DNA of 64,000 nt from the sequence record NC_052661.1. One strand, written 5' to 3'. How positions within the stretch are numbered: the stretch's first letter is position 1; each line of letters opens with the position of its first letter. Below, piece after piece: positions 1 to 64,000 of this stretch. The translations under genes were made by a program, and so were the position numbers. A model generated the notes under the pieces. It made no database searches and was not told the origin of the DNA. It worked only from the letters and a program-made list of their open reading frames with translations. Origin of the DNA: Escherichia phage ukendt.

Positions 1-183
1 AGCATTTTCATTTTCTTTGTCAACCCATTCTTCATAATTAGGCCATACATGAATCTCTACTCTACTTACAATATCTTCCATTCGCACAGTCCCAATGAAA
101 TACTCTTTGAGACTGCGCATAATGAAAGCTTCTCTCTCACGCCAATAATTTTCTATGACTTGAGAGGCAAGCTCGTCGATCAT
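1..183 (-). CDS. hypothetical protein, partial (runs off window start)
   Basis: Open minus-strand frame from ATG at 183 (MIDELASQVIENYW...) with no stop before position 1. Confidence 0.35.
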   Translation of the reverse strand, partial: MIDELASQVIENYWREREAFIMRSLKEYFIGTVRMEDIVSRVEIHVWPNYEEWVDKENENA

Positions 184-974
184 TTTTTAGCACCTACTTT
201 AACAACCCACTCTCCGAACTCTTCAGATAAGAGTTTGTCATAAAGCTCTGAATCTGTCAAGTCTAAATCTTTAATGCCAATAAAACCAACATTATCATAA
301 GCATTTGCCAGTTCTTTCAGGAAGCCAAACTTCTCATTACCAACGCCAACCATGAACCAATAAATAGGTTTATTCTTATTCTCTTCGATAAGACGACGAA
401 CAGCACTAGGATCACCATTCTCACCATCAGTCTGGAAGAATACAACACCAGGGGTAACGTCAGCACCTGGTTCAGATACAGCTACAACTTTTTCACGCTC
501 TACAGACACTGTTTCAGTTTTACCAAGCAGACGATTAAAGAAGCCTTTCTTTGGAGCCTCCTCTTGTACCACTTGTTTAGTGGTAATATATTTAGTAACA
601 GTGCCGAAATACTCATCGTAGATATCCGCCATTACAGGGGCGTAATTTGTTCCACCTCCGATACGAACATTACGCATACATTTACCAACATAGTCATCGT
701 AAACATCTGCTGTTGCTGGAGTAAGCTCTTGGGAACTCGTATTGAAGGCCCACATATCAATTTGTTGATTATCGTCGAACAGCATACCAAAAGGAAGCAG
801 TTTACCTACAAAATCACTCACTACCCCACTAGAATATAGACCATGCATACTACCAGAAATATCTAGAGCACATGCTACACGAAGAACAATCTTACCTTCG
901 TTCAGGTTCTTATTCTTTTTCAGAGAGAAAGCAAGGTTTTCTTGACGTTTTTTCAGGCTGATTTTCTCGGACAT
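180..974 (-). CDS. vWA-domain protein (TerY-like)
   Basis: 264 aa; MIDAS-like DISGSM motif near N-terminus. Confidence 0.5.
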   Translation of the reverse strand: MSEKISLKKRQENLAFSLKKNKNLNEGKIVLRVACALDISGSMHGLYSSGVVSDFVGKLLPFGMLFDDNQQIDMWAFNTSSQELTPATADVYDDYVGKCMRNVRIGGGTNYAPVMADIYDEYFGTVTKYITTKQVVQEEAPKKGFFNRLLGKTETVSVEREKVVAVSEPGADVTPGVVFFQTDGENGDPSAVRRLIEENKNKPIYWFMVGVGNEKFGFLKELANAYDNVGFIGIKDLDLTDSELYDKLLSEEFGEWVVKVGAKK

Positions 975-975
975 A

Positions 976-1320
976 TTATTTCTCCTTCTTAAGTGTAATA
1001 TTGGTAACTTCTAAATCTACTTCCACCATATTTGTATCTGGTGGGATGCAATGAGTATAGCCTCGTTGTGCTAGTGATCCATTAATACAGATCGCACTGT
1101 TTGTGGAATTTTTAATGAACACCAAGTTACGGTAGGTATCCAACCCTGCGTCTTCATAGGCATCATAATACATGAATGTGGCCCCTACGTCAAGATCTTC
1201 GAAAGCAATAGGTAAATCCTGACTTTTTTCTTCTTGAATATTGAATCTAAACACGCATACCTCCTCTACCAATTTTGAAGCCCAAATCGTAAGCTTCCTT
1301 AGTGATCTTTTGTAACTCAC
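976..1320 (-). CDS. hypothetical protein
   Basis: 114 aa ORF co-oriented in gene-dense minus block. Confidence 0.45.
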   Translation of the reverse strand: MSYKRSLRKLTIWASKLVEEVCVFRFNIQEEKSQDLPIAFEDLDVGATFMYYDAYEDAGLDTYRNLVFIKNSTNSAICINGSLAQRGYTHCIPPDTNMVEVDLEVTNITLKKEK

Positions 1321-1810
1321 TTATAGGAAGTGTTACAAGAGGATCATCTTCTTCAATTTCCATCTTGTCATCTTCTGTTTCAATGAGAGTATTATGCACT
1401 TTGTGATAAGGGTTGTCAACACGTTTAAACTTATTCTTTTCTGTGCTGAAAAAACAATCTGGATCTTCTTCACCATCACCCCAACCTTGATTAGGATCTC
1501 CGTCAGATTGTTCTGTAGGGATTTCACCTGTAAAGTACTCTTCCAGCACCATAGCAATACCGTCTCTTGGATTTGAGGAATGCATTAAATCACAAACCTT
1601 ACCCCAATCCGTAGCCCATTCGAACCGTTCACGAACGCCATTTTCACCCTCTTTTCCAGAGAAAACACAACCATAACTATCATAGTTGCCATACATCTCT
1701 TCAATAACAACACCGTCCTTCAAAAGAAAGAGGTAGCAAGGTGATCCGTCGAAAGAAGTAGAAAGGGCAGCTTTGCCCGATTCTTTGCACAAAAAGCTAA
1801 AACAACCCAT
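1247..1810 (-). CDS. hypothetical acidic protein
   Basis: 187 aa ORF, Asp/Glu-rich C-terminal half; overlaps next gene by 74 nt. Confidence 0.45.
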   Translation of the reverse strand: MGCFSFLCKESGKAALSTSFDGSPCYLFLLKDGVVIEEMYGNYDSYGCVFSGKEGENGVRERFEWATDWGKVCDLMHSSNPRDGIAMVLEEYFTGEIPTEQSDGDPNQGWGDGEEDPDCFFSTEKNKFKRVDNPYHKVHNTLIETEDDKMEIEEDDPLVTLPISELQKITKEAYDLGFKIGRGGMRV

Positions 1811-2013
1811 TACAAACCCTCCTTCAGATTATCAAGAGCTACAGTGGTTTCACAAGAGTCTCCATAAGTTTTATGATGTTCCAGAAAAGCTTCGGGTCCA
1901 CCCCAGTCATTATCTTGTGTATTCCAGCCATCAATAAAAGCATCTTCAATGATTGTGATCAGTTCTTGTCGGGTTAACTGGATAATATTAGGATCGTTAT
2001 CGTAGTTAAACAT
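1810..2013 (-). CDS. hypothetical protein
   Basis: 67 aa ORF, start overlaps upstream stop. Confidence 0.5.
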   Translation of the reverse strand: MFNYDNDPNIIQLTRQELITIIEDAFIDGWNTQDNDWGGPEAFLEHHKTYGDSCETTVALDNLKEGL

Positions 2014-2179
2014 CTTCTTCCTCCTCTAAAATATGGAACCCGTAATTACAATAATCCTGAAAGGTTTCGTGCGCAAGATCTTCTATATCCTCTTGAGACA
2101 TATCATCTTCAATTTCGATATCCACAACCTCATTGCATCCACACCAAGCAGTTTCAATATTCACTCGTAATATTTTCAT
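2006..2179 (-). CDS. hypothetical small protein
   Basis: 57 aa ORF not in track; ATG at 2179 overlaps stop of upstream gene (TAATG), acidic C-terminus. Confidence 0.3.
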   Translation of the reverse strand: MKILRVNIETAWCGCNEVVDIEIEDDMSQEDIEDLAHETFQDYCNYGFHILEEEEDV

Positions 2180-2379
2180 TACTCCTCCTCCTCCTCATTG
2201 AAGTCAATATCTGCAAGGAGTTCGAATTTACGGAAGTTACGACAACCTTCATAAATATAACAATCACGACAAACTGCTAGAACACTTGGGGGATATATAC
2301 CTCCCATCGGTGCGAATCGTTTTTCGTCATCATAACGGACACCAATGTCTTCATCAATTATATAGATACGGATTCTCAT
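2179..2379 (-). CDS. hypothetical protein
   Basis: 66 aa ORF ending in EEEEE. Confidence 0.45.
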   Translation of the reverse strand: MRIRIYIIDEDIGVRYDDEKRFAPMGGIYPPSVLAVCRDCYIYEGCRNFRKFELLADIDFNEEEEE

Positions 2380-3488
2380 TTACCAAGCCCTCGTTTCACA
2401 GCAGCTACCATCCCGTCTTCCAGAGATTGAACTTCATTAATATAATCAACACGAGCAGCACGGGCTTCCGTATTGATGCGGTTAGTTTCTTCCAACATCT
2501 TAACCAAGTTTTCCTGATCGTGACGCAGAGTTTCAATATCCAACACTTGACGGTTAGCCAGTGCTGCTGCTTCGATCTGATTCTGTGTGGCAAGATCGCT
2601 ACCCAGTTTAATTGCCAGGTTAAATTCATCAAGAACGTTATTCTGCGTCTCTGCTGCTTTCATTTGACGTAAGCTCTCGATATACATTGAGAAGTTAGCA
2701 GAGTAAGCAGGAATAACATTATTTACTATGTTACGCGCAGATCGCATTAAGCTTGCAGAAACTTTTTGCATACCTTGTACACGCGGTCCCATTTGGACAC
2801 ACAGTAGGCGCAATGCTTTTAAATCTGCAATACGAATCTCCAGAAGATCCAAAGTATCCCGGATCACTTGTCGCTGTTCTACTGCATCTTCTGGAAGAGC
2901 AGCCAAAGCTTGTTCTTCTTTTTCATAGGTTGCTGTTAGAAGCTGCATATCTCGGTTCAAACTTGCAGCATATTGTCCAATAGCTTGATGTAGCTTTTCA
3001 AGATATACCAAGGAATCTTCTTCTTTGCGAATATCCATTTGAAGGTTCTTTACCAACTCTTCAATACGGTTATTAACATTATCAAACTCCCCGAACAGGT
3101 CTTCTTTCATACCCATAACTTTTTTAATGAGTTTAGTAATACCTTTGCTTTGTTTAATAGAGTTTGGATCAAGTTGTTTTGCCTGTTTAATCAAAGCTGT
3201 GAGTCGTTCACTCATCTGATCGCCTTGATTACTACGTTGATGTTTTAATACCTCGGCATTCAAGGAACGCAAGGTTGTTCCTGCCTCTGCCCCAATCTCT
3301 TCGATCTCTTGTCGGGTCATAGAAGGCAAAACTGGAACTTCTTGCGGTGCTGCTGGTGCGTAAACAGGACTGGCATCTAACACGCTTGGAGCGAATACAG
3401 ATTTACTTGCATCTGTTGTTGCAGCAAATACGCTCATTTCAGGCTTCTTCTGACCACCAGTAGCTGCTTTTAAAAATGGACTTGTCAT
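2376..3488 (-). CDS. TelA-like (toxic anion resistance family) coiled-coil protein
   Basis: 370 aa, long heptad-rich helical regions, Ala/Pro-rich N-terminus; family call from overall resemblance only. Confidence 0.4.
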   Translation of the reverse strand: MTSPFLKAATGGQKKPEMSVFAATTDASKSVFAPSVLDASPVYAPAAPQEVPVLPSMTRQEIEEIGAEAGTTLRSLNAEVLKHQRSNQGDQMSERLTALIKQAKQLDPNSIKQSKGITKLIKKVMGMKEDLFGEFDNVNNRIEELVKNLQMDIRKEEDSLVYLEKLHQAIGQYAASLNRDMQLLTATYEKEEQALAALPEDAVEQRQVIRDTLDLLEIRIADLKALRLLCVQMGPRVQGMQKVSASLMRSARNIVNNVIPAYSANFSMYIESLRQMKAAETQNNVLDEFNLAIKLGSDLATQNQIEAAALANRQVLDIETLRHDQENLVKMLEETNRINTEARAARVDYINEVQSLEDGMVAAVKRGLGK

Positions 3489-4075
3489 TCTTCATTCTCC
3501 TCTTCTGCATCTCTTATATATGGTGAAACACCGTACTCTTTAGCTACTTTAACCCAATCGTCCCATTTATACAACCATAATTTTCCTTCGGTCCCTTCTT
3601 TATCTGATTTCAACCACATATTAGGTTGCTTACCTGGGTACATGCGATTAGGTTTACGATTATAACCTCTAACACATCTTGTCGCAAACCTATCTACCAG
3701 AACAAGAACATATTTATACTCGTGGTTCAACGGCTCTTTGGAAGTGGCTTTAGGATTAGCCCCTAATTCTGCTGCCAGTTTTTGCCAATGAGCACCGTGC
3801 CTACTAAACTTACCCATACAACCATCAATAGCATGAGCAATTTCGTGCTTCATTGTATCCACGATCATATCTCTTGTGGAGTTCTTATGCAAGTGCCAAT
3901 TTACAACAACAATTTTATCTCGGTAGTTGCACCAACCGAAAGAGTTATTCACTTTGTTTCTAACACAAGCTTTATATCCTGCTTCACGTAACATGTTGTA
4001 GTAAACAGGAAAATCTTCTTTTATTTCCTGCATCACTTCCCACCACAAGAGTTGCAAGTCTCTCTCGGTATGCAT
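3485..4075 (-). CDS. SprT-like zinc metallopeptidase
   Basis: 196 aa; HEIAH zinc-binding motif. Confidence 0.55.
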   Translation of the reverse strand: MHTERDLQLLWWEVMQEIKEDFPVYYNMLREAGYKACVRNKVNNSFGWCNYRDKIVVVNWHLHKNSTRDMIVDTMKHEIAHAIDGCMGKFSRHGAHWQKLAAELGANPKATSKEPLNHEYKYVLVLVDRFATRCVRGYNRKPNRMYPGKQPNMWLKSDKEGTEGKLWLYKWDDWVKVAKEYGVSPYIRDAEEENEE

Positions 4076-4078
4076 AAC

Positions 4079-4672
4079 TTACACCTTAAAAGCGAAATGC
4101 GTGGTCGTGGCTTCAAAATCAGGGCCAGATAAACTTGCACTGAAATCTGAAATATTTGTAATTAAAAAGCTTTTATACATACCTAACACAGCCACGCTTT
4201 CAATATCTTCTACTAACATTTCAATCATGTTAGAAACATGGCTGAACGTATAGTTTTGTTTTTTGATGGTGTAGAAAGAAAGACTCCCACCTGCTGTATA
4301 AGATACCTCTTCAAAATCTTTAATCGTATATTGTGTGCCATCAGTAAAGAAAATGGTAGCTTTATTAGTAGCACGTTTCTTGTTTTTTGGTCCTTTTTTA
4401 CGTTTACTGCGAGTAGGCAAACCGTTTGGAAATACTGTAGCTACAAATTCTTCAGGAGAAACCTCCTTACCGAAATCATAACCGTAAGAAACAGCGTCTA
4501 TAAACTCGTCGTCTTCATTTTTAAAATAATGAAAATAGGGCCAATTTGAGAGATTATCGAGCATCTTATGCTCATCCACAGCAGAGAACGTATCCCTCAA
4601 AGCACGTGTGATTTGCAAAGCATTAGGCAAACTTTTAACACCTGTAATGGAAGTACGAATAGAAATTGTCAT
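4079..4672 (-). CDS. hypothetical protein
   Basis: 197 aa ORF with basic patch RSKRKKGPKNKKR. Confidence 0.5.
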   Translation of the reverse strand: MTISIRTSITGVKSLPNALQITRALRDTFSAVDEHKMLDNLSNWPYFHYFKNEDDEFIDAVSYGYDFGKEVSPEEFVATVFPNGLPTRSKRKKGPKNKKRATNKATIFFTDGTQYTIKDFEEVSYTAGGSLSFYTIKKQNYTFSHVSNMIEMLVEDIESVAVLGMYKSFLITNISDFSASLSGPDFEATTTHFAFKV

Positions 4673-4686
4673 TGTTTTTCTCCTTA

Positions 4687-5124
4687 TTAACGTCGCTTGC
4701 TACGAGATGAACTCTTTTTACTTAAAGGGCTATTGTAAGATTTACGAGTTGTATAGCTACTATTTGTTTTAAAAGTTTGTCTCGGATTTTCATAAGTTTT
4801 TATCTCTTGTTTAGGCTTACCATAAAAATTAGTTTTCGGTTTAGGTGTATTATAATGCTTATTAATAATCGTTCTGTTATCGTTATAATCCCCACTGTTA
4901 CGATTACTACCACCACTCATCATATGCCCTAACAACATACCTGTAGCAAACTCACCAACACCGCTACTACTAGAACCGCCACCATTGTTGATAATAGTTG
5001 TATCTCCGTCAGATCCTTGTTGAGCGTATTGTTGAGGAGGTTGTTGGTATTGTGCAGGATTTGTTTCATCCTCGCAAGCTGTTAAAAAGATACAACCAAT
5101 TAAAATCAGGGCTAGTTTTTTCAT
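4687..5124 (-). CDS. lipoprotein, Gly/Ser-rich
   Basis: Start placed at internal Met giving signal peptide MKKLALILIGCIFLTAC with lipobox; RBS GAGGAA upstream. Confidence 0.55.
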   Translation of the reverse strand: MKKLALILIGCIFLTACEDETNPAQYQQPPQQYAQQGSDGDTTIINNGGGSSSSGVGEFATGMLLGHMMSGGSNRNSGDYNDNRTIINKHYNTPKPKTNFYGKPKQEIKTYENPRQTFKTNSSYTTRKSYNSPLSKKSSSRSKRR

Positions 5125-5311
5125 ATTTGCTTTCCTCATTTTGACTATTAATACATCTGTGTTTGAAATCTCCAGAGAAGCAATAAAGTTGCTCTCCATC
5201 TCGGTATAAACTCACTTTACTGCCGTTGATTACGCTTGTCAATACAAAAATTACAACAAACAACCCTATTGCAAAACAAATATTTTCAAACACAATCAAC
5301 AAGTATTTCAT
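5066..5311 (-). CDS. hypothetical membrane protein
   Basis: 81 aa ORF with hydrophobic N-terminus; start overlaps upstream stop. Confidence 0.35.
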   Translation of the reverse strand: MKYLLIVFENICFAIGLFVVIFVLTSVINGSKVSLYRDGEQLYCFSGDFKHRCINSQNEESKYEKTSPDFNWLYLFNSLRG

Positions 5312-5658
5312 TTTAAAAATACCTCATCATCAGTTTCATTATCCCAGAAGAACAAATCCCAACCATTCGGATCATTCCATTTGGCTGCTGGAGAAGTCCA
5401 TATTTGTTCGATATCAATATTCAAAACTTCACCGTTTCGTTTTGAAACAGCTTTAGTTAATTCCCAACGAGATACAGGCTCTACTTCCCCTGAACCACTC
5501 CCACAACAAGCTACCACGTTAGGAGGCAAATTAATTGGATCTTTGGTCACGATCATAACGCTTACCCCAGGGTAAACTTTTGAAAGATAATCTAAAACGT
5601 AATCCACATCACCAGATAAATCCCAAACAAGTTCTTGAATTTCATCAAAATTATTCAT
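5308..5658 (-). CDS. hypothetical protein
   Basis: 116 aa ORF, RBS AGGAGA upstream. Confidence 0.5.
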   Translation of the reverse strand: MNNFDEIQELVWDLSGDVDYVLDYLSKVYPGVSVMIVTKDPINLPPNVVACCGSGSGEVEPVSRWELTKAVSKRNGEVLNIDIEQIWTSPAAKWNDPNGWDLFFWDNETDDEVFLK

Positions 5659-5669
5659 AAGTCTCTCCT

Positions 5670-5696
5670 ATAAAATAGCCTCCCGAAGGAGGCTCA
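5670..5696 (-). terminator. rho-independent terminator after terC
   Basis: AGCCTCC-cgaa-GGAGGCT hairpin followed by a U-rich tract on the minus strand. Confidence 0.5.
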
Positions 5697-5700
5697 TCTA

Positions 5701-6675
5701 TTAAACAGCAGCTTCTTCTTTTTCAGGGAAGATAAAGCTTGCAATAACACCAAGAGCTAATGTGCCTAGAACAATCATCAGACTTACGTTAGGGGAAATA
5801 TCATGCGGGAGGAATGACCACTTGGCATGAAGTGTTTCACCGAACGGGTGATACATAAGTTTAGCACCGACAAATACCAGAACCACAGCAACAGCTTTCT
5901 CTAAGTGAACCAGATATTTCACAGCTACACTTAACACAAAGAAAAGTGCACGTAAACCAAGAACAGCCATCAGCATTGCAGAATAAACTAGCAGAGGTTC
6001 TTGTGTCACACCAATAACAGCCGGAACTGAATCAAAAGAGAACACAATATCTGTAAGCTCAATAACAAACACACAAAGAAGAGCAGGAGTTGCATATTTA
6101 ATACCATTCTTAATGGTAATGAACTTTTCACCATCCAGTGCGTTGTGCACAGGCAGAACTTTACCTACTAAACGAACAGCCCAATGTTTAGAGTAATCAA
6201 TATCTTCTTCTTCGTCACCACCTTTGATAATAGCAACGGCAGACCAAGCTACAATCAGACCGAACAACACTTGGACCGACCAATGCAGGTTAAACAAAGC
6301 TGTCCCTGCTGCAACAAAAACACCTCGGAAGACAATGGCACCTGCAATACCCCAAAGTAAAATCTTATGTTGGAGATGTGTGCTCTTAATTCCAAAGCTT
6401 GCAAAAATTGCCATGAACACCATTAGGTTATCTACAGAAAGACTCTTTTCCAACACATATCCACTTAGGAAAAGTGCGGCAAACTCTTTACCATGCTCTA
6501 CCCAAATGAATGCGTAATATCCTAAAGCTAAAGCAATCCAAAAAACAGACCAAAGCAAAGCAGATTTAATTCCAATTTCTTTATTCTCTTTATGACCAAA
6601 GAAATCGATACCAATAGACAATGCCAAAATACCAACTAAAACAACTACATCAATAATTGGGAAACCGAGTTGCAT
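5701..6675 (-). CDS. terC: TerC-family integral membrane protein
   Basis: 324 aa multi-pass membrane protein with EKSLSVDN and ELTDIVFSFDSVPAV motifs typical of TerC. Confidence 0.7.
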   Translation of the reverse strand: MQLGFPIIDVVVLVGILALSIGIDFFGHKENKEIGIKSALLWSVFWIALALGYYAFIWVEHGKEFAALFLSGYVLEKSLSVDNLMVFMAIFASFGIKSTHLQHKILLWGIAGAIVFRGVFVAAGTALFNLHWSVQVLFGLIVAWSAVAIIKGGDEEEDIDYSKHWAVRLVGKVLPVHNALDGEKFITIKNGIKYATPALLCVFVIELTDIVFSFDSVPAVIGVTQEPLLVYSAMLMAVLGLRALFFVLSVAVKYLVHLEKAVAVVLVFVGAKLMYHPFGETLHAKWSFLPHDISPNVSLMIVLGTLALGVIASFIFPEKEEAAV

Positions 6676-6692
6676 TCTTTTCTCCTCTCTTT

Positions 6693-6751
6693 GCGGGGAA
6701 CTATTCCCCGCTTCATGTGATATATCTTACTCTTTTTAAGAACTATGTCAA
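6693..6751 (-). promoter_or_regulatory. cassette-type promoter + 5' hairpin driving terC
   Basis: On the minus strand: TTGACA, 16 nt, TAAGAT, then ACATGAAGCGGGGAATAGTTCCCCGC hairpin, RBS, ATG at 6675. Confidence 0.55.
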
Positions 6752-6754
6752 CAC

Positions 6755-6976
6755 TTATTTTGTTGAATGAGAGGAAAAGATTCCTCGTAATACCGCCAGA
6801 ATAAACGAAACACAAACCACGGTCCAGAAGGTTACTGGGACAGTGATATCTGCATGACCCATAACTTCAGCAACATAGTTGTAAGCCAGCAACAGTAACC
6901 AAGCTGGAATCAAACTAAGCATAAAAGCAATAACAAAAAAGCTTACCACTGCAACAATACCTGCAAAAACACCCAT
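6755..6976 (-). CDS. small membrane protein
   Basis: 73 aa, two hydrophobic segments. Confidence 0.5.
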   Translation of the reverse strand: MGVFAGIVAVVSFFVIAFMLSLIPAWLLLLAYNYVAEVMGHADITVPVTFWTVVCVSFILAVLRGIFSSHSTK

Positions 6977-6988
6977 ACTAATCTCCTC

Positions 6989-7462
6989 TTAAAGTTTATA
7001 AATAGTCACATCGTGACCTGTTTTTACTAAAGTTTCTTCAATCATCACTTGGATGATAGCCCAATTACCTCCAGCATATCCAGCGCCAATCATAGGTAAG
7101 CCGATCTTACATTTTTGGTCACGGAGAAGCAAATCATTAGCCATAGCTATTAGTGCATCGTAAAGTGCATCATAGTCCAACTGACGACCTTTAGCATTGT
7201 ATCCGTAACGGTATTGTCCGTATAGATTATATACCAAAGGGTCTGATTGTTCGTCTGGCAACCCTAAACTAAAAGAACCTAACTTACTTTGATCACCAGC
7301 CATTGTGTCTAAATCTGCCGCATATGCATAAGGGAATGCTCGTTTAATTTGCGGAGCAATTCCTGCTCCCATATTACACATACAATTGCAACAATGAGCA
7401 ATAACAGTTACTTCTCCTGCTTTAGCGGCATCAATAAGATTACCTGTTTTCATTTTAAGCAT
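6989..7462 (-). CDS. macro-domain protein (ADP-ribose binding/hydrolase)
   Basis: 157 aa; VIAHCCNCMCNMGAGIA and IGLPMIGAGYAGG match the two macro-domain Gly-rich loops. Confidence 0.6.
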   Translation of the reverse strand: MLKMKTGNLIDAAKAGEVTVIAHCCNCMCNMGAGIAPQIKRAFPYAYAADLDTMAGDQSKLGSFSLGLPDEQSDPLVYNLYGQYRYGYNAKGRQLDYDALYDALIAMANDLLLRDQKCKIGLPMIGAGYAGGNWAIIQVMIEETLVKTGHDVTIYKL

Positions 7463-7476
7463 TTTTTAGCTCCTTA

Positions 7477-8304
7477 TTACAGAATATGTTGTTTTGTGTA
7501 ACGATCCAAGAATTCAAAGTTTTCAGCATACTTTGAAATTCGGTTGTAACCTTCTCCCAAACATCCAAAGAAAAGTTGCTCTACATAGTAGTGTGGCAAT
7601 TGGCTAAGAATGATTTTGAAGTCTTCGTGATTTTGGCCCATAAGATACTTAATAGGACGAACAAGGCACTGTGCATCACGTTCTTCATTAATCATTTTAA
7701 CAAACGCTTCTGGTGTATTGATGTAGTTAAAATTCAGTTTAGCTTCAGTATCTGCTTGATTACCTTCATATTTTGCAAAATACAAGAAGTAAACATCATT
7801 TTTAACTTGATTTTCATCAAGAATCTCAATCAGTTTGTCTTCATGAGTTCCGGTGATATTTACATCATCAATGAACACAAGCTTCTTATCACCCCAGAAT
7901 TCTTTGTTGCAGTAGAATGTATCCCCATCAATAAGTTTCTTACGACTAGCTTTATCCAAGAAACCATAATCGTTGATATAGCTAACTTTACGATGAATAA
8001 TATCCAGTTCTGCTGAACGACCTTGATCATATTGTGCTTGCAACATATTAAAGTAATTAATAAAATGATCTGTCATCATTGTTGCAGCATTATGCACATG
8101 GTTATAAGGAGAAGGGATGATAACAAATTGTTCCCCAATATGTTTCATTGCCACTTGAGCAAAAAACTGAAGTGCCAATTCTTTACCCATACGACGCGCA
8201 GCCTGGTTACTACCAAATTTCAATTTTGAATAGTCTTTGATATCAAAAGTAGCAGTTTCCAGGTCATCAAATTTATTTGCAAAAATTTGAGTTTGATTAC
8301 GCAT
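7477..8304 (-). CDS. type I phosphoribosyltransferase-fold protein
   Basis: 275 aa; PRPP-binding loop KLVFIDDVNITGT. Confidence 0.5.
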   Translation of the reverse strand: MRNQTQIFANKFDDLETATFDIKDYSKLKFGSNQAARRMGKELALQFFAQVAMKHIGEQFVIIPSPYNHVHNAATMMTDHFINYFNMLQAQYDQGRSAELDIIHRKVSYINDYGFLDKASRKKLIDGDTFYCNKEFWGDKKLVFIDDVNITGTHEDKLIEILDENQVKNDVYFLYFAKYEGNQADTEAKLNFNYINTPEAFVKMINEERDAQCLVRPIKYLMGQNHEDFKIILSQLPHYYVEQLFFGCLGEGYNRISKYAENFEFLDRYTKQHIL

Positions 8305-8953
8305 TTACAATTTCTCCTCTTTTAAGTTTCTCTAGTAAGTCGTTAGGGTTCTTAATATGACAGAAGTTAAATCCTAAGTCAACACATTTTCCATCATATT
8401 CTTCACTATCGCCTACGTGCAATACTTCGTGCCCTAACAGAGGGACCGGAGAATACGTGAGCGTGCGAGCAAAGAATCGCGGATCTGGTTTACAAAGTAA
8501 AGCTTCATCCGAGAAATGGGTGAACTCAAAACAATTCCAACTATCAAACTTACAAGCACGACGCAGGATATCCCCTGATATGAAGTTGGTATTGCTCTTA
8601 ATACTCAAATCATAACGCCCCGAAAGATACAGCAAGTACATCGGCAGATCCACGGCTACGTGTGGTGGAAACTTAAGGAACCACTGTTCACACTCGAAAC
8701 GAAGCTTTGCAGACTTCCAAGGCGTTATCCCAAGTTCAGAACCAAGTCTTTCCCAAGCGTATGCTGCACACTCGGCTTTGCCTTGAAGTGCTGCATTATC
8801 CAGTTCCTTTTTGATCTTCTTATAAGCTGCTCTTGCTTCCACTTCCGTAATATCTCCATATTTTGCGATAGTCCAGGCTCGCATGTCTGCGTAATTGGAG
8901 TTTGCTGTGATCAGTGTGTTCCATACATCAAAAGAGATATGTTTAATAGTCAT
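8297..8953 (-). CDS. HAD-superfamily hydrolase
   Basis: 218 aa; N-terminal FDVWNTL (DxD-type) and C-terminal HVGDS motifs. Confidence 0.5.
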   Translation of the reverse strand: MTIKHISFDVWNTLITANSNYADMRAWTIAKYGDITEVEARAAYKKIKKELDNAALQGKAECAAYAWERLGSELGITPWKSAKLRFECEQWFLKFPPHVAVDLPMYLLYLSGRYDLSIKSNTNFISGDILRRACKFDSWNCFEFTHFSDEALLCKPDPRFFARTLTYSPVPLLGHEVLHVGDSEEYDGKCVDLGFNFCHIKNPNDLLEKLKRGEIVNA

Positions 8954-8954
8954 A

Positions 8955-9560
8955 TTAAGCCCACCATGCGTCTAAGTTAAGATTACTGTCTACCACAACT
9001 TGTTCTATGTGGTAGCCTTTTATCTGTATCCCACTGTTCAAGAGCATATCATATGCTTCATTGAAACGCAACTTGTCTTCTGCGGAATATAAGCGAGCAT
9101 TATAAAATCGGTAATCAATTTCTTCAGCATTAGAAGAAATACGGAAGAAGTTTGTTTCTACTTCGGGATCACTTGCTGAAGTCTTAATGTGAACTTCTCC
9201 ATAATTTTCTTTGCTTAGATCCATGAAAAGAACACAGGCAACATGTTTAAACATTCGTTCCAGTTTGTAACGAACAACATTGAAACCTGCATTCTCAAGT
9301 TTTTCTACACACTGCAACATTAAAGTAGTGTCGAGATCGCTTTGATACTTTGTTAACATACGATCACGTTGAGACTTTGTATCCCGATGTAAATCAATTG
9401 TTGTGCATTTGGCACCAATAATCTTAGCTGCTTTCATCAACTCTTCAGAACTAACGTTAGATAAAGTAAGATGAAAATGGGCTTTCCACACTTTTTTAGC
9501 AGGGACACCAAAAGATTTATCCCCACTATTCGGCATGTTGACTACTACACTATGTTGCAT
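8955..9560 (-). CDS. hypothetical protein
   Basis: 201 aa ORF. Confidence 0.5.
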   Translation of the reverse strand: MQHSVVVNMPNSGDKSFGVPAKKVWKAHFHLTLSNVSSEELMKAAKIIGAKCTTIDLHRDTKSQRDRMLTKYQSDLDTTLMLQCVEKLENAGFNVVRYKLERMFKHVACVLFMDLSKENYGEVHIKTSASDPEVETNFFRISSNAEEIDYRFYNARLYSAEDKLRFNEAYDMLLNSGIQIKGYHIEQVVVDSNLNLDAWWA

Positions 9561-9575
9561 TACTTATCTCCTCAC

Positions 9576-9800
9576 TTAAAATGGAAGTCTTTGAAGTTCA
9601 TCTCCTCCGATATCAAGTAATTTAGCAACATCTCGATCAGAAAGCAACTCTTTTCTTTGTAAAATATCCACAAGGGTTGCAAGAATGTCCTTAACGTCCC
9701 GATCACTGTTCTTCAAAAGTTCTCCTGCCGTCCCTACCCTATCTCCTACAGCAAAATATGTAACCATAAAACCTCCTACGCTAATCTGATTGCCAACCAC
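9576..9800 (-). CDS. hypothetical protein
   Basis: 74 aa ORF overlapping nrdG 3' end by 20 nt. Confidence 0.3.
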   Translation of the reverse strand: MVGNQISVGGFMVTYFAVGDRVGTAGELLKNSDRDVKDILATLVDILQRKELLSDRDVAKLLDIGGDELQRLPF

Positions 9801-10251
9801 TCGCCGTTTTTGTCCATAATCTTTGATTATCTGACCCTCTGAAAGGTTTTGTGGTTGGATTGTTTATTTCATACTTTCCGTCTACAATAATGTCAACAAG
9901 ATTTTTAATATACAAAGGCACTTCCTCAAAAGTATATCCTGTATACACCATTATATCTTTGCTTGACCCATAAACGTCTCTAACCTTTTCTATAAGGTTT
10001 TTAACATTGTAAATATTCTGCGGATCTAATGGTTCTCCTCCTAAAATTGTTAAACCTTTTACAAACGGTCTTGACAAATCTTTTAAAACTTGCTCTACAT
10101 TTTCGTTAGTGAACGGTTTCCCATAAGAATAAGACCAGGCTTTCTGGTTAAAACAGCCACGACAACCGTGGCTACAACCACTAACCCAGAGGGAGCACCT
10201 AACTCCCTCACCATTAATAAGATCTACAGGTTCATATCCTGCAAAATTCAA
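9781..10251 (-). CDS. nrdG: anaerobic ribonucleotide reductase activating protein (radical SAM)
   Basis: 156 aa; CSHGCRGC cysteine cluster; immediately downstream of nrdD with overlapping stop/start. Confidence 0.75.
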   Translation of the reverse strand: MNFAGYEPVDLINGEGVRCSLWVSGCSHGCRGCFNQKAWSYSYGKPFTNENVEQVLKDLSRPFVKGLTILGGEPLDPQNIYNVKNLIEKVRDVYGSSKDIMVYTGYTFEEVPLYIKNLVDIIVDGKYEINNPTTKPFRGSDNQRLWTKTASGWQSD

Positions 10252-12062
10252 AGATGTTTCTCCCTTTGCAAAACTTCCTGCATTTTACCTTTGTTATAAG
10301 GCCGTGAATTAGGGGCAGAAAGATACCCTGATACACGTCTAACTACAGAAATAGTTTCTTCTTCATGGTTGCCACAATTAGGACACTCAAACCCTTTAGC
10401 CGTTGCCTTAAATTCTCCATGAAAACCACACTTAAAGCATTGATCCACGGGCTGATTAATACCAAAATAGTGAATATGTTCATAAGCGTAGTCTACTAAA
10501 GTCTCCAAAGCTTCTAAGTTATTCTTTAAGTTTGGTGTTTCGACATAACTTATGTTACCACCATTGCTAATCTGTGCAAAACCTGCTTCATAATCCCATT
10601 TTTCAAAAGGATTTGTTACCAACCATACAGGTTGATGAAAAGAATTAGTAAGATAATCTCTTTCTACCAGACCTGGATATTTTTCATTTAAAGCTGTTGC
10701 AAATTTATAGCACAAGGATTCTGCTGGAGTTCCATAAAGACTAAATGCCAACTTAGATCGTTCTTTAAACACAGCACACACATCTTTCATATGTTGCAGA
10801 ATGTTTTTACCTAGTGCCTTTTTATCTTTTTCCTCTGGATAAAGGATTTCCAAAGCTTCGGCAAGACCTACATAACCAATACTAATAGAAGCATAACCAC
10901 CTTCAAACAAAGCACCAATTTCATCGTTGGCATTTAAACGCGCTAAAGCCCCTTCCATGAAAAGAATAGGGTTTTCAGATGCTTTGGTATGTCTGATACG
11001 GTTTACACGTAGCATGTGAGCATCGTAGGCTATCTCCATATGTTTATTAAGAAGATCGGTGAAAGATTCTCCTTTACTTCTCGCTTCCGCAGCAATCAGA
11101 GGCAAGTTGATAGAAACTACTCCAAGGTTGAATCGTCCATCATATTTTTCTCCTTGTTCGGTGGCATAGTACGACAAAAAGGAACGACAACCCATACTCG
11201 TAACAGTACCATCTGCTGATCCCGTAACTTCTTTGTTCAAAGGAACAGAAATAAAGTCTGGATAAATACGATCAGCACAACATGCCAAAGCTTGTTGCTT
11301 AAGGTCATAGTTAGGATCACTAGGTTTCATGTTAACGCCTTCTTGTAAAAAGAAAATAACTTTAGGGAATACAGGCGTTACATGATCTTTGCCTAGACCA
11401 TTACTATGCACTTTAAGATAGTTAGCTGTGATCATTCTGCCAAAAACAGAGGTATCCAGACCCATACTGATTGTAATAAAAGGAGATTGTCCATTTACAC
11501 TCATTAAAGTATTAACCTGATACAAGAGAGTTTGCATAGCATCATATACATCTTGTTCGGTCATTTCCAGGGCTTCTTTCCTTGCATAACAGCCGTAGCG
11601 ACGTTTGGTTATCTCCATGTTTTTAAGGAAACTAGCTTCAACATAAGGACTAAGACCTTTATCAATGTGCGCACACGTTTGACCTCCATACTGACTGGAG
11701 GCAACAGCTTGAATGATTTGAGTTAGCACTGTAGTAGCTACCCCAATAGATTTTGGTTTTTCTATCTGTGCGGCTCCGATCTTAAAACCATTCTCTAACA
11801 TATCTTGATAATTAACAAGACAACAGTTTGTAAGAGGAGAGAGCAGATAATCCAAGTCGTGAATATGCCCAAAACCTTCTGTATGCCATTCTGACAAGTT
11901 TTTTGGCAGTATCTGTGTCATTGCCATATGTTTGCTTAAAATCCCCGCCAAGAGATCCCTATGCGTGTTAACGAGGTGGGAAGGTTTATTTGCATTCTCT
12001 CTAGTGTATGTTTCTGAAGTGCGATCTAAAAAAGAAAAAACATCTTGGTACAAATCTTTCAT
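10248..12062 (-). CDS. nrdD: anaerobic ribonucleoside-triphosphate reductase (class III)
   Basis: 604 aa; C-terminal glycine-radical motif RRVSGYL preceded by CxxC..CxxC zinc ribbon. Confidence 0.85.
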   Translation of the reverse strand: MKDLYQDVFSFLDRTSETYTRENANKPSHLVNTHRDLLAGILSKHMAMTQILPKNLSEWHTEGFGHIHDLDYLLSPLTNCCLVNYQDMLENGFKIGAAQIEKPKSIGVATTVLTQIIQAVASSQYGGQTCAHIDKGLSPYVEASFLKNMEITKRRYGCYARKEALEMTEQDVYDAMQTLLYQVNTLMSVNGQSPFITISMGLDTSVFGRMITANYLKVHSNGLGKDHVTPVFPKVIFFLQEGVNMKPSDPNYDLKQQALACCADRIYPDFISVPLNKEVTGSADGTVTSMGCRSFLSYYATEQGEKYDGRFNLGVVSINLPLIAAEARSKGESFTDLLNKHMEIAYDAHMLRVNRIRHTKASENPILFMEGALARLNANDEIGALFEGGYASISIGYVGLAEALEILYPEEKDKKALGKNILQHMKDVCAVFKERSKLAFSLYGTPAESLCYKFATALNEKYPGLVERDYLTNSFHQPVWLVTNPFEKWDYEAGFAQISNGGNISYVETPNLKNNLEALETLVDYAYEHIHYFGINQPVDQCFKCGFHGEFKATAKGFECPNCGNHEEETISVVRRVSGYLSAPNSRPYNKGKMQEVLQREKHL

Positions 12063-12133
12063 TATTAATCCTTATTTTGTGAGTAGAACTATTATTCTAC
12101 CTCTTCCAACCGAAAAAAGCTTTGAGGAAAATC

Positions 12134-12160
12134 AAAAAAGGCGCAAACTGCGCCTTTAAG
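12134..12160 (-). terminator. rho-independent terminator
   Basis: AAAGGCGC-5 nt-GCGCCTTT hairpin followed by TTTTGATTTT on the minus strand, just past the stop at 12163. Confidence 0.6.
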
Positions 12161-12162
12161 TT

Positions 12163-13524
12163 TTATTGTTTGGAGAGGAATTGTCTTCCCATGATCTTAC
12201 CGTTCTTTACAGCGGTCCCATCATGTCCATTATAATCCCAAGTTCCATCGATATTACGCAAGAAGCTATCACGAACAGTGTAGGCTTTACCGTTCTCTAC
12301 TTTACTTTCTTCAACAATGATTGCCATAACAAGCTTATTTTCAATTTCGGTAGTAACTGATTCTTTAATACCCTTTGTAACTTCACGATCATATTGGATA
12401 TAAACTCGCTCCTCGGTCACTTGCACGTCTACCACATTTTTAAATGTGTATGTCTGCTGTGTAGTGTAAAGGACACGAACGACACTCTTCTTACCTACTG
12501 GCGGCTTCTGACGACGCTTGCGGTAACGTGGTTTAGGGTTGTTAGTTGGAAGCCAACCAACAATATCCCGATCCTGTTCATGATGACCCCAAGTGAAATG
12601 CGTAGCCGATCCACTATCCGTAGTTCCGTCACGGAAGAGAACTTCTACGTGACCACCACAAGGGCGGTGTCCACCATTATGATAGTTGTATTTTGCCGTG
12701 CGCGGGAGAATGAAGTATTCTTTAATCGCCCATTCTTCCAGATCGTGATTATTGTCAACACTCCAGTTGAATACTGTCCCCTTAGCAACCTCTGTTTTAC
12801 CGTTGTTGAAGCGAACCTGCACGAAATCTTCTGAAGGCATAACACCTGTATTAGGAATATAGGTAGGCTCTGTGTCTTCTGGTTCAAAAGTCTCTTTTTG
12901 TTGTTCCACATCTTCCACTTTTCTTACATGTTTAGTATAAAACATATCTTTAAACTCCTGTGCTTCAACCTCAACTGCAAATTCATGTTCTCTGACAGCC
13001 GGAGGCACAAGGCTTCCACACTCAAGATGTAGAGCATCCAGACCTGCCATTTTATCGTAAAAGATAACTTTTCGATACTTCTTACCGTCTTCTGGAATAG
13101 CAGGGTCTACTCGTTTAAGACGGGAAGCATCGCTTTTAGTCCAAAAACTCTTCCCTGTTGTATTATTGAAAGTAGTAATCATTTCTCCAATTTCTTCTTC
13201 AGAAAGGTTACTAGTGTCTGTGTAAACATCTTCAATTTTTAGCATTTTAGTTTTCTTAAAAATTAAATCTAGCATTGCATCTCCTGTAAAACGTAGTTCA
13301 TTATCTCCTACTGTCGGCTCTCCAGAAAATTCATCGGTCCCGACTGTGTGACAGATGTATGGAAAATTTGTGCAACCGTGTAAAAGAGCATATTGTCCTG
13401 TAAGTTTAGGATCTGTCTCTTTAGTCCAACCATATGCAATCTCAATAGCTTTGCAAAGCCTATCGAACAAGCCCCGATTGTTTGCCGCTGTTACCAAATC
13501 TTGCTTATGTGCATATACATTCAT
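12163..13524 (-). CDS. hypothetical protein (weak RNase III-like signature)
   Basis: 453 aa; ELRFTGDAM resembles the RNase III ERLEFLGDA signature, no other support. Confidence 0.5.
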   Translation of the reverse strand: MNVYAHKQDLVTAANNRGLFDRLCKAIEIAYGWTKETDPKLTGQYALLHGCTNFPYICHTVGTDEFSGEPTVGDNELRFTGDAMLDLIFKKTKMLKIEDVYTDTSNLSEEEIGEMITTFNNTTGKSFWTKSDASRLKRVDPAIPEDGKKYRKVIFYDKMAGLDALHLECGSLVPPAVREHEFAVEVEAQEFKDMFYTKHVRKVEDVEQQKETFEPEDTEPTYIPNTGVMPSEDFVQVRFNNGKTEVAKGTVFNWSVDNNHDLEEWAIKEYFILPRTAKYNYHNGGHRPCGGHVEVLFRDGTTDSGSATHFTWGHHEQDRDIVGWLPTNNPKPRYRKRRQKPPVGKKSVVRVLYTTQQTYTFKNVVDVQVTEERVYIQYDREVTKGIKESVTTEIENKLVMAIIVEESKVENGKAYTVRDSFLRNIDGTWDYNGHDGTAVKNGKIMGRQFLSKQ

Positions 13525-14075
13525 AATAACCCTCCTCGTTTTATTGCAATAGATGCCCTAGGCTCTGCGATACCAGTGGCGTATAAATATGGATGACCTT
13601 GTGGAGAAGTTCTCATCCCAAACGAACCTAATTCTAACCCATACATATCTTCCACGTCAAGACCAATATCTGTCTCTATGATTTGAGTTTGAACTTTGTA
13701 ATACGTCCAAAAGAAATAGCGCATAGTTTCGGCATATTCTTTGACGGACGCTCCTGGATAAAACTCAATAATTTCCAACTTTAAGAAAATGTTAAAATGA
13801 GCATCATCCAACTCTTCTTCTGTTCGGTAGCAAGGTGTTAGAGCCATATAAGGATGATCTGTTGAAAATTCAAACCCATCTTTCTCCATCTGGAGGAAAG
13901 ACTGCTCTGCACTGGCTACGTAGAACTTACCATTAGGATGCCCCAAGGGGCGATCCTCTTTACCTTCTGGTAATGTATATGCAAGGATATCCGCATCTAC
14001 AAGATAAGGGACTTCCAACATCTCCGCAAATCGCCCGTAGTAATCAATAGCTTGAGCAATAACAGCTACGTTCAT
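13521..14075 (-). CDS. hypothetical protein
   Basis: 184 aa ORF, stop/start coupled to neighbours. Confidence 0.5.
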   Translation of the reverse strand: MNVAVIAQAIDYYGRFAEMLEVPYLVDADILAYTLPEGKEDRPLGHPNGKFYVASAEQSFLQMEKDGFEFSTDHPYMALTPCYRTEEELDDAHFNIFLKLEIIEFYPGASVKEYAETMRYFFWTYYKVQTQIIETDIGLDVEDMYGLELGSFGMRTSPQGHPYLYATGIAEPRASIAIKRGGLL

Positions 14076-14323
14076 GATCTTCCTCCTGTGCGGAAAGCGC
14101 GTTTAGTAATGCCGGACATAATGATTAAATCTTGTAAAGTCATATCTGGGAACTGTTGTTCTAAAACTCCTTCAACAGCCCCTATAATATCTGATAATTC
14201 AACAAGTTGCATTATTTTGCAATCCTGTTCAACAGCATCAAAAAGTTCTTCTACTTCCTCTTTAATCTTTTCTATGCTGCCATAAGGTTGTTTCTTAATG
14301 TCTGTTATGTGATACCCTGCCAT
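14072..14323 (-). CDS. small all-alpha protein, possibly MazG/HisE-like NTP pyrophosphohydrolase
   Basis: 83 aa; EExxE-rich helical pattern. Confidence 0.35.
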   Translation of the reverse strand: MAGYHITDIKKQPYGSIEKIKEEVEELFDAVEQDCKIMQLVELSDIIGAVEGVLEQQFPDMTLQDLIIMSGITKRAFRTGGRS

Positions 14324-15916
14324 TTAACGATCCTCTCTGATTTGATTAATCTTACGAGCAAGGGCAGCTATAAGTTTATCTTCTTCGGATATAGGAGCCG
14401 TGCTCTTACCTAAACGATGCATGTCTAGAATCTCTTGAACAGTCCGGTTCCATTGTAGACATTTAATACAACGTGTATGTGCAACATACAGAAGATTTCG
14501 TTCTGATTCTTCAAGACCTACCCACTCACCCTTCTTATCATAATTAGAAGGAAAGTCATTTGCAACAATAACCTGATCCCACTCCAAACCTTTTGATTTA
14601 TGGGCCGTAGTTAAAGTAACTTTAGCCGTTGGAGAGTTACGGTGCATACGTAAAGTGTATGCAATATTATTAGCTTTACCAGAAACAACAATGTTTAAAA
14701 GTCGTTTTGCATCAGGATCTGATTCTGCACACTCTACAAATTCTTCCCAAGAAGTGTAAGGTAGAACTGTCTCATGCTTAACTTTGTCCAAATCACCTCT
14801 ACGTAAAGCATTAACACTATCAACCATAGAAATGAAATCTTTGGTATCTACGTTAATAATAATCTCTTCTCCGTTAGCGATTCGATCCATAGCTTCGAGC
14901 AACAGGGTCAAATTCTTACGGAAAATAATGGTGTAAGGTTTACTATAATCTACCACATCAGAATGAAAACTTCCAGTGACAGTATCATAACCTTTCCCTA
15001 CCAGCGGATGCTTCAGAGGTGAGCGATCAGAAAGGATCGCATTAGCAATGTCCGCAACTTTAGGACCAAAGCGAAAACAAGCTGTCAGAGGCAACTCAAC
15101 CCCATATGTAGCCGTTTGCTTCATCATGTTCTGGCTTCCACGGAACTGATAAATACTCTGAAATTCATCACCCACAACAACAATACGTTTAGCCGATTTA
15201 GCATTGCGAAGGATAGACAGGAATGCAGGGTTAACATCCTGGAATTCATCTCCAAAAATAATATCGTATCCTAAATCTTCTTTACTCAATTCAAAGAGTT
15301 TCACATAGGTGTCATGAGTCATAATGGTTTCTGATTTAGGATCAATACGCTCACGCCAAAGTTGCTTCGCATATTTAACAACTTCGTTAATAAGTTTTTG
15401 TTCGTTGATGTTCTTACGTTTAAGATCTGACATATGCACTTTAGGAAAATGTTTATGTCCAATATGTTCATCGTCAGAAAACTCATATTTAGCTAAAGTT
15501 TGTTTTACCATTAACCCGATCATTGCACGAGTCAGTAGCACTTTACCATTCTTATCAATCAAGTTCTGAATCTTGAATTTTTTGGCAATCTCACTACCAG
15601 TTCCAGCTACGTTAACATATTGGCCTTCTGGACGAGACAATTTGTGTCGAAGGTTTTGTGGAAGACGCTGGTAACAGATTGAATGTAGCGTTCGGCACAT
15701 AACATTAGGCGGCATTTTACGTCGAGCTTCCTCTGCCATACTTTTGTTAAACGCCAAGTATAGAATACTATCATTTGTGCCATTAGCCAACATATACAGT
15801 GTTGACGTTTTACCTGATCCAGATTTAGCTTGAATTGTAACGAAACGATTTTCTTGATACCCACTTTCAATAGCGTATTGTTCATCGGTAGGTGTAAAAC
15901 TCAATTGTGTAGACAC
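14324..15916 (-). CDS. SF1 DNA helicase (UvrD/Dda-like)
   Basis: 530 aa; Walker A AKSGSGKTS near N-terminus, DEFQ-type Walker B. Confidence 0.6.
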   Translation of the reverse strand: MSTQLSFTPTDEQYAIESGYQENRFVTIQAKSGSGKTSTLYMLANGTNDSILYLAFNKSMAEEARRKMPPNVMCRTLHSICYQRLPQNLRHKLSRPEGQYVNVAGTGSEIAKKFKIQNLIDKNGKVLLTRAMIGLMVKQTLAKYEFSDDEHIGHKHFPKVHMSDLKRKNINEQKLINEVVKYAKQLWRERIDPKSETIMTHDTYVKLFELSKEDLGYDIIFGDEFQDVNPAFLSILRNAKSAKRIVVVGDEFQSIYQFRGSQNMMKQTATYGVELPLTACFRFGPKVADIANAILSDRSPLKHPLVGKGYDTVTGSFHSDVVDYSKPYTIIFRKNLTLLLEAMDRIANGEEIIINVDTKDFISMVDSVNALRRGDLDKVKHETVLPYTSWEEFVECAESDPDAKRLLNIVVSGKANNIAYTLRMHRNSPTAKVTLTTAHKSKGLEWDQVIVANDFPSNYDKKGEWVGLEESERNLLYVAHTRCIKCLQWNRTVQEILDMHRLGKSTAPISEEDKLIAALARKINQIREDR

Positions 15917-15930
15917 GTATTTCTCCTCTC

Positions 15931-16446
15931 TTAATAAAAACTCTTGACAATCCTCATCATTTCCTTAGCTCTGCTGGCGTAAGGTTCTTTTAGATTAGGT
16001 GGCAAATGTGCATTAATGTATCCCATTTGTTTTTCCCATGTCCACTTATCTTTAAATCTTGGCATGGTGTCTCCTGCTAAACTGTTTTCTTTTCGTGTTT
16101 GAATAATCCAATTACATGGAAAATGCACACCACCTTTACGGAAGGGAATATAATGTCCCAATGTGAATGCCTTATTGTTCTTTAAACGTCCAGCTAAATT
16201 AAGATTAACAATAAGACTACGAAACACGTAGTATTGATAAAGATTGTCAACAGTATATACAGAGTAGTATGCTCTAAGTGCATTATCTCGACTAAGATTA
16301 CCAACATCCAAACTGCACCAGTTTAAATTACTTGGATCGTAGTTGTGATTATCAATCCATTCTTCTCTTTCCTCAAATTCTGCATTAACAGCAGACTGCC
16401 CTGTTGTAGATACAAAAAGAGAATTTGCATCAAAGAACATACTCAC
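15931..16446 (-). CDS. hypothetical protein
   Basis: 171 aa ORF. Confidence 0.5.
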   Translation of the reverse strand: MSMFFDANSLFVSTTGQSAVNAEFEEREEWIDNHNYDPSNLNWCSLDVGNLSRDNALRAYYSVYTVDNLYQYYVFRSLIVNLNLAGRLKNNKAFTLGHYIPFRKGGVHFPCNWIIQTRKENSLAGDTMPRFKDKWTWEKQMGYINAHLPPNLKEPYASRAKEMMRIVKSFY

Positions 16447-16454
16447 TCCCCCCT

Positions 16455-16808
16455 CTAGTTTACATCGTTTAGAGCATTACCAATCTTTAAGATAATAACA
16501 TCATTAAGAGCTTCTTCTCCATTAAGGCCAGAGAAAGCAGGAGTAACGAAAGTTACCATATAATAATGGTCTTCTTGTAGAATTGCGATAACGCCGTCTA
16601 GTTTAACATCTCCTGTGAAACGAAAAACTTTCAACTTTTGTTCTAAAGGAAGATCTCCTTCAACATTTAAAACCATATCTCCGACACCAAACTTTTCTGC
16701 CCCGATGTAGATGTAAGCTTGGTCCTCTTTTTTATGATAATACAATGTTGCTTGTTTGTCTTGTAGTGTTGTGATACCAAACACATCTACATCAATAATA
16801 TTTTTCAA
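16455..16808 (-). CDS. hypothetical protein
   Basis: 117 aa ORF. Confidence 0.5.
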   Translation of the reverse strand: MKNIIDVDVFGITTLQDKQATLYYHKKEDQAYIYIGAEKFGVGDMVLNVEGDLPLEQKLKVFRFTGDVKLDGVIAILQEDHYYMVTFVTPAFSGLNGEEALNDVIILKIGNALNDVN

Positions 16809-16820
16809 AAAATTCTCCTC

Positions 16821-17364
16821 TTATTTTGTGTTGACCTTATTTCGCATTAACCTGTGGGATACAGAGTTGCGAGATCTGTTTAGAACCTTACCAATCCCTG
16901 CATGACTATACCCTTCACTATTTAACTTTTCAAGAATCTGGTCTTCTTCCTCTGTCCAGTAGCGGCGTTTAGCTTGTCTATCATCCACACCATACATGAT
17001 AGGTTGCTTTACATCCATCACTTTTAGCAATCTGACAGCCTCTTCCGCTTTCTCTTTTTTTGAAACGGAGATAAGGGATTAAATTCTCAAGCAATCTTAT
17101 CACACTTTCTCTGCTGCTAACATTGATATTATACATCAAATTATCATATTTTTCAGCCCAAGCTACGCGCGATGTGAAAGAGACAGTATATCCATAACTT
17201 TCCAACTCTTTAGCCAAATCGGTCATTTCTTCTGCCGATCTCTCGTGTTGTGTAAGGTTTACTGTGTAGGAGTCTGAAGTCTCCCTGTTTCTGCTTATAA
17301 TAGACCCATCACAATCTATGCAACCTGCGTAGTAAGCATAAAACAGTTGTTCTTTTATGTCCAC
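16821..17364 (-). pseudogene. LAGLIDADG homing endonuclease, split by a frameshift at an A7 run
   Basis: Upstream ORF carries YYAGCIDCDGSI (LAGLIDADG-like); the downstream frame opens at the A7 run 17055-17061 and encodes an HTH-like tail. Confidence 0.45.
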
Positions 17365-17368
17365 AATA

Positions 17369-17731
17369 TTAACCTAAACACATACGTGCGATCAGACCCT
17401 GGATGAGTTTATCTGCTTCTTCACGATCATAGTCGGTATCTTCTATACCACCATCTTCGTCACGATAAACTTTACCTTCCAGGTACCCAGCATCGATCAA
17501 ACCAATAATCAAATCAAACTGCCAGCAAGAGTTACCGAAAGGGCGTTTTCCACTGAAACTGTCTTCTTCTTCCCAAAGTGTAGAGAGCAGTCGTCTGAAA
17601 TATTCACGCACAGTAACAGTTCCAAGATCATCGTCTTCAAAAACAACATCTAAAGCGTCTGGTTCAGCTTTCTCTACAACAGGCACATAACGTTGACCAT
17701 TAATAACAACATCTACAATCGTTTCTCTCAT
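17369..17731 (-). CDS. hypothetical protein
   Basis: 120 aa ORF. Confidence 0.5.
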   Translation of the reverse strand: MRETIVDVVINGQRYVPVVEKAEPDALDVVFEDDDLGTVTVREYFRRLLSTLWEEEDSFSGKRPFGNSCWQFDLIIGLIDAGYLEGKVYRDEDGGIEDTDYDREEADKLIQGLIARMCLG

Positions 17732-18090
17732 TTTTCCTCCTTCTTGTATTCTAAGAACATGTCAACTTCATAAGCTGTCCGTTCATTAAATTTACTAGGA
17801 TCTACTAAAATAAAAAGTTGTTTATTTATATCTTGAAACTCTTTTACTACAATGTAAAGGTGTTTCTTACAAGAGAAGCCTGTTGCTTGATAAGCATCGC
17901 CCCAATCATCCACACCTTTTAATGTTTCTACATACTTACATTTTATTTTATCTTTACCGTCTTGGTAAAGTGCTTCACCTCCGAACCATGTGAAGAATTT
18001 AGTGCGATCTGCCCCAACCTTAAAGCCGTCACGAGCAAAAACACCAGCAGAGGCTAATAACAGCAAGGCAAACAGCACTTTTCTCATCAC
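17728..18090 (-). CDS. secreted protein
   Basis: 120 aa; signal peptide MMRKVLFALLLLASAGVFA. Confidence 0.5.
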   Translation of the reverse strand: MMRKVLFALLLLASAGVFARDGFKVGADRTKFFTWFGGEALYQDGKDKIKCKYVETLKGVDDWGDAYQATGFSCKKHLYIVVKEFQDINKQLFILVDPSKFNERTAYEVDMFLEYKKEEK

Positions 18091-18395
18091 ATCTCCTCGT
18101 CGGACTTCAAGGCTTTAGAGAATACTACATTAAACATTTCACCGCAACCATTATTAACATAATACATGATGTAATTATCATCTTCGTCTACAGGCGCACG
18201 ATACTCCAATTCATAACTATACAGATTAGAATTACTTGTGCAACCTTGTGGATACCAAAAGTAAAGTTCACCACAAGATTCTACCCATTTAAGACCAGTC
18301 CGATCTTCAAACACCAATGTAGAAGGGTTTTCTGAATCTTTCACAGCTTCTTCATACTGTTGATGTACCATAACTGCTAATGATAATGTACTCAT
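18087..18395 (-). CDS. hypothetical protein
   Basis: ORF 18087..18398 in track; ATG at 18395 with GGAGG RBS preferred. Confidence 0.5.
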   Translation of the reverse strand: MSTLSLAVMVHQQYEEAVKDSENPSTLVFEDRTGLKWVESCGELYFWYPQGCTSNSNLYSYELEYRAPVDEDDNYIMYYVNNGCGEMFNVVFSKALKSDEEM

Positions 18396-18568
18396 CACGC
18401 CTCCAAATAGTGTTTACAAATGACAAAACGCCATGTTTGTTTATAATAGTCTCTTTTTTCAAGAGCCTCTTTGTAAGAGGGTATACGTTGCGACAGAAGC
18501 ATCCATTCACAATCTGCACCCATTCTTCCATAAAGCGCGTAACGGATGTTACTTTGTTTATCTCCCAT
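18395..18568 (-). CDS. hypothetical small protein
   Basis: 57 aa ORF not in track; RBS AAGGAGG; stop overlaps next start (ATGA). Confidence 0.3.
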   Translation of the reverse strand: MGDKQSNIRYALYGRMGADCEWMLLSQRIPSYKEALEKRDYYKQTWRFVICKHYLEA

Positions 18569-18611
18569 AAATGCCTCCTTAATCTTGTTTACAAGTATAC
18601 CCTCTAATTAG

Positions 18612-18809
18612 TTACACTTTTTCCCAAGTACCAAAAGCACAGGAAGGGTAGATTCCAACTTGAGGGTTTCCGTTATCATCTTTGAAAGTAAAACTGTTGT
18701 TGTCTTTATCAAGAACTGTAGAATAAATCTTACCAACAGTAACGCAGTTGGAAGCTTGACCCAGTTCAGTGAGAGTAAGACATTTCATTTTCTGTTTCTT
18801 TGTAGCCAT
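18612..18809 (-). CDS. hypothetical protein
   Basis: 65 aa ORF with sigma70-like promoter upstream. Confidence 0.5.
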   Translation of the reverse strand: MATKKQKMKCLTLTELGQASNCVTVGKIYSTVLDKDNNSFTFKDDNGNPQVGIYPSCAFGTWEKV

Positions 18810-18839
18810 TTATAAAATCTCCTTAGTAAGTGAATCTTT

Positions 18840-18869
18840 ATTCTACACAAAGAGCTTTGCACATGTCAA
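18840..18869 (-). promoter_or_regulatory. sigma70-like promoter
   Basis: On the minus strand: TTGACA, 18 nt, TAGAAT, upstream of the gene starting at 18809. Confidence 0.45.
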
Positions 18870-18891
18870 GTAACTCTTTGTCAGATTAGTC

Positions 18892-19161
18892 TTAATGATT
18901 AGTGATGTTGATGACAATCTTAGTTTCAACCTTAGCCCAACAGTAGTCTGCTTCATTAAAACGACTAGTCACAATGTATTCTCCTGCACGAGAACCTGTT
19001 AAGCACACTGCACCTGTATCTGTAGCTAAGTAGTAGTCCCGTTCTTGTTCACTTACTTCTGAATCGTAGTAGTAGAAAACAGACATAGGTTCAATTTCAT
19101 CTAAACGATATAATTTTGGAACAGGGGATTTCTCGATAAACTCGATAGAAGTCTTACTCAT
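18892..19161 (-). CDS. hypothetical protein
   Basis: 89 aa ORF. Confidence 0.5.
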   Translation of the reverse strand: MSKTSIEFIEKSPVPKLYRLDEIEPMSVFYYYDSEVSEQERDYYLATDTGAVCLTGSRAGEYIVTSRFNEADYCWAKVETKIVINITNH

Positions 19162-19394
19162 TTGTTTTCTCCTAGATCTAAACTAATTAAGAAGTCACGA
19201 AGGATGATCATTTGTTCTGTAGATAATGATAATACACCTTCTCCATAAATATCACCAGACCATTCAGCAGTTAGATCTAGTGTACCAGTACCAGGAAACC
19301 AATCAATAGTGATCTGATTACCATTAGAGTCAGGTAGTATTTCACTAACTAACATAACACACTCTCCTATTATTGTTCTTGATCTTACGATCAT
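19158..19394 (-). CDS. hypothetical protein
   Basis: 78 aa ORF. Confidence 0.5.
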   Translation of the reverse strand: MIVRSRTIIGECVMLVSEILPDSNGNQITIDWFPGTGTLDLTAEWSGDIYGEGVLSLSTEQMIILRDFLISLDLGENK

Positions 19395-19464
19395 CTACCG
19401 ATAAGAACAAGTACTTAAATCTCTGTTCTTCGAACATCTAACGATAGAGATTAATCTATTACAT

Positions 19465-19528
19465 AATCTATACTCGCTATCGCTCGACCCTTCGGGGTTA
19501 GGGTAGCATATTTTTTGAAAAAAGTCAA
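19465..19528. repeat. conserved 65-bp intergenic element, copy 1
   Basis: AATCTATACTCGCTATCGCTCG, hairpin ACCCTTCGGGGT, then TTAGGGTAGCATATTTTTTGAAAAAAGTCAA. Confidence 0.55.
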
Positions 19529-19881
19529 CACTTATTTTTGGTAAGTAGAGAAATCAATTGTTCACCTGCTTCTGGTGCATATAGTGCTTTAGTATCGAAG
19601 TCAAAGAAGTGAGTGACCCCTGTTACTTTGGATGCCTGAATAGATAATCGTGCAAGCTTAAGCAGATTATCCATTTCCGCAATCTTTGCACGAAACACTG
19701 CACGTGTAGCGTCAAAAGCTGTATGTGGCATGTATTTACGATTTAGACTACTACGTTTAAATTTACGATAATCTGCAATGATTCTGTTACGTTCTTTGTT
19801 CAAGTGTTTTACCAGTGCAGTGTATACATGTGGTTCTTTGTTAGCCATTGTTAATCTCCTCTTCATATGTTGGTAGTGCAT
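19525..19881 (-). CDS. hypothetical protein
   Basis: 118 aa ORF. Confidence 0.5.
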   Translation of the reverse strand: MHYQHMKRRLTMANKEPHVYTALVKHLNKERNRIIADYRKFKRSSLNRKYMPHTAFDATRAVFRAKIAEMDNLLKLARLSIQASKVTGVTHFFDFDTKALYAPEAGEQLISLLTKNKC

Positions 19882-20053
19882 GGTATGCGATCACAGGTGC
19901 CAAGTCAAAATAAAAATGACCATTGATAACAGCTATCGTGCCATTGCGTGTTTTGTTAACTTCACAGAATCCCTTCTTGCCGTTTGCCATGATTACAAGC
20001 CACTCTCCGATAGGAACATCCTCGGTACCAGATACTTTAATCCATCCACTCAC
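19841..20053 (-). CDS. hypothetical protein
   Basis: 70 aa ORF. Confidence 0.45.
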   Translation of the reverse strand: MSGWIKVSGTEDVPIGEWLVIMANGKKGFCEVNKTRNGTIAVINGHFYFDLAPVIAYHALPTYEEEINNG

Positions 20054-20307
20054 TTTACTCCCCCTTTGTAATCGGACACTATACCAGGTCTTACTTTTGC
20101 CTTAAGATGTTTCAACTCTACCATAGGAGTTGCCACTTGTATAGGGCTAACTTCAACCTTGTAGATAGTATATTCATAAGTCGCATATTTACCGATGGAA
20201 TGCAAATACTTAATTGCGTGTTCAGGGGAATCTGCTTCAACATACCCTAAATCTTTCGTAGTACGACCTTCGGTATCGCCTTCAGTGGTTACGTGATAAA
20301 GTGTCAT
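20050..20307 (-). CDS. hypothetical protein
   Basis: 85 aa ORF. Confidence 0.5.
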   Translation of the reverse strand: MTLYHVTTEGDTEGRTTKDLGYVEADSPEHAIKYLHSIGKYATYEYTIYKVEVSPIQVATPMVELKHLKAKVRPGIVSDYKGGVK

Positions 20308-20627
20308 AAAACCTCCTTCTGGTTGGCTGCTTCAATCATAACGTTAAGAGTCTCCATACCGCTTTCAACTGCTTGAGCAATCTCTTGGAACACTGTTTTC
20401 TTAAAGATGTATAAAGATCCTGCCTGTAAGCGTTGCACACAGCATAAGAGGGTTTGGTGATCCATAACAAAGTCTCCATAAGCACAATCAATTTTCCCTG
20501 TGATTGGGTTGTCTCGTGAGCGAGGATCGTATTCTAATGTGATATGCGTTACACCAGGTAAAGTAACAAACTGACAACGGATGTTGACACGTGGTGCAAT
20601 TGACACGCTAAACAAACTGTTTGACAT
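20304..20627 (-). CDS. hypothetical protein
   Basis: 107 aa ORF, RBS GAGGAGG. Confidence 0.5.
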   Translation of the reverse strand: MSNSLFSVSIAPRVNIRCQFVTLPGVTHITLEYDPRSRDNPITGKIDCAYGDFVMDHQTLLCCVQRLQAGSLYIFKKTVFQEIAQAVESGMETLNVMIEAANQKEVL

Positions 20628-20774
20628 TTAAACCTCCTCGTAGTAAGGCAAAGCTTTGATCAGCTGTTCTGAAGTGCCATTCTCTGTCCATGTAACCCCG
20701 TTGTCAAGAGAAACATACCCTTTCTTATCGATAAATTTACGGAGACAACCAGTGAACTTGTTTTTGTAGATCAT
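20628..20774 (-). CDS. hypothetical small protein
   Basis: 48 aa ORF not in track; start overlaps upstream stop (ATGA). Confidence 0.3.
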   Translation of the reverse strand: MIYKNKFTGCLRKFIDKKGYVSLDNGVTWTENGTSEQLIKALPYYEEV

Positions 20775-21214
20775 TTCTTCTTTCCTTTCTTTAATTTGTT
20801 GTGACCTTTACCCTTATAAAGCTTGTGATTACGAGCAGATGGGTTATTTTGGTTCTCCAGTCGGCTAACAGGTGTATTCCAAAGATTTCCTGCTACAAAA
20901 GATGCTGCCACAAGTTCTTCCAGGTATACAAAATCCAAAGCAGGTATCTTTGTTTCCCTCATCTTGCGTTCTACATTAGACAACACGCCTTCTTCCTTAC
21001 TGTCTTCTTTTTCAATTACAGACCAACCCTCTTCCTGCCAAGCTTCCCCTCTGAACCAAGTTTCCATGTTATAACCTTGTTCGTCGAGAATAACACCATC
21101 TCGCATCTCAAACCATTCGCCACCACAAAAATGGCGGTGCTCAACACGTCTACCTTCCTTCATTGCTTCTTTAGCTTCGGGCCAAGTCAGTTTGATGTTT
21201 TGGATGTTTTGCAT
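20771..21214 (-). CDS. hypothetical protein
   Basis: 147 aa ORF, first gene of minus block. Confidence 0.5.
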   Translation of the reverse strand: MQNIQNIKLTWPEAKEAMKEGRRVEHRHFCGGEWFEMRDGVILDEQGYNMETWFRGEAWQEEGWSVIEKEDSKEEGVLSNVERKMRETKIPALDFVYLEELVAASFVAGNLWNTPVSRLENQNNPSARNHKLYKGKGHNKLKKGKKK

Positions 21215-21328
21215 TTGTTTTCTCCTTTTGTTTGGTAGGAGTTGATCTTAACAAGATTAAAAAGTATGTCAATACTTGATCTGAAATTATTTTCAGGTAT
21301 CATGTATGAACATTAACAAGAGAGGTAG

Positions 21329-21622
21329 ATGATGAACATTACTTTAGCAACTAAGAATATTTCTGAAACAATTAACGGTTTTGGTGTGATTGTAGCCTTG
21401 CACGGTAACAATGAGAAATGGTTGGCTTCTTTTGAAGAGGATCGCCAACACAACATTATTTTAGATGCCCCTATAAAAGTTATGCATATCGTTGGTGAAA
21501 GCAAAGTGCTCACTTCCTCCCGTTCAAAAGAACAAATTACAAATGAATTAGTAAAACTGCTTGACAATGTTCTTAACATGTTTGATAATGCACCCATCGA
21601 TACAAAACGTGTCTTAATGTGA
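21329..21622 (+). CDS. hypothetical protein
   Basis: 97 aa, first gene of plus block, RBS AGAGAGG. Confidence 0.5.
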   Translation: MMNITLATKNISETINGFGVIVALHGNNEKWLASFEEDRQHNIILDAPIKVMHIVGESKVLTSSRSKEQITNELVKLLDNVLNMFDNAPIDTKRVLM

Positions 21623-21634
21623 GAGGAGAACAAA

Positions 21635-21922
21635 ATGTACTATTCACAAGACGAAGCAGCAAACATTAAACTGGCAGTGGGCGATCTTATTGTGTCACCT
21701 AACTACCATTGGGATAACACAGACTTGGTTGAAGTAGTAACCCATGTTGGAGTTGAAGGTATTGTGCTCTACACACTAGGTGGAGGTGTTGTTGGGGAAA
21801 TGGAACGTTATACAACGACCAAGAAACTGGTAAGCTCTTATCGCATGTTTTTACACCAAGGTTCTGAAGAGTATACAGCTTTCTTGTCGAAATTAGATGC
21901 AGATCGGGAGAATGCACGATGA
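21635..21922 (+). CDS. hypothetical protein
   Basis: 95 aa ORF, RBS GAGGAGA. Confidence 0.5.
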   Translation: MYYSQDEAANIKLAVGDLIVSPNYHWDNTDLVEVVTHVGVEGIVLYTLGGGVVGEMERYTTTKKLVSSYRMFLHQGSEEYTAFLSKLDADRENAR

Positions 21923-22275
21923 AAATTGTACACGATGAAATTCAAATAGAAGAAAGTGACCTGATGGATTTGGATGCAGCTTTGGGGAAGGTAATCTATG
22001 CAGGAATTAAAGCCTTCCGTGAGAAGGCAAACAATAGCACGTTTGTCATGATCCCCACTAAACTGATGCGTGTTTTGTATCCAAATAGAAGTGCGCCGTA
22101 TACAGATGAAGAAGAGGAGACAGGTAGAAGAGAGTGGTTAAATATTTTAGAAAAGATGGAGAATGCTTTTATTGATAGTGGTAATCCAGAAATCGTGTAT
22201 GCTGAAGATCAAAGGAAGGCACGGTTAGAGGGCCGTCTTTTATTCGCTAGTTATTTTGATAATCTTTGGAGCTAA
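21919..22275 (+). CDS. hypothetical protein
   Basis: 118 aa ORF. Confidence 0.5.
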   Translation: MKIVHDEIQIEESDLMDLDAALGKVIYAGIKAFREKANNSTFVMIPTKLMRVLYPNRSAPYTDEEEETGRREWLNILEKMENAFIDSGNPEIVYAEDQRKARLEGRLLFASYFDNLWS

Positions 22276-22277
22276 AT

Positions 22278-22454
22278 ATGTCTGAATTCTTCACAATGGC
22301 TTTCTTAGGGATCTATCTGATTATTAGTGCTGTTGGCTTAATCATGTCTCTAATAGAGGAAATGGGAATTAAGTGGAATTGTGCATTCGGTATAGCTCTT
22401 ATGCTCACTCCAGTTTGGATTTACATTTGCAAATCGGTTGAACTAATTGGTTAA
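22278..22454 (+). CDS. small membrane protein
   Basis: Start refined to ATG at 22278; two hydrophobic segments. Confidence 0.45.
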   Translation: MSEFFTMAFLGIYLIISAVGLIMSLIEEMGIKWNCAFGIALMLTPVWIYICKSVELIG

Positions 22455-22464
22455 TGGAGGTAAT

Positions 22465-22803
22465 ATGTTTAGTAAAGAAATGAGAGAGGTGATCGCTACT
22501 CTGGTAGTTGATCATGGTGTTGAAGTTGAGCGTCACGTTTGGAAAGATGAGCCTCCTTTCTTTGATTTGGCATCACGGGCTAAAAGTCACATGTATCTCC
22601 TTGAAGATGATAAGGATTTTATTCTGCGTATGCGTTATGATCGAGAGTTTAGAATTCCTCTTGACACAGATCCTGATGATGTAGTATTGTGGTTGGCAGA
22701 GCATTTCGCATTTAACGCTCTACATGGAAGAAGTTTTGGTAATGAACGTTGGGATACCATTTGTCGTAAACATAATATTGAACCAGAATACGGGAGTATG
22801 TAA
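22465..22803 (+). CDS. hypothetical protein
   Basis: Start refined to ATG 22465 after GGAGG. Confidence 0.5.
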   Translation: MFSKEMREVIATLVVDHGVEVERHVWKDEPPFFDLASRAKSHMYLLEDDKDFILRMRYDREFRIPLDTDPDDVVLWLAEHFAFNALHGRSFGNERWDTICRKHNIEPEYGSM

Positions 22804-23054
22804 TGTTAAGCGTTAAGCCTAAGATGATCAGTGAAGACCAGAAAGATTTCATTTACAAGTGTGGACGAATCTGGAGAGAGTATACCAAGGGTAACGAGGT
22901 CGTGGTGGTTACTGAACACCAGATTGAAATCTCTGATCTTTTCGGTGATTATTTGCAAGTGATCAAATTAGGCATTGACAGAGGTTTGGTGCAGGTGTTA
23001 ACATTATCCCAAGTTGAAGCAGAACACTTAGACAAAATCATTGTCGAGTTCTAA
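22803..23054 (+). CDS. hypothetical protein
   Basis: 83 aa ORF. Confidence 0.5.
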   Translation: MLSVKPKMISEDQKDFIYKCGRIWREYTKGNEVVVVTEHQIEISDLFGDYLQVIKLGIDRGLVQVLTLSQVEAEHLDKIIVEF

Positions 23055-23067
23055 GAGGAGAAAGAAT

Positions 23068-23232
23068 ATGATCTCTTTAGAATCAATAGCTTTTAAGAAA
23101 GGGTATACCGCAGGGTTCAAGTTTGGTATGTTTAATAAAGTAAATCCATATTGTCCAATGACACACAAAAAGGAATTCGAAGAATGGGAAGATGGATTTT
23201 CTAAAGGCTATCAGGCAAAGGGTTGGTTGTAA
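23068..23232 (+). CDS. hypothetical protein
   Basis: Start refined to ATG 23068 after AAGAGGAG. Confidence 0.45.
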   Translation: MISLESIAFKKGYTAGFKFGMFNKVNPYCPMTHKKEFEEWEDGFSKGYQAKGWL

Positions 23233-23241
23233 GGAGAGAAT

Positions 23242-23406
23242 ATGATTTTAAACTTCATCATCAACTTGTGTTTGACATTGGGACTACTTTGTGCAATAGT
23301 ATCCCCTTTGGTTGGTGAATATTGTTCTGAATTGGCGATGTTTATAGTTCTTGGTGCGGCTATTGCTAATATGTTTGTCGCTGCGATTTGTATGTTGTGG
23401 GAATAG
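23242..23406 (+). CDS. small hydrophobic membrane peptide
   Basis: 54 aa ORF not in track; RBS AAGGAGAG. Confidence 0.35.
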   Translation: MILNFIINLCLTLGLLCAIVSPLVGEYCSELAMFIVLGAAIANMFVAAICMLWE

Positions 23407-23417
23407 GAGGGAAGTTT

Positions 23418-23774
23418 ATGAAAAAATTAATCTTAGCCACATTGCTGGCTACCGTAAGCTTCACCACTTACGCTCAAAAATTTGTAGCAGTTAAAACGGA
23501 TATTGGTAAAGATGTTGTGATCACAGGCAACAAGTTTTACTATACACCTGGGAATGGTGTTCTAGAAGAGTGCAAAGATGTTGAGGCATATACAGGAAAA
23601 GAAGATAACACGGAACGTCCTTTTTATTCGATTATAGCTACTTGCAAAAATGAAATAGTAGCTATTAAACAATACAAAGATGCCCCTGGAGGAGAATACT
23701 TATTAATCAAGAATATTAAGAGTGAAAAAACTGCAAAGTTTACAGTAATTATTTTAAAAGGAGAAACGTTCTAA
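23418..23774 (+). CDS. secreted protein
   Basis: Start at ATG 23418 gives signal peptide MKKLILATLLATVSFTTYA. Confidence 0.5.
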   Translation: MKKLILATLLATVSFTTYAQKFVAVKTDIGKDVVITGNKFYYTPGNGVLEECKDVEAYTGKEDNTERPFYSIIATCKNEIVAIKQYKDAPGGEYLLIKNIKSEKTAKFTVIILKGETF

Positions 23775-24913
23775 TGAAATACACTATTTTTGGAGATGTG
23801 GCTGTTGTAAATAAGGAATATGGTGTTGAAGCTAATAAACTTCCTGCTGGAGTTTGGGTTGTCAACTGCGATCCGCACGGTAACTACTCTTTAGTGCGTG
23901 GCGAAAGTTTCTCTCTTCCGAACACTCTTTATGGGGAAACTAAAGACCGCGCCGCACATGTTATTAAAACATTTGCTCGTCGTAGTAAAGAAGGTAAAAA
24001 TACTGGGGTGTTACTGACAGGGACAAAGGGCAGTGGTAAGACGATGTTAGCTAAACTGATTAGCATGTCCCTAATGTCCACAGAAGGTTTAGGTATTCCA
24101 ACCATTTTGGTGACACAGCCTTACACAGATGCTGGATTCTTAGAATTTATGAGTAAAATTACAGATCGCGCTGTTGTTTTATTTGACGAGTTTGATAAAG
24201 TGTACGCTAAGAAAGAAGATCAGGAAGCACTGTTGACCTTGTTAGATGGAACAGGAAGTGGAAATAAACTTTACATCCTCACTAAAAATAGTGGCTATAT
24301 CTCGGAATATTTTGTAAACCGTCCTAGTCGTATCTATTACAGTTTCAATTACGATAAACTGTCTAGTGAAACTATGTTAGATTACTTGGATAAGAACTTG
24401 GTAAATAAAAAACACGTAGATAACTTCCAACGTTTATGGGATGTTAGCACAGAGTTGTCTTTCGATGTTATTCAAGGCATTGTAGAAGAATTGAATTTCT
24501 ATCCAAAAATGACTTTTAAAGAATGTCTTGAAATGATGGGTATTTCTTTAGGGAACGATGCTAAATGGAATGTGGCTTCTATCGTAGCTAATGGCAAAAC
24601 CTTGAAGGTGAATTGGATCAATAACTGGCACGACTTCACCCCTACTAAGTTTTTGTCGGGTGCTTGTTCCCTGAACATCTATCTACAAAGTTTGAAAGAT
24701 GGTGAAGTGGAAGCAATGGAAACCAACAGTTATGTTATCCTGGATGAAGATGGTGATCCACATATTGATCTATGTGCAACGGCTGATGGTCTAACTTGTG
24801 ATCTGATTGAAGGTGGTAAGATTCTGGTTATGAGCACTACACCAGGAAACACTCTGCGAGTGGTGCTGGAGCCTGTAACACAACGTTCCACCACACTGGG
24901 TAGCGTGTTCTAA
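23774..24913 (+). CDS. AAA-family ATPase
   Basis: 379 aa; Walker A GTKGSGKT and Walker B VVLFDEFD. Confidence 0.55.
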   Translation: MKYTIFGDVAVVNKEYGVEANKLPAGVWVVNCDPHGNYSLVRGESFSLPNTLYGETKDRAAHVIKTFARRSKEGKNTGVLLTGTKGSGKTMLAKLISMSLMSTEGLGIPTILVTQPYTDAGFLEFMSKITDRAVVLFDEFDKVYAKKEDQEALLTLLDGTGSGNKLYILTKNSGYISEYFVNRPSRIYYSFNYDKLSSETMLDYLDKNLVNKKHVDNFQRLWDVSTELSFDVIQGIVEELNFYPKMTFKECLEMMGISLGNDAKWNVASIVANGKTLKVNWINNWHDFTPTKFLSGACSLNIYLQSLKDGEVEAMETNSYVILDEDGDPHIDLCATADGLTCDLIEGGKILVMSTTPGNTLRVVLEPVTQRSTTLGSVF

Positions 24914-24918
24914 TAAAG

Positions 24919-24940
24919 ATGCCCCGCAAGGGGCATTTCT
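24919..24940 (+). terminator. rho-independent terminator
   Basis: ATGCCCC-GCAA-GGGGCAT hairpin then TTCTT, after the AAA ATPase gene. Confidence 0.5.
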
Positions 24941-24954
24941 TATAGGATGAAATC

Positions 24955-26163
24955 ATGAGTAAAGCTAAAAGTTGGGAAGAATATAAAGCAGAATGCGAGA
25001 TCATAGCTCTCTCTAAAGGATATAAAATTTTAGGCCATAAAGAATGGAAAGGGTGTGAGACTAAACTCCTGATAGAATGTCCTGTGCACGGTGTATGGGA
25101 TACTTGTAAAATATCTAACTTTAAAAGTGGGAAGTCTTGCCCTTCTTGTGGTGAATTAACAAAAAGGGAGAAGAGAACGAAGAGCAGAGAGGACCAAGAG
25201 AAAGAGTGTGAAGAAGAAGCGTTAAAAAGAGGTTGGCGCTTCTTGGGTATCTACGGAGAATGGCTGAAAGCTAAAAAGACACGAGTAATCTTACGTTGTG
25301 ATAGGGGTCACGAGTTTAACACATCTACCATAGACAACTTTAAGAATAATAAACAAGGTTGTCCAGTTTGTCGTTTAGAGGATATAGGTAAACACAATAA
25401 GCTTTCAGACGATCAGCACATACAAGATTTCATGAGTACGGGTGTGTTTCCCGAAGGCACTACCTTCACTAATACAGGGGAAAAAGCTGGGAGGAGCGAA
25501 ATACTTTGGAGTGTATTTTGCCCTATCTGTGCTATAGACGAGTTTTCCAAAGCTGGGGTAGGAACGGGATATTTTATCGGTAGAGGTAGTTCATTAAAAC
25601 AGGGTATGCGCCCTTGTCGTTGTTCTGCCAGTTACAAATATTCTGAAGAAGAGATGACATTTAGAGCAAAAAGTGACGTAGAACGTAGAGGGTACGTGTG
25701 GTTGGGGTGGATCGGGAAAGCTTCTATACTTGGGGATTTTGAATATGGTTGCAAGGATCATGGGAAACATGTGTGTAGTGCTAACAATTGGTTAAATAAG
25801 GGGTGTGGTTGCCCTGGTTGTGCAGGTATGAATCAACAACAAGCCTACATTAATTATATTTACGATGAGCAAGATATTATCTGTGCACTGAAGTTTGGTA
25901 TTGCTAATAATAGTAATCGCCGTATCAAAGAACAAAATAGTCGTAATGTGTTTACTATGAAACAGAGCCAAGTGTGGCACTTCCCTACTGTGAAGCAATG
26001 CAAAGATGCAGAAAAGCGTTGTAAGCGTGTCCTTCACACGGAAGCAGTGAGCAAATATTCTATGCCAGATGGCTACACAGAGACAGTGGAGTTATCTTGC
26101 ATGGCATCAATACAAAATATTTATAAACTTTATGGTGGAACATTACAGGAGGAAACATGTTAG
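24955..26163 (+). CDS. Cys-rich repeat protein with four zinc-ribbon-like modules
   Basis: 402 aa; four repeats of G(Y/W)xxLG...CxxGHxF...GCPxC pattern. Confidence 0.5.
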   Translation: MSKAKSWEEYKAECEIIALSKGYKILGHKEWKGCETKLLIECPVHGVWDTCKISNFKSGKSCPSCGELTKREKRTKSREDQEKECEEEALKRGWRFLGIYGEWLKAKKTRVILRCDRGHEFNTSTIDNFKNNKQGCPVCRLEDIGKHNKLSDDQHIQDFMSTGVFPEGTTFTNTGEKAGRSEILWSVFCPICAIDEFSKAGVGTGYFIGRGSSLKQGMRPCRCSASYKYSEEEMTFRAKSDVERRGYVWLGWIGKASILGDFEYGCKDHGKHVCSANNWLNKGCGCPGCAGMNQQQAYINYIYDEQDIICALKFGIANNSNRRIKEQNSRNVFTMKQSQVWHFPTVKQCKDAEKRCKRVLHTEAVSKYSMPDGYTETVELSCMASIQNIYKLYGGTLQEETC

Positions 26164-26522
26164 TTGACGTTCAAATTATGCGCAACGAAAGAATGGACTT
26201 CTTTGAAGCAGTAGAGAAACATCTGATCCGATGGGACTATGAATTTGTTCCTGCTGGATGTGGACCAGTAGAGCATTTAGCGGAAGACGACGATGTATAC
26301 ATGATCATTCGTCAAGTGTACCAGACAGACCAGTGTGAAGAAACTCCCGAACTGATTTTGTTTGAGTGTAAAGATCTTGCAAAATATTTTGACTATGGCG
26401 GAAAAGAGGGTCATAATCTCTCCAGATACAATAAACGTCTACTTATCTTAGACTACATGCGGAACAACAAACACAAACTCATCGACGCAGAAGCAGTTTA
26501 TGGCTACTGGTGGATGGACTAA
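26157..26522 (+). CDS. hypothetical protein
   Basis: 121 aa ORF. Confidence 0.5.
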   Translation: MLVDVQIMRNERMDFFEAVEKHLIRWDYEFVPAGCGPVEHLAEDDDVYMIIRQVYQTDQCEETPELILFECKDLAKYFDYGGKEGHNLSRYNKRLLILDYMRNNKHKLIDAEAVYGYWWMD

Positions 26523-26535
26523 CAAAGGAGAAACT

Positions 26536-26715
26536 ATGGCACGTTTAGCAGATCATGAAATCTTTAAACCTATTCTGAACCACTATGATGAACTTAAAGC
26601 AGTGTTGGATTGTTATAGAGAGGATGAAGAACGTTTGGAAGTCAATCTTAAGATAGTTCTGATGAAAGCTTTTCAAGACGGGCAAGCTAAAGTTTTAGAA
26701 GGCATGAAAAAATGA
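26536..26715 (+). CDS. hypothetical protein
   Basis: Start refined to ATG 26536 after AAAGGAG. Confidence 0.45.
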   Translation: MARLADHEIFKPILNHYDELKAVLDCYREDEERLEVNLKIVLMKAFQDGQAKVLEGMKK

Positions 26716-27254
26716 GAATAACTGATGAATATGTATTCTTCTTTTCACATAAAGATGTGTTTAGTAATTGGTATATTGCACCCTTTACAGAAACTGAACC
26801 AGGTTACAATGAGACTTTCTGTTGTGTTGAGCAATATATGATGTGGCGTAAGGCTTTGCTGTTCAAGGATCATGCGATTGCAGCAGCTATCCTTGATCAC
26901 TCAACTATACGTGACAACGAGAGGAAACAAGCATACTACAAACGTATGGGTCGAGCGGTATCTGGTTTTAATAATGATATGTGGGAAGAGAACCGTGAGC
27001 GTATTGTTATGCGAGGCTTATGCTTGAAATATGTACAGAATCCAGATTTGTATGCAGACTTACACCTTTACCAATACAAAACGTTTGTTGAAGCAAGCCC
27101 CTACGATAAGGTTTACGGAATTGGAATGGGGATGTATGAACCAGGGGTGCTAAACCCTGCTACCTGGAAAGGGCAGAATCTTTTAGGCAAATATCATAAT
27201 AAACTGATCGAAATACTCTTCCAAGACAAAATACCGCAAAGACGATATTTGTGA
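26712..27254 (+). CDS. NADAR (YbiA-like) domain protein
   Basis: 180 aa; FFFSHKDVFSNWY...CCVEQYMMWRKA matches the NADAR signature. Confidence 0.6.
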   Translation: MRITDEYVFFFSHKDVFSNWYIAPFTETEPGYNETFCCVEQYMMWRKALLFKDHAIAAAILDHSTIRDNERKQAYYKRMGRAVSGFNNDMWEENRERIVMRGLCLKYVQNPDLYADLHLYQYKTFVEASPYDKVYGIGMGMYEPGVLNPATWKGQNLLGKYHNKLIEILFQDKIPQRRYL

Positions 27255-27310
27255 TATTTTAACTTTTTTCATTTTTAGAACAAAGGTGTCACTTTGTAGC
27301 ACAGAAATAA

Positions 27311-27345
27311 GGCTCCTACAGCACCGTAGAGAGCCTGTTATTTTA
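27311..27345 (+). terminator. rho-independent terminator after the NADAR gene
   Basis: GGCTCCTAC...GTAGAGAGCC hairpin followed by TGTTATTTTA. Confidence 0.45.
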
Positions 27346-27496
27346 TCCTATACAAACCCTTGTCTTTTTCAGTTTGCATCACTAGGATTCGATCTGAGTG
27401 GGTTCCTGAAGGTCTGCCAATAAGATTAAAGGTTATCTCAAATTCCCACTACCTATTATCTCAAAAATCCCTCAAATTATTTAAACTTTTTAAGAA

Positions 27497-27536
27497 TTTA
27501 CAAAAGTGAAAGTTGAAAACCAAAATTTAAAGTTTA
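27497..27536. repeat. direct repeat, copy 1 (TTTAAAGTTTA-containing unit)
   Basis: TTTACAAAAGTGAAAGTTGAAAACCAAAATTTAAAGTTTAG, imperfectly repeated at 27636. Confidence 0.5.
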
Positions 27537-27635
27537 GGAAAATTATCTTAAAATGTTAGATACAAAACAAAACTCAAAAGTCAAGGAAAATTTTAAAAAT
27601 TTTGCGCGCCCACAGTATTTAAAGTTTTTTTGCTT

Positions 27636-27675
27636 TTACAAAAATGAAAGTACAAAAGCAAAATTTAAAGTTTAC
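27636..27675. repeat. direct repeat, copy 2
   Basis: TTTACAAAAATGAAAGTACAAAAGCAAAATTTAAAGTTTAC. Confidence 0.5.
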
Positions 27676-27722
27676 AAAAATTTTTATGCAGGTGAAAATG
27701 AGAAGAGTTCTCATATGGAAAT

Positions 27723-27745
27723 GCAAATGATAATGATTCGCATTT
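27723..27745. promoter_or_regulatory. Fur-box-like operator (site A)
   Basis: GCAAATGATAATGATTCGCATTT, about 14 of 19 to the Fur consensus, 60 bp upstream of site B. Confidence 0.4.
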
Positions 27746-27761
27746 AAGTTTATAAATGAGA

Positions 27762-27803
27762 TTGATTCTTATTTAATAAGGTAAATGATAATCATTCTCA
27801 TTT
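27762..27803 (+). promoter_or_regulatory. promoter with Fur-box-like operator across the -10 (site B)
   Basis: TTGATT, 18 nt, TGATAAT; palindrome AAATGATAATCATTCTCATTT matches the Fur consensus GATAATGATAATCATTATC at 16 of 19 positions. Confidence 0.5.
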
Positions 27804-28021
27804 AGAGAATGACGCGCAGGGGCGGTGTTTGTCTCGCGCTCCCGTGTCCCCTCGCCATGTAATAAGAATAACAGATCCAGCCAGGAAAGCAAGAGATTAT
27901 TTTATCTTTACATTTCTTTACAAATATATAGCGCCCAGCCTACCGGCGATCAACCTTCCAACCAGTGCCTCTGGTATGTTAGCCCCGCCTTTACGCCGTG
28001 GGGTGGCGCTTCCTCTTCTGT

Positions 28022-28056
28022 ATGTAAAACAGTATAAGCCCGATCCCTGGGCTTGT
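28022..28056 (-). promoter_or_regulatory. sigma70-like promoter reading leftward into non-coding DNA
   Basis: On the minus strand: TTGACA, 17 nt (AGCCCAGGGATCGGGCT, itself a hairpin), TATACT. Confidence 0.4.
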
Positions 28057-28061
28057 CAAGA

Positions 28062-28328
28062 TTATTTTTTGTTTTCTTGCCAGGATAGGACACCTAACCA
28101 AAAATACATATCGCCCCGCGCCCCTGGTGGTATCTTGCTTTCCCCGCCGCCACTGCAAGCCCATAGATAACCATTTGCGAACGTATCAAAATGATCTATC
28201 TCTTCCACCTTATGATCGCCCAGGTTGAGAACGGTTTCAACCTTTAAGCCCGTTGCGCTTGCTACCTGGTGCACCGTGCCGCCTTGCCAGCCCAATGAGT
28301 GCATAAGGTGTAATGTAGTATTTGTCAT
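28062..28328 (-). CDS. hypothetical protein (divergent gene at left edge of cassette array)
   Basis: 88 aa ORF in GC-richer DNA; GC hairpin about 30 nt upstream of its ATG. Confidence 0.4.
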   Translation of the reverse strand: MTNTTLHLMHSLGWQGGTVHQVASATGLKVETVLNLGDHKVEEIDHFDTFANGYLWACSGGGESKIPPGARGDMYFWLGVLSWQENKK

Positions 28329-28437
28329 GGTATCGCCCTTTCTTTGATGTGCGCCCTGGTTGGCGCGGTAGAAAGATGATAGCCCTTTCTTTTATATATA
28401 GCAAGCAAAAAGAAAATAAAAAAGATTGAAAAAGTGA

Positions 28438-28496
28438 TTGACGTTCGCCAGGTGGCGGCATAATATTTACCACGTAGGGCGGCAATGGTGCCGCTC
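28438..28496 (+). promoter_or_regulatory. cassette promoter + 5' hairpin module
   Basis: TTGACG, 17 nt, TAATAT, then ACGTAGGGCGGCAATGGTGCCGCTCA hairpin. Confidence 0.55.
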
Positions 28497-28515
28497 ATTA
28501 TTTGGAGTTAAAATC

Positions 28516-28713
28516 ATGGCAACATTGCACATTGTGGCGAAAGCTGGACAAATAAACGTGGTAGTAAACGGTTTTACTGAGTTCAGTCATCCCCAGGATG
28601 ATCATGAAACGGTTTTATCTTTCATTGATTCACTGTTAGAAATGGGAGTAATTACAGAAGACCAGCACGCTACAAAATGCAAACGCGTTAATCAGATTGC
28701 AGGAATAGAATAA
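28516..28713 (+). CDS. cassette small protein
   Basis: 65 aa; own promoter-hairpin module; GGAG RBS. Confidence 0.5.
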   Translation: MATLHIVAKAGQINVVVNGFTEFSHPQDDHETVLSFIDSLLEMGVITEDQHATKCKRVNQIAGIE

Positions 28714-28720
28714 AAAGTAT

Positions 28721-28783
28721 TGACAACAACCAACAACCTGATAAGATGTATCACATAGGGCGGCGGAATGGTCCAGCCGCTCA
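28721..28783 (+). promoter_or_regulatory. cassette promoter + 5' hairpin module
   Basis: TTGACA, 16 nt, TAAGAT, then ACATAGGGCGGCGGAATGGTCCAGCCGC hairpin. Confidence 0.55.
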
Positions 28784-28805
28784 CAACAGAAGAGAGATTA
28801 TAATC

Positions 28806-29078
28806 ATGGCATCATATAGCGCAACAATGATCGTAGCTGGCACCACTGGTAAACCTATGAGCGGTGGCGGATCTTTCGCAAATATCAACATTGACGGGCG
28901 TTTATCCCTGGACGCAGCGATCACCGTGGCGCGGGAAACATTTAAGAAAGAATGTAAATTCAATAAACAAGATTATCTCGGTTTTGCTATTGAAAAAACC
29001 GCGCGTTTTGTTGATTATAAAAGCCCAAAAATGGTTGATACTACACTAAAAGCGCAAGATGTAGCGTTTTTGCTTTAA
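28806..29078 (+). CDS. cassette small protein
   Basis: 90 aa; promoter-hairpin module; start refined to 28806. Confidence 0.5.
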   Translation: MASYSATMIVAGTTGKPMSGGGSFANINIDGRLSLDAAITVARETFKKECKFNKQDYLGFAIEKTARFVDYKSPKMVDTTLKAQDVAFLL

Positions 29079-29082
29079 GGTT

Positions 29083-29136
29083 TGACATTAACGAATAATT
29101 TGTTAATATGTTACATAAAGCGGGAATAGTTCCCGC
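29083..29136 (+). promoter_or_regulatory. cassette promoter + 5' hairpin module
   Basis: TTGACA, 16 nt, TAATAT, then GCGGGAATAGTTCCCGC hairpin. Confidence 0.55.
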
Positions 29137-29154
29137 TATTTGTAAGGTGGTAGA

Positions 29155-29412
29155 ATGTTTTACATCAAATTAAAAGGTCACGTGATCGCGTTCAAGGATA
29201 ACGCTTTTTACAGATTAGCAAAGTATGCGTTAATACATCCCCATTATGTTTATATAAGGGGGCGTGATGAAATAAATATTTTTGATCAAACAACATGCGA
29301 GAACATCGAGATCCGCAAGGTTGGCGTACGTGACTATCGTACATCTTTCTACCCTTGCAAGGATTCAGCAAGTCTTTTTAAAGTATGCCGATTGTTGAAA
29401 AAAGGTGGTTAA
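29155..29412 (+). CDS. cassette small protein
   Basis: 85 aa; promoter-hairpin module. Confidence 0.5.
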   Translation: MFYIKLKGHVIAFKDNAFYRLAKYALIHPHYVYIRGRDEINIFDQTTCENIEIRKVGVRDYRTSFYPCKDSASLFKVCRLLKKGG

Positions 29413-29413
29413 T

Positions 29414-29971
29414 ATGGGCCGCGAATATGTGATCCAGTCTTGGGTAAAACATGAAGCAGATGATCCGCGCATCATTCCTGATTATCTTGTCGATGAATCC
29501 ACGGGCTATAGCGGGGAGCAAATAGGTAACAGATTAGCACGTAGTAACGGCAACGTAAAAGCGCGTTATGTGCGCCCTGGTTGGCTGGCAAATGGTAACG
29601 CTGATTTATCCAGTGCGGAAGATGCGAGCGACGGCGCGAAAGATAATCCCTTGTACAAAGTTGATCCGGCTTTTCGTGTCCTGGATGAATACCCCAACAA
29701 GATAGCGGCGCTTGATGAAGCACTAGAAAGTAAGCGCATCACCTGGACCGCTTACAACATGGCAAAAAACGTACTTGATGGTAAACTGATTCAAGCGGAG
29801 AGAAAATTAGCCAAAATTGCAGCCATAGCCCAGGAGGAAGACGAGGAGACAACGGAAGAGGAAGAGTACGAAGAGATCCCGCCGTTGTTGTGTGTTGATG
29901 CTTTTCCTGATTATCAGCCGACAGAGGAAGAAAAAAGGATCGCCCTAGAAAACTTTGAAAATAGTCTTTGA
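29414..29971 (+). CDS. cassette protein with highly acidic C-terminus
   Basis: 186 aa; EEDEETTEEEEYEE tail; co-transcribed with preceding gene. Confidence 0.5.
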   Translation: MGREYVIQSWVKHEADDPRIIPDYLVDESTGYSGEQIGNRLARSNGNVKARYVRPGWLANGNADLSSAEDASDGAKDNPLYKVDPAFRVLDEYPNKIAALDEALESKRITWTAYNMAKNVLDGKLIQAERKLAKIAAIAQEEDEETTEEEEYEEIPPLLCVDAFPDYQPTEEEKRIALENFENSL

Positions 29972-30026
29972 CATATCGCCGCCACTAGCATAATATTTAC
30001 CACGTAGGGCGGCAATGGTGCCGCTC
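29968..30026 (+). promoter_or_regulatory. cassette promoter + 5' hairpin module
   Basis: TTGACA, 17 nt, TAATAT, then GCGGCAATGGTGCCGC hairpin. Confidence 0.55.
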
Positions 30027-30053
30027 ATAGTGAAATTATACAAGAGGCTTACA

Positions 30054-30149
30054 ATGATTAATAAAGAAAATAGCTTGACGGTTGGAACGATTAACGGTAT
30101 CATTCTAGCCGTTCCATTTTGGATTGTAGTAGCGGTTATTATTTTCTAA
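30054..30149 (+). CDS. cassette hydrophobic peptide
   Basis: 31 aa; own promoter-hairpin module. Confidence 0.35.
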   Translation: MINKENSLTVGTINGIILAVPFWIVVAVIIF

Positions 30150-30157
30150 AAATATTC

Positions 30158-30218
30158 TTGACAACGTTTTTTAATCTGATAAGATGTATCACATAGGGCG
30201 GCGGAATACTTCCCCGCC
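30158..30218 (+). promoter_or_regulatory. cassette promoter + 5' hairpin module
   Basis: TTGACA, 16 nt, TAAGAT, then GGGCGGCGGAATACTTCCCCGCC hairpin. Confidence 0.55.
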
Positions 30219-30239
30219 AAAACAAAAAAGGGTAACACA

Positions 30240-30602
30240 ATGAGCAAGCAAATCAATACTATCATGTTTAATCTGGTATCTTTCCGCGATGATATGAAAA
30301 ATTTACCACGTGAAACGGTTGATATTCATGTTTCAGCTTATCGCGCCCTTATTGACATGTTACCGCTAAAACGTGATCAACATGCCGCTAATATGATGCT
30401 TAATGCTATGCTTAAAAAGATGATTCAAACGGATCTTACTCTGGCATATGAGTATCAAGGGCGCTTATATGCAACTTACAACAAGGCGGTACCTGGTCTG
30501 GGAAGTACCGAAGAGTTGCACGGCTTAAACCTGGATCAAAACACTTGGGATAGTATGCGCCGCGTTATGGTATGGGCCGAAAGCGGTAAAATTTACGAAT
30601 AA
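30240..30602 (+). CDS. cassette small protein
   Basis: 120 aa; promoter-hairpin module. Confidence 0.5.
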   Translation: MSKQINTIMFNLVSFRDDMKNLPRETVDIHVSAYRALIDMLPLKRDQHAANMMLNAMLKKMIQTDLTLAYEYQGRLYATYNKAVPGLGSTEELHGLNLDQNTWDSMRRVMVWAESGKIYE

Positions 30603-30608
30603 AAACGG

Positions 30609-30668
30609 TTGACACTGTTTAAACTTCTGGTATAGTTTACCACATAGGGCGGGAAGTGGTTTCCCGCC
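30609..30668 (+). promoter_or_regulatory. cassette promoter + 5' hairpin module
   Basis: TTGACA, about 17 nt, TATAGT, then GGCGGGAAGTGGTTTCCCGCC hairpin. Confidence 0.55.
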
Positions 30669-30690
30669 AACAATTAAAAAGGTTATCATC

Positions 30691-31056
30691 ATGGCTATTA
30701 ATATTAATGTTTCCTCTTATGCTACCCTGGCTGACACGGCTAAAATTGAATTATCCAGCATTGAGGCGGTGCATATTAGCGCCCGTCGCTGGTTTCAACA
30801 GTCCTACGGTAACACATATTTTTCTTTAATGGTTGACGTTGAGATCGGCGGTAAACTGATCGAGGTGGTTAACGTTCCGTTTCAATATGGTTATGGTGAT
30901 CATTTTGATACCGTCGCCCTGGAAGAATTTAGCAAGGTCGTTAATATGGAAGGTAAAGAGTTTTCACGCGGCGCGTATCTTTCCCGTTTTTGCCGTGACA
31001 ATGGGATCACTGTATACAGTCATGCAAGCGATGTTAAACGTAAAAAAGATCTATAA
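30691..31056 (+). CDS. cassette small protein
   Basis: 121 aa; promoter-hairpin module. Confidence 0.5.
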   Translation: MAININVSSYATLADTAKIELSSIEAVHISARRWFQQSYGNTYFSLMVDVEIGGKLIEVVNVPFQYGYGDHFDTVALEEFSKVVNMEGKEFSRGAYLSRFCRDNGITVYSHASDVKRKKDL

Positions 31057-31063
31057 AAAGCAT

Positions 31064-31121
31064 TGACAGCACGAATAAAAAGAGTAAACTGTATTACATA
31101 GAGAGCGGGAACACTTCCCGC
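31064..31121 (+). promoter_or_regulatory. cassette promoter + 5' hairpin module
   Basis: TTGACA, 16 nt, TAAACT, then GCGGGAACACTTCCCGC hairpin. Confidence 0.55.
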
Positions 31122-31145
31122 CTCACTGAAAAAGAGAGAAAAATC

Positions 31146-31385
31146 ATGGCTAAATCTAAAATGTACAACGGTCACAAAAACAAAACTCATTGGAATGTAA
31201 GCCTTTGGATTAATAACGATGAATCATTGTATCGGTTTGCATTGGGATTGATCAATGAGTGCGGTAATAAAGATCAGGCGGCTGATTTAATGTGCTACCG
31301 TTTGAAACAGGATGGAATCACTACAACGCCAGACGGCTTTAAGTATAGTAAAACTGCAATCCGCGCCGCTATGGTTGGAATGTAA
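31146..31385 (+). CDS. cassette small protein
   Basis: 79 aa; promoter-hairpin module. Confidence 0.5.
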   Translation: MAKSKMYNGHKNKTHWNVSLWINNDESLYRFALGLINECGNKDQAADLMCYRLKQDGITTTPDGFKYSKTAIRAAMVGM

Positions 31386-31394
31386 TAAAAACAG

Positions 31395-31454
31395 TTGACA
31401 ACGTTTAAAATTAGTGTAAGATGTATCACATAGGGCGGGAAGTGGTTTCCCGCC
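31395..31454 (+). promoter_or_regulatory. cassette promoter + 5' hairpin module
   Basis: TTGACA, 16 nt, TAAGAT, then GGCGGGAAGTGGTTTCCCGCC hairpin. Confidence 0.55.
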
Positions 31455-31476
31455 AACAACAGAGAGATTAAAGATT

Positions 31477-31704
31477 ATGGCTATCAATATTGTTCGTGTA
31501 TCCGGCACCGTTGGCAGTTCCCAGGTTGTAGCAGTTATCACAGAGAAGAAAGGGGATGATCTTCACTCTTCCTTGAATAGCTGGGCGGTCGCTAACTTCG
31601 GGCAATGGTCGAGCGTTGAGTACATCGAATCCTACCAGGTGCCGACGATTAGCCTAACCGATCTCAACGTTGATCGCTTGTTGTGCCTGGATGAATTAAT
31701 CTGA
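31477..31704 (+). CDS. cassette small protein
   Basis: 75 aa; promoter-hairpin module. Confidence 0.5.
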   Translation: MAINIVRVSGTVGSSQVVAVITEKKGDDLHSSLNSWAVANFGQWSSVEYIESYQVPTISLTDLNVDRLLCLDELI

Positions 31705-31714
31705 AAAAAGATTG

Positions 31715-31772
31715 TTGACACCGGAAAGAAAAAGAGTAGAATATATTACATAGGGCGGCAATGGTGCCGCTC
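31715..31772 (+). promoter_or_regulatory. cassette promoter + 5' hairpin module
   Basis: TTGACA, 16 nt, TAGAAT, then GCGGCAATGGTGCCGC hairpin. Confidence 0.55.
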
Positions 31773-31795
31773 ACAACAGAAGAGAGATTATCACG

Positions 31796-32011
31796 ATGGC
31801 TAATATCCGCACTTTACTGAAAAATGCAAGTCAAGTTTTATTTTCAGATGACGAGTATTTCAATAAAGACATTACAGGCGTGAAAAATTTAAAAGACGTG
31901 AAGGATGTTATCGGTATTCGTGGATCTTTACGTAAAGGTGATTACTATGGTAACAAGGTGCAATATAAACTGTCAAAGGATTACAATTTTACTTTGACAA
32001 TTATTTCATAA
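31796..32011 (+). CDS. cassette small protein
   Basis: 71 aa; promoter-hairpin module. Confidence 0.5.
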   Translation: MANIRTLLKNASQVLFSDDEYFNKDITGVKNLKDVKDVIGIRGSLRKGDYYGNKVQYKLSKDYNFTLTIIS

Positions 32012-32017
32012 AACCGC

Positions 32018-32077
32018 TTGCAATACTGCAAAAATAAAGTAAACTATATTCATCAAGGCGGGGAATGGTCCGCCGCC
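32018..32077 (+). promoter_or_regulatory. cassette promoter + 5' hairpin module
   Basis: TTGCAA, 16 nt, TAAACT, then GGCGGGGAATGGTCCGCCGCC hairpin. Confidence 0.5.
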
Positions 32078-32101
32078 TAACAAAGAGAAGAGGAAAACAT
32101 C

Positions 32102-32275
32102 ATGATCACTTTCGCTACCCGTGAAGCCGCTCGCAACGTTGCACGTAAAGTTAACGCCGCCAACCTGGGCGCTACACTTAAAGCCCCGGTGAAAGATGAA
32201 TCAGGCAAATGGATCTTCCCTGGTCTGCGTCATGCTGACAAGTTAGGTACTTTAAGCCTTAAAAATAATCGTTGA
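32102..32275 (+). CDS. cassette small protein
   Basis: 57 aa ORF not in track; promoter-hairpin module. Confidence 0.4.
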   Translation: MITFATREAARNVARKVNAANLGATLKAPVKDESGKWIFPGLRHADKLGTLSLKNNR

Positions 32276-32309
32276 CTTTTCGTTATAGCGCCTTACAATG
32301 GGCGCTATA
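32272..32309 (+). promoter_or_regulatory. variant cassette promoter with palindrome across the -10
   Basis: TTGACT, 16 nt, TACAAT, embedded in TATAGCGCC...GGCGCTATA inverted repeat. Confidence 0.45.
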
Positions 32310-32342
32310 GAGAAGAGAAACCACTATTAACAAGGAAACATC

Positions 32343-32564
32343 ATGATTACTTTTGCTATTGTCGCCGTTGTTGCTGGTCAGGTTTACGTAAATGATACAT
32401 TCACCACAGAAGACAAGGCAGCAGGAGACATCACCGCCGCTTATAATGAGTGCAAGGCAGTAGAAAGGATGTTAGCGCCTTGTATGCTAATGAGTGAACG
32501 CCAGGACGGAATAACAGTATTTACTAACATTGAAACAGGGTACCAAATGGTAGTAACAAAATAA
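32343..32564 (+). CDS. cassette small protein
   Basis: 73 aa; variant promoter with palindrome. Confidence 0.5.
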   Translation: MITFAIVAVVAGQVYVNDTFTTEDKAAGDITAAYNECKAVERMLAPCMLMSERQDGITVFTNIETGYQMVVTK

Positions 32565-32567
32565 AGC

Positions 32568-32624
32568 TTGACACCGATTTAATTTTTAGTAAACTGTTAC
32601 ACGTAGGGCGGGAATAGTTCCCGC
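32568..32624 (+). promoter_or_regulatory. cassette promoter + 5' hairpin module
   Basis: TTGACA, 16 nt, TAAACT, then GCGGGAATAGTTCCCGC hairpin. Confidence 0.55.
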
Positions 32625-32643
32625 TCAAAAAGAGAGAAAGACC

Positions 32644-32997
32644 ATGAAAGCACAAAATGCAATTAAAGAGTACATCCTTGCCGCTATCGATTTTAATGAT
32701 TACGGTATTACAACCGAAAAAGAGAAGATCGCGGAATTGATGCGCCGTTTTAATTCCGAGTACTGGTACCCTGATAACCAATCACGTTTTAATTATAGTA
32801 TTGTTAAAGCACTTGCATCATGGTTACAAGGCTTGCCATCAGATATCAATATCGCTTTCGAATATTGGGAAATTGATCGCCTGTTAACATCCTGGGGATA
32901 CATTAAAGAGAATAGCAGCGATGATAAAATCCAACGAGAAAGGGAAAATTATTGGCTTTATATTGCAGGCGTGATCCTTGCTTGCTCTTATGAATGA
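32644..32997 (+). CDS. cassette small protein
   Basis: 117 aa; promoter-hairpin module. Confidence 0.5.
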   Translation: MKAQNAIKEYILAAIDFNDYGITTEKEKIAELMRRFNSEYWYPDNQSRFNYSIVKALASWLQGLPSDINIAFEYWEIDRLLTSWGYIKENSSDDKIQRERENYWLYIAGVILACSYE

Positions 32998-33003
32998 TAA
33001 ACC

Positions 33004-33058
33004 TTGACAATTTTACAAAACAGTTTAAATTAACAATATAGCGGCAATGGTGCCGCTC
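33004..33058 (+). promoter_or_regulatory. cassette promoter + 5' hairpin module
   Basis: TTGACA, A/T-rich -10 region, then GCGGCAATGGTGCCGC hairpin. Confidence 0.5.
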
Positions 33059-33076
33059 ATATGAAGAGGAAACAAA

Positions 33077-33223
33077 ATGAATACATCTAATCGCGCAGAA
33101 AAAATTCAATCTTCCAAGATCCGCAAGGCCTGGAACGAGGAAGTGATCCGCAAAGGCGACAAGCGCAATAAAACAAAGCGCGGGAAGAGTGACAAATATA
33201 ATTGGATGGATTTAGAGGATTAA
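33077..33223 (+). CDS. cassette small basic protein
   Basis: 48 aa Lys/Arg-rich; promoter-hairpin module; followed by terminator. Confidence 0.4.
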   Translation: MNTSNRAEKIQSSKIRKAWNEEVIRKGDKRNKTKRGKSDKYNWMDLED

Positions 33224-33230
33224 CATAACA

Positions 33231-33257
33231 AGGGCGCATCAAGCGCCCTTTCTTTTT
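33231..33257 (+). terminator. rho-independent terminator inside the cassette array
   Basis: AGGGCGC-ATCAA-GCGCCCT followed by TTCTTTTT. Confidence 0.6.
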
Positions 33258-33278
33258 ACATGTAGAGGATAAACAAAA

Positions 33279-33464
33279 ATGATTTTAAACGAGCTTAAAA
33301 CAGCCTACAACGCAACATTAAAAATAGCCGTGCGTTACCGTGATGCGTACGGTTTTATCGCGCAGGGCGTGATCCTGGGCTTTTCTGACGATGGTTTGAT
33401 CTATGTTGATGCACATCACAACAAGGTTAAACCGGAAAACGTTATCAATATAAAATATCTTTAA
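33279..33464 (+). CDS. cassette small protein
   Basis: 61 aa; RBS GAGGA. Confidence 0.45.
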   Translation: MILNELKTAYNATLKIAVRYRDAYGFIAQGVILGFSDDGLIYVDAHHNKVKPENVINIKYL

Positions 33465-33470
33465 AAGTGG

Positions 33471-33527
33471 TTGACACCATAACCGGACCTGTTAAACTGT
33501 ATTACATCAGGCGGGGAATAGTTCCCC
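33471..33527 (+). promoter_or_regulatory. cassette promoter + 5' hairpin module
   Basis: TTGACA, 16 nt, TAAACT, then GGGGAATAGTTCCCC hairpin. Confidence 0.55.
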
Positions 33528-33550
33528 CACCATACAAAAAGGTAAATATT

Positions 33551-33757
33551 ATGATCACCGCAAAACAAGAAAAAATCATTATCGACGTTGCAGCCGTTGC
33601 CGCTATTGCTATTATTGGATCTTATTATGATACCCGTTTCCCGTCGGCTATGCATGAGATCGCCGCCGTTGCATCAGTCGGCGTGCTGTTTTACGTTGGT
33701 AAACGCTATTTATCACCAATGATTAACAAGCTGACACCGTGGAAAAATAAAGGTTGA
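33551..33757 (+). CDS. cassette small membrane protein
   Basis: 68 aa; promoter-hairpin module; start refined to 33551. Confidence 0.5.
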   Translation: MITAKQEKIIIDVAAVAAIAIIGSYYDTRFPSAMHEIAAVASVGVLFYVGKRYLSPMINKLTPWKNKG

Positions 33758-33810
33758 TCCTGTTTTATATTGTGTTATAGTTATCGTGTAGGGCGGCAAT
33801 GGTGCCGCGC
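33754..33810 (+). promoter_or_regulatory. cassette promoter + 5' hairpin module
   Basis: TTGATC, 16 nt, TATAGT, then GCGGCAATGGTGCCGC hairpin. Confidence 0.5.
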
Positions 33811-33829
33811 CCCCTTTGAGGATGAAATC

Positions 33830-34114
33830 ATGAGTAAAGCTAACACCGTGCTAATGTTTTCCCTGATTAATGATCCCGCTTACTTGTCCAACATGACGCA
33901 GGAGGGTAACACATTAACGGCAACATTCACCAATAAGCTTGACCGAGTGATCATCATCTCACTGAAAACAGTTAGTAAAGGCTTTTACTCGTTAGCTTAT
34001 CATTGGATCACCGATACCGATGAGACAAGCCAGGACTATAGCGCCCCTTTCCCTGAATCAATGGCACGGGAGATCATCGCCGCCGTTGTAAATGATGGTT
34101 TGTTTACTGCATAA
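33830..34114 (+). CDS. cassette small protein
   Basis: 94 aa; shares 25-nt initiation region with gene at 24955. Confidence 0.5.
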   Translation: MSKANTVLMFSLINDPAYLSNMTQEGNTLTATFTNKLDRVIIISLKTVSKGFYSLAYHWITDTDETSQDYSAPFPESMAREIIAAVVNDGLFTA

Positions 34115-34131
34115 ATAATTTAGAAAAAGGC

Positions 34132-34188
34132 TTGCAATCATTTTGAGATAGTGTATATTTAATTCATAGGGCGGCGGGAATAGTTCCC
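34132..34188 (+). promoter_or_regulatory. cassette promoter + 5' hairpin module
   Basis: TTGCAA, 16 nt, TATATT, then GGGAATAGTTCCC hairpin. Confidence 0.5.
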
Positions 34189-34211
34189 AAAGCAAACGAG
34201 AGGATTACACG

Positions 34212-34330
34212 ATGAGCAAGTACACAGTAGAATACACGGTAGAAAATCCGGCAGTATCCGAAGGTAAAAAGATGACATTTGCCATCAGTATAATCGCTTT
34301 CGTTGTCACTATCTTATCAATCATCTTATA
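34212..34330 (+). CDS. cassette hydrophobic peptide
   Basis: 39 aa with C-terminal TM segment; promoter-hairpin module. Confidence 0.35.
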
Positions 34331-34341
34331 AGGTGCACACC

Positions 34342-34503
34342 ATGAAAACAACAGATATTATCAAAGAGATCGCCCTTGCCGCTGGCGTTGAGATCGAGGA
34401 AGTGATCGCGCTCAATCTTACAGAAAACGATCTGCGCAACTATGAAGCGGAAAGCGTGAAAGCAAGCGGTGCGATCCTGGCATATAATCCGGCTAACAAG
34501 TAA
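34342..34503 (+). CDS. cassette small protein
   Basis: 53 aa ORF. Confidence 0.35.
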   Translation: MKTTDIIKEIALAAGVEIEEVIALNLTENDLRNYEAESVKASGAILAYNPANK

Positions 34504-34512
34504 GGGGATAAC

Positions 34513-34623
34513 ATGAATCCGAAAGATATGCAAGCATGGAAAGGGTACGACGATCTGAGCGCCTTGCGTAATAAGTCCAGCCGTAACCTTAGACGATTGC
34601 AAGCAAAGAAAAAGAAAAAATAG
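34513..34623 (+). CDS. cassette small basic protein
   Basis: 36 aa ending KKKKK. Confidence 0.3.
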   Translation: MNPKDMQAWKGYDDLSALRNKSSRNLRRLQAKKKKK

Positions 34624-34624
34624 T

Positions 34625-34682
34625 TTGACAAGTCCGCTTAATCTGATAATATGTATCTTGTAGGGCGGCAATGGTGCCGCTC
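34625..34682 (+). promoter_or_regulatory. cassette promoter + 5' hairpin module
   Basis: TTGACA, 16 nt, TAATAT, then GCGGCAATGGTGCCGC hairpin. Confidence 0.55.
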
Positions 34683-34701
34683 ACAAGAAGAGAGAAAAAT
34701 C

Positions 34702-34986
34702 ATGAAAATCACAAAAAGCCTAACTAATTATGCAGCACGTCGCGGATTATGTTTAACCGTTGAAAACTTAGGGAAAGAAGACTTTTTGTGTTTTTGGGAG
34801 CTTGAAAACGATTGCGAGTGGATGTTTTCCTATTCTATCTGCGAAGATCAAAACGGTTGTTTGTTAACCTGGCGCGGTAATATTTATTTACCGGAAGAAA
34901 TTAAAGAGGAATTACCAGGTACGATCATGACAGAGAGACAGCTTAAGGAAATGATTAATTTTGTAGGGCAAAACATTAAAAAATAA
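34702..34986 (+). CDS. cassette small protein
   Basis: 94 aa; promoter-hairpin module. Confidence 0.5.
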   Translation: MKITKSLTNYAARRGLCLTVENLGKEDFLCFWELENDCEWMFSYSICEDQNGCLLTWRGNIYLPEEIKEELPGTIMTERQLKEMINFVGQNIKK

Positions 34987-34987
34987 T

Positions 34988-35050
34988 TTGACAGCACGCA
35001 AACAACGTAGTAAAGTTTACCACATAGGGCGGCGGAATGGTCCACCGCTC
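34988..35050 (+). promoter_or_regulatory. cassette promoter + 5' hairpin module
   Basis: TTGACA, 17 nt, TAAAGT, then GGGCGGCGGAATGGTCCACCGC hairpin. Confidence 0.55.
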
Positions 35051-35071
35051 ACAACAGAAGAGAAACAAATC

Positions 35072-35242
35072 ATGATCCCGACTATGTTTTATGTATCGCG
35101 CAAAGGTCACAATATTTTTTGGTCTGAAGATTTAAATGAAGCCATGACGTTTGCCCGTGATCGTGTTGCTATCGGTGGCGTTAACATCACCGTAACCGAT
35201 GAAAATGGCATTGAATACTATAACGGCGACGATGAAGAGTAA
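35072..35242 (+). CDS. cassette small protein
   Basis: 56 aa; promoter-hairpin module. Confidence 0.45.
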   Translation: MIPTMFYVSRKGHNIFWSEDLNEAMTFARDRVAIGGVNITVTDENGIEYYNGDDEE

Positions 35243-35249
35243 TTAATGA

Positions 35250-35267
35250 GGCGGGGAGTACCCCGCC
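35250..35267 (+). promoter_or_regulatory. cassette-type GC hairpin without recognisable -35/-10
   Basis: GGCGGGGAGTACCCCGCC, 20 nt upstream of the ATG at 35287. Confidence 0.4.
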
Positions 35268-35286
35268 GTCAATAAAGAGGTAAATC

Positions 35287-35556
35287 ATGAAAATATCATT
35301 GGACGTTGCAATCAAGGCCATCGAATCCGGTTACATCCTGGTAAAAGATGATAAGGCTAAAATAGTGCATCATGTTAACAAGGAAACAGGCGAGAGCATG
35401 ATCACATATAAAGCCGCCTACTTTCTCCAATCAGTAGCAGATCCGCGCGTACAACGCCAGGTTACAGCGGCTATTGCTAAAAAATTATGTGCTTTACAGG
35501 GTGCAAGTTTTAACGAGATTGCCCCGTGTTTTGAGTGGTCAAGCTTGAAAAAATAA
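35287..35556 (+). CDS. cassette small protein
   Basis: 89 aa; preceded by GC hairpin only. Confidence 0.5.
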   Translation: MKISLDVAIKAIESGYILVKDDKAKIVHHVNKETGESMITYKAAYFLQSVADPRVQRQVTAAIAKKLCALQGASFNEIAPCFEWSSLKK

Positions 35557-35557
35557 T

Positions 35558-35619
35558 TTGACAACAATTATAAATCGGGTAGAATGTATTTCGTAGGGCG
35601 GGGCAATAAGGCAACGCCC
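35558..35619 (+). promoter_or_regulatory. cassette promoter + 5' hairpin module
   Basis: TTGACA, 16 nt, TAGAAT, then GGGCG...CGCCC hairpin. Confidence 0.5.
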
Positions 35620-35634
35620 ATTAATGAGGGTAGA

Positions 35635-35742
35635 ATGATGTTAGAGAAAATTTTCACGGTTGTAATAGTGGGCCTGGCGTTATCGGTTGGAGTGGTTGCA
35701 ACTATGGCTAACATGATCCTATCTTCCCACGGTATCGGCTAA
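35635..35742 (+). CDS. cassette hydrophobic peptide
   Basis: 35 aa single TM; promoter-hairpin module. Confidence 0.35.
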   Translation: MMLEKIFTVVIVGLALSVGVVATMANMILSSHGIG

Positions 35743-35752
35743 GGTGAAACAA

Positions 35753-35968
35753 ATGATCACGAATAAGACAGGTAAAACGGAATTTTTACGCGGCTTGCAA
35801 GTTGGTAAACCTGAGATCTGGCATTGTACTAAATCCGCGCATAATGAAATGAAAGATTTTACCGCTACTTTACAACGTGTTAAAATATCTATCACACAGA
35901 AAAAAGCCTTGTTAGTAGTAGAAAACGAGATCCCGCAAACTATTATTATTGTCGAGCGTACAGCATGA
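35753..35968 (+). CDS. cassette small protein
   Basis: Start refined to ATG 35753. Confidence 0.45.
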   Translation: MITNKTGKTEFLRGLQVGKPEIWHCTKSAHNEMKDFTATLQRVKISITQKKALLVVENEIPQTIIIVERTA

Positions 35969-36351
35969 AAACAGAAATCATTATTGAAATCATCAACGGT
36001 TATAAAGAAGCCTTTATTTTTGCTGAATCAGCAAGGGATCATGAAGGTAATTTTATTGAAAACTTAGACGATTATGATTTTTCTCCTAGCGCGGACGAAC
36101 GGATCGCCCAGGATGTAACAGCCTTTATTAATGCTAATCTTGCCGCTATCTCTGAGGCAATGAGCGACGGCGCAACAGCCAACCAGATCGGGAATGATTT
36201 ACATTTTACCCGTAACGGTCACGGCGTAGGCTTTTGGGATCGCCCTGAAATATACACCACTAACACGGCGAACCGCCTAACCAATGCAGCTAAGTTTATG
36301 CCGAACGTGTCGGCTTACATTGGTGAAGATAATTTGATTTATATTGAATAA
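35965..36351 (+). CDS. cassette small protein
   Basis: 128 aa; translationally coupled. Confidence 0.5.
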   Translation: MKTEIIIEIINGYKEAFIFAESARDHEGNFIENLDDYDFSPSADERIAQDVTAFINANLAAISEAMSDGATANQIGNDLHFTRNGHGVGFWDRPEIYTTNTANRLTNAAKFMPNVSAYIGEDNLIYIE

Positions 36352-36357
36352 AAAGTA

Positions 36358-36415
36358 TTGACACAGATCGCCAGTGTGCTAATATTTACCACGTAGGGCG
36401 GCAATGGTGCCGCCG
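36358..36415 (+). promoter_or_regulatory. cassette promoter + 5' hairpin module
   Basis: TTGACA, 16 nt, TAATAT, then GGCGGCAATGGTGCCGCC hairpin. Confidence 0.55.
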
Positions 36416-36432
36416 ATAATGAGGAAAGTAAA

Positions 36433-36732
36433 ATGGAAACTATCGCTATTGTTACCGTAGAAAAACTGGTTGTTGGTGATGTATTCGCGTTAATGGTGCC
36501 TAACAGCAGCAAGCTGGGCGCTTATGAAGTAATGGATCATAAAAATGAATCATTTGGCGACGGTTGCACAATGGCGGTAAAATCTTTAAAGGATGGAATT
36601 ATCCGCCAGGCTAACTGGCACAAAGGGAATCAAGTCGGTTTAATATCAGCTAATTTCTTGCCAGAAGAGCAAACGTTAGACCAACTATCAGGCGGTAAGA
36701 CGTTAGCCGAACTACTGGAAACAGCGATCTAA
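36433..36732 (+). CDS. cassette small protein
   Basis: 99 aa; promoter-hairpin module. Confidence 0.5.
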   Translation: METIAIVTVEKLVVGDVFALMVPNSSKLGAYEVMDHKNESFGDGCTMAVKSLKDGIIRQANWHKGNQVGLISANFLPEEQTLDQLSGGKTLAELLETAI

Positions 36733-36739
36733 TCGACAA

Positions 36740-36755
36740 GGGGCGGCAACGCCCC
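36740..36755 (+). promoter_or_regulatory. cassette-type GC hairpin without recognisable promoter
   Basis: GGGGCGGCAACGCCCC between stop at 36732 and ATG at 36786. Confidence 0.35.
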
Positions 36756-36785
36756 CATTAAACGCAATAGGAAGAGGATAGACAC

Positions 36786-37076
36786 ATGAAAAAGATGATC
36801 GCAGTAGTTGCCCTGGTTGTTGGTATTAACGCGCCTGTAATGGCGAAAGAGTTGCCAGAATCCATCACGTTAACCGATATCAACGCAATAAACCGGATCG
36901 GCGTTAATTATCGCCTATGCCTTGCCGCTAAAACTTTCCAGGACGGCACAACAGAGTACTACGGATTCGAGGGTACCCGCTGCGGTGAGCTTGCACGCGA
37001 CCTTAAGGAAGATCCAGACCTTGAGGCCATACCGATGACCGTAAACGGTAAAGCTTACGTAAACCGCCAACAATGA
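36786..37076 (+). CDS. cassette secreted protein
   Basis: 96 aa; signal peptide MKKMIAVVALVVGINAPVMA. Confidence 0.5.
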   Translation: MKKMIAVVALVVGINAPVMAKELPESITLTDINAINRIGVNYRLCLAAKTFQDGTTEYYGFEGTRCGELARDLKEDPDLEAIPMTVNGKAYVNRQQ

Positions 37077-37207
37077 GAAAGGTAATCATCACAATGGGGA
37101 TCGTAGTAGCAACGCTGGCGCTTATCCCCTTCATGGTTGAACATGTGCTGATCAGTGTTGTCCTTGTAGTCAGTGACCTATTGGAAACGGTTGGCACCTG
37201 GTTTTAA
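37073..37207 (+). CDS. cassette hydrophobic peptide
   Basis: 44 aa ORF overlapping upstream stop (ATGA). Confidence 0.35.
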   Translation: MRKVIITMGIVVATLALIPFMVEHVLISVVLVVSDLLETVGTWF

Positions 37208-37381
37208 GATAATAAATAGGGCTTGCAATAGTCCTATTTTTTGTTATACTTATTGAACGGGCGGCACCTGGGAGCAGGGGAAGATAATCACCGGAAGACC
37301 CCGCTATATATTGATAACTAACGCCTATCAAACAACAAAACATCAAAGGAACAAACTATCAAATCTTTACAATTCTACCTA

Positions 37382-37410
37382 TTGACACCGGATCACGCTT
37401 ACATTATTAT
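37382..37410 (+). promoter_or_regulatory. sigma70-like promoter with degenerate hairpin
   Basis: TTGACA, 17 nt, TATTAT, then ACGTAGGGC without the complementary arm. Confidence 0.45.
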
Positions 37411-37456
37411 TTATCACGTAGGGCAAATCATTTTAAACGGTAAACGAGGAATCACC

Positions 37457-37840
37457 ATGAGCAATATCATCAACCTGGCAGCGACTGTAAACGGTAAAGA
37501 CTTTAACGGCGCTGTAGACCGTGATCCTATGTGGTGCTTGTCAGTGTTTAAAGGTGACTTGGTTGAAGTTAGAACAACCGAAGGGTATAGCGATGATTAT
37601 AAATGCGAGATCCATTTACATAACTGGTACACGGGTAAAACTTATGCGCTGAATCATGCGTTTATCGGCAAGGTTGAATATAGAGAAATGATCGACGATG
37701 AAACGGGGCAGGATTTTAGCGAAAACGTTTATATTCGTTCCGAGACATTAGCCGAACGTTTGATCGAGAAAATGAAAGCAAAAAATAAAATTAATTTATC
37801 TCATTGGATTGATATAACAAACGATCCAGCTTATCAGTAA
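37457..37840 (+). CDS. cassette protein
   Basis: 127 aa; promoter without hairpin; followed by terminator. Confidence 0.5.
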   Translation: MSNIINLAATVNGKDFNGAVDRDPMWCLSVFKGDLVEVRTTEGYSDDYKCEIHLHNWYTGKTYALNHAFIGKVEYREMIDDETGQDFSENVYIRSETLAERLIEKMKAKNKINLSHWIDITNDPAYQ

Positions 37841-37855
37841 ATAACATTTCATACC

Positions 37856-37882
37856 AGGGCGCACAAAGCGCCCTTTCTTTTT
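37856..37882 (+). terminator. rho-independent terminator at the right end of the cassette array
   Basis: AGGGCGC-ACAAA-GCGCCCT followed by TTCTTTTT; near-identical to the terminator at 33231. Confidence 0.6.
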
Positions 37883-38019
37883 GCCCGAACAATGTTGATA
37901 GCTTTCGCCTATGAAAAACCGACACAGAACAAAACTGAATAAATCACGGTATCAAGCTAATCGACCATTAAACGAATAACCATACATCCCAGGGCAACAG
38001 GCTGTTAGAGAGCTATTTA

Positions 38020-38360
38020 GAGCGGTTAAAATCGATCAACAACCAACAACAAACCATCAAAAACACCCTTTTACCTCCTTTCTAGTGCAATGATAACCAT
38101 TATCATCTACCCATGATTATCTATGCAATATAAGCGCATAATTATAATGTTGATAATAGTTCGCAACAACTAACCAACAAACAACATAAAACAATAAGCA
38201 AACTAATCATAATCAAAGGAATAATAGCAAGATGATTGATAACGACAAACAATCAAACCATGATGAATACTAAGCAAAACAACGATAACACGACAAAACA
38301 ACCAACTAACGAACAATAACAAACGAAACCATTAAAATAACAACTATTAGCAAAATAGTG
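38020..38360. repeat. A+C-rich low-complexity tract with AAC/CAA repeats
   Basis: Long runs such as CAACAACCAACAACAAACCATCAAAAACACCC with almost no G on the plus strand and no ORF. Confidence 0.55.
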
Positions 38361-38489
38361 CCTAAATGAAATCATTACAAAACGAATCATTCACAGGATC
38401 ATCATTAGCACGCTATGCCGGACACATAGCGAGCTAATAATAAGCCAACTACACCCCAACAATCATAACCATCGGTGACGGTTATTTCT

Positions 38490-38520
38490 TGTTACTGCGT
38501 AGCTTGCAATAATTGCAAGC
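38490..38520. repeat. perfect palindrome CTTGCAATAATTGCAAG
   Basis: 17-bp inverted repeat within the non-coding region. Confidence 0.45.
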
Positions 38521-38843
38521 GTAATGACGCTTACACTTATTGCGCTGGCTTATTATTAGCATTATATGTAATTACCAAGATCATAACATTAGCGCAATAA
38601 CAATAATCATTGTGGTAATTACAAGATGAAATCATTAGCAAGATGAATAATTGCACGTAGCAACATGAGCGAATAGCGACAGGTTGCATAGTGTGCACAT
38701 AGTGTATAAACATACAAGAAAATAAAGGCTAATCTTTTGGGGGCGAATACTATCGCGTAGCGATATGTTGAGCACCTTCTCTTAAACGTAAATAAAATCA
38801 GAAAATTCTTGATTTATTTTAGTTTTTATGTTAATAAACGTTT

Positions 38844-38864
38844 AAATAATAATCATTCTCATAT
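38844..38864. promoter_or_regulatory. Fur-box-like operator (site C)
   Basis: AAATAATAATCATTCTCATAT shares the core AATCATTCTCAT with sites B and D. Confidence 0.4.
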
Positions 38865-39002
38865 AAATAATAGTCTGCTTGTCATGAGCGGGATTAGTTG
38901 ACAATGTTCCGTCATATGATGAAGTTGCCAAACCATTGATAAATAAGTGTTTGTGTGATTTATAATCAAGTGGCCCACCTTGTCGCTATGTTGGCATGAG
39001 CC

Positions 39003-39044
39003 TTGCATAAGTCATTGAATACGAATGATAATTATTCTCATTCG
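39003..39044 (+). promoter_or_regulatory. promoter with Fur-box-like operator across the -10 (site D)
   Basis: TTGCAT, 17 nt, TGATAAT; palindrome CGAATGATAATTATTCTCATTCG. Confidence 0.5.
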
Positions 39045-39374
39045 CATGATATTTGGGAATTGTCGCTGCGTGGACCTGACGGCCCGAAAATTCGCGTTAA
39101 GCACTTCTTACGTATGCGCCATGATTTTTGCCATATGATATTGATTCTATTAGATATTCTTGCCATGAAACAAGGTGTGTCGAAATAATCTCTCCCCGTA
39201 GATATTTTGGGTTACTTTTTATACAAGAGTGGGGTGTCAAAAATAATCGGTATATATGGGATAATTGATAGGAATCCCCTATGGTAATTCGATTGTAATT
39301 CCTTAAGATTGATCGTATGATGTTGGTGATTGATGATTGCCATGAAAGATGGCTAACGATGAGAGGAGATTGTC

Positions 39375-39749
39375 ATGCAAGAGAGTAAAAATATTCCGTT
39401 GAGTAGTGCAACATTGCTTCGCTTCTATAAAGCATGGATTGCCAACTATCCTGCAATGAATCGCACAACGAGTGGCTTATGTGGTTGTCTGGTAGATTAT
39501 GTAGATGATTTTGTTGGTGAGACAACTAGAGAAGAAGATAGAAGATGGCGTGATCATTTGTTGGACCGTTTGAAATATGAAATGAGGAAACAATTTACAT
39601 GTGCAGGGCTGGACTACAATCTTCCGTTCAATGCAGATTGCATGGATTACCTTTCAGAGTGTATAAACTTGGCGTGTCATACCAACACGTTACGTCTTCA
39701 ATGGGTGAAAGATCGGATTGAAGATGCAAATAATGCTTGCATTGAATAA
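39375..39749 (+). CDS. family A paralog (WVKDR motif)
   Basis: 124 aa; GLCxxL...LPF...RLQWVKDRI shared with four other ORFs. Confidence 0.55.
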   Translation: MQESKNIPLSSATLLRFYKAWIANYPAMNRTTSGLCGCLVDYVDDFVGETTREEDRRWRDHLLDRLKYEMRKQFTCAGLDYNLPFNADCMDYLSECINLACHTNTLRLQWVKDRIEDANNACIE

Positions 39750-39798
39750 AGATGTTTGTATAATGGATGACATAACAGATAGCCAATGAGGAGATGAA

Positions 39799-40008
39799 AT
39801 GAAGAATTTGAAAACTGTCACAATGTTCTTGACTGATCCTACACGTGTGCAAGCACTGGCTAAAGCCAGCCGTGTAGCTGTAGAATTCCAAAACTTTAAG
39901 CCGTCCGTTGTGACAGGCAGTGAAACGTGTGTTATCGATTTCATTAACGAATACTTCCGAGGGAATCCGGTTGGTCGTTACTTTATTAAGGGTCTGAAGG
40001 ATGCATAA
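39799..40008 (+). CDS. hypothetical protein
   Basis: 69 aa; RBS GAGGAG. Confidence 0.5.
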   Translation: MKNLKTVTMFLTDPTRVQALAKASRVAVEFQNFKPSVVTGSETCVIDFINEYFRGNPVGRYFIKGLKDA

Positions 40009-40231
40009 CATGAAACGCATGAAAATTCGTATTGAGAATGGTGGTGGTTATAAAGGATTGGCACATGCAAAATTTCCACTTGTGTTGGAAGCTACAGTGG
40101 AATACAGTGGGCTTGCTCATGTGCGATTCTCGAAGATGATGGAAGTGCAGGAATGGTTTTGGGACGAGATAGATGCACGAGAAGGAGAAGATTATGTTTT
40201 CTTTCCTCACGAATATAACATTGTCTATTAA
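40001..40231 (+). CDS. family B paralog (EGxDYVFF motif)
   Basis: 76 aa; WFWDE...EGEDYVFF shared with 44336..44557. Confidence 0.5.
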   Translation: MHNMKRMKIRIENGGGYKGLAHAKFPLVLEATVEYSGLAHVRFSKMMEVQEWFWDEIDAREGEDYVFFPHEYNIVY

Positions 40232-40243
40232 AGGTTGTGTGCA

Positions 40244-40483
40244 ATGATCACACCACAACAGAATGAAGCAGCAATGGATCTTCTTGATAGTTTGTATTTC
40301 GATAATTGGTACTCTGAATGTGAATGGATGAATGTGCAAACTCTGAAAGAGAAGACAGAAGCGTTGATTACCGTAGATCAATTTCTTGCAGAGACGGAAA
40401 GAATGAATTATGATATGGCATCTCGCGCACGACGCGTTTCCATTTTCAATAAAATGTTAGCATTATGGGGAGGTAGAAAATGA
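40244..40483 (+). CDS. hypothetical protein
   Basis: Start refined to ATG 40244. Confidence 0.45.
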   Translation: MITPQQNEAAMDLLDSLYFDNWYSECEWMNVQTLKEKTEALITVDQFLAETERMNYDMASRARRVSIFNKMLALWGGRK

Positions 40484-40941
40484 GACAATTCACTATACTG
40501 GCAGCTTATGTGCAATGTGTTCACGACTATGTTAGTGCTCATACAGGTGTGCTGGAAGTTACCAGTAAAATTGAAGGTAATATGGGTACTGTCTGTGTGC
40601 AACATACTTTATCCAATGTGCCGTTTAAAGTGTTCACTGTTGTAGCTGCCGATTACAATCGTGTAGATGTGCGTTTCTTGGATCATAATTTTCGTAACGC
40701 ACTAGATAATATCGAAGATTATCTTCCCGTGAAACCTTTGTCATTTCCACCGAGTCGTGCAAATAATGTAGTGACAAACCTTAATGAAAGGAATGTGGCT
40801 ATGCACAAAAAAGTTCGTCAATTGAAAATGCTGATGGAAATGCAAGAAGAGATTGAAAAAGAACTGAAAGAAGATTTCGGTATGCTTCCAAAAGACGCTT
40901 TGAAATGGTATGATGAACTAGGAGGAGAAAGTTATGAATAA
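40480..40941 (+). CDS. hypothetical protein
   Basis: 153 aa ORF. Confidence 0.5.
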   Translation: MRQFTILAAYVQCVHDYVSAHTGVLEVTSKIEGNMGTVCVQHTLSNVPFKVFTVVAADYNRVDVRFLDHNFRNALDNIEDYLPVKPLSFPPSRANNVVTNLNERNVAMHKKVRQLKMLMEMQEEIEKELKEDFGMLPKDALKWYDELGGESYE

Positions 40942-41128
40942 AGGAACTACTGTATATTTAGTGACTAAGAACACCCCAGGTTGGAATCAGTGCACAACAA
41001 CTCCATATAAAGTCTGTGCAACACTGGAATTAGCACAACGTGCAGAAGCAGAAGTTGATGCTATGCAATACAGCTACGGTGAAATCATTCCTTTTACTCT
41101 TGAACAAGAAGGAGCACATCATGTTTAA
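40934..41128 (+). CDS. hypothetical protein
   Basis: 64 aa ORF. Confidence 0.45.
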   Translation: MNKGTTVYLVTKNTPGWNQCTTTPYKVCATLELAQRAEAEVDAMQYSYGEIIPFTLEQEGAHHV

Positions 41129-41906
41129 AGTAGGTTTTGTTTATAATTTCAAATCGGAAGATACCAAAAAGAATTTTGGTAAAGCCAGTATTCGTAACGC
41201 TTTCTTTGTAGGTTGCATTCAAGATAGTAAGTTTAAAGTTTTAGATGTTGATTTTCTAGGTTCTGTGTCAAAGGTGAAGGTATTAGACACAAATAAGATC
41301 ATCGAAGGTAGTTCTGGGCTTTTTCCTGAAGGCTATAAGCTTGTAAGTTGTATAGATTATAGTCGTTTTGAAGAACATCCTCCTGAAGATTATGAGGATT
41401 CTCCTACAGGAGGTTGTGTCTTTGTAGAAGGTGGTGTCTATAAGTTTGCAAGTGAACAAGATCGTAAGCTTTTCGCCAATTATATTGACGGCGGACAAAC
41501 GACAAACAATGTAAACCGAAAAATTTCCGATCTTATTGGCGATGATCCTTTCGTGATCACAAAGATGGTTGGACAAGATGTAACAGCAATCCGTAGGCTT
41601 GTATGTAATACAAATCATGTAGCAGGTGAAGGTTGGTTCAAGGAAGCTTGTGCGCTGCTAATCAAAAGTGATAACCCTTATTTTAAAAATATTAAAGATG
41701 TTGTTGAGCCTAAACAAGAGGAACCCGCAGCGAATTTTAAACACTATGCTATTGTTAAAGGTATGAATGTCCAACTGGTGTCACATTCTTACGAAGAGAT
41801 CGCCACAGAAGCAAAAAAGATGAAGGAAGAATACCCAATTTCTACTGTTGAGATCTATGAGCGTATTGGTGTTGTTAGTATTGAGCCTACTGCGGTAATA
41901 AAATAA
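41121..41906 (+). CDS. hypothetical protein (MFKV family)
   Basis: Start refined to ATG 41121; N-terminus MFKVGFVYNFKS paralogous to 41916..42353. Confidence 0.5.
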   Translation: MFKVGFVYNFKSEDTKKNFGKASIRNAFFVGCIQDSKFKVLDVDFLGSVSKVKVLDTNKIIEGSSGLFPEGYKLVSCIDYSRFEEHPPEDYEDSPTGGCVFVEGGVYKFASEQDRKLFANYIDGGQTTNNVNRKISDLIGDDPFVITKMVGQDVTAIRRLVCNTNHVAGEGWFKEACALLIKSDNPYFKNIKDVVEPKQEEPAANFKHYAIVKGMNVQLVSHSYEEIATEAKKMKEEYPISTVEIYERIGVVSIEPTAVIK

Positions 41907-41915
41907 GGAGCTATT

Positions 41916-42353
41916 ATGTTCAAAGTTAATGCTGTTTACTGTTTCAAAAGCAAAGCTGCATGTGAAGCTTTCTCTATGATCTCTGATGAAAATTTCAAAA
42001 TGGCAGCTTTGATTGAAGGGTCTTGTTTCCGCGTCGAAGATGTTAGTGAATCAGGGTCTGTTTGCTCATTGACTTTATTGGACAGCGGAGATATTATTGA
42101 AGCTGGACAGTATCCGTTCAGAAGTTGGGAGATATTGTTAGCTCGCGGAGAGCGTAACTTTTTTATGTGCGTGTCTGCGGGGGAAGTTGTGAAAGAAACT
42201 AAGGATGTTTCTGTTTACAATTCTGAATTTATAAGTTATAGTGAGTATCAACATCTGGAAGGCATTGTTGGTCACTTGTTATCTCTGATTGACATTGAAT
42301 GTGACTTGCCTGAATCATTGAAAGAAGAGTTGAAAGCATTAGATCTGCTGTAA
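41916..42353 (+). CDS. hypothetical protein (MFKV family)
   Basis: 145 aa; N-terminus MFKVNAVYCFKS. Confidence 0.5.
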   Translation: MFKVNAVYCFKSKAACEAFSMISDENFKMAALIEGSCFRVEDVSESGSVCSLTLLDSGDIIEAGQYPFRSWEILLARGERNFFMCVSAGEVVKETKDVSVYNSEFISYSEYQHLEGIVGHLLSLIDIECDLPESLKEELKALDLL

Positions 42354-42380
42354 TGTTCCGCACAACGAAAGGAGAATAAA

Positions 42381-42680
42381 ATGAATCTGACCGAACAGTT
42401 ACGCCGTATTGCAAAAGAAGCTTCCTTCAACTTCCCTGTTGAAGAAGTGATCGAGACATGTTTTGCTGAAGCACGAGCGGGAAACTCTTCAAGAAATTTC
42501 ACGCCATCTGATTTTGGTCTGGATAATTCCCCTACCCACCCAGGGGAGATCTACAATCAGGTGAAGTGGATGGATGAAGCAGTAGCAATTCTTCGTGAGC
42601 GTGGGCTTATTGTTTATAAAGAAATGGATCTGAACGGGGCATACGAGTGGATCACTATTGATTGGTCGGAGGTGAAATAA
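42381..42680 (+). CDS. hypothetical protein
   Basis: 99 aa; RBS AAAGGAG. Confidence 0.5.
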   Translation: MNLTEQLRRIAKEASFNFPVEEVIETCFAEARAGNSSRNFTPSDFGLDNSPTHPGEIYNQVKWMDEAVAILRERGLIVYKEMDLNGAYEWITIDWSEVK

Positions 42681-42889
42681 TGGTTACTATCACATTGACA
42701 GTTACACAAGAGCAAGCAGAAGAATTACGTGATGCAGTGGCATACATGGGACGCTCTTATTATATGCCTTATAAATCACAAGATGTTTTTGCTACAGCCA
42801 TTGAGAAAGCTTTAAACAAATATCGAGAAACTCATGCCGTTCCTAAAGTATCAGCAGAAGAGTTTGGCACTTGGCACGAAGTTAACTAA
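42680..42889 (+). CDS. hypothetical protein
   Basis: Start refined to ATG 42680. Confidence 0.45.
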   Translation: MVTITLTVTQEQAEELRDAVAYMGRSYYMPYKSQDVFATAIEKALNKYRETHAVPKVSAEEFGTWHEVN

Positions 42890-42899
42890 GGAGGTATCG

Positions 42900-43133
42900 A
42901 TGAAAGGTAACAAGATGAAAGTTAATCAGGTACCGAGTGCATACACTTTGTGGCTTGCGCGAGCGTTACACCAGACGATCAAAAATCCTAAGAAGCCAAT
43001 GAAGAGTGGGAAGAAGTTTATGTCTAAGGGCAAAACAACCTTTGGCTTCACTCGTATGTCTGTTAAGATGGAAAGGCTGGGGTACAAGCCAAACTACGCT
43101 CGTTACCCTTCCGAATACAACTGGTTTGACTAA
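42900..43133 (+). CDS. hypothetical basic protein
   Basis: Start refined to ATG 42900 after AAGGAGG. Confidence 0.45.
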   Translation: MKGNKMKVNQVPSAYTLWLARALHQTIKNPKKPMKSGKKFMSKGKTTFGFTRMSVKMERLGYKPNYARYPSEYNWFD

Positions 43134-43148
43134 AGAGGAGAACAAAAC

Positions 43149-43433
43149 ATGAAAACATCTATTCGCGTGAAACATGATCCGAACAGCAGTTACCCATACG
43201 TGTATGTTGAACGTCATGAAGGGGACTATTACACCATAAAACGTAAAGTCCCAACTGACACAGGGTTTAACTTCGATGTTATCGCACTGGATGATCAAGG
43301 TGTTGATAATCTGGTGAATGCATTACTCGCATTGAAGGAAGTACGACATGAAAATCAGACTAAAGGTAAAGTGGCTTTCGATTCTTGTGATCGTTTAGCC
43401 GAAGAGATTGCCGAATGGCGTGATACTCACTAA
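43149..43433 (+). CDS. hypothetical protein
   Basis: 94 aa; RBS AGAGGAG. Confidence 0.5.
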   Translation: MKTSIRVKHDPNSSYPYVYVERHEGDYYTIKRKVPTDTGFNFDVIALDDQGVDNLVNALLALKEVRHENQTKGKVAFDSCDRLAEEIAEWRDTH

Positions 43434-43448
43434 AACAGGAGAAAGATT

Positions 43449-43625
43449 ATGGCTACTTTTCAACAACTCAAAGATGTTTCACGTTTAGTAAGAAAAATCC
43501 GAGAAGCAGACGCTGCTGTGCGGAATGCATTAACGCCAGCAGAGCGTGAAGATCTTGAAGAGGAGGTGAAAACAGCCGAGAATGCTTTTGCTGCGTATCT
43601 TTCAACACTGTACACAGGAGGTTAA
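43449..43625 (+). CDS. hypothetical small protein
   Basis: 58 aa ORF not in track; RBS CAGGAGA. Confidence 0.35.
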   Translation: MATFQQLKDVSRLVRKIREADAAVRNALTPAEREDLEEEVKTAENAFAAYLSTLYTGG

Positions 43626-43940
43626 ATGTCAGAAGAACTTAAAGAATTTTATCAGGCATATCATAACTGGCTGTTAGCTGGTGCTCCAGATAATAATCCT
43701 TTCTGGCACGATAAAGGGTTATGTAGTTGCCTCTACCTTTGGACTGGTGGTTACGATGATCTAAATTATGAAATGCAAATGCAATTTCGAGAAGCAGGGT
43801 TGTCTGAAGAATACCCGTTTGATGACGGGGACAGGTTTAAATATGATTTTGCACAAAGAAACGGGCTGCTACATTTGAATGCTGCCCGTATAAAATGGGT
43901 AAAAGATCATGCTACACAGGAGGATGTGCAATGCCTATAG
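43626..43940 (+). CDS. family A paralog (WVKDR motif)
   Basis: 104 aa; WLLAGAPDNNPF...GLCSCL...RIKWVKDH. Confidence 0.55.
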   Translation: MSEELKEFYQAYHNWLLAGAPDNNPFWHDKGLCSCLYLWTGGYDDLNYEMQMQFREAGLSEEYPFDDGDRFKYDFAQRNGLLHLNAARIKWVKDHATQEDVQCL

Positions 43941-44131
43941 TGTTTGTTTTCTTGGCGATTGTTATTGTAGTTCTTTTCGCTGCATGGCTTTGGGATTTTG
44001 ACCCAGGAGCCGCGCAGCAAAGAGCTACAGACTTGAAAGAACAATGTATTGTGCTCAAACATGAACGAAATGCGGAGAAATTTCTTGACCTGGAGTGTGA
44101 TCGCCTTGTAAGATACAAGCAAGATAAATAA
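43931..44131 (+). CDS. small membrane protein
   Basis: Start refined to ATG 43931 (MPIVFVFLAIVIVVLF). Confidence 0.45.
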   Translation: MPIVFVFLAIVIVVLFAAWLWDFDPGAAQQRATDLKEQCIVLKHERNAEKFLDLECDRLVRYKQDK

Positions 44132-44145
44132 CCTTGAGGTGCAAA

Positions 44146-44334
44146 ATGGTAATTGAGATTAAACTTGAATATGCTGGGGCTGTTGCCTTGATCGCACAAA
44201 TGCTTGGAGCAAAGATTGAAGAAGTGTATATCAATGCCTGGAGCGTAGAGATTGATGTTCCTATGGATAACATTGCTAATCGCTTGCTGGTAGCAGAGTG
44301 TGAACGCACCAACATAATCTACAAAGGAGCATAA
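44146..44334 (+). CDS. hypothetical protein
   Basis: Start refined to ATG 44146. Confidence 0.45.
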   Translation: MVIEIKLEYAGAVALIAQMLGAKIEEVYINAWSVEIDVPMDNIANRLLVAECERTNIIYKGA

Positions 44335-44335
44335 T

Positions 44336-44557
44336 ATGAAAATTAGAGTTTGTGATGTATTGGGTTATGTTGGTTTTGAGAATGTTCAGATTCCTTTTGT
44401 TGTTGAAGCACATCTTGTTAGCGATGATATGACAACATTCTTTGTTACGATAGAAGAAATGTCTAAAGTTGAGGGATGGGAGTGGTTTGAAGAAGATGTT
44501 TGGGAAGGTTGTGATTACGTATTTTTCTCTGACGAAGTGAATGTTCTTTCGGAGTAG
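44336..44557 (+). CDS. family B paralog (EGxDYVFF motif)
   Basis: 73 aa; WEWFEEDVWEGCDYVFF. Confidence 0.5.
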   Translation: MKIRVCDVLGYVGFENVQIPFVVEAHLVSDDMTTFFVTIEEMSKVEGWEWFEEDVWEGCDYVFFSDEVNVLSE

Positions 44558-44559
44558 GT

Positions 44560-44766
44560 ATGTCTTGTTTTACAAAAGCAGTGTCCATATGTAAGAAACA
44601 GTATGAAAGTGATTACGGAATATTTAATCTTCCAGTGGATCATACGGAGTATTGTTCATGTGGTGGCAGGATGAAGAAAACAGTGATTTATGCGGATAAT
44701 GGAGATGAACTTGTTCCGGTTATGGTTTGCAAAGCTTGTCATTCTGTTAAAACATTAAAAGCGTAA
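44560..44766 (+). CDS. zinc-ribbon small protein
   Basis: 68 aa; CSCGG...CKAC. Confidence 0.45.
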   Translation: MSCFTKAVSICKKQYESDYGIFNLPVDHTEYCSCGGRMKKTVIYADNGDELVPVMVCKACHSVKTLKA

Positions 44767-44861
44767 GGAGTCGGGACACCCGACGATTGGAGCTAAAAAT
44801 TTTGCGTACAACCCTTTCCGCCCAACAGGGGCGCGTCGGGTAAATAAAGAGGAGAGTTTAT

Positions 44862-45260
44862 ATGAAAAAGATCATCGTAGGTTTCTTGTTACTCATTGCA
44901 TCACTTGGAACAGCAAGTGCGTCTCAAGTTTATGAGTGTGTGTCAGATGTGGTTGTTAAAAATCTGAAAGGTGAAGTGATTTCTGGTCCTAAGAAAATGG
45001 CTTCTGTTATCATTAATAAAGATAACTCCTTTATCCTTAAAAATTCGGGTGGTGCTTTGATGAGTGGCATTCTGCAATACACAGGAGAAAAAAGTAAAGA
45101 TGGTAGTGCTATGTACGGTTCACAACAGTTTATTGGCACTACTGAAGTTGTGATGATGCGCACAGAGTATCGAGACACTTTGGCTTGGTTTGCATTTCTA
45201 AAAAATGATAAAACAATAACGAATGTTCTTACTCTAGAAGCTGATTGCACGCAACGATAA
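44862..45260 (+). CDS. secreted protein
   Basis: 132 aa; signal peptide MKKIIVGFLLLIASLGTASA. Confidence 0.5.
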   Translation: MKKIIVGFLLLIASLGTASASQVYECVSDVVVKNLKGEVISGPKKMASVIINKDNSFILKNSGGALMSGILQYTGEKSKDGSAMYGSQQFIGTTEVVMMRTEYRDTLAWFAFLKNDKTITNVLTLEADCTQR

Positions 45261-45269
45261 GGGGTATTT

Positions 45270-45716
45270 ATGACTAAAATGAGACATTATGCTGTAAACT
45301 GTAACGATGTTTGGCGTTTGTGTCCTGATGATCCGACAGAAGGCACATTTGTAAGATATGAGGATTATAAAGAGTTATCAGATGCTGTGATCGCATTGTT
45401 AACTGATATCCGTTCACGTTATCCAGGACAAGATTTCACTTGCCCTCACATCAAACTTCTTGCTTGTCTGGTAGAAGGTGAGAAAGAAGTGGAAGATGGC
45501 TTCAAGCGTGTAGAGTATCAAGGTGAAACTTTAGAGGTTCCTGAATTTGTTAATTATATTGCAACAGATTCGAGTGGCGAGCGTTATGGCTACAGCCATA
45601 AGCCAGAGATTCCTGATTGGATTCCCGCTTGGAGATATTCCGTTAGTACCGGAGACTATATCTTCCTTGGTGTAGGTAGTAGTAAGGATTGGCGTTTCTC
45701 TTTGACAGAGGTTTAA
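45270..45716 (+). CDS. hypothetical protein
   Basis: 148 aa ORF. Confidence 0.5.
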   Translation: MTKMRHYAVNCNDVWRLCPDDPTEGTFVRYEDYKELSDAVIALLTDIRSRYPGQDFTCPHIKLLACLVEGEKEVEDGFKRVEYQGETLEVPEFVNYIATDSSGERYGYSHKPEIPDWIPAWRYSVSTGDYIFLGVGSSKDWRFSLTEV

Positions 45717-45720
45717 TAAT

Positions 45721-45984
45721 ATGAAAGAGACATTGCCAGCAGCATACCGTTTGAATGATGAACGTATTTGGGAGTGGACCGACGTTTCTTGTTTTTACCC
45801 TGAAATAGTTCAATATTGGCGAGCGAAAGGGTGTGTTGTAGTTATCAACCCTTGTGGACCAGTAGATGAAGATTGCTTGTATCTCGATGGAAAGTGGCAC
45901 AGTTATTGTCGCTGGCCTTTTGAGTGGATGTGTAAAGAAGATCTCCCAGAGGGTTGGGAGTATCCAAAAGCAAATAGGAGATAA
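45721..45984 (+). CDS. hypothetical protein
   Basis: 87 aa ORF. Confidence 0.5.
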   Translation: MKETLPAAYRLNDERIWEWTDVSCFYPEIVQYWRAKGCVVVINPCGPVDEDCLYLDGKWHSYCRWPFEWMCKEDLPEGWEYPKANRR

Positions 45985-45985
45985 T

Positions 45986-46348
45986 ATGTCTAAAGATTTT
46001 GTTGAAGTGTTTGTCAAAGACGAAGAAACTGGTTTAGGCACAGGTTTCATTTGTGAAGAAACCTTTAAGCGTGAACAAGAAAAAGCTATTCTTATGCGAA
46101 ACTATGATCACGCATTAGAACAATGGAAAAATGCAGAACAAAAATGCAAAAACCTTTATGCAGAAAATAGAAAACTACAAGATCAAATGGAGTTGTTAGC
46201 TATCAGTTTACGATCTCTCATTTTGGCTGTAGAAGATGGTTTTAAAAATCCAGATGGTTTTCCTGTGAGCGATATTGAACATGATTTGTATCTTGCTCGT
46301 GGTGCTTACTTTTATGTTAAACAGAAGTCTGTAGAAGGAGAGAAGTGA
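45986..46348 (+). CDS. hypothetical coiled-coil protein
   Basis: Start refined to ATG 45986 after AGGAGA. Confidence 0.45.
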   Translation: MSKDFVEVFVKDEETGLGTGFICEETFKREQEKAILMRNYDHALEQWKNAEQKCKNLYAENRKLQDQMELLAISLRSLILAVEDGFKNPDGFPVSDIEHDLYLARGAYFYVKQKSVEGEK

Positions 46349-46545
46349 TGGAAGAAAAACTGGAACGTATTATCGAGTTAGCCATGTCTATTGGCTACGA
46401 CGATTGTTTTATCCAAACTATTGGAGAAACACAGAACGATTACGACTCTTGGGTGAAAGAGTTGGAAGAACTCAAAACTTCCTTGATTGCTGACTTTGCT
46501 GAAGCAGAGGATAAAGCAGATCGTTACAACTATCTGTGTCGATAA
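46345..46545 (+). CDS. hypothetical protein
   Basis: 66 aa ORF. Confidence 0.45.
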   Translation: MMEEKLERIIELAMSIGYDDCFIQTIGETQNDYDSWVKELEELKTSLIADFAEAEDKADRYNYLCR

Positions 46546-46607
46546 ACCTTGACATTTATTTTATGTATGGTATACATACATTATCAACGTGAGCAAGGTG
46601 GTGTAAT

Positions 46608-46880
46608 ATGAATAAAGATCGGTTTCTTTCTTTAGTCGCGGAAGCGCCTTTTGATGTTCTTGGGGTGAGATTATGGAAAGACAGAAACTATGGGTTAGAT
46701 GTTCAAACATATTCTCTTTGGTTGGTTGGGGAGCACAGCTTAGATGAAAGCTTGTGCATGGGTAGGGATTCTCGTTCCCTTTGTTTAAAGTTCAGAAGCT
46801 TAGAACGCGCAAACAAAGAGCAAGAAAAACTAACGAGGTGGCTAAATGAAAACAAGCACAGGGTTGATGGAGTTTTATAA
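46608..46880 (+). CDS. hypothetical protein
   Basis: 90 aa ORF. Confidence 0.5.
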   Translation: MNKDRFLSLVAEAPFDVLGVRLWKDRNYGLDVQTYSLWLVGEHSLDESLCMGRDSRSLCLKFRSLERANKEQEKLTRWLNENKHRVDGVL

Positions 46881-47172
46881 AATTTATCTAGCATGGATTG
46901 ATGTTGGTGCTCCTGATGGTAAACCTTTTCGGCGGGATTGTGGTTTGTGTGCCAACTTGTTCGATTATGTGCACAGAGGTAATTACAACCCCATTATAAC
47001 AACCTTGTCAGATGAAATGCACGCACAGTTTTACCATAAAGGGTTGAATCAAGGACTCCCTTTCAATGAGAACTACGATGCATATGTCTTAGAGTCAGAT
47101 GCAGATGCCTGTCACCTGAACGTGGACAGAATTAATTGGGTAAGAGATCGTATTGCAGAGGAGGATGAATAA
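46846..47172 (+). CDS. family A paralog (WVKDR motif)
   Basis: 108 aa; WIDVGAPDGKPF...GLCANL...RINWVRDRI. Confidence 0.55.
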   Translation: MKTSTGLMEFYKIYLAWIDVGAPDGKPFRRDCGLCANLFDYVHRGNYNPIITTLSDEMHAQFYHKGLNQGLPFNENYDAYVLESDADACHLNVDRINWVRDRIAEEDE

Positions 47173-47399
47173 TGTCGGATTATAACTGGTATGAACTTGA
47201 AGCTGTTTGTCAGTTTTATGATTCAATAGTTCTACGTGATCCAATCTGTCAAGAATTGAGTCGCCGTGCAAGTGCATTGGCAATCCGTGTTAAAATAAAT
47301 GGTTGGAACCCAGACTTGGAAAAAGAGTTGGAATTTCTCTTAGAAACAACACGTGTCTTCCACAAAGTGTTCCCTGAATGGTTCGAGATGGAAGAATGA
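47172..47399 (+). CDS. hypothetical protein
   Basis: 75 aa ORF. Confidence 0.5.
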   Translation: MSDYNWYELEAVCQFYDSIVLRDPICQELSRRASALAIRVKINGWNPDLEKELEFLLETTRVFHKVFPEWFEMEE

Positions 47400-47401
47400 T
47401 C

Positions 47402-47617
47402 ATGTGGATTGTACGTCTTAAATATGATGGCCCTGATCCTTGGGTGCATAACGTTTGCGGTTGTGATTCCGAAGAAGCAGCACATAAAGCAGGAAGAGCA
47501 GTAAGTGCCTTCTATAATGACAAACCTTTTTGTTTAGAAATGGCAGGTGTGGTTTGTATGAGCATGTTCGAATACTACTCTTATGAAATCAAAGAACACC
47601 AAGGGGAATGGAAATAA
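47402..47617 (+). CDS. hypothetical protein
   Basis: Start refined to ATG 47402. Confidence 0.45.
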   Translation: MWIVRLKYDGPDPWVHNVCGCDSEEAAHKAGRAVSAFYNDKPFCLEMAGVVCMSMFEYYSYEIKEHQGEWK

Positions 47618-47679
47618 ATCGTTGACAGAAGGATCTGTCTTTGTCATAATCATCTCATCGAAACAAAGAGGAGAAAATC

Positions 47680-48093
47680 ATGAAAAAGTTTATTTGCACC
47701 CGTTCCACTAACAGTGATATCCTTGTAGGTAAGGTTATCAAAGGAGAACTCTTCCATGCAAATGGTAAGAAATATATTCTGCTGAAAGATTCTTTCAACG
47801 GGGAATATCCGCGCTGCACTTTCTTCAATTACAACACTCCATTTGCTTTAGAAGGAGATGCTTGGGAATGGGCTGAACTCAATCCTTGTTATGAGGAAGA
47901 AGAATCTATGTTCTTAGGTTTAAACGTTTACCGTGTAGATTACACCATGTGCGGAGCGGAACATTCTGTTCGCGTAGAAGCCGAATCCAAACTACAAGCA
48001 CCTTTCAAGGCAGGATTGACTTTGGGTCATTGTTTGGCAAACATTGAAGATGTTGTGATCCAAAGAGTTGTTTTAGAGAAAGAGGCTATTTGA
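47680..48093 (+). CDS. hypothetical protein
   Basis: 137 aa; RBS GAGGAG. Confidence 0.5.
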   Translation: MKKFICTRSTNSDILVGKVIKGELFHANGKKYILLKDSFNGEYPRCTFFNYNTPFALEGDAWEWAELNPCYEEEESMFLGLNVYRVDYTMCGAEHSVRVEAESKLQAPFKAGLTLGHCLANIEDVVIQRVVLEKEAI

Positions 48094-48147
48094 CAGAAGA
48101 CGGTACAATATTTAAAATATAAAGATTAACCACAAAAGGAGAGAAAC

Positions 48148-48447
48148 ATGCAAGTTGAAGACCTGATCAAGATTCTGAATAAAGCCAAAGAGAAGGGTGC
48201 TATCAAAGACTGGAAACGTGAAACAAGTGAAGATTTATCTCATTGTTGTCGAGAATTTTACATTGAAGGTATTGCTAACGATCATTATACTATTGAATGG
48301 TATATTAACTTAATGACTCTTAAACACGGTTCATTTGAGGTTTGGTTTGATGACATTGATGTAAATGGTTTTCATCCTGGCTATAAAATCGCTATGCAGT
48401 TATCTTATCGTAGAGAAGTTGTAGCACATTTGGGTTTACATAACTAA
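48148..48447 (+). CDS. hypothetical protein
   Basis: 99 aa; RBS AAGGAGAG. Confidence 0.5.
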   Translation: MQVEDLIKILNKAKEKGAIKDWKRETSEDLSHCCREFYIEGIANDHYTIEWYINLMTLKHGSFEVWFDDIDVNGFHPGYKIAMQLSYRREVVAHLGLHN

Positions 48448-48457
48448 GGAGAAAAGA

Positions 48458-48781
48458 ATGCAAGCAGTTGTTAACGAAGCTATTATGAACTTATCCTTCT
48501 TGTTAGCTGGTTTAGGAGGTGTTCTCATAGGTTTGGCTCTTATCTGGTGTATTCGTCGATTAATCGGGTACCGACAAAAAGGTGTTTCATGTTTTGTATC
48601 TTACAATTTTACAACTGCTTACAGCAATGAGGTTGGATCTGGTAATGCTCAAGCATTTTTACCAACATATCCTCCTACGGTGGAAGATATTCGAAACTTG
48701 GAAGTAGAACTTATGGGACTAAGTGATAACTATACATCTCTCGTTATTCAAAATATTTTTCGACTAAAACAGGAGGCGTGA
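48458..48781 (+). CDS. membrane protein
   Basis: 107 aa; N-terminal TM segment. Confidence 0.5.
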   Translation: MQAVVNEAIMNLSFLLAGLGGVLIGLALIWCIRRLIGYRQKGVSCFVSYNFTTAYSNEVGSGNAQAFLPTYPPTVEDIRNLEVELMGLSDNYTSLVIQNIFRLKQEA

Positions 48782-48994
48782 ATGAAGGCACATTACCCTC
48801 ATCCCTTTGATCCTAAAAACAAAGCCGTAATTCTTCGTCAGTGGCAACGGGTTTGTCGTACTAAATGTCCAATTAATAGCCAACACAATGTGGACAAGGA
48901 TTATCTTGGGACATTTGTTGAATACACTTACATAGACAAAAACAAGCGTAAACAACATGTCGAGGAATACTGCTTAAAAGTAGAATGGCTGTAA
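48782..48994 (+). CDS. hypothetical protein
   Basis: 70 aa ORF. Confidence 0.45.
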   Translation: MKAHYPHPFDPKNKAVILRQWQRVCRTKCPINSQHNVDKDYLGTFVEYTYIDKNKRKQHVEEYCLKVEWL

Positions 48995-49064
48995 ATAATA
49001 AATACCTTGACAAGTGTTTATTCGTTTTGTAAAGTGAGAATACAGCAATGGTTTAGGAGTGGTT

Positions 49065-49736
49065 ATGAAAAAGTTTGTTGTTTACAGTCGTCTTTCTAAA
49101 CAGAAAAAAGGTGAGGCACAATATGGTATGGAGAGCCAAGAGAACGATATCCGTTACTTCTTAGACTCTGTGCCTGACGCTGAAGTTATTGGTCAATTTT
49201 CTGAATACTATTCGGGTAAGGGCGATTGGAAGCAACGTAAGGAACTGGTTAAAGCGGTTGAAATGTGTAAAGCTACCGGAGCAACTTTATTGGTAGCTAA
49301 AGTTGACCGCTTGGGTCGTAACAACGCCTCCGTAGCAACTCTCCTAGAAATGATCGATGTTAAGATAGCCATCATGCCAGACGCAGATAAAATGGTTATA
49401 CAGCTTCTGTCTGTTTTGGCTGAACAAGAAGTTAGAGGTATTGCTGATCGTATTAAAAAGGGTCTTGCTGTAGCAAAAAGCAAAGGTGTTTTATTAGGCA
49501 GTGCTAATCCTAAAACTGCCGCTGCACGTAGAAAAGGAAAAATGGAATACAACTCTGTTAAAGCAGACGCTTTTGCAGAGACATTCCGTGAACGCTTGGA
49601 GATCCTTAGAGATTTAAATACACCTTACAAAACTATTGCTGAAAAATTTAATAGTAAGAAAATAGCAACAGCACGTGGTGGTAAATGGGATGCTAAGACT
49701 GTTTCTCGTTTGTGTGCCAGACTGAACATTAAATAG
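49065..49736 (+). CDS. serine recombinase (resolvase/invertase family)
   Basis: Catalytic-region motifs VVYSRLS and VAKVDRLGRN; C-terminal HTH-like segment; start refined to ATG 49065. Confidence 0.6.
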   Translation: MKKFVVYSRLSKQKKGEAQYGMESQENDIRYFLDSVPDAEVIGQFSEYYSGKGDWKQRKELVKAVEMCKATGATLLVAKVDRLGRNNASVATLLEMIDVKIAIMPDADKMVIQLLSVLAEQEVRGIADRIKKGLAVAKSKGVLLGSANPKTAAARRKGKMEYNSVKADAFAETFRERLEILRDLNTPYKTIAEKFNSKKIATARGGKWDAKTVSRLCARLNIK

Positions 49737-49744
49737 GAGAGGAT

Positions 49745-50167
49745 ATGAAACAAGAAAATGAATCTGTAGATCACTTAATCATGCTGTCAGCCCTTTTTGC
49801 AGGATGGGACGTATTTTTTGAAAATTTGTTCAATTCTGCTACAGATGGTTCCGATTTTATGCGCCAGTTTAAACGACGAACTGTTGAGGACTATGCTTTC
49901 TATTCAGGTCGGATTGAAAAAGGTTACGAAGATACAAATACAACACTCACCATTAAAGTTTTAGATGTGATGTTTAGTGTTATAGATGCTATCGACGAAA
50001 GTCTTCCGATCCTAGACAATTGTAATACGAAAGCCTATGTTTACAAAATAGCTCGTGCTTATGTGTCTGCAAACAGTTGCCTTCTTTCCACCCAGATTGC
50101 CGTGAACAATCTTGCCAACTTGTTCGATGAAGGAGAAACTTTTTATGACAATCGATTTGAAGTGTAA
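49745..50167 (+). CDS. hypothetical protein
   Basis: 140 aa ORF. Confidence 0.5.
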   Translation: MKQENESVDHLIMLSALFAGWDVFFENLFNSATDGSDFMRQFKRRTVEDYAFYSGRIEKGYEDTNTTLTIKVLDVMFSVIDAIDESLPILDNCNTKAYVYKIARAYVSANSCLLSTQIAVNNLANLFDEGETFYDNRFEV

Positions 50168-50510
50168 GAGGATTCTTTTAGATTTCTATAATAATTGGTT
50201 AGAACACCTCCGTCTCTTTCCAAGAGAAAGTGGTTACGCTGATGTTGGCTTATGCCGAGGTCTACGTATGTATATAAGTGATGAATTTCGGGCCGAGCAT
50301 TCTTTAGCATATTCTGTTTATGGTATGCAATTAGCCAGTTTTGAAAACGCTGGCTTAGATACAACTTTCCCATTTAACACAGCAAAATCTTTTGAGCAAG
50401 AGTGTAAGGAAAAACGTTGCATGTTTAATGAAAAACGTGTACAGTGGGTTAAGGATCGAGTTAAACAACTGGAACAAGAGTTGGATTTCTTCTATGATGA
50501 GGCAGAATAA
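50145..50510 (+). CDS. family A paralog (WVKDR motif)
   Basis: Start refined to ATG 50145; GLCRGL...FPF...RVQWVKDRV. Confidence 0.5.
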   Translation: MTIDLKCKRILLDFYNNWLEHLRLFPRESGYADVGLCRGLRMYISDEFRAEHSLAYSVYGMQLASFENAGLDTTFPFNTAKSFEQECKEKRCMFNEKRVQWVKDRVKQLEQELDFFYDEAE

Positions 50511-50782
50511 TGGATAGACAAACCTTAAAAACAATGGCAGATGCCACTAATTCCCCGTACTTTGAAAAAGTAAGTAAATTGGTAGCTCAAGCCGCAGAGG
50601 AAGGATATTATAACATAAACATCCACAACCCAAGTCTTATACTAGAAATGCCAAGTGATAAGAAGATACAAGAGAGTATCTGTGAAGGTATTGTTAGTTA
50701 CTGGCGCGAGCGTGGGTGTGGTGCAAACATGGCTTTAGACAGTGCAAACATTGTAAGATATATAAATATTTCTTGGGGGTGA
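50510..50782 (+). CDS. hypothetical protein
   Basis: 90 aa ORF. Confidence 0.5.
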   Translation: MDRQTLKTMADATNSPYFEKVSKLVAQAAEEGYYNINIHNPSLILEMPSDKKIQESICEGIVSYWRERGCGANMALDSANIVRYINISWG

Positions 50783-50786
50783 TTTT

Positions 50787-51398
50787 ATGATTCAATGCAC
50801 TCATATCCAAATTACTTGGAGAGATGAACTTTACCATTTGGGACAATTTACTGTAGGGGAAACATACCCTATCATTAAACATAATCCTAACATCGCAAAC
50901 TTTGACAGGATGGTTCTTGTTGAGGACGATCTAGGTCAAACTTATTCTTTAGATCTAAAATATCCGTTTTCTTACGGCTACGATTGGATCGTTACTTTTG
51001 AAGACGTGGAGGAAAATAAAACAATGAACGAAAAAAATTCTTGGTATTATCGTTGTGAACTGCCACCAGTAGGTGAAAAGGTTATCTTTGTCCCTGATTT
51101 GGAAAGATATTCTTGGGACAGTTCTTATTCTGTTCCTAAAGAAGGCACCGAAGTTGAAGTTATTGCACATCGCACAACTTCGCATGGTAACGATGTAGCA
51201 GTTGTTTTCTGGGATGATGAAGGCGCTGCTTGTGCAGGTGGCTTTGTTGCAGGTAATTTTGAACCCCTGCCAGATCCTTTGAAGGAGGCAATTTTAGGCG
51301 TAGCTTCTTTTGGACTCTCTTACACATCTGCACAAGAGATCGTAGAAGGTATTTTAAACGGTACCGTTCCAAACGAAATTTTTAAACAGATTAAATAA
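50787..51398 (+). CDS. hypothetical protein
   Basis: 203 aa; followed by terminator. Confidence 0.5.
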   Translation: MIQCTHIQITWRDELYHLGQFTVGETYPIIKHNPNIANFDRMVLVEDDLGQTYSLDLKYPFSYGYDWIVTFEDVEENKTMNEKNSWYYRCELPPVGEKVIFVPDLERYSWDSSYSVPKEGTEVEVIAHRTTSHGNDVAVVFWDDEGAACAGGFVAGNFEPLPDPLKEAILGVASFGLSYTSAQEIVEGILNGTVPNEIFKQIK

Positions 51399-51404
51399 TA
51401 GTTG

Positions 51405-51430
51405 CACCCCGTTCTGCGGGGTGTTATTGT
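51405..51430 (+). terminator. rho-independent terminator
   Basis: CACCCCG-TTCTG-CGGGGTG followed by a T-rich tract. Confidence 0.5.
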
Positions 51431-51449
51431 ATATGTAAAGGAGGCGCTA

Positions 51450-51788
51450 ATGTATTACACTGAAGACTACATATTGTATAACTTTTTTAAAGGTTGGTTG
51501 AAATGGGCGGAACAAGCTCCTGTCGGAGATTGTGTTTTTCCTTGGGATTCTCGTCAAGGCTTGTGTCGTTGTTTGGAAGATTGGCTTATAACCACAAACT
51601 ACAATTCAGAAACTAAGAAATCTACATCAAACAGATTAAAAATGTTATTTGAAGAAGATGGTTTAGATCCAATTTATCCTTTCGGTGCTGAAAGCTTCCA
51701 CAATAGTCTTTTTCTTGGCACTCAACATTATGACAAAGATCGCGTAGATTGGGTAAAAGAAAAGGTAGCACAGTATGAATGGGGCTAA
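51450..51788 (+). CDS. family A paralog (WVKDR-like motif)
   Basis: Start refined to ATG 51450 after AAAGGAGG; GLCRCL...YPF...RVDWVKEKV. Confidence 0.5.
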   Translation: MYYTEDYILYNFFKGWLKWAEQAPVGDCVFPWDSRQGLCRCLEDWLITTNYNSETKKSTSNRLKMLFEEDGLDPIYPFGAESFHNSLFLGTQHYDKDRVDWVKEKVAQYEWG

Positions 51789-51978
51789 GACTTATCATCG
51801 TTGGTTAGAAAGTTATATTAAGAAATGTGAACTTGGTGTTCCAGGTTATACTTACGACACGGACGAGATTCTTGATGAGATGGAAGTTTGGTTTAAAGAG
51901 CCTCGTGAACTATTGTCAAATATTCTAATGGCTTGGGATGGTACAGCACAAAGCATCGGAGGAGGTAGAAATGAGTAA
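51775..51978 (+). CDS. hypothetical protein
   Basis: 67 aa ORF. Confidence 0.45.
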   Translation: MNGAKTYHRWLESYIKKCELGVPGYTYDTDEILDEMEVWFKEPRELLSNILMAWDGTAQSIGGGRNE

Positions 51979-52105
51979 GAAATTGTTTAATATTCGTGAG
52001 AACCGTGATGGATCGTTCTCTGTAGTTAATGAGTTTAACGTTTCGGTTGGGACTTTTATTACTAAACGTCAAGCAGAACAAGTAAGAGATACTTTAAACA
52101 AGTAA
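51971..52105 (+). CDS. hypothetical small protein
   Basis: 44 aa ORF not in track; RBS GGAGGAGG. Confidence 0.3.
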   Translation: MSKKLFNIRENRDGSFSVVNEFNVSVGTFITKRQAEQVRDTLNK

Positions 52106-52122
52106 GTTTTTAAGGGGGACTT

Positions 52123-52542
52123 ATGTTAGGTAAGATCAAAGCTTTTTTCAAACGTATTATTGAAGGAAGTCCAACAGAAGGTGCATTAGGAAGATCTCTA
52201 ACAGGAGAACCACTTTCCATAATTTCTATCAGTCGGTATGGTGGATATTCAATTCGACAAACACCTTTAGGTATAGAAGGTAGTATGCTTTCTTGGACAA
52301 TATCTCAAGTTGGTGATAACAGACTTGCAGCTATAGCGTTACTTCGTGGGGAGTATGACTACTGTTTATCAGCATCTTGTAAAAAGCACCTCATAGAGCA
52401 CATTAGAGACAGAGTAGAAAGAGAAGGCGGATACTTCTTCGAAACTAAGAGAAACGAACAAGGAACTCTTGACTTCACTAAGGTTTACTGGGACAATCAT
52501 ACTCGTCAAACTGTTGAACAACTTCTGGAGGAAAGATGTTAA
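52123..52542 (+). CDS. hypothetical protein
   Basis: 139 aa ORF. Confidence 0.5.
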   Translation: MLGKIKAFFKRIIEGSPTEGALGRSLTGEPLSIISISRYGGYSIRQTPLGIEGSMLSWTISQVGDNRLAAIALLRGEYDYCLSASCKKHLIEHIRDRVEREGGYFFETKRNEQGTLDFTKVYWDNHTRQTVEQLLEERC

Positions 52543-52745
52543 AAGCTTTTGCTATATACTCTACTGTAGGATTCTTTTATTGGATTATAGTTATTGTTGG
52601 ATGTTGGTTAGGTTCTTCTGTTGTGATGGGAGAATGGTTAACATACAATGTATTTGAATGGGATGTATTTTGTAGATCATTACTTGTTATATGGACTGTT
52701 ATTGTTTGTTGGATAACTGTTAGTCTAACATTAGATCTATACTGA
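52536..52745 (+). CDS. small membrane protein
   Basis: 69 aa; two TM segments. Confidence 0.45.
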   Translation: MLKAFAIYSTVGFFYWIIVIVGCWLGSSVVMGEWLTYNVFEWDVFCRSLLVIWTVIVCWITVSLTLDLY

Positions 52746-52839
52746 TTAATAGATGGTAGATAGATGATTATAGTTTATCTACCTTCACTTACGTTTCATA
52801 CCTCACTATCGTGAGTAACATGAAACATTATTATATAGA

Positions 52840-52904
52840 AATCTACTACTCGCTATCGCTCGTAAACATATGTTTAGGGTACCATATTTTTTTGAAAAAG
52901 TCAA
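52840..52904. repeat. conserved 65-bp intergenic element, copy 2
   Basis: AATCTACTACTCGCTATCGCTCG, hairpin AAACATATGTTT, then TTAGGGTACCATATTTTTTTGAAAAAGTCAA. Confidence 0.55.
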
Positions 52905-53105
52905 TGCTGGTTCACCTATCAATTATGTGTTTAAGATAAGTCTTACCTATCAATCCAATTCTTACTTTATATTACACCCATAGTAAGACTATTCTTATGG
53001 TTATTAATCACCTTCTTCTGTAGAATGTAATTAGATCCTTGACAAACTCACAAAGCTTGTGTTACATTATGTCTCACAGGTGAATAATACCGAACAGGAG
53101 GAAGA

Positions 53106-53321
53106 ATGAGTTCCAATTTTCTATACAAAGCAAAAGATTCACGAGATGGAGAGAACCATTGGTGGTTGATCACAGAAGATGGTGTTATCATCCTACCGTG
53201 GGACGGAGAGACGAAAGTTCAAATACTAGAGAAAGTAAAAGGCGTTAGTTTTAATGTTAGTCATGACATAACAACTTTCAAAGCTTTTGCTATGAATCCT
53301 AGTCTTATTGCTGAATGGTAA
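53106..53321 (+). CDS. hypothetical protein (C-terminal LIAEW)
   Basis: 71 aa; RBS CAGGAGG. Confidence 0.5.
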   Translation: MSSNFLYKAKDSRDGENHWWLITEDGVIILPWDGETKVQILEKVKGVSFNVSHDITTFKAFAMNPSLIAEW

Positions 53322-53334
53322 TCCAGGAGAAAAT

Positions 53335-53553
53335 ATGACTAAAATGTATGCAGCCGTTGATAAGCTGGATGGGTCTGATTCTGTTTTTATTTTGAATAAA
53401 ATGGGTGTCTTAGTTTATGCCCGAACTTCTCAAAACATAGAGCACCAAGTGGAAGCAGCACAAATTTTAGAGCAAATAACCCCTCCATACCTATACTCAA
53501 ATGTTGAGCGTTTTAACGATGCACTTGGTTTGACGTTAATAGCGGAATGGTAA
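53335..53553 (+). CDS. hypothetical protein (C-terminal LIAEW)
   Basis: Start refined to ATG 53335. Confidence 0.5.
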   Translation: MTKMYAAVDKLDGSDSVFILNKMGVLVYARTSQNIEHQVEAAQILEQITPPYLYSNVERFNDALGLTLIAEW

Positions 53554-53555
53554 TA

Positions 53556-53753
53556 ATGGCGAAAATGTTGGAAATTGATAATGTCGTAACAATCACTACG
53601 TCCATACCTTGTCCTCCTATACCTTGCCCCTATTGTGGTGGTGCAGGATATGTTATGGCAGATGTAGGTCAAATTTACGAGTGTAACCCGTGCAAAACCA
53701 CAGGCTATATCGAAATAGAATCAGAGGAGAAACACTATGAGCCAAAACGCTAA
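53556..53753 (+). CDS. DnaJ-type CxxCxGxG zinc-finger small protein
   Basis: CPYCGGAGY and CNPCKTTGY repeats. Confidence 0.45.
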   Translation: MAKMLEIDNVVTITTSIPCPPIPCPYCGGAGYVMADVGQIYECNPCKTTGYIEIESEEKHYEPKR

Positions 53754-54186
53754 AGAAAAAGAAGTAATCACGGCAATCCGTCAGATGGAAGGTGCCGAAA
53801 ACAATGCTTTTGTTACTAAGATTCTTCTTAATATCTTTGAAGATATTATTTTAAACAATCCTGGTCATAAAGATTATCAGTATGATGTTATGATGGGTGC
53901 TTTGCTTGAGATTAACAAAAACACTTTTGCTGAATATGAGCAACACATGCTTTTACCAGAGGAAGATCAGGATTATTTGTTATCTGGTGCTTTAAGTGCA
54001 CAAGAAAATTTCTACCACGTTCTTAATATGGCTTATGCAGATGAACTGGCTGTATCCCTTGAAGAGCGGATTCAAATGGTCCGTGATGTAATGAATGAAC
54101 AGATCCAAGAAGTTGAAGATTTGGTAGCAGAACCTTTAGCAGAAGTTCGTGCAGCTATTGAAAAACAAAAAGGAACTCAATCATGA
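53737..54186 (+). CDS. hypothetical protein
   Basis: 149 aa ORF. Confidence 0.5.
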   Translation: MSQNAKEKEVITAIRQMEGAENNAFVTKILLNIFEDIILNNPGHKDYQYDVMMGALLEINKNTFAEYEQHMLLPEEDQDYLLSGALSAQENFYHVLNMAYADELAVSLEERIQMVRDVMNEQIQEVEDLVAEPLAEVRAAIEKQKGTQS

Positions 54187-54350
54187 TGCAAGTAGGTGAT
54201 GTGGTTTGTCTTAAAGGTGCAAACAAACAAATGACAGTAATAGAAAGTTATGGCGAATCTTGTAAAGTAACGTGGTTCGATGAAAACGGAGAGTTGCAAC
54301 ACGCTATATTCGATCAAAAAGCTTTGCGGAAGGTTGAAGAAAAAGAATGA
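54183..54350 (+). CDS. hypothetical small protein
   Basis: 55 aa ORF not in track. Confidence 0.3.
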   Translation: MMQVGDVVCLKGANKQMTVIESYGESCKVTWFDENGELQHAIFDQKALRKVEEKE

Positions 54351-54610
54351 GCTATCCGTCAATATTCTTCTGTTTTGTAGATCTTGAAAACGAATCTTTA
54401 ATCGTTGATAGTGATGGTTACTTCACTTATTGGGAATCCGAGCACGAAACTATAAGTGTAGTGAAAGAAATTATGCAAACTAATCCAAACCTACCAGCAC
54501 ATAAGTACGGTATTGCAAAAGTGTTTGTTACTAAAACAGAGTACACAAAAGAGCGAAGCACTTTGTATCATAATATTGAAGTGATTCACTATTTCAAAGA
54601 TGTTATTTAG
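54347..54610 (+). CDS. hypothetical protein
   Basis: 87 aa ORF. Confidence 0.5.
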   Translation: MSYPSIFFCFVDLENESLIVDSDGYFTYWESEHETISVVKEIMQTNPNLPAHKYGIAKVFVTKTEYTKERSTLYHNIEVIHYFKDVI

Positions 54611-54618
54611 GAGGTTAT

Positions 54619-55227
54619 ATGGAAGAGAAGATTTGGGATGGTAAAGATCCTTTAGAAGTGGGACATGTAGCACGTGTCAAAAAATCTACTACAGGCCCTG
54701 GTTTTTCTGGTTTGTATCATATACCAGAAGAGGGTCAGCACGTTACAATTTTGGCTCGTGACAAACAAAACGGATCAACACCTGTGTGGATTGTTCGTTG
54801 GTATGACAAAGATCTTAACATTTGCTTGTCACCTATTATGGCTCATTTGCTGGAAGCCCCTTGCTCTGAAGAAGCTCTCATTTTTGTTTCGGCTTTTCAG
54901 AAAGCCACAGGTTTAACATTAGATGCAAAAGATGTGCAAAAAGCATTTGACATTATTCAGGAAGACAACGATACTACATCTAACGACGAACTGGTTGAAG
55001 TTACAATCTTATCTTCAGCAGATATTCGAGAGATTGATAATTGTGATTTTCCAATCACATTTAAAATGTCACAGAAAGACGTGCAGTCATCTGGAAGTTG
55101 TTTTGGTATACCTCGTTGGTTTTTTGATTCTATCAAAAATTCTACTACAGAGGGATCAGATTATGATCAAGATGACATGCTTTGGTTCTTAAAAAACCGA
55201 GAGATTGTTCTCTCACCACTTAAGTAA
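54619..55227 (+). CDS. hypothetical protein
   Basis: 202 aa; RBS AGGAGG. Confidence 0.5.
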   Translation: MEEKIWDGKDPLEVGHVARVKKSTTGPGFSGLYHIPEEGQHVTILARDKQNGSTPVWIVRWYDKDLNICLSPIMAHLLEAPCSEEALIFVSAFQKATGLTLDAKDVQKAFDIIQEDNDTTSNDELVEVTILSSADIREIDNCDFPITFKMSQKDVQSSGSCFGIPRWFFDSIKNSTTEGSDYDQDDMLWFLKNREIVLSPLK

Positions 55228-55236
55228 GGAGAAATA

Positions 55237-55338
55237 ATGGTTTCATTTATCGTAGGTGTAGTTGTAGGCTATCTTATTAACAAATATCAAGACGTTATCA
55301 CGGCAAAAGTAAAAGACATTTTAGACTCATCTAAATAA
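55237..55338 (+). CDS. small hydrophobic peptide
   Basis: 33 aa ORF not in track; RBS AAGGAGA. Confidence 0.3.
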   Translation: MVSFIVGVVVGYLINKYQDVITAKVKDILDSSK

Positions 55339-55390
55339 TCTATCAAAGCTGCATCTTCAATAGGTGCAGCCTTTTAAAAGGAGATACGGC

Positions 55391-55564
55391 ATGACTAAAC
55401 GCACTGATTTTAAATGTATGCATTGTGGGAAATCTTTTGGGGATCATCAAGCTCGCACATTCAATTGTCCACGTAAAGGTCGCGGAAATTTTAAAGGTTT
55501 TAATCCCGCACATGTTTATTCTCCAGATTACGATAAACCAGAAGAAGAAAAATTTGTTATTTAA
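55391..55564 (+). CDS. zinc-finger small protein
   Basis: Start refined to ATG 55391; CMHCG...NCPRKG. Confidence 0.45.
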   Translation: MTKRTDFKCMHCGKSFGDHQARTFNCPRKGRGNFKGFNPAHVYSPDYDKPEEEKFVI

Positions 55565-55576
55565 TAAGGAGGTAAT

Positions 55577-55858
55577 ATGGAACTCGTTCAAGAACTGTAT
55601 AATGCTTTAGGAGCAAAAGGAAAAGATTGGCCCGAACATGCGCTTATTGCTATAAGAGACTCCGATGGTGAGATTAAGTTTTCAAGCGTAAGTAAAGAGC
55701 ACATTGTACAAACAAAACTGGGTATTTATATGCGTGGAACTTATTGCTTATTCAACACCAGAATGGTAGAAGCCCCTGTTATCGAGGATGGAACAAAAGG
55801 TTGCCCCACAATCGTAACAAAAGCTGAATATGAGAAGTTTTTCTACGCTAAGGCTTGA
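55577..55858 (+). CDS. hypothetical protein
   Basis: 93 aa; followed by terminator. Confidence 0.5.
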   Translation: MELVQELYNALGAKGKDWPEHALIAIRDSDGEIKFSSVSKEHIVQTKLGIYMRGTYCLFNTRMVEAPVIEDGTKGCPTIVTKAEYEKFFYAKA

Positions 55859-55902
55859 CACAGAAACAATACTATAGGATAGTGATTCTATCGTAGCAAT
55901 AG

Positions 55903-55925
55903 AACCCGCTTCGGCGGGTTTTTTC
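55903..55925 (+). terminator. rho-independent terminator
   Basis: AACCCGC-TTCG-GCGGGTT followed by TTTTC. Confidence 0.6.
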
Positions 55926-55949
55926 ATATCTGTAGCAATAGGAGGTCGT

Positions 55950-56180
55950 GTGTTAAATAAAATCGAAGAAGGTTGTATGGCATTTTTGGTAGATAACCCG
56001 TTTCCGTTTATGGTTAAGATCCATGTAGGAGAGTATTTAGGTAATGACGAATGGGATTGTAGTATCAATAGCGAAATGCACTACTACCAACCAACAATAC
56101 TTAAGACGGATCAAATGGCGCGTATTACAGTAGAGGATGAATTGATCATTGAGTTATACGAGAGAGCACTGCACAAATAA
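55950..56180 (+). CDS. hypothetical protein
   Basis: 76 aa; last gene of plus block. Confidence 0.45.
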   Translation: MLNKIEEGCMAFLVDNPFPFMVKIHVGEYLGNDEWDCSINSEMHYYQPTILKTDQMARITVEDELIIELYERALHK

Positions 56181-56221
56181 GCTAGAACCCACCTAAATCG
56201 AACAGAGACGCTCTAAAATAG

Positions 56222-56250
56222 AAAAGGCACCCACTTGGGTGCCTTTGTTT
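56222..56250. terminator. bidirectional rho-independent terminator at the convergent junction
   Basis: AGGCACCCA...TGGGTGCCT hairpin flanked by an A-run upstream and a T-run downstream. Confidence 0.6.
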
Positions 56251-56522
56251 TATTCTTCGTTAGATTGCGTTTCAGATGCGTTAAATTCGGTTTCAGTACA
56301 ACTTGCTAGGTAACTTATATTTTGCATCACTACAACTACAGGTGTTTGAAGTTTATCTTCTAGCCCCGCAGCTACTTGAGCCAAGGCATTATCAATATTT
56401 GATTTCCTAACACCTGTTCCATGTCCTGTTGCCAAGTAAAGATTACCTTCCCCTTTTTGTGTAGCATTAGCAAAGTAGTAAACGTAATGTGCAAGGTAGT
56501 AATCACGGATTTCTTCAGTCAT
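56250..56522 (-). CDS. hypothetical protein
   Basis: 90 aa ORF between two terminators. Confidence 0.45.
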   Translation of the reverse strand: MTEEIRDYYLAHYVYYFANATQKGEGNLYLATGHGTGVRKSNIDNALAQVAAGLEDKLQTPVVVVMQNISYLASCTETEFNASETQSNEE

Positions 56523-56539
56523 TTTATTCTCCTAATAAG

Positions 56540-56562
56540 AAAGGGGCCGAAGCCCCTTGAGT
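56540..56562 (-). terminator. rho-independent terminator after the Sir2 gene
   Basis: AAGGGGC-CGAA-GCCCCTT hairpin. Confidence 0.45.
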
Positions 56563-56565
56563 GGT

Positions 56566-57366
56566 TTATTTGTTTAAATGGTCTTCAACCATTTTGATAA
56601 AGCCTTCATCACTGAAGACTGTTCCTGCTTTCTCTCGGTAGACAAGCACTCCACGTTCTTCGTAGAGAGTTTGTTCTACAAAATTCAAACCTGGGTTAAC
56701 TACAACCATCTTAACCCCAATATTCAGGGCAGGGAAGAGTTCCCAGTTGAAGTTGATTACTTGGTTAGAGCAGCCTACAACGATAACCATATCTTGTGAT
56801 GTTAGTTGATCCAGTTTGTGATACATGTCTGTGTAGAGCGGTGCATTCTCACCAAAAAACACCACATTAGGCTTCACATATTTGTAATCGTCTACATCAA
56901 TAGCTGCGTAACCCACATCTTTGATAATTTTGTTATCAACAACAACTTCTGGCAAGAAACCATGAACGTGCAATATTTCTTCTCTATCGATTCCAGCGCG
57001 TTCTAATAGATCGTCAACGTTAGTAGTGATGTTAATAATCCTTTCTGCACCGTATTTTTCGAACCATTCTCCAATCTGAAGATGTGCTGGATTCGGGTCA
57101 ACTTTCTCTAATTCCACGCGACGTTTATTGTAGAAGTCGTGAGTTTTACGGTAGAGGTTATATCCTTCCACATCTAAGCCACCCATAGCATCAGGAATAC
57201 CCTGTTCTTGCTGATAACCGTCACGGAAGTTGAAAATGTCACAGACTTCTGTCAAATCGTATTCATCCCATAATGCCTTTCCAGAATCTGTTTCTGTGCG
57301 AAATGTTTGGATTCCGCTGTCAGCACTTAGTCCCGCACCACTAATAAAATATACACGTCTTGGCAT
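56566..57366 (-). CDS. Sir2-family (sirtuin-like) NAD-dependent protein
   Basis: 266 aa; FISGAGLSADSGIQTFR, HG, NVVFFGEN and VVGCSN motifs; no obvious zinc-ribbon Cys4. Confidence 0.6.
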   Translation of the reverse strand: MPRRVYFISGAGLSADSGIQTFRTETDSGKALWDEYDLTEVCDIFNFRDGYQQEQGIPDAMGGLDVEGYNLYRKTHDFYNKRRVELEKVDPNPAHLQIGEWFEKYGAERIINITTNVDDLLERAGIDREEILHVHGFLPEVVVDNKIIKDVGYAAIDVDDYKYVKPNVVFFGENAPLYTDMYHKLDQLTSQDMVIVVGCSNQVINFNWELFPALNIGVKMVVVNPGLNFVEQTLYEERGVLVYREKAGTVFSDEGFIKMVEDHLNK

Positions 57367-57839
57367 TATTCGTCCTCCTCAAATGGATCATAAGAATCAT
57401 ATTCGTAAGTATCATCTTCTGAAAATTCTACTTCAAAATAAATATCAAACTCTGCAAATAGACAGAGGATGTTAGACATGCTATAATAATTATCGTAGGC
57501 AGATTCAGCTTCATAATAAACATAAAGCAAATGGTTAGCCTTATCATCTTCCAAATATTTCCCGTCTGCATAAGCATAATCCGCATATGCTTTACCTGCA
57601 TCTTCTACAAAGGAACGATCAAGCAGAGTAGGAAAGGGTTTCTCTTTTTCTTTTAGTTTGCTCACCAACCAATGTGCAATCTCACTCCAGTCTGCATCCA
57701 TTCCACTGAAACAACTGGCACCTTCACCAAATTCTGCTTCTCCTAAGTCCCCTTTAATAGTAACTACAGTAGAGCTATTGTAACCGCAATCTTCACAGTC
57801 TGAATAACTATTGTGGACATTAATTTCTACTTGAAACAT
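57366..57839 (-). CDS. highly acidic protein
   Basis: 157 aa Asp/Glu/Tyr-rich; stop overlaps Sir2 start. Confidence 0.5.
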   Translation of the reverse strand: MFQVEINVHNSYSDCEDCGYNSSTVVTIKGDLGEAEFGEGASCFSGMDADWSEIAHWLVSKLKEKEKPFPTLLDRSFVEDAGKAYADYAYADGKYLEDDKANHLLYVYYEAESAYDNYYSMSNILCLFAEFDIYFEVEFSEDDTYEYDSYDPFEEDE

Positions 57840-57854
57840 ATTCCCTCCTATAAA

Positions 57855-57880
57855 GAAAAGCCCCCTGAAACAGGAGGCTT
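57855..57880 (-). terminator. rho-independent terminator
   Basis: AGCCTCCTG-ttt-CAGGGGGCT hairpin with one mismatch, then TTTTCTTTAT on the minus strand. Confidence 0.45.
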
Positions 57881-57896
57881 TGTTCAGATGTTGGCA

Positions 57897-58550
57897 CTAT
57901 ACCAGACTTTGTAGGTATTTGTCAAGGGCTTCTTGATCACCTTGGCAAACATAGCAACGGAAGTCTTGAGACGAAGGTTGTTTATTTTCATCCCAATCCC
58001 AATAAACATTACCTTTATAACGTGAGCCAGGAAACTCAAAAGAGGCTGTATGTGTAATGTATCCTGGGCCACCAGTGAAATCACAGAATGAGAATTGAGG
58101 GTATGCCGCCTTTACTGCCTCAATAAACCAAGCTTTACGATCTAATGCTTCATTGATGCTATATGCATGTCTCTCCATTTCTTCCCAAGTTTTCCAGACA
58201 CTTCTCTCATCAGGAGAAAAGACAAGCCATTCTGGAAGGTAGAGAGTGTCATAGTAATCATCATATTCGATCTCGGAGGCGCACGAAGCTGACTCCTCCA
58301 GTTTTGAGTAATCAAAAGCCGAATATACCCACCAACCATCTTCCAGTAAGGCTTTGATAGGGACGAAGCCTTTATCAACATATTGATCGAATTGTTTGAC
58401 ACGGTGGCTTGTGCAGTCTTCAAACTCACATTCTAAACGATAGGCACCTTTTCGACGAGCCTCAAGACCGTGTGTACTGAAAATAACAACACTTCCTTCA
58501 CCATCGTTACGATCTACTTGATAAGCAACTACTGGTTTTGAATTTGACAT
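57897..58550 (-). CDS. hypothetical protein
   Basis: 217 aa ORF. Confidence 0.5.
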   Translation of the reverse strand: MSNSKPVVAYQVDRNDGEGSVVIFSTHGLEARRKGAYRLECEFEDCTSHRVKQFDQYVDKGFVPIKALLEDGWWVYSAFDYSKLEESASCASEIEYDDYYDTLYLPEWLVFSPDERSVWKTWEEMERHAYSINEALDRKAWFIEAVKAAYPQFSFCDFTGGPGYITHTASFEFPGSRYKGNVYWDWDENKQPSSQDFRCYVCQGDQEALDKYLQSLV

Positions 58551-59275
58551 TATTTCTCCTTATCTAGAAGATTGTTAGACAAAAACACGGCACGAGCAAA
58601 ACCACGTGCGGTTAGGGATCTAAGTTGTTTTGTTTTTGCACTAGCTCCACCTAAGCTTTTCCAACCCCAGAAGCAGCCTATATGATCTACTGGTTTCTTC
58701 ACTGGTTGAACAAAACCATTGCCGTGCCAAATACAAGTTTTCTTTGTATACCCATCACGGGTAGGCATTTTAGGATGAAAGCTCCCTTCCTCTTCAAACA
58801 AATACCCACCATACTCATAAGGATCAAAGTAAAAATCGGGTTTACGCCATAAGGTTGAAAGTTTACCTACTGGGTTCTCAATCATCCAAGGAACATTATA
58901 TTTGTTACCCAAAGCTTCCACTACACGAATATTAGCTAAAGCTTCATCCAATTCCTCTGTGCTACGTTCGTGTTTGCTACCACTACCTGCTAACATAGTG
59001 CAAGGTGGAAATCCAAAAATAATATCGGGTTTAGGTATCCCATGATCTTCAGGGTTGAATGTAGAATCTATCCAAGCATTCACATAGGTTATGTTTGGGT
59101 GCTCCATCCTAACCTCGTATTTACCGTGATCCCCTTCATCAGCGTTTACACAAAAACACTTGTGACCTGCTTCGGCATAACGTAACACCATGATCCCAGA
59201 TCCGTCAAACATAGACAAAACTGTTTTACTCATTACCCCTCCATTCAAGACAAGCCATAACTTTACGCCAATCAC
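58550..59275 (-). CDS. C5-cytosine methyltransferase-like protein
   Basis: LSMFDGSGI (motif I-like), FGFPPCT (PC motif-like), IENPVG (ENV-like); short, no clear target-recognition domain. Confidence 0.4.
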   Translation of the reverse strand: MIGVKLWLVLNGGVMSKTVLSMFDGSGIMVLRYAEAGHKCFCVNADEGDHGKYEVRMEHPNITYVNAWIDSTFNPEDHGIPKPDIIFGFPPCTMLAGSGSKHERSTEELDEALANIRVVEALGNKYNVPWMIENPVGKLSTLWRKPDFYFDPYEYGGYLFEEEGSFHPKMPTRDGYTKKTCIWHGNGFVQPVKKPVDHIGCFWGWKSLGGASAKTKQLRSLTARGFARAVFLSNNLLDKEK

Positions 59276-59639
59276 TTTCTGTAAGAAAAATCTCGTTTGC
59301 TTTCTTCCACAAATCTAAATCGTGAAGGGTTGGAATACGATATGTTAGTTCACAGAATCTATGCTCTTCTTCTGTAATATAACCAAAATGCAGAGCCACA
59401 TCGTGAAACCAACACCAACCATGCATCTCTCGAACAACATGGTCATGCTGAGACATTGTTTTATGCCGTAAACCTAACCAACAAGGAACAGATACTTTAG
59501 TAGTCTTTAATCTGTGATCAACAATATTAGAGTATTCAATAATAGCTGTCAGTTTCAATCGTGCTTTTTCTAAATCCTCGTGGGTCACTTTGAAATAACT
59601 TTCTGAAAGATATCCACACATATTAATAACCTCCTTCAA
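59226..59639 (-). CDS. hypothetical protein
   Basis: 137 aa ORF. Confidence 0.45.
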   Translation of the reverse strand: MKEVINMCGYLSESYFKVTHEDLEKARLKLTAIIEYSNIVDHRLKTTKVSVPCWLGLRHKTMSQHDHVVREMHGWCWFHDVALHFGYITEEEHRFCELTYRIPTLHDLDLWKKANEIFLTESDWRKVMACLEWRGNE

Positions 59640-60564
59640 AAGGCTTAACTACATGTTGATTAGCTTTAAAACGTTCAACATAGTCGTTTTCACCCATGTT
59701 TTCATATAGCTTAGTAACAACATAAAAGTTTTCCCAAGCATATTCCCTAAACCAACCACTAGTGATGGATGTGCAGACTTTAGATAAAGCCATTATAAAA
59801 CTTTGCTTAGGGGTTGGACCTCCGATCTCTCCACCGAAAGGAATTTGTGAACGTTCCAAAGCCAAAACACACGCTTCTTCATAAACACCTAACAGGCGCA
59901 CATGTTTTGGTTGAGCAAAAAACTTTTCTTTGCTGGTCATAACTTCACTTCCATCCTTCATATAAGATTTATATGCTGGAGCATCCATTACTGCGATTGC
60001 TTCATGAATAGAGTCATGATCATAAACATACGGAACCTCATCACCTTTAAAGAAGTCTTTACTTCTCACGTTTAAGTTTGGATGAGAGTAAGTGTATGTT
60101 TCTTTCTCACGCAACTCATAAATACTCTTAAGATTTTCTGGGATCTTTGCGCCTAGTGATCGCATGAAATGAATATCTTTCATAGTTTTAAAGAAGTGAG
60201 GACTATCCTTTTTAAAACGATGACTCATTTTAAGAAGGTAGAGCACATCTAAAGGAGCAACAACGTGTCCAGCGTAAGTTCGACGAATATCATCAGAGTC
60301 TTCACAATAACTAATCAAAGCTTCTGTGCTATCTCCTTGAGAAGCAATATCGTATTCCAAGTGTGCACCAGCTATCATTTTGACATGGCCCTTGTTCCCT
60401 TTACGCTCTACAAGTTCAACAAACTCATCTTGAGAGAACATTTTTGATAATTCTTCCCACTCTTGTTCTGTACAGAGATAATCTAAATCTACACAAGGGC
60501 GATACAAGTCTTTTCCCATGTCCATAGCATGAATTTGTAATGCACGGCTACCAATTAACACCAT
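59623..60564 (-). CDS. hypothetical protein (possible nucleotidyltransferase fold)
   Basis: 313 aa; N-terminal GS...DLD pattern; sigma70-like promoter upstream. Confidence 0.45.
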   Translation of the reverse strand: MVLIGSRALQIHAMDMGKDLYRPCVDLDYLCTEQEWEELSKMFSQDEFVELVERKGNKGHVKMIAGAHLEYDIASQGDSTEALISYCEDSDDIRRTYAGHVVAPLDVLYLLKMSHRFKKDSPHFFKTMKDIHFMRSLGAKIPENLKSIYELREKETYTYSHPNLNVRSKDFFKGDEVPYVYDHDSIHEAIAVMDAPAYKSYMKDGSEVMTSKEKFFAQPKHVRLLGVYEEACVLALERSQIPFGGEIGGPTPKQSFIMALSKVCTSITSGWFREYAWENFYVVTKLYENMGENDYVERFKANQHVVKPFEGGY

Positions 60565-60589
60565 AATATTTCTCCTCTATTGGTTGATA

Positions 60590-60618
60590 GGTTAAGTTTA
60601 TCAAGCTTCCAGATTTCT
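60590..60618 (-). promoter_or_regulatory. sigma70-like promoter
   Basis: On the minus strand: TTGACA, 17 nt, TAAACT, upstream of the gene starting at 60564. Confidence 0.45.
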
Positions 60619-60622
60619 GTCA

Positions 60623-60650
60623 ATAAAAAACCCGCCGAAGCGGGTTATTA
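60623..60650 (-). terminator. rho-independent terminator
   Basis: AACCCGC-TTCG-GCGGGTT followed by TTTTTTATTG on the minus strand. Confidence 0.6.
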
Positions 60651-60654
60651 TTTA

Positions 60655-60927
60655 CTAACACATTGAGGAAGAAGAGATCCAAACACCTCTTGTGGTTAAA
60701 CCATTTTCATCCAACTCTACACCATAATCTTCACAAATGAAATCAATATAGTGATCTGCGGCTGGCGTTCCTGTAGGGTAATAAGTTTCTCCGTTACCGT
60801 AGTCACCTATCCAAGCTTGTTCCTGAAACTGTTCACAAAGTTCTTCAATCTCCTTACGAAACTTTCTTTGTGCTTGTTCCATCTCTTTAACTTTCTTTTT
60901 TATCAGCAGTTCGCCTTCAGACTCCAC
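60655..60927 (-). CDS. small protein, C-terminal W-x-SSS-C family
   Basis: 90 aa; ends GVWISSSSMC. Confidence 0.5.
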   Translation of the reverse strand: MESEGELLIKKKVKEMEQAQRKFRKEIEELCEQFQEQAWIGDYGNGETYYPTGTPAADHYIDFICEDYGVELDENGLTTRGVWISSSSMC

Positions 60928-60936
60928 AATCTCTCC

Positions 60937-61197
60937 TTAACAGCTACTACTGTGCCAAACGCCTTGAGAATTAACGACGAAACCATCATCACCTTCACCA
61001 TAACAAGAAGAGGATTGCCAATCTTCAAAACAGATTGCGTCATTTTCTAAACTAAGACCAAAACCAGCATCTTCAGCTTCTTTTGTAAGTTCGTCCACTA
61101 AAGCCATAATAGCTTGGGCTTTTTCAGTTAATTCTTCAACATTACGATCACTCATTAGTATTTCTCCTCTGGTTGGAAAACTGAACGACAAGCCCAC
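60937..61197 (-). CDS. small protein, C-terminal W-x-SSS-C family
   Basis: 86 aa; ends GVWHSSSC. Confidence 0.5.
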   Translation of the reverse strand: MGLSFSFPTRGEILMSDRNVEELTEKAQAIMALVDELTKEAEDAGFGLSLENDAICFEDWQSSSCYGEGDDGFVVNSQGVWHSSSC

Positions 61198-61469
61198 ATA
61201 CTAGCTTCTTTTAAATGTTTAATAGCACAACGGATTTGATCAATACGTTCGTATGCAAGATCTAATTCTTTTTCTGTGCCGTCAAAAGACCCATGATATG
61301 CTTCACAATACTCTTCCTCTAAAGCTTTGAAGATTAAACCTAAACGCTCTTCTGCATCTTTAATAGCGTTAACCTTGCCAATCTTATCGTCAGTATGCGC
61401 CTTATAACCTTTGATATCTTCGATTCCCACTTTACCTCCTATTAACAACTTAAAGAAGATGGGTGCCAA
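61155..61469 (-). CDS. hypothetical protein
   Basis: 104 aa ORF. Confidence 0.45.
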   Translation of the reverse strand: MAPIFFKLLIGGKVGIEDIKGYKAHTDDKIGKVNAIKDAEERLGLIFKALEEEYCEAYHGSFDGTEKELDLAYERIDQIRCAIKHLKEASMWACRSVFQPEEKY

Positions 61470-61639
61470 TTTGTTCCAGTATTCTCATTTTCATCTTCTG
61501 GATCATAATAGCCACCCATCCCATATTCAGGGGAGAAACGGAAACCTTTACCAGTCTCATCTGCTAACTGCTCTGCTTCCGCTAAAGCCTCATAAGCTGC
61601 TTTTACGGCTTCTTCTACTGTTTTAAACTTGGTCGTCAT
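61442..61639 (-). CDS. small protein, C-terminal W-x-SS-x-SC family
   Basis: 65 aa; ends NWHPSSLSC. Confidence 0.45.
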   Translation of the reverse strand: MTTKFKTVEEAVKAAYEALAEAEQLADETGKGFRFSPEYGMGGYYDPEDENENTGTNWHPSSLSC

Positions 61640-61913
61640 AAAATTTCTCCTCTCCTAAAGACATGTTGACATGAAATGCACGATATGTAAATTCGTTGTC
61701 CGTTGTGTTTGAATAAAACTCAAATTGAACAACACCGTCTTGAGAAGACAGATACATGCCAATTTGAACTGTTCCTTCTGGTACCAGGTAAGCATACTCT
61801 GGACGTAGTGTTACATTGTAAAAATAAAGTTCCCCAACACCCATTTCATCCCAAGCTTCCCAAGCGGTAACGAAGTTACTTTCAAAACTTGTTACTGATC
61901 TGAACTCTGCCAT
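61623..61913 (-). CDS. hypothetical protein
   Basis: 96 aa ORF. Confidence 0.5.
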   Translation of the reverse strand: MAEFRSVTSFESNFVTAWEAWDEMGVGELYFYNVTLRPEYAYLVPEGTVQIGMYLSSQDGVVQFEFYSNTTDNEFTYRAFHVNMSLGEEKFYDDQV

Positions 61914-62404
61914 AAAACCTCCTCAATCTTGTAGTTTGACTCCATCTCCAACACATTTCCACGAACGTCTCTCCGAAGAAAGGCATAAGCTTTATTAGGT
62001 ATTGTAGACTCATATTTAACCATATCTGGCACAGCAAAAGATACTACTACTCCTGCTGGGCTTCTGTCAAGAGCCTTATTAATATTTCTAAGGATATCGT
62101 TAGCCAAGATTTCTGCCAATTCTCCAAGAACGGTTTCGGTTATATCTTTATATCCCATTAAGTATTTGTTGATATCTTTCATCTCTGTATTGTTCAGAGT
62201 ATAATCCAAAGGATAGAAATTCAAAGCGGAGTCACTTTTATGTGTCCACATGAAATGCACCCGATCCGAGCAGAATCGTAACCCTCTTTGAAGAATATCT
62301 TCTACAACAGGCAGAATTTCTTTTGTCACATCATTAACCATGTTGTAATCTAAGATTTCTGCCAAGTTTGTTCTTTGTTCACCACGTTTACGTTTAGGAA
62401 TCAC
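61892..62404 (-). CDS. hypothetical protein
   Basis: 170 aa ORF. Confidence 0.5.
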   Translation of the reverse strand: MIPKRKRGEQRTNLAEILDYNMVNDVTKEILPVVEDILQRGLRFCSDRVHFMWTHKSDSALNFYPLDYTLNNTEMKDINKYLMGYKDITETVLGELAEILANDILRNINKALDRSPAGVVVSFAVPDMVKYESTIPNKAYAFLRRDVRGNVLEMESNYKIEEVLWQSSDQ

Positions 62405-62999
62405 TTGTTATTGCCCTCATTACCAAAGGTCGTAGAAAATCGTAAATCTCTTGTTTTGTTTTCCCACGAATGTTTAAACAAGGAACATTATTGGCTTTAG
62501 CTATCTTCCAAGCCGTAGCTGTTCCGCCTTTTGCATCCCCATGTTTATCAGTATTAGCACAAGCCAACAAGAAACACGATGGAGCAGGATTCTCCAAATC
62601 TCTGCCTAACACCTGATGCACATTACGTTGGTGCAATTTTCTAGCACCCTGCTTAAGCTTTTCATAAGCTGGGTGAACATCTTTGATCCATTGCACAGAG
62701 ATAGCATAGTTCATTGTATCTGGTTTTGCAAGAACAATAACATCACCTGGAATCTGATTACCTTTGAAATTTTCCCAAGGAACATAAATCTCCTTGTTAG
62801 TAGGATTTTCAGACTCTTGGACACCTGTTTCAAAAGCAGAATCACTACCCTCTGCCTTCCCAGACCTTAATTTAAACCCAAGGTTTGAAAGCCATTTCCC
62901 TATGCCTACCATCAAAGCCCACTCTTCTTCAGATATATCTCTACTTCCAACTCCCGTATAGAACAGTTCTGCCATAATCACCTCAACAAGTAATTTCAA
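62394..62999 (-). CDS. DprA/Smf-like Rossmann (SLOG superfamily) protein
   Basis: 201 aa; GVGSRDIS, LRSGKAEGSDSAFETG and GGTATAWKIAKANNVP resemble DprA nucleotide-binding loops. Confidence 0.4.
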   Translation of the reverse strand: MKLLVEVIMAELFYTGVGSRDISEEEWALMVGIGKWLSNLGFKLRSGKAEGSDSAFETGVQESENPTNKEIYVPWENFKGNQIPGDVIVLAKPDTMNYAISVQWIKDVHPAYEKLKQGARKLHQRNVHQVLGRDLENPAPSCFLLACANTDKHGDAKGGTATAWKIAKANNVPCLNIRGKTKQEIYDFLRPLVMRAITSDS

Positions 63000-63291
63000 A
63001 AGGTGTATAGGGTTCCGTATTTCTCATGATCCAAGGACTGCTAGGATTGCTCGGATCATAAGGACCAAAAGGTTTTATGGTAGGTTGTGTTTCTTTCTTC
63101 TGAATCTCTTCAAAAATACGACGAAGTTCAGAATATTCTTGATCCACCATAAGATTCGGTGCATCCGATTCTACAGTTTGCAGGTTATCTTCCTTAAAAA
63201 CAATCTCACGAACAAGATTAACATCTTCTGTTTCTAAGATAACTTCTTTACGGATATTACCTACACTTTGAATAATTGTAATCTTATACAT
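62983..63291 (-). CDS. hypothetical protein
   Basis: 102 aa ORF. Confidence 0.5.
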   Translation of the reverse strand: MYKITIIQSVGNIRKEVILETEDVNLVREIVFKEDNLQTVESDAPNLMVDQEYSELRRIFEEIQKKETQPTIKPFGPYDPSNPSSPWIMRNTEPYTPFEITC

Positions 63292-64000
63292 TAATCCTCC
63301 TCAAGAGTTGAATAAAATTGAAGACCACCGTCCATATCGAAATAAGCAAATGTTAAGTTATTATTGAACACAGATCCAGTATCCATATAAACACGATTCG
63401 CATTGATAATAGGTGTTTTTACATAAGAGTGTCCATGGAACACATAGTCCACACCCATCACAACAGGAAGTTTCATTCCCTCTTTAGCACAGTCCACCAT
63501 ATCTCTGTCCCACATAAGTGCTTCAGCAAAACGGTTTTCCTGTGTTTTTGTCATCTTCAAAGTGTATTCTGGAATATCTGTTACAGGGAGATATTCCAAA
63601 GAAGATGGATACCCACCATGAATAAACGCAAGTTTCATGCCTCTGTAGTTAACAATGAGAACAACAGGTAAATCTTCTGTCATCATTGCTAAGGCTGTAG
63701 CTCCTTCTTCACCACATTCTTCAAGGACTGTATATCCTCCATTTTGATACCAACACTCGAAGTAGCTACGATCTCCTTCCAGCATACCTTTAATCATCAT
63801 GTCTTCATGATTTCCACGAATAGCGTAGCGATTGTGTTTACGAGTAAATTCTAAAACACAACGAAAGTTTTGCTTTCCACGGTCAGTAAGATCTCCTAAA
63901 GATACAACTACATCTGTATCTCGGATACCTAACTTTGCCTTTCCTTTTTCATACAAATTATAACAACCGTGTAGATCTCCAATTATAAAAAGATCTTGAT
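63291..64000 (-). CDS. Ser/Thr protein phosphatase (calcineurin-like metallophosphoesterase), partial
   Basis: GDLTDRG and GNHE motifs; frame stays open past 63956 and encodes GDLHG near the window end, so the true start lies beyond 64000. Confidence 0.6.
   Translation of the reverse strand, partial: QDLFIIGDLHGCYNLYEKGKAKLGIRDTDVVVSLGDLTDRGKQNFRCVLEFTRKHNRYAIRGNHEDMMIKGMLEGDRSYFECWYQNGGYTVLEECGEEGATALAMMTEDLPVVLIVNYRGMKLAFIHGGYPSSLEYLPVTDIPEYTLKMTKTQENRFAEALMWDRDMVDCAKEGMKLPVVMGVDYVFHGHSYVKTPIINANRVYMDTGSVFNNNLTFAYFDMDGGLQFYSTLEED

What the first reader, a model, noticed from the sequence alone, without database searches (positions are those of the whole stretch)
180..9560. Ter-like stress module carried by a phage: vWA, TelA-like, TerC, PRTase, HAD
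A vWA-domain protein, a TelA-like coiled-coil protein, a TerC membrane protein, a type I phosphoribosyltransferase-fold protein and a HAD hydrolase are all co-oriented within 9 kb, interspersed with a SprT-like peptidase, a lipoprotein and a macro-domain protein. TerC/TelA/vWA with PRTase and HAD partners recur in bacterial ter-type loci thought to make or process a nucleotide-like metabolite. Finding the set on a virulent phage suggests the phage manipulates a host membrane-stress or nucleotide-signalling pathway.
Basis: partly seen in the sequence, partly recalled or inferred. Interest (0 to 1): 0.6.

Follow-up and report, generated by a model that had tools for sequence, protein, structure and literature searches.

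The report
Phage-borne Ter stress/exclusion gene cluster
A known group of large E. coli phages (phAPEC8-like) carries a real set of "tellurite-resistance-type" (Ter) membrane-stress genes plus a two-enzyme small-molecule cassette; this has already been described in phages, and its function is still untested.

Summary
Profile searches confirm, all on the minus strand: vWA-TerF-like (180-974), TelA (2376-3488), SprT-like zincin (3485-4075), TerC/Alx (5701-6675), macrodomain (6989-7462), Ter-associated ComF-like PRTase (7477-8304) and a HAD-fold protein (8297-8953). A TerD gene lies about 0.5 kb beyond the window start in near-identical genomes.

The window is a Phapecoctavirus (97-99% identical to more than 57 deposited genomes), and several of those records already annotate these genes. 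The cluster is syntenic across Stephanstirmvirinae and under purifying selection. Compact versions (TerC, TerD, vWA, HAD, PRTase) recur in unrelated large phage contigs, so it is a functional module rather than a chance assembly.

Phage Ter systems, including PRTase+HAD, were described by Iyer et al. 2021 and Bonilla et al. 2021, who proposed a role in competition with other phages.

What I add:
- The overlapping HAD→PRTase pair is an invariant two-gene cassette that also occurs without any Ter genes.
- Its HAD has an invariant Trp where phosphatases have the Asp+2 general acid.
- TerC is Alx-type, with its own σ70-like promoter and a terminator-like hairpin.
- The macrodomain (DarG/TARG1 class) and the 201-aa protein (PADLOC 'AbiEi' profiles) are probably separate counter-defence genes.

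Function remains inferred. Interest is low to moderate.

The parts
180..974 (-). vWA domain protein of the TerF/TerY type (264 aa), MIDAS motif intact
   Evidence: Pfam PF10138 E=1.6e-37. It is 66-74% identical in phi92-like and other Stephanstirmvirinae. dN/dS is 0.065 against L035.
976..1320 (-). Small conserved ORF (g114; the true start is probably internal). It is a paralogue of the off-window ORF g89 on the other side of the vWA gene.
   Evidence: phrog_11278 E=4.8e-50, covering residues 24-114. It is 35% identical to g89.
1247..1810 (-). Conserved 187-aa protein of unknown function between TelA and vWA. Present in phAPEC8- and phi92-like phages, absent in FKP3-like phages.
   Evidence: phrog_14928; no Pfam family; 75-80% identity, dN/dS about 0.12.
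1810..2379 (-). Three small overlapping or abutting ORFs (67, 57 and 66 aa) that link TelA to g187
   Evidence: ORF list; PHROG families of unknown function; a DUF7167 hit just below threshold for the 57-aa ORF.
2376..3488 (-). TelA-family coiled-coil protein (370 aa). Its start overlaps the SprT stop by 4 nt.
   Evidence: Pfam PF05816 E=3.2e-33; phrog_5890 'tellurite resistance'. It is 78-90% identical across the subfamily, with dN/dS 0.036. 223 phage records hold a homologue.
3485..4075 (-). SprT-like zincin metallopeptidase (HEIAH motif), translationally coupled to TelA. Optional within the subfamily.
   Evidence: Pfam PF10263 E=4.2e-9. No orthologue in phi92; present in FKP3, L034 and L035.
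4079..4672 (-). 197-aa protein of unknown function, fast-evolving
   Evidence: phrog_27550; no Pfam family; 40-45% identity to subfamily relatives.
4687..5199 (-). Predicted lipoprotein. Lipobox LTAC after MKKLALILIGCIF, so the likely start is near 5124. Conserved in this position across the subfamily at about 35% identity.
   Evidence: Sequence reading; phrog_21570/32479; tblastn hits at the same position in L005, L006 and L032-L036.
5308..5658 (-). 116-aa protein of unknown function
   Evidence: phrog_27498; no Pfam family.
5677..5694 (-). Terminator-like GC hairpin (AGCCTCCttcgGGAGGCT followed by ATTTTAT), 6 nt after the TerC stop codon
   Evidence: Terminator scan; sequence.
5701..6675 (-). 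TerC/Alx-type integral membrane protein (324 aa)
   Evidence: Pfam PF03741 E=3.2e-40. NCBIfam TIGR03718 318.8 bits against a 246.4 cut-off. It is 51-55% identical to chromosomal TerC/Alx proteins of Pasteurellaceae and others. In phage FKP3 a DUF475/TerC-related protein occupies the corresponding place between the macrodomain gene and the lipoprotein.
6724..6751 (-). σ70-like promoter TTGACA-16-TAAGAT upstream of TerC, followed by a perfect 8-bp hairpin in the 5' UTR (about 6688-6706)
   Evidence: Promoter scan; sequence. The corresponding gap between the g73 homologue and TerC is annotated 'putative host dependent promoter' in the phAPEC8 record. No Mn riboswitch was found (Rfam).
6755..6976 (-). 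73-aa hydrophobic small membrane protein, conserved between the macrodomain gene and TerC
   Evidence: ORF translation; phrog_16065; 42-78% identity in subfamily loci.
6989..7462 (-). Stand-alone macrodomain of the TARG1/DarG/SCO6735 class. Probably a separate ADP-ribose-removing (counter-defence) gene.
   Evidence: Pfam PF01661 E=6.9e-5. PDB 5e3b E=8.7e-13, TARG1 1.8e-6, DarG macrodomain 5m31 2.8e-6. PADLOC DarG 3.7e-10. NCBIfam antitoxin_DarG 1.6e-8, below its cut-off.
7477..8304 (-). Ter-associated ComF-like type I phosphoribosyltransferase (275 aa) with an invariant PRPP loop DDVxITGTHE and a C-terminal helical domain
8297..8953 (-). HAD-fold protein (218 aa) whose stop overlaps the PRTase start by 8 nt. 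Motif I is SxDxWxTL, with Trp in place of the Asp+2 general acid; motifs II-IV are intact.
   Evidence: Pfam PF00702 E=3.6e-4; NCBIfam HAD-IA families, all below cut-off; alignment A3 with invariant D9, W11, T13, S120, N121, K155, G181, D182, D187. A HAD gene lies directly upstream of the PRTase in essentially every locus examined.
8955..9560 (-). 201-aa protein with no Pfam family. Two ferredoxin-like repeats; invariant HxHxT...ExHxK...RFYNxR. Optional in the subfamily. Probably an independent accessory or counter-defence gene.

Best explanation
This is the Ter-type gene module of phAPEC8-like (Phapecoctavirus, Stephanstirmvirinae) myoviruses. It has been inherited since the ancestor of that subfamily and lies in the long leftward replication and nucleotide-metabolism gene block.

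Shown here:
- The module consists of a TerC/Alx-type inner-membrane protein, a TelA coiled-coil protein, a MIDAS-bearing vWA (TerF-type) protein and a TerD protein (the TerD gene is just off-window).
- It also includes a translationally coupled HAD→ComF-like-PRTase pair.
- All are under purifying selection, and the set recurs in unrelated large phages.

Inferred (most likely mechanism):
- During infection TerC, apparently transcribed early from a host-type promoter, sits in the inner membrane.
- TerD, vWA and TelA form a metal-dependent (Ca2+/Mn2+) sub-membrane assembly with it.
- The PRTase uses PRPP to make a phosphoribosylated small molecule that the HAD partner processes. This acts as a ligand or signal for the assembly.
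- The net effect reproduces the classical plasmid ter phenotypes: resistance to other phages and to pore-forming colicins. The infected cell's membrane and proton-motive force are protected, superinfecting phages are excluded, and premature lysis is avoided until the phage's own lysis programme fires.

The SprT-like peptidase, the lipoprotein, the DarG-like macrodomain and the 201-aa 'AbiEi-profile' protein are lineage-specific additions. The last two are most likely separate counter-defence genes.

For: Evidence that it is one module:
- Gene order HAD-PRTase-Macro-g73-TerC-lipoprotein-TelA-vWA-TerD is conserved in phi92-like phages. In FKP3-like phages the order is the same, with a DUF475/TerC-related protein in TerC's place. 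Protein identity is 49-86%.
- In FKP3 a paralogous DUF475/TerC-clan protein occupies the place of TerC.
- Compact clusters TerC-x-TerD-x-vWA-HAD-PRTase occur in unrelated phage-like contigs L030 and L031 and in L044 and L045. L041 holds TelA-vWA-HAD-PRTase-TerD.
- Bacterial HAD-PRTase_3 pairs sit next to TerD×2 (Bacteroidales, Tannerella) or vWA plus TerD×2 (Pedococcus).

Evidence that the genes are functional: dN/dS 0.04-0.12 against L035; catalytic motifs intact.

Expression: a σ70-like promoter, annotated as host-dependent in the phAPEC8 record, and a terminator-like hairpin flank TerC.

Functional precedent:
- R478 ter confers phage inhibition and colicin resistance (Whelan et al. 1995, cited in PMC8386662).
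- Iyer et al. 2021 (PMC7824862, section 3.4.10) propose that phage Ter systems act against superinfecting phages.
- TerC-family proteins handle Mn2+ (PMC10550928; PMC10197570).
Against: No experiment exists for any phage Ter gene; literature searches found none.

The set is incomplete relative to bacterial Ter systems:
- No TerB, ATP-grasp or TIM-barrel lyase was detected among the ORFs.
- There is only one TerD. The phi92 record has a second, similar-sized ORF beside it (gp171), but that gave no TerD Pfam hit.

Other points against:
- No PADLOC defence model matches the vWA, TelA, TerC, TerD or PRTase proteins.
- The HAD-PRTase pair occurs with no Ter gene within 10 kb in 7 of 13 distant viral loci, in XaC1 and in a Rhizobium and a Brevundimonas phage, and with none annotated nearby on Rhizobiaceae plasmids. 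It does not strictly need the membrane parts.
- TerC has its own promoter and terminator and is a close relative (51-55%) of housekeeping Alx proteins, so it could act alone in metal export.
- The HAD lacks the Asp+2 general acid, so 'nucleotide phosphatase' is uncertain.
- ComF-type PRTases may bind nucleic acid rather than make nucleotides (own knowledge of H. pylori ComFC work).
Confidence: 0.5

Rival explanations
1. There are two or more independent units that merely share an accessory region. On this view the HAD→PRTase_3 pair, perhaps together with the neighbouring macrodomain and the 201-aa protein, is a self-contained nucleotide, PRPP or ADP-ribose-related cassette. It could serve counter-defence or manipulate the nucleotide pool, and it would have nothing mechanistic to do with TerC, TelA, vWA or TerD, which form a separate membrane unit.
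For: - The pair is the only invariant element. A HAD gene lies directly upstream of the PRTase in 13 of 13 distant IMG/VR loci. The same holds in XaC1, in a Rhizobium and a Brevundimonas phage and on Rhizobiaceae plasmids. The plasmid loci annotate no Ter gene nearby, and 7 of the 13 viral loci have none within 10 kb.
- vWA and TelA form their own adjacent pair in phiPsa374-like Pseudomonas phages: the vWA and TelA hits abut in that record, and no Pseudomonas record is named among the PRTase hits.
- A terminator-like hairpin after TerC splits the window cluster into two transcription units.
- The neighbours look like counter-defence genes: a DarG-like macrodomain and a 201-aa protein matching 'AbiEi' profiles, whose distant homologue abuts Acb1 and lies near a NADAR gene.
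- L030 places the pair beside NMN-transporter and NadR-like genes.
Against: - The PRTase belongs to the Pfam family defined by Ter association (PF15610).
- Bacterial pairs sit beside TerD and vWA genes in three distant phyla.
- Six of 13 distant viral loci, plus L030 and L031, keep vWA, TerD or TerC within 10 kb, often immediately adjacent.
- Rhizobium phages that lack adjacent Ter genes still encode a vWA-TerF-like protein elsewhere in the genome.
Confidence: 0.25
2. It is a metal-homeostasis auxiliary module. On this view the Alx-type TerC exports or allocates Mn2+ (or Ca2+). TerD and vWA would act as metal-binding accessories that tune cytoplasmic metal levels for phage enzymes, such as the adjacent ribonucleotide reductases and nucleases. 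No role in excluding competitors is needed.
For: - TerC passes the TerC/Alx 'metal homeostasis' NCBIfam cut-off and is 51-55% identical to chromosomal Alx-type proteins.
- TerC-family proteins export Mn2+ or metalate exoenzymes (PMC10550928, PMC10197570).
- The vWA protein has a complete MIDAS metal site (sequence).
- The cluster abuts NrdD/NrdG and another RNR gene.
- TerC has its own early host-type promoter.
Against: - It does not explain TelA or the PRTase-HAD pair.
- The Mn2+-sensing riboswitch that controls cellular alx is absent.
- NrdD/G is a glycyl-radical/Fe-S enzyme, not a Mn enzyme (established knowledge).
- Many phages carry vWA/TelA or PRTase/HAD without a TerC within 10 kb.
Confidence: 0.12
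3. It is a host-benefit 'resistance' auxiliary gene set: the phage confers tellurite or xenobiotic tolerance on the infected cell, as suggested in some phage-genome papers.
For: PHROG and GenBank annotation as 'tellurite resistance'. The suggestion is made in PMC11256456 and, as a secondary option, in PMC7824862.
Against: These phages are described and used as lytic agents (PMC13096147), so a benefit to the host is short-lived. TelA, TerC and TerD names derive from a laboratory phenotype. TerB, TerZ, TerA and TerE are not detected. Tellurite is rare in the sewage and gut habitats from which these phages were isolated.
Confidence: 0.05

Closest known systems
Phage-encoded Ter systems described by Iyer, Anantharaman, Krishnan, Burroughs & Aravind 2021 (Viruses 13:63; e.g. 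Acinetobacter jumbo phage vB_AbaM_ME3, Caulobacter jumbo phages)
   Same: The component families are the same: TerD, TerC, TerF-type vWA and TelA, plus the 'signal-biosynthesis' PRTase and HAD. The authors explicitly include 'certain other related smaller tailed phages' and propose use against superinfecting phages.
   Different: This is a ~150-kb non-jumbo E. coli myovirus lineage. Here the module is stretched over about 10 kb. It is interleaved with a SprT-like peptidase, a lipoprotein, a macrodomain and small ORFs, and it is split by a terminator-like hairpin after TerC.
terC / terF-vWA / terD×2 / telA cluster of virulent Klebsiella myovirus ϕKp34 (Bonilla et al. 2021, DNA Res 28:dsab013)
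   Same: A virulent enterobacterial myovirus with a clustered terC, vWA, terD and telA subset, interpreted as possibly antiviral.
   Different: That report does not mention a PRTase/HAD pair. ϕKp34 is a different lineage (36% GC, 248 CDS). I did not compare the sequences directly.
Bacterial Ter systems (Anantharaman, Iyer & Aravind 2012, Mol Biosyst 8:3142) and the terZABCDEF operon of IncHI2 plasmid R478 / E. coli O157
   Same: The shared hub is TerC + TerD + vWA + TelA, with a linked PRTase/HAD 'nucleoside-like metabolite' module. The classical phenotypes are tellurite resistance, phage inhibition and colicin resistance.
   Different: No TerB, TerZ/A/E paralogue set, ATP-grasp or TIM-barrel lyase was detected. 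tblastn with the phage PRTase found no enterobacterial ter plasmid; only Rhizobiaceae and one Hymenobacter plasmid matched. The phage PRTase is therefore not the enterobacterial ter-island enzyme.
E. coli Alx / Bacillus MeeF-MeeY (TerC-family Mn2+ exporters and metalation factors)
   Same: The phage TerC passes the TerC/Alx subfamily cut-off and is 51-55% identical to chromosomal members.
   Different: There is no yybP-ykoY/PRE-type riboswitch upstream. It has a σ70-like promoter and a simple 5' hairpin instead.
H. pylori ComF(C) competence protein (PDB 7p0h) and type I PRTases
   Different: Only 146 of 275 residues align, at 9% identity. The phage protein has a distinct helical C-terminal domain and an obligate HAD partner.

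Membership tests
Ter system (sensu Anantharaman et al. 2012) | TerD-domain protein(s) | tested here: met
   PF02342 E=7.7e-28 for L001 7067-7669 in the 98.6%-identical phage EF1-1. The gene lies just outside the window start; no TerD is in the window itself.
Ter system (sensu Anantharaman et al. 2012) | TerC integral membrane protein | tested here: met
   PF03741 E=3.2e-40; TIGR03718 above cut-off.
Ter system (sensu Anantharaman et al. 2012) | TelA and TerF/TerY-type vWA proteins | tested here: met
   PF05816 E=3.2e-33 and PF10138 E=1.6e-37.
Ter system (sensu Anantharaman et al. 2012) | TerB domain protein | tested here: not met
   No TerB hit among the 19 ORFs scanned at E<=0.01. A very divergent TerB among the unknown ORFs cannot be excluded.
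Ter system (sensu Anantharaman et al. 2012) | Linked biosynthetic module: PRTase + HAD (+ ATP-grasp ligases + TIM-barrel C-C lyase) | tested here: inconclusive
   PRTase_3 (PF15610) and the HAD are present and coupled. No ATP-grasp or lyase was detected, so only the two-enzyme core is present.
Ter system (sensu Anantharaman et al. 2012) | Phenotype: tellurite resistance, phage inhibition, colicin resistance | not testable with these tools
   Requires wet-lab assays. No published data for phage copies were found.
TerY-P anti-phage defence system (vWA TerY + PP2C phosphatase + Ser/Thr kinase) | vWA protein matching the defence-system model, with kinase and phosphatase partners | tested here: not met
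   No PADLOC model hit for the vWA protein. No kinase or PP2C domain in the region.
Type I phosphoribosyltransferase | PRTase fold and PRPP-binding loop (acidic pair followed by T-G-x-T) | tested here: met
HAD-superfamily phosphomonoesterase | Motif I DxDx(T/V) with Asp+2 as general acid/base | tested here: not met
   Motif I is S-x-D-x-W-x-T-L, with Trp invariant in 13 phage and bacterial orthologues. The nucleophile Asp and motifs II (S-N), III (K-P) and IV (GDxxxD) are present, so it has the HAD fold but is not a canonical phosphatase.
Macrodomain, TARG1/DarG class | Macro fold with sequence similarity to TARG1/DarG-type ADP-ribosyl hydrolases | tested here: met
   PF01661 above the gathering score. 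PDB SCO6735 8.7e-13, TARG1 1.8e-6, DarG macrodomain 2.8e-6. PADLOC DarG 3.7e-10. It is not a DarG equivalog: 34 bits against a cut-off of 250, and the C-terminal DarT-binding half is missing.
AbiEi antitoxin (AbiE type IV toxin-antitoxin / abortive infection) | Homology to AbiEi and a winged-helix DNA-binding N-terminal domain | tested here: inconclusive
   18 of 18 family members hit PADLOC 'AbiEi' profiles end to end (E 1e-12 to 1e-14). However, there is no Pfam AbiEi family hit and no PDB hit by profile. The AF2 model shows two ferredoxin-like repeats rather than a wHTH.

The most novel reading that the evidence does not exclude
The overlapping HAD(Trp)→ComF-like PRTase pair may be an autonomous, horizontally mobile two-gene cassette. 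It is found in many large phages, on Rhizobiaceae plasmids and in Bacteroidales. On this reading it makes or processes a still-unknown phosphoribosyl compound by non-canonical HAD chemistry (there is no Asp+2 general acid). Alternatively, like ComF, it may act on incoming nucleic acid at the membrane. This compound or activity would be the long-missing effector or signal that explains how Ter systems block phage and colicin entry. Phages would have captured it to control the infected cell's envelope or to blunt host nucleotide-based immunity.
Probability: 0.2. Interest if true: 0.65.

Novelty: already known. Interest (0 to 1): 0.3.

Why it matters
Ter genes are widespread in bacteria, plasmids and phages. 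They have been linked to phage and colicin resistance since the 1990s, yet their mechanism and the product of the associated PRTase/HAD enzymes remain unknown.

phAPEC8/phi92-like phages infect E. coli K-12 and are genetically tractable. They carry a minimal, strongly conserved Ter set, so they are a convenient system for asking what Ter proteins do.

The finding itself adds no new kind of system. Its value is as a clean test bed. The details noted here (the invariant HAD-PRTase cassette, the HAD with Trp at Asp+2, and an Alx-type TerC with a host-type promoter) sharpen the experiments.

Tried and rejected
1. Enterobacterial origin of the module. tblastn of the PRTase against 72,556 plasmids found no IncHI2 or ter-island plasmid, only Rhizobiaceae and one Hymenobacter plasmid. 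The scan of one genome per species found only 21 loci, none enterobacterial apart from a mis-binned phage contig. Rejected.

2. A Mn2+ riboswitch upstream of TerC, as for cellular alx. The Rfam E-value scan of 1-12500 found nothing relevant. Rejected.

4. The 201-aa protein as part of the HAD-PRTase unit. It is absent from phi92, and its homologues in L052 and L054 are not near a PRTase. Rejected.

5. The unknown 311-402-aa proteins in the compact clusters of L030 and L031 as divergent TelA. No Pfam TelA hit at E<=0.1. Not supported.

6. The Ter proteins as known defence-system components. PADLOC gave no hits.

7. Published experiments on phage Ter genes. None were found; several apparent 'TelA' hits were author names or drug names.

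8. Technical dead ends. The 2012 Ter paper (PMC4104200) is not held in the library. The AFDB Foldseek library was unavailable. An early script error took 'TerD' from the wrong locus and was corrected.

Full report
**What the window is.** Bases 1-10300 are 97-99% identical over their full length to more than 57 deposited genomes of phAPEC8-like E. coli myoviruses (genus Phapecoctavirus, subfamily Stephanstirmvirinae, about 150 kb). Several of those records already label genes in this stretch. The labels include 'TelA-like protein', 'integral membrane protein TerC', 'putative orotate phosphoribosyltransferase', 'putative phosphatase', 'VWA domain-containing protein' and 'putative stress protein'. 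All genes from the window start to about 21 kb are on the minus strand. GC content (37-41%) is the same inside and outside the cluster, so this is not a recent foreign insert.

| Coordinates (minus strand) | Call | Result |
|---|---|---|
| 180-974 | vWA-TerF-like, PF10138 | E=1.6e-37 |
| 2376-3488 | TelA, PF05816 | E=3.2e-33 |
| 3485-4075 | SprT-like, PF10263 | E=4.2e-9 |
| 5701-6675 | TerC, PF03741 | E=3.2e-40 |
| 6989-7462 | Macro, PF01661 | E=6.9e-5, just above the gathering score |
| 7477-8304 | PRTase_3 'ComF-like', PF15610 | E=6.1e-42 |
| 8297-8953 | HAD | weak in Pfam; see the pair section |

- PDB macrodomains support the Macro call down to E=8.7e-13.
- PF15610, as I recall its Pfam description, was defined by its association with Ter loci.
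- The predicted lipoprotein (4687-5199) has a clear lipobox.

Two things were missed:
- A 201-aa gene at 8955-9560 with no Pfam family.
- A TerD gene (PF02342, E=7.7e-28), which lies about 0.5 kb beyond the window start in the near-identical phage EF1-1. It is not in the window.

With TerD, the phage carries TerC, TerD, TelA and a TerF-type vWA protein, plus the PRTase/HAD pair.

**Is it a module or a coincidence?** Three lines of evidence say it is a module.

1. Synteny. The order is (NrdD-NrdG)-small HTH-[201 aa]-HAD-PRTase-Macro-73-aa membrane protein-TerC-lipoprotein-...-[SprT]-TelA-small ORFs-[187 aa]-vWA-TerD-endolysin.
   - It is kept in phi92-like Justusliebigvirus, Klebsiella phage FKP3 and several IMG/VR contigs.
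   - Protein identities there are only 49-86%.
   - Bracketed genes come and go.
   - In FKP3, TerC is replaced at the corresponding place by a DUF475 protein, a TerC relative. This argues that a TerC-like membrane protein is required there.
2. Purifying selection. dN/dS against the divergent relative L035 is 0.04-0.12 for vWA, TelA, TerC, PRTase, HAD, Macro, SprT and the 201-aa gene. dS is near saturation, so these values are approximate.
3. Recurrence elsewhere.
   - Unrelated phage-like contigs carry compact versions. TerC-x-TerD-x-vWA-HAD-PRTase occurs in L030 and L031 and in L044 and L045. TelA-vWA-HAD-PRTase-TerD occurs in L041.
   - In bacteria, the same HAD-PRTase pair sits next to two TerD genes (a Bacteroidales MAG and Tannerella) or next to vWA plus two TerD genes (Pedococcus).

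**The HAD→PRTase pair.** This is the most sharply defined element.
- *Coupling.* The HAD stop overlaps the PRTase start by 8 nt here, and the two genes overlap or abut in every other lineage.
- *Where the pair occurs.* A HAD orthologue lies directly upstream of the PRTase in all of the following:
  - 13 of 13 distant viral loci;
  - Xanthomonas jumbo phage XaC1;
  - Rhizobium and Brevundimonas phages;
  - Rhizobiaceae plasmids and genome contigs.
- *Without Ter genes.* In 7 of the 13 distant viral loci there is no Ter gene within 10 kb, and the two Rhizobiaceae plasmid loci I inspected annotate none nearby. The pair can therefore travel and presumably work on its own. Rhizobium phages do encode a vWA-TerF-like protein elsewhere in the genome.
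- *The PRTase.*
  - It keeps an invariant PRPP loop, DDVxITGTHE, and has no sequence relative in the PDB.
  - Only 146 of 275 residues align; the C-terminal helical domain is family-specific.
- *The HAD.*
  - It keeps the nucleophile Asp, motif II (S-N), motif III (K-P) and motif IV (GDxxxD).
  - The Asp+2 general acid/base of HAD phosphatases is an invariant Trp in all 13 phage and bacterial orthologues.
  - From established knowledge of the HAD superfamily (Burroughs et al. 2006), this argues against a routine nucleotide 5'-phosphatase.
  - It leaves room for chemistry on a better leaving group or a non-phosphatase reaction.

**TerC.** It passes the NCBIfam TerC/Alx cut-off and is 51-55% identical to chromosomal 'TerC/Alx family metal homeostasis' proteins of Pasteurellaceae and other Proteobacteria. 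Its flanks suggest a separately controlled, probably early transcript made by host RNA polymerase (inference):
- A σ70-like promoter (TTGACA-16-TAAGAT, 6751-6724) lies upstream. The corresponding gap upstream of TerC is annotated 'putative host dependent promoter' in the phAPEC8 record.
- The 5' UTR holds a perfect 8-bp hairpin.
- A GC-rich hairpin plus a T-rich tract lies 6 nt after the stop codon (5694-5677).
- There is no Mn2+ riboswitch of the kind that controls cellular alx.

**Interspersed genes.**
- *Macrodomain.* It is of the TARG1/DarG/SCO6735 class. It lacks the DarT-binding half of DarG. A role in removing ADP-ribose, for example from DarT-modified DNA, is plausible but untested.
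- *201-aa protein.* The evidence is mixed:
  - All 18 aligned family members match PADLOC profiles labelled 'AbiEi' end to end.
  - It has no Pfam or PDB relative.
  - Its model is two ferredoxin-like repeats with no strong structural neighbour.
  - Uncharacterised proteins of large phages and giant viruses resemble it.
  - A 36%-identical homologue in another phage contig overlaps an Acb1 (anti-CBASS) gene and lies near a NADAR gene, with no Ter gene called in that locus. Another homologue is also far from any PRTase.
  - I therefore regard it as an independent accessory gene, possibly counter-defence.
- *SprT-like zincin.* It is translationally coupled to TelA here (4-nt overlap) but absent from phi92.
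- *Lipoprotein.* It keeps its position across the subfamily at about 35% identity and could belong to the membrane unit. This is unresolved.

**What is already known.**
- Iyer et al. 2021 (PMC7824862, section 3.4.10):
[quoted passage not shown] - They proposed use against superinfecting phages.
- Bonilla et al. 2021 (PMC8386662) described a terC/terF-vWA/terD/telA cluster in the virulent Klebsiella myovirus ϕKp34 and drew the same inference.
- Other genome papers simply list 'tellurite resistance' genes in such phages.
- I found no experimental work on any phage Ter gene.

**Most likely mechanism.** Only the anatomy is shown; the steps below are inferred.
- TerC is inserted in the inner membrane early in infection.
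- TerD, the MIDAS-bearing vWA protein and TelA assemble beneath it in a metal-dependent way.
- The HAD-PRTase pair converts PRPP and an unknown acceptor into a small phosphoribosyl or nucleoside-like ligand for this assembly.
- The outcome mirrors the plasmid ter phenotypes, inhibition of other phages and resistance to pore-forming colicins (Whelan et al. 1995, cited in PMC8386662).
- That would protect membrane integrity and proton-motive force, and hence correct lysis timing, and exclude competitors during the long infection cycle of a 150-kb phage.
- I put this at about 0.5.

The main rivals are:
- The HAD-PRTase pair (± macrodomain) is an independent nucleotide-related or counter-defence cassette (0.25).
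- The set serves Mn/Ca homeostasis for phage enzymes (0.12).
- It confers xenobiotic tolerance on the host (0.05).

**Verdict.** The finding is a known feature of a known phage group. The useful new details are the following:
- The off-window TerD.
- The invariant, separable HAD(Trp)-PRTase cassette.
- The Alx-type TerC with host-type promoter and terminator-like signals.
- The likely independence of the macrodomain and the 201-aa gene.

Noticed in passing
window 8955-9560 (-); related loci L052 10001-11021, L054 10001-10549: The 201-aa protein family has no Pfam or PDB relative, yet all 18 aligned members match PADLOC 'AbiEi' profiles end to end. The AF2 model is two ferredoxin-like repeats with invariant HxHxT / ExHxK / RFYNxR. 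Structural relatives are uncharacterised proteins of large phages (ME3, LAh_8, phiM12) and giant eukaryotic viruses (Klosneuvirus, Bodo saltans virus). A distant homologue overlaps an Acb1 anti-CBASS gene and lies near a NADAR gene. It may be a new counter-defence family.
   Followed up: partly
window 8297-8953 (-); alignment A3: The HAD partner of the PRTase has an invariant Trp at the Asp+2 position of motif I (SxDxWxTL) in all phage and bacterial orthologues. Its other HAD motifs are intact. It is therefore unlikely to be a canonical phosphomonoesterase.
   Followed up: partly
window 6688-6751 and 5677-5694 (-): TerC is bracketed by a σ70-like promoter and a terminator-like hairpin. The promoter position is annotated as host-dependent in the phAPEC8 record. 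A perfect 8-bp 5'-UTR hairpin (GCGGGGAAtagTTCCCCGC) lies between promoter and start codon. No Mn riboswitch is present.
   Followed up: partly
window 6989-7462 (-): This is a stand-alone macrodomain of the DarG/TARG1/SCO6735 class, without the DarT-binding C-terminal half. It is a candidate anti-DarT (DNA de-ADP-ribosylating) factor. phi92 has a longer (238-aa) version with an extra N-terminal region.
   Followed up: partly
L006 12541-13593 (Klebsiella phage FKP3): At the place where TerC sits in other Stephanstirmvirinae, FKP3 encodes a DUF475 protein (E=2.4e-92) that also hits TerC weakly. A paralogue from the TerC clan has replaced TerC.
   Followed up: partly
window 180-9560 compared with L035 and L009: Identity within the cluster is a mosaic. 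Against L035: HAD 92%, PRTase 79%, Macro 90%, TerC 72%, TelA 90%, SprT 93%, vWA 74%, g201 76%. In L009, PRTase is 99.6% and g201 100% identical but the HAD between them is only 77%. This pattern suggests frequent allele exchange by recombination among co-circulating phages.
   Followed up: no
L001 2600-5744 (off-window, downstream of the endolysin gene): There are four consecutive glycosyltransferase genes, one with a weak hit to TET-associated glycosyltransferase (PF20691, E=0.0011, below threshold). They lie just beyond TerD and the endolysin gene. They could modify DNA or the cell surface; this was not examined.
   Followed up: no
window 976-1320 (-) and L001 7685-7954 (-): Two small paralogous ORFs (about 35% identical) flank the vWA gene. 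One is annotated 'RNA ligase' in the EF1-1 record, with no profile support.
   Followed up: no
database records matched: Records named 'Campylobacter phage B15/A110a', 'Acinetobacter phage ABPW7' and 'Pseudomonas phage PsgM04F' match this E. coli phage region closely. The first two are 98.6% identical at the nucleotide level; PsgM04F is 73-90% identical at the protein level. The host labels of the near-identical records are probably mis-assignments or contaminants.
   Followed up: no
L030 10810-14612 (metagenomic phage-like contig): In this contig the compact Ter cluster is followed by YqeY, an NMN-transporter (PnuC-like) gene and an AAA_28 (NadR-like) gene. This hints at a link between the PRTase-HAD pair and NAD/nicotinamide-riboside salvage. 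It was seen only once.
   Followed up: no

Follow-up and report, generated by a model that had tools for sequence, protein, structure and literature searches.

The leader of a Phapecoctavirus terC gene very probably shares the promoter-hairpin cassette of a distant small-gene array

Results

The stretch of DNA analyzed here, hereafter the window, comprises 64,000 nucleotides of Escherichia phage ukendt (NC_052661.1), a phAPEC8-like E. coli myovirus of the genus Phapecoctavirus (Stephanstirmvirinae) that is colinear with phage 536P1. Within a long block of minus-strand genes lies terC (5701..6675, minus strand), a 324-aa open reading frame (ORF) matching the TerC family (Pfam PF03741, E = 3e-40). 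The terC region is 99.3% identical to that of phage Ro121c4YLVW and 96.6% identical to that of phAPEC8. An upstream 73-aa ORF ends in a stop codon at 6757-6755, and the second ORF upstream (6989-7462, minus strand) encodes a Macro-domain protein (PF01661, E = 7e-5, with a score barely exceeding the gathering threshold). Directly past the terC stop codon is an intrinsic terminator (5670..5694, minus strand), in which the hairpin AGCCTCC-TTCG-GGAGGCT (5694-5677) is followed by ATTTTAT; the same terminator is annotated in phage ASO2A. Having its own predicted promoter in front (6751-6724) and its own predicted terminator behind (5694-5677), terC would constitute a self-contained, moron-like transcription unit. 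Read-through transcription into terC from the minus-strand block is possible.

The sequence upstream of terC was as the preliminary description gave it: on the minus strand, TTGACA, 16 nt, and TAAGAT are followed by a hairpin, a ribosome binding site, and ATG. In full, positions 6765..6673 read caacaaaaTAAgtg-TTGACA-tagttcttaaaaagag-TAAGAT-atatcacatgaa-GCGGGGAA-TAG-TTCCCCGC-aaagagAGGAGaaaaga-ATG. The A-rich stretch caacaaaaTAAgtg (6752..6765), whose TAA is the stop codon of the 73-aa ORF, corresponds to the AAAAAnnn upstream portion of the array consensus described below. It is followed by a -35 hexamer of sigma70 consensus (TTGACA, 6746..6751), belonging to a promoter annotated in both phAPEC8 and ASO2A, and, after the 16-nt spacer tagttcttaaaaagag, by the -10 hexamer TAAGAT (6724..6729). 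By the rules for E. coli start sites, transcription is predicted to begin at 6716, the A of CAT and the 8th nucleotide past the -10 hexamer. The resulting leader of ~41 nt would carry the hairpin GCGGGGAA-UAG-UUCCCCGC (6693..6711) at about +6 to +24 and an AG-rich Shine-Dalgarno (SD) region, GAGAGGAG (6682..6689), 6 nt 5' of the ATG. The terC ATG is located at 6675, 48 nt past the -10 hexamer. The span from the first T of the -35 hexamer through the final hairpin base occupies 6693-6751, and this complete 59-nt pattern has a single match in the window, at that position on the minus strand, with zero matches expected in shuffled sequence.

Folding of the RNA from the predicted start base (6716) gave an 8-bp hairpin of -14.6 kcal/mol (z = -4.4), and none of 200 shuffles was equally stable. 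When the leader was folded together with the first codons (77 nt, 6640-6716, minus strand), the SD bases GGAGA were weakly paired with UUUCC in codons 5-7. In this model, such pairing might modulate translation.

We considered other functions that a leader at this position could have. Bacterial genes of the alx/terC family are usually led by the yybP-ykoY (Mn2+) riboswitch. Across the window, Rfam returned no match at the gathering threshold, and at E ≤ 5 the interval 5500-7100 contained no relevant match. With no covariance match and a leader of only ~41 nt, we rejected a yybP-ykoY riboswitch before terC. A leaderless mini-ORF that would begin with the AUG in cAUGaag was likewise rejected for lack of conservation, as a 2-nt indel occurs there in phAPEC8 and array copies lack the AUG.

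Parts of this leader already carry database annotation. In phAPEC8 (JX561091), the sequence upstream of terC is annotated as a "putative host dependent promoter determined with MEME". The same terC promoter is annotated in ASO2A (MZ726793), where the hairpin is a "rho-independent terminator predicted by WebGeSTer". In the phAPEC8 array, a 20-nt feature labeled "putative promoter determined with PHIRE" (e.g., 3202-3221) comes after every MEME promoter, and this 20-mer is the hairpin box, gtagggcggcaatggtgccg; the terC copy is not in the phAPEC8 list of PHIRE sites. Hence, one element bears three conflicting database labels ("host promoter", "PHIRE promoter", and "terminator"), with promoter and box entered as distinct features, and none of these labels ties terC to the array. 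The promoter had been annotated before, but searchable papers neither connect terC with the array nor describe a module confined to the array plus terC.

The array (28430..37424, plus strand) consists of ~20 promoter-hairpin-SD modules, located between 28438 and 37424, each preceding a small ORF of 35-127 aa. Ten array ORFs had PHROG matches, every one to a family of unknown function. Each module comprises an AAAAA-rich stretch, TTGACA, a spacer of 16-17 nt, TAnnnT, and (g)tatcaCATAGGGCGG leading into a hairpin with G-rich and C-rich arms (-11 to -17 kcal/mol). Beyond the hairpin lie an A/G-rich leader and, 45-58 nt past the -10 hexamer, the ATG. The separation of ~22 kb reported in the preliminary description was accurate, as terC lies 21.7 kb from the array.

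To compare the terC leader with these modules, we used an nhmmer profile trained solely on 16 array modules, with terC excluded. The profile matched the window at 6758..6693 (minus strand; E = 6.2e-10, 37.1 bits), with the alignment beginning at model position 2. This score falls within the 33-56 bits of the array members themselves, and the same profile found terC in phAPEC8 (E = 6e-11) and 536P1 (E = 3e-10). The geometry of the terC leader also follows that of the array, with a 16-nt spacer, GCGG in the identical register of 12 nt past the -10 hexamer, a hairpin of -14.6 kcal/mol, and ATG at +48 nt. Its -10 hexamer recurs in array modules 28720, 30158, and 31395, a single near-copy of its 19-nt hairpin lies at 33511-33529 in the array (two mismatches), and GGGAATAGTTCCC is found in three further array modules (repeat family D6).

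A short motif performed less well than the whole module. The box ACAT(A/G)GGGCGG is exact in 11 array modules, whereas terC reads ACATGAAGCGG, with mismatches at 2 of 11 positions, and accepted array copies 29113, 33504, and 34658 likewise deviate. The whole-genome search proposed earlier with this motif would therefore miss terC. Since 16 chance matches are expected in the window when two mismatches are allowed, membership of terC rests on the whole module rather than the short motif. On this basis, the claim that the terC leader is the array module, hairpin included, was borne out by both profile and register, and we are highly confident that terC is preceded by the same cassette as the array genes, with a host-type promoter.

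The same cannot be said of the proposal that the module is a genome-wide regulatory unit, as terC provides the only copy outside the array in the window and in two complete relatives. In the 147.7 kb genome of phAPEC8, terC is the only non-array match and the next best has E = 0.43. In the 149.5 kb genome of 536P1, the profile matched 19 array sites plus terC, with the next best at E = 0.19. The box is also missing from a dozen or more other near-consensus sigma70 promoters of the window (e.g., 21272-, 18869-, 48090+, 49007+, and 60623-). Taken together, these results define the module family as "array plus terC". As for the suggested co-regulation of terC with the array genes, their common host-type promoter makes similar early timing plausible as judged from sequence. 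We found no transcript 5' ends, time courses, or half-lives for Phapecoctavirus or Stephanstirmvirinae in the searchable literature.

What recurs more widely is the design, a promoter with a hairpin in the 5'-UTR, and not the sequence. In phAPEC8, two more non-array promoters have unrelated 5'-UTR hairpins, at 45695 (minus strand; GGGAGGA/TCCTCCC) and 52157 (minus strand). We observed that these sites belong to a second, unrelated class of promoter plus 5'-UTR hairpin (GGGAGAG/CTCTCCC type), which precedes non-array genes such as a neighbor of thymidylate synthase. Further sites of this class occur in Klebsiella phage phi1_175008 (36721 and 104820, both minus strand) and Justusliebigvirus alia (125990, minus strand). 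The Klebsiella-phage terC hairpin is of this second class and not of the array class.

Orthologs of terC in other Stephanstirmvirinae have the same layout of promoter, hairpin, SD, and ATG with different stems. The hairpin is GCGGGGA-GUGGU-UCCCCGC in phAPEC8 and phiWec188, GCGGAGGA-UUG-UCCUCCGC in Justusliebigvirus muut and alia, and GAGGGGG-AUAGG-CUCCCUC in Klebsiella phage phi1_175008. A search of IMG/VR for TerC-related loci returned four, and two IMG/VR contigs carry the terC hairpins GGGAGAG-AUAGG-CUCUCCC and GAGGGAG-AUAGG-CUCCCUC. Klebsiella phage KP13-16 has terC without promoter or hairpin, implying that the cassette is dispensable for terC. Across 29 hairpins from array copies, terC orthologs, and relatives, there were 15 distinct inner 6-bp stems, all with folding energies of -11 to -17 kcal/mol. 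A MAFFT alignment of 16 modules yielded no consensus structure with RNAalifold because stems of unequal length were misaligned, and per-copy folding anchored at the loop was used in its place.

These different but compensating stems among terC orthologs appear to reflect selection on structure. The 5' arm is always G-rich, the 3' arm C-rich, and every wobble pair joins G in the 5' arm to U in the 3' arm. On the opposite strand, such pairs would be C-A mismatches, which points to the sense RNA. Sequence comparison thus indicates selection on the structure of the sense strand, most simply as RNA. Arrays in each of the three genera examined, represented by Phapecoctavirus, Justusliebigvirus, and a Klebsiella phage, keep the array-type box, yet profile scores at terC were 37-40 bits in Phapecoctavirus, 14 in Justusliebigvirus, and 8 in the Klebsiella phage, where only the promoter matched. 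Two histories would account for these scores: conversion of the terC leader by an array copy in Phapecoctavirus, or drift away from the array type in the other lineages.

A separate scan of IMG/VR used a degenerate pattern of promoter plus GCGG. The pattern demanded GCGG at its position and required neither the 3' arm nor repetition. The matches listed were mostly chance singletons, and the scan is unsuited to counting the family. Four of the contigs matched (L039, L018, L028, and L062) are GC-rich, ~70 kb long, and unrelated, and contain at least 3-6 copies of TTGACA-N17-TAACTT-..GTGTGAGGCGGG-loop-CCCGCC..GGAG..ATG before small ORFs. These arrays combine promoter, GGCGGG/CCCGCC hairpin, and SD in the register of the Phapecoctavirus cassette. 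Contig L039 is 99.5% identical to Mycobacterium phage Thonko (MH632120, 61.8-69.5 kb); among the matches listed, other mycobacteriophages had weaker matches than Thonko.

We next consider recombination. When the array of the window (30124-37857) was compared with that of phAPEC8 (145360-5495), blocks of homology broke at four positions linked to modules. One break coincides with the exact first base of a module's -35 hexamer in both phages (31395, plus strand), and two others fall inside modules, just past the -10 hexamer (35594, plus strand) and at the hairpin (37424, plus strand). The fourth, at 1267 of phAPEC8, lies 6 nt before a module, where a 360-bp insertion corresponds to one module and one ORF. 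Judging by these breaks, the array would behave like a hyperplastic region rich in promoter-early stem-loops (PeSLs), the T4-like elements to which we return below.

The terC locus (7000-5640, minus strand) is mosaic as well. The 73-aa ORF with its module occurs as two alleles, as does the terC ORF, whose alleles are ~70% identical in nucleotide sequence. All four combinations occur among the window, phAPEC8, Mt1B1_P17, and phiWec188. Crossovers map 20-70 nt inside the terC ORF (~6655-6607) and just before its stop codon (~5780), and none maps to the module. By analogy, terC may behave like the "plastic nonessential adaptive genes" flanking PeSLs in the core regions of T4-like phages.

Other repeats were observed in the non-coding regions flanking the array. 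Fur-box-like sequences occur on both sides (27720-27810, 38843-38871, and 39022-39050) as three related copies of one repeat family (D13). The best site, GTAAATGATAATCATTCTC at 27781-27799, agrees with GATAATGATAATCATTATC at 16 of 19 positions (0.04 sites expected by chance). By their sequence, these sites may point to regulation by iron or other metals close to the early region. Two 72-nt direct repeats (27473-27544 and 27611-27682; family D10), 82% identical and 138 nt apart, occupy AT-rich non-coding DNA to the left of the array and could be an origin or a regulatory region.

Discussion

Our preferred reading, which we consider probable but far from assured, is that terC is a self-contained unit expressed from a cassette read by the host RNA polymerase, presumably early, and equipped with a 5' stem-loop that stabilizes or insulates the transcript. 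Unmodified host sigma70 RNA polymerase would read the promoter early in infection and start at the CA located ~7-8 nt past TAAGAT. The transcript would begin with 3-5 free nucleotides, continue through the stem-loop into an open A/G-rich leader, and present a strong SD. In our folds, predicted transcripts have 3-5 unpaired 5' nucleotides, with ~5 at terC.

The hairpin would most likely act in RNA, where a stem-loop close to the 5' end is expected to limit decay that depends on RppH and RNase E acting at the 5' end. In E. coli, about five unpaired 5' nucleotides reportedly mark the edge of protection, according to work by Belasco. Emory in 1992, Bouvet and Belasco in 1992, and Arnold in 1998 are said to have found that 5' stem-loops stabilize the ompA and papA mRNAs. 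An accessible 5' end allows far more rapid cleavage by RNase E than a base-paired one (reviewed in PMC3997798). With a fixed hairpin, a portable unit of promoter and SD would in addition be insulated from whichever ORF comes next, since a leader folded independently of its cargo gene leaves the SD free. We hold this stabilizing or insulating role, suggested by the arrangement of the sequence, to have somewhere near an even chance and no better. Repeated cassettes might double as patches of homology for gene shuffling in the fashion of PeSLs.

Several points count against the overall reading: the ~5 unpaired 5' nucleotides predicted at terC would put it at the edge of protection, recombination junctions at terC lie within the ORF and not in the module, and KP13-16 carries terC with no module at all. 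Furthermore, the conservation of ACAT(A/G)GGGCGG exceeds what a role in structure alone would need. This excess could stem from recent duplication, gene conversion, or recognition by a factor.

The last of these possibilities leads to an alternative in which the CACAT-GGCGG box and hairpin are the target of a phage or host regulator, either an RNA-binding protein or a DNA-binding protein positioned over the start site, that would switch the array genes and terC jointly as a dedicated regulon. Sequence conservation beyond pairing, exemplified by the 11 exact ACRTRGGGCGG boxes in the array, is what such a regulon would predict, as is the persistence of a GGCGG-type box in the arrays of Phapecoctavirus, Justusliebigvirus, and the Klebsiella phage. 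The module family is also confined to a defined set of genes rather than spread over all sigma70 promoters. However, the loops vary freely (AUGG, UAG, GUGGU, CAC, UAC, and AAUAAG) while the stems covary, the terC box has two mismatches to the 11-nt consensus, and the terC hairpins of Justusliebigvirus and the Klebsiella phage are not of the array type even though their arrays are. Nor did we find a candidate regulator, as the array ORFs tested all fell into PHROG families of unknown function. We regard a regulator target as unlikely.

A second alternative assigns the cassette at terC no role in expression, treating it as a recombination scar or patch of homology that was copied from, or converted by, an array module and that would matter chiefly for the modular shuffling of genes. 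The coincidence of array indel boundaries with modules suggests as much, as do the mosaic terC region with all four allele combinations and the restriction of an array-like terC hairpin to Phapecoctavirus (37-40 bits, versus 14 and 8 elsewhere). However, all terC orthologs other than that of KP13-16 keep a promoter, a stable hairpin, and an SD in one common arrangement, even where the sequence is unrelated, which argues that the structure is selected. The crossovers also fall in the terC ORF instead of the module. A mere scar is accordingly improbable in our judgment.

Third, the hairpin could terminate or attenuate transcription arriving from upstream genes, as proposed for the stem-loops of PeSLs. 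It sits between two genes on the same strand, it was annotated as a terminator in ASO2A by WebGeSTer, and a PeSL stem-loop cut reporter expression as strongly as rrnB T1. Against this, a GC-rich hairpin directly followed by a U-tract is not what is seen: AAAGAGAGG follows at terC and CUCACAACAG in the array. Only 1 of ~20 array hairpins passed even a lax terminator scan, and terminator scanning reported 5694-5677 but not the terC hairpin. True T-run terminators were detected at 5694-5677, 33230-33250, and 37856-37874. Moreover, the hairpin lies downstream of its own promoter, so that as a terminator it would also stop the terC transcript. Termination is thus a very unlikely function.

Least credible is a phage-specific promoter formed by the 20-nt box itself, which we consider extremely improbable. 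The PHIRE features in phAPEC8, including 3202-3221, do exactly cover the hairpin box, but PHIRE returns any over-represented 20-mer, the terC copy is not among its sites, and the box always lies 7 nt past a consensus sigma70 -10 hexamer in fixed register, forms a hairpin with compensating changes, and leaves just 17-27 nt before the ATG. Three further candidates were rejected: antitermination of the rrn/lambda boxA-boxB type, as GCCGCUCACAACA of the array is only loosely boxA-like by eye and is missing at terC; an N4-type DNA hairpin promoter, as a canonical sigma70 promoter precedes the hairpin; and an RNase III site, as the stem has merely 7-9 bp.

If the preferred reading of a host-transcribed cassette with a 5' stem-loop is right, an accessory membrane gene has been wired into the expression format of presumed early small-ORF genes in a widely isolated group of coliphages that are therapeutic candidates. 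The cassette would also be a compact, naturally insulated unit for strong expression, and as such a candidate for phage engineering. A specialist in phage transcription would find nothing conceptually surprising in it. A more ambitious, joint proposal is that promoter, 5' hairpin, and SD make up a general portable unit of virulent and temperate phages, and that its GGCGG version, in the array plus terC, defines a regulon with a dedicated factor; we doubt that this combination holds. A portable unit may have arisen or spread in unrelated lineages, namely the PeSLs of T4-like phages, the arrays of Stephanstirmvirinae, and the arrays located at the right end of Mycobacterium phage Thonko. Were a dedicated GGCGG regulon real, a membrane protein of a metal-transport family would be deliberately co-expressed with presumed takeover genes.

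The cassette can be compared with three known systems. The leader of T7 gene 10 is an example of stabilization by a 5'-terminal stem-loop. Like this leader and those of ompA and papA, the cassette would have a stable hairpin a few nucleotides from the 5' end, beyond which the leader is open and carries a strong SD. It differs from these leaders in that the start is predicted, ~5 nucleotides would be unpaired at the 5' end of terC, and the stabilizing role is proposed by analogy.

Morons, as described by Hendrix and colleagues, are autonomous promoter-gene-terminator units in phage genomes, and were defined in temperate phages, where they are expressed from the prophage. Similarly, terC, an accessory and host-like gene whose alleles are mosaic, has its own predicted promoter and terminator within a longer block. 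In the record of one Klebsiella phage, a terC homolog is labeled "moron, auxiliary metabolic gene and host takeover". Unlike morons, terC resides in a virulent myovirus and has a promoter common to a gene array.

The defining elements of PeSLs in T4-like phages are AT-rich sequence, a sigma70 promoter, a stem-loop of the form Gn-loop-Cn, and an SD (Arbiol et al. 2010, PMC2839356; Comeau et al. 2014, PMC4122927). They also occur in core regions beside plastic, nonessential adaptive genes (PMC2839356; PMC4122927). The likeness to our cassette is extensive: both are repeated intergenic units of ~70 bp in which AT-rich sequence and a near-consensus sigma70 promoter are combined with a Gn-loop-Cn stem-loop and with an SD and start codon. 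Both are concentrated in a hyperplastic region before small genes of unknown function, where the units bound indels between close relatives, which in our case applies to the array and not to terC. Occasional core copies of PeSLs next to plastic, nonessential adaptive genes mirror the situation of terC. The differences lie in lineage, as PeSLs belong to T4-like myoviruses and the cassette to Stephanstirmvirinae (Phapecoctavirus), and in the stem-loop. PeSL stem-loops are placed upstream of, between, or over the promoter hexamers and have been shown to terminate transcription, whereas here the stem-loop is always 3' of the -10 hexamer, in fixed register within the predicted transcript, and its sequence, lacking a U-tract, argues against termination. 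Given a PeSL-like composition, distribution, and association with indels in another lineage and with another stem placement, we view the cassette as working in the manner of a PeSL without being one in the strict sense. The idea of cassettes that both express and shuffle accessory genes would thereby reach beyond T4-like phages to a second lineage of myoviruses, in which the stem-loop has shifted into the predicted transcript.

Follow-up and report, generated by a model that had tools for sequence, protein, structure and literature searches.

The window analyzed herein, a 64,000-nt stretch from Escherichia phage ukendt (NC_052661.1), comes from a phAPEC8-type myovirus of E. coli that belongs to Phapecoctavirus, subfamily Stephanstirmvirinae. 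In 68 phage records, positions 5000-10000 were matched with 90-99% identity over 80% or more of the length. As listed in Table 1, this region contains a gene for a stand-alone macro-domain protein, the phAPEC8 counterpart of which (gp050) is annotated as 'phosphatase'. The gene belongs to a co-directional string in the order nrdD, nrdG, a small ORF, the gene of a 201-aa protein, HAD, PRTase_3, macro, the gene of a 73-aa protein, a promoter-like site, and terC. A PRTase gene and a HAD gene are thus indeed the neighbors of the macro gene, as an earlier sequence-only reading of this DNA had stated; the HAD and PRTase genes overlap by 8 nt, and the gap between the PRTase and macro genes, 14 nt in length, accommodates the ribosome-binding site of the latter. 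The string from nrdD to terC is bracketed by two terminator-like hairpins, which are the only such hairpins there on this strand, and the promoter-like site coincides in position with a host-type promoter annotated in phAPEC8; these are pattern or consensus matches from a terminator/promoter scan that was overall not enriched over shuffled sequence. In each of the Stephanstirmvirinae-type loci examined (L015, L018, L019, L024, and L028), macro was followed downstream by a homologue of the 73-aa protein, while the distribution of the 201-aa protein was independent of both the PRTase/HAD pair and the macro gene. In addition to TerC and TelA, a TerD (phAPEC8 gp066, phi92 gp172) is encoded just past the window start.

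Table 1. Positions and supporting matches of the features discussed in the text
Feature	Position in window	Strand	Basis and remarks
TelA, toxic anion resistance protein	2376..3488	-	PF05816 3e-33; phrog_5890 1.5e-139
Terminator-like hairpin after terC	5677..5694	-	pattern match only
TerC/Alx-family membrane protein	5701..6675	-	PF03741 3e-40; TIGR03718 3.8e-95, above cut-off
Sigma-70-like promoter match (TTGACA, 16 nt spacer, TAAGAT)	6724..6751	-	consensus match only; between 73-aa gene and terC
73-aa hydrophobic (membrane) protein	6755..6976	-	phrog_16065; directly downstream of macro
Stand-alone macro-domain protein	6989..7462	-	ATG start, 157 aa plus stop; ORF scan; equivalent of phAPEC8 gp050
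Macro ribosome-binding site AAGGAG	7470..7475	-	read from sequence; 7 nt upstream of ATG, straight after PRTase stop codon
PRTase_3, ComF-like type I phosphoribosyltransferase, 275 aa	7477..8304	-	PF15610 6e-42
HAD-family hydrolase, 218 aa	8297..8953	-	PHROG_14393 'hydrolase' 5e-117; NCBIfam HAD-IA subfamilies
201-aa protein, fold class unassigned	8955..9560	-	phrog_22504; upstream neighbor in string
Terminator-like hairpin before nrdD	12137-12157	-	pattern match only
NADAR-domain protein, 180 aa	26712..27254	+	PF08719 3.4e-35
SIR2-family protein, 266 aa	56566..57366	-	PF02146 1.4e-20; NAD-consuming enzyme

Both glycine-rich loops that the sequence-only reading had claimed for the macro ORF are present: loop 1 corresponds to N30-M-G-A-G-I-A36, in which residues 32-36 (GAGIA) follow the pattern G-x-G-[IV]-A, and loop 2 to I125-G-A-G-Y-A-G-G-N-W134, in which residues 126-132 (GAGYAGG) follow the pattern G-x-G-x-x-x-G. 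Among 35 homologues, down to 46% identity, the residues H23, N26, C27, G34-I-A36, Q83, G126, G128, G132, and W134 were invariant, which includes glycines of both loops. The match of the ORF to the Pfam Macro family (PF01661) was above the threshold, if marginally so (23.2 bits vs the cut-off of 22), and that to PHROG_335 was strong (E = 8e-55). Sequence searches against the PDB retrieved SCO6735 (5E3B, 8.7e-13), BT1257, TARG1, the DarG proteins of Taq and Mtb, and Poa1p, and these matches were strengthened to about 1e-21 to 1e-9 upon use of a family profile built from 35 sequences. The sequence-only reading had further named structure prediction as a check on the fold, and the outcome was in its favor; the AlphaFold2 model of the protein showed a mean pLDDT of 94.2 and a pTM of 0.90, and a Foldseek search with it gave TARG1 as the best PDB match (E = 7e-12, TM 0.79-0.87), followed by BT1257, DarG, Poa1p, and SCO6735. 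The top 50 PDB matches, with TM values up to 0.87, were all macro domains except for one designed protein. The ORF thus encodes a true macro domain, with the three-layer alpha/beta/alpha fold in the model.

The HMMER alignments were then read for the active-site class. Q83 was aligned with Lys84 of TARG1, Lys80 of DarG, and Q85 of SCO6735, N26 with N27 of SCO6735, and A130 with Asp125 of TARG1. Gln in place of TARG1 Lys84 and the lack of a TARG1-type Asp125 are features common to the phage macro protein, SCO6735, and BT1257, and by these alignments the phage protein can be placed in the Gln-type, ALC1/TARG1-like macro class (SCO6735/BT1257 type). SCO6735 and BT1257 (2FG1/2AFC), which gave the best sequence matches in the PDB (1e-21 when the family profile was used), resemble the phage protein in being single-domain proteins with Gln in place of the catalytic Lys of TARG1 and DarG, with the conserved Asn27, and with a similar loop motif (G-x-G-L-A-G-G-x-W), whereas they are cellular rather than phage proteins and share only ~25% identity with it. 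Val25 of SCO6735 is replaced by Cys24 in the phage protein, a contact that is mediated by the backbone, and the DNA-binding lysines K34 and K89 of SCO6735 are not obviously kept. SCO6735 has been reported to strip thymidine-linked ADP-ribose from DNA and to save cells from DarT; its Q85A and N27S mutants lost the activity on thymidine-ADPr DNA, N27 holds Q85 in a water-mediated mechanism distinct from the lysine-dependent one of the TARG1/DarG type, and the enzyme is also active on protein substrates (PMC9411070).

The best PADLOC and NCBIfam matches of the macro protein were to the macro half of DarG only. The protein shares the macro fold with DarG of DarTG2 (Foldseek E = 2.5e-10 for Taq DarG), and the reaction is likely the same as that of DarG and of the AdfM of PhiKZ (gp104), in which thymidine in ssDNA is freed of its ADP-ribose. 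PhiKZ gp104, a Lys-type macro protein, has been shown in vitro to take off the ADP-ribose that DarT2 attaches to DNA, and the catalytic Lys of these two proteins (K80 in DarG and K78 in PhiKZ AdfM) is in contrast to the Gln found in the phage macro protein (PMC13309987). Identity as a DarG proper was rejected on several counts: Gln83 replaces the catalytic Lys80; the protein has 157 aa only and is devoid of the C-terminal DarT-binding domain, the full length of DarG being about 330-340 aa; the DarG model of NCBIfam (NF048014) was covered at positions 2-147 of 338 with 34.2 bits, the cut-off being 250; that of PADLOC was matched at positions 1-144 of 329 only; and no darT adjoins the macro gene as it does darG, the flanks being PRTase_3 and the 73-aa membrane protein.

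Among phages the family is widespread, with homologues detected by tblastn in 2,937 of 50,697 phage records, the T4-like tk.4 among them, and the phi92 orthologue (gp185) had earlier been annotated as 'Tk.4-like'. The window macro protein showed 37% identity over 124 aa (72 bits, E = 6e-18) to the product of the Tequatrovirus gene at the tk.4 position (T4-like Tk.4), 41% over 161 aa (108 bits, E = 9e-31) to Rocket24 gp171 of the Adpp type, and 47% to the NARP1-associated REC_23. Rocket24 gp171 is in turn 98.7% identical to Adpp of the Vibrio phage Gary and occupies the same position, flanked by Adps and Namat. In a neighbor-joining tree, which is indicative only, having no bootstrap values and a single Tk.4 sequence, the window protein grouped with orthologues of the Stephanstirmvirinae and Vequintavirinae, a NARP1-associated clade was the sister, and Tk.4 formed a basal long branch as the most divergent member sampled.

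Two functions have been published for members of this family. The tk.4 gene was identified as the single T4 gene conditionally needed on E. coli expressing DarTG2 and its product was named AdfM; the HIDEN-SEQ preprint confirmed with a clean tk.4 knockout the sensitivity of T4 to DarTG2, while enzymatic removal by Tk.4 only 'seems likely' according to its authors (bioRxiv 10.1101/2025.11.20.689424). Adpp of the phage Gary, a macro protein encoded between Adps and Namat, was shown by LC-MS to be an ADPR-1''-phosphate phosphatase that lets the NAD+-rebuilding pathway NARP1 overcome the aRES defense, and loss of any one of Adpp, Adps, and Namat abolished the anti-aRES activity (bioRxiv 10.64898/2026.01.28.702374). 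T4 Tk.4 and the window protein are alike in being stand-alone proteins of ~155 aa from virulent E. coli myoviruses, in carrying the PHROG 'phosphatase' label in the RefSeq annotation, and in the presence of a NADAR protein in both phages; they differ in that tk.4 sits between vs and tk, whereas the window gene is placed within a cluster of Ter genes. Gary Adpp, the closest characterized relative by sequence, differs in being adjoined by Adps and Namat, both of which the window phage lacks.

The motifs H-x-x-N-C, M-G-x-G-[IV]-A, N-L-Y-x-Q, and G-x-G-x-x-x-G-x-W were common to the window macro protein, Tk.4, and the Adpp-type protein. An attempt to split AdfM from Adpp by catalytic residues thus failed, the motif set being identical in both, so that the active-site signature cannot separate the two published roles. 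These comparisons show that one Gln-type phage macro family contains both AdfM and Adpp, a mildly new observation, and the window protein is predicted to be an ADP-ribose-1''-linked hydrolase of this Tk.4/AdfM/Adpp family (PHROG_335). With AdfM and Adpp in one family under a single signature, annotation by homology is by itself insufficient to distinguish between the roles, and there may be members that have both.

The gene content of the phage was therefore considered alongside that of its relatives. No credible tblastn match (E <= 1) to Adps, Namat, or Nampt was obtained in the window plus phAPEC8 1-134,217, which together represent the whole genome, the sole alignments being short chance matches with E of 0.07-0.9; assignment of the window phage to NARP1-AP was thus ruled out. 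Neither Tpt1/KptA nor an RNA ligase is annotated in phAPEC8. The window does encode a NADAR-domain protein, with 35% identity to the NADARs encoded beside macro genes in two viral loci (L095 and L096); NADAR is, besides the macro domain, the second type of DNA ADP-ribosyl glycohydrolase known. It further encodes a SIR2-family protein, and the products of SIR2 enzymes are classical macro-domain substrates. The Stephanstirmvirinae therewith combine a macro protein, NADAR, SIR2, and a Ter system, a combination that is mildly new. T4 carries AdfN as well as AdfM, and a NADAR of the Vequintavirinae has been reported to reverse DarTG1 (PMC11825919); the window NADAR may, in the manner of AdfN, act together with the macro protein against DarTG1.

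When the genes within 6 kb of the macro gene were counted in the 80 nearest IMG/VR viral loci, NAD-salvage genes (Namat/Nampt-like or Adps/Prs-like) were the neighbors in 36 loci, SIR2 homologues in 24, HAD_SAK_2 in 18, NADAR in 17, and PRTase_3 with HAD in five. Two loci contained an island in the order NAMPT, NADAR, macro, HAD_SAK_2, further genes, SIR2, and Prs according to the precomputed Pfam annotation. In the Vequintavirinae, the macro orthologue is encoded 1-2 genes from RNA ligase 2.

With regard to the two genes upstream of macro, the PRTase_3 retains an intact PRPP loop (VFIDDVNITGT), in which D146, D147, T151, and G152 were invariant, and the Pfam match of the HAD protein was below the cut-off (21.4 vs 26.4 bits). 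PRTase_3 and HAD occurred in an identical set of 155 phage records and were adjacent in every row examined, and of 23 bacterial loci, at least 20 had HAD as the gene immediately upstream of PRTase. No macro gene was found within 8 kb of HAD-PRTase_3 in any of these 23 loci. In phages of Rhizobium, Brevundimonas, Caulobacter, and Xanthomonas, the pair stands without an adjacent macro, TerC, or TelA gene; a distant macro gene ~7.5 kb off was noted in XaC1. Conversely, several relatives (L016 and L020-L026) keep the macro gene with a TerC-family gene and TelA, the pair having been lost or never present. HAD is thus, as far as its distribution tells, an obligate partner of PRTase_3, and the pair is evidently not tied to the macro gene; the linkage of macro, PRTase, and HAD was confined to one phage subfamily across the phage database, the 80 IMG/VR loci, and the 23 bacterial loci. 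The pair was also considered as NARP3 and rejected, since NARP3 consists of a PnuC-like transporter and a NadR-like enzyme.

A PRTase plus HAD module for a 'nucleoside-like metabolite' in the Ter stress-response/defense system was described by Anantharaman, Iyer & Aravind in 2012, as summarized in PMC7824862. We checked this description directly on a bacterial locus from Mucilaginibacter (L114), which reads TerD-TerD-HAD-PRTase-TerD-TerD-TelA-x-TerC; the arrangement of HAD immediately upstream of PRTase_3 and linked to TerD, TerC, and TelA is the same in the phage. The PRTase_3 is accordingly predicted, by its matches and context, to be a Ter-system biosynthetic enzyme, and the region with HAD-PRTase_3, TerC, TelA, and TerD constitutes a fairly complete phage-borne "tellurite-resistance" (Ter) system, of which the pair, set apart from macro, is the mark. 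Ter systems elsewhere were without a macro gene (0/23 bacterial loci), and the macro gene appears to be an insertion into the Ter cluster in this phage subfamily rather than a component of the module.

As for the function of the window macro protein, we infer an anti-DarT2, DNA-directed role to be the most likely, and hold it with moderate confidence; it was ranked first because the NARP1 genes are absent and a NADAR protein is present. The protein would bind ADP-ribose and cleave the bond at the 1'' carbon. Where the host DarT2 marks thymidines of the single-stranded phage DNA, it would strip the ADP-ribose and thereby restore replication, acting as an 'orphan antitoxin' that has the catalytic part of DarG and lacks the part that binds DarT. 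Catalysis would be of the SCO6735 type, with Gln83, held by Asn26, positioning the distal ribose, and with water rather than a lysine doing the chemistry. Dephosphorylation of ADPR-1''-phosphate may take place in this active site as well, and the enzyme may catalyze more than one of the proposed reactions. A countermeasure against DarT-type toxins, which the sequence-only reading had put forward as plausible, has thereby become the best-supported interpretation, resting on the homologues Tk.4 (AdfM) and SCO6735. It would give a likely counter-defense function to a gene that dozens of phAPEC8- and phi92-group phages, therapeutic candidates against E. coli and Klebsiella, carry under the label 'phosphatase' or 'hypothetical', and from it resistance of these phages to DarTG2 and, via NADAR, perhaps to DarTG1 too is predicted. 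Against the anti-DarT2 role stand the higher similarity of the protein to the Adpp type than to Tk.4 (108 vs 72 bits), the NAD-salvage genes near the macro gene in many of the nearest loci, and the position of the NARP1-associated clade as the sister in the tree. The sequence and neighborhood of the relatives hence lean to Adpp, while the window phage's own gene content leans the other way.

An Adpp-like role, ranked second and in our estimation rather unlikely, would consist in the dephosphorylation of ADPR-1''-phosphate to ADP-ribose, for detoxification or recycling, with the substrate arising from RES-type (aRES) NAD+ phosphorolysis or from Tpt1/KptA-type RNA repair. It corresponds to the NAD-derived signals that the sequence-only reading had offered as an alternative, which have a real counterpart in the near-twin of Gary Adpp, Rocket24 gp171, with its full-length similarity to the window protein; this alternative falls behind for the lack of the NARP1 genes. 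The Namat/Nampt-like and Adps/Prs-like genes beside many of the closest relatives, the appearance of Poa1p among the fold matches, and the proximity of RNA ligase 2 to the Vequintavirinae orthologue likewise speak for it. The published Adpp, however, needs Adps and Namat, and since no homologue of Adps, Namat, or Nampt was found in the window phage, an Adpp role would lack its downstream consumer; the RNA-repair source is similarly unaccompanied by an annotated Tpt1/KptA or RNA ligase in phAPEC8. Moreover, ADPR-1''P phosphatase activity is common among macro domains in vitro and thus need not be the selected function. A housekeeping role, ranked third and judged improbable, would have the macro protein remove or degrade what the phage SIR2 or other ADP-ribosyl transfer reactions leave behind, the candidates being O-acyl-ADP-ribose and ADP-ribosylated protein or RNA, including host marks of the CmdTAC type. 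The SIR2-family protein encoded in the window, the SIR2 homologues close to macro in other loci, and the existence of NAMPT-NADAR-macro-HAD-SIR2-Prs islands are consistent with it, as are the abilities of TARG1, the top fold match, to deacylate O-acetyl-ADP-ribose and to remove protein ADP-ribose and the acceptance of protein substrates by SCO6735. In the window, however, SIR2 lies ~49 kb from macro, so that there is no local linkage; such substrates have been shown for no member of the Gln-type phage family, and the Lys/Asp dyad with which TARG1 performs protein de-ADP-ribosylation is missing from the window protein.

The sequence-only reading had also taken the adjacency of the three genes as a hint at a small pathway, in which macro, PRTase_3, and HAD would process a single metabolite of the ADP-ribose or nucleotide kind, e.g., in a non-canonical NAD+/ADPR salvage with a type I PRTase in place of the NARP enzymes. 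The genes are co-directional and tightly packed with no terminator between them, the arrangement is kept in both Phapecoctavirus and Justusliebigvirus, and elsewhere the macro family adjoins NAD enzymes of the PRTase fold as well as HAD_SAK_2, which is another HAD family. Tight packing is, however, normal in phage genomes, and the distribution of the genes argues in the opposite direction: in bacteria the pair is a member of Ter clusters and was macro-free in all 23 loci, as it was in four further phage lineages; of the phage records with a macro gene, over 94% do not have the pair (2,937 vs 155); and the relatives with macro, TerC, and TelA are without it as well. The pathway idea therefore did not hold up against the Ter context, and we regard it as very unlikely. 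Equally slight is the probability we give to a recruitment of the Stephanstirmvirinae macro protein into the Ter module, by which it would share an ADP-ribose- or NAD-derived metabolite with PRTase_3 and HAD; this could take the form of a non-NARP salvage or of the making or breaking of the 'nucleoside-like' signal of the Ter system, and the gene order would then stem from a new pathway of three enzymes instead of an insertion. One reason to consider such a recruitment comes from the unrelated Pseudomonas phage REC, in which this macro gene, too, lies between NAD genes and TelA-vWA-TerC.

The Ter system of Escherichia phage ukendt is fairly complete, comprising TelA, an SprT-like metallopeptidase, TerC and the HAD-PRTase_3 gene pair, together with a TerD gene situated past the window start, and an identical gene set was found in phage phi92. 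A second, independent macro-Ter neighbourhood is provided by the unrelated Pseudomonas phage REC (Otagovirus, 98 kb), in which a gene of the same macro family is flanked by a Prs/NAPRT pair resembling that of the NAD+-rebuilding pathway NARP1 and by a TelA - vWA - TerC block. The HAD-PRTase_3 pair was also observed without Ter genes in rhizobial loci (L099-L111), including that of Ensifer aridi (L101), where it is followed by a gene for a ClpP-family protease.

Features of the window phage, with the TerD gene located on the phAPEC8 locus (L001)
Feature	Coordinates	Strand	Remarks
Ter region (TelA to TerC)	window 2376..6675	-	
SprT-like metallopeptidase of the Ter set	window 3485..4075	-	
TerD protein (phAPEC8 gp066)	L001:2873-3475		just outside the window, beyond its start
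402-aa protein with three CapR-homology repeats	window 24955..26163	+	PF21817, 9.6e-23
NADAR-domain protein	window 26712..27254	+	Pfam 3.4e-35; PADLOC PDC-M42C 3.5e-35
SIR2-family protein	window 56566..57366	-	PF02146, 1.4e-20; equivalent to phAPEC8 gp197

Since the T4 NADAR protein (AdfN) and its Vequintavirinae counterparts (PMC11825919 for the latter) reverse the host defence DarTG1, the window phage, which encodes both a macro-domain and a NADAR protein, may possess two kinds of DNA ADP-ribose eraser. Its NADAR protein is 35% identical to those that other large phages encode directly next to the macro gene; the gene for the CapR-repeat protein lies just upstream of its own gene. Such adjoining genes were found in two metagenome contigs (L095 and L096) carrying the macro homologues P0074 and P0036, where the macro neighbourhood is an NAD/ADP-ribose island of other large phages, arranged as NAMPT - NADAR - macro - HAD_SAK_2 - ... 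- SIR2 - Prs, with a NUDIX gene close by. Among the 80 nearest viral loci, 24 carried a SIR2 homologue within 6 kb of a gene of the window macro family.

In some orthologues, namely phi92 gp185 (L002:8851-9567) and the P0036-type proteins (~222 aa), the macro domain is preceded by an N-terminal extension of ~70-85 residues, which gave no Pfam match and which the window protein lacks.

The host labels of several records deserve caution, because in the macro region Campylobacter phages B15, A110a and A150, Acinetobacter phage vB_AbaM_ABPW7 and Pseudomonas phage PsgM04F were 79-98% identical to Stephanstirmvirinae of E. coli. The 'Proteobacteria bacterium' MAG contig JAEZZU010000022.1 (L097), which carries a 100% identical PRTase gene, is evidently phage DNA binned into the MAG.
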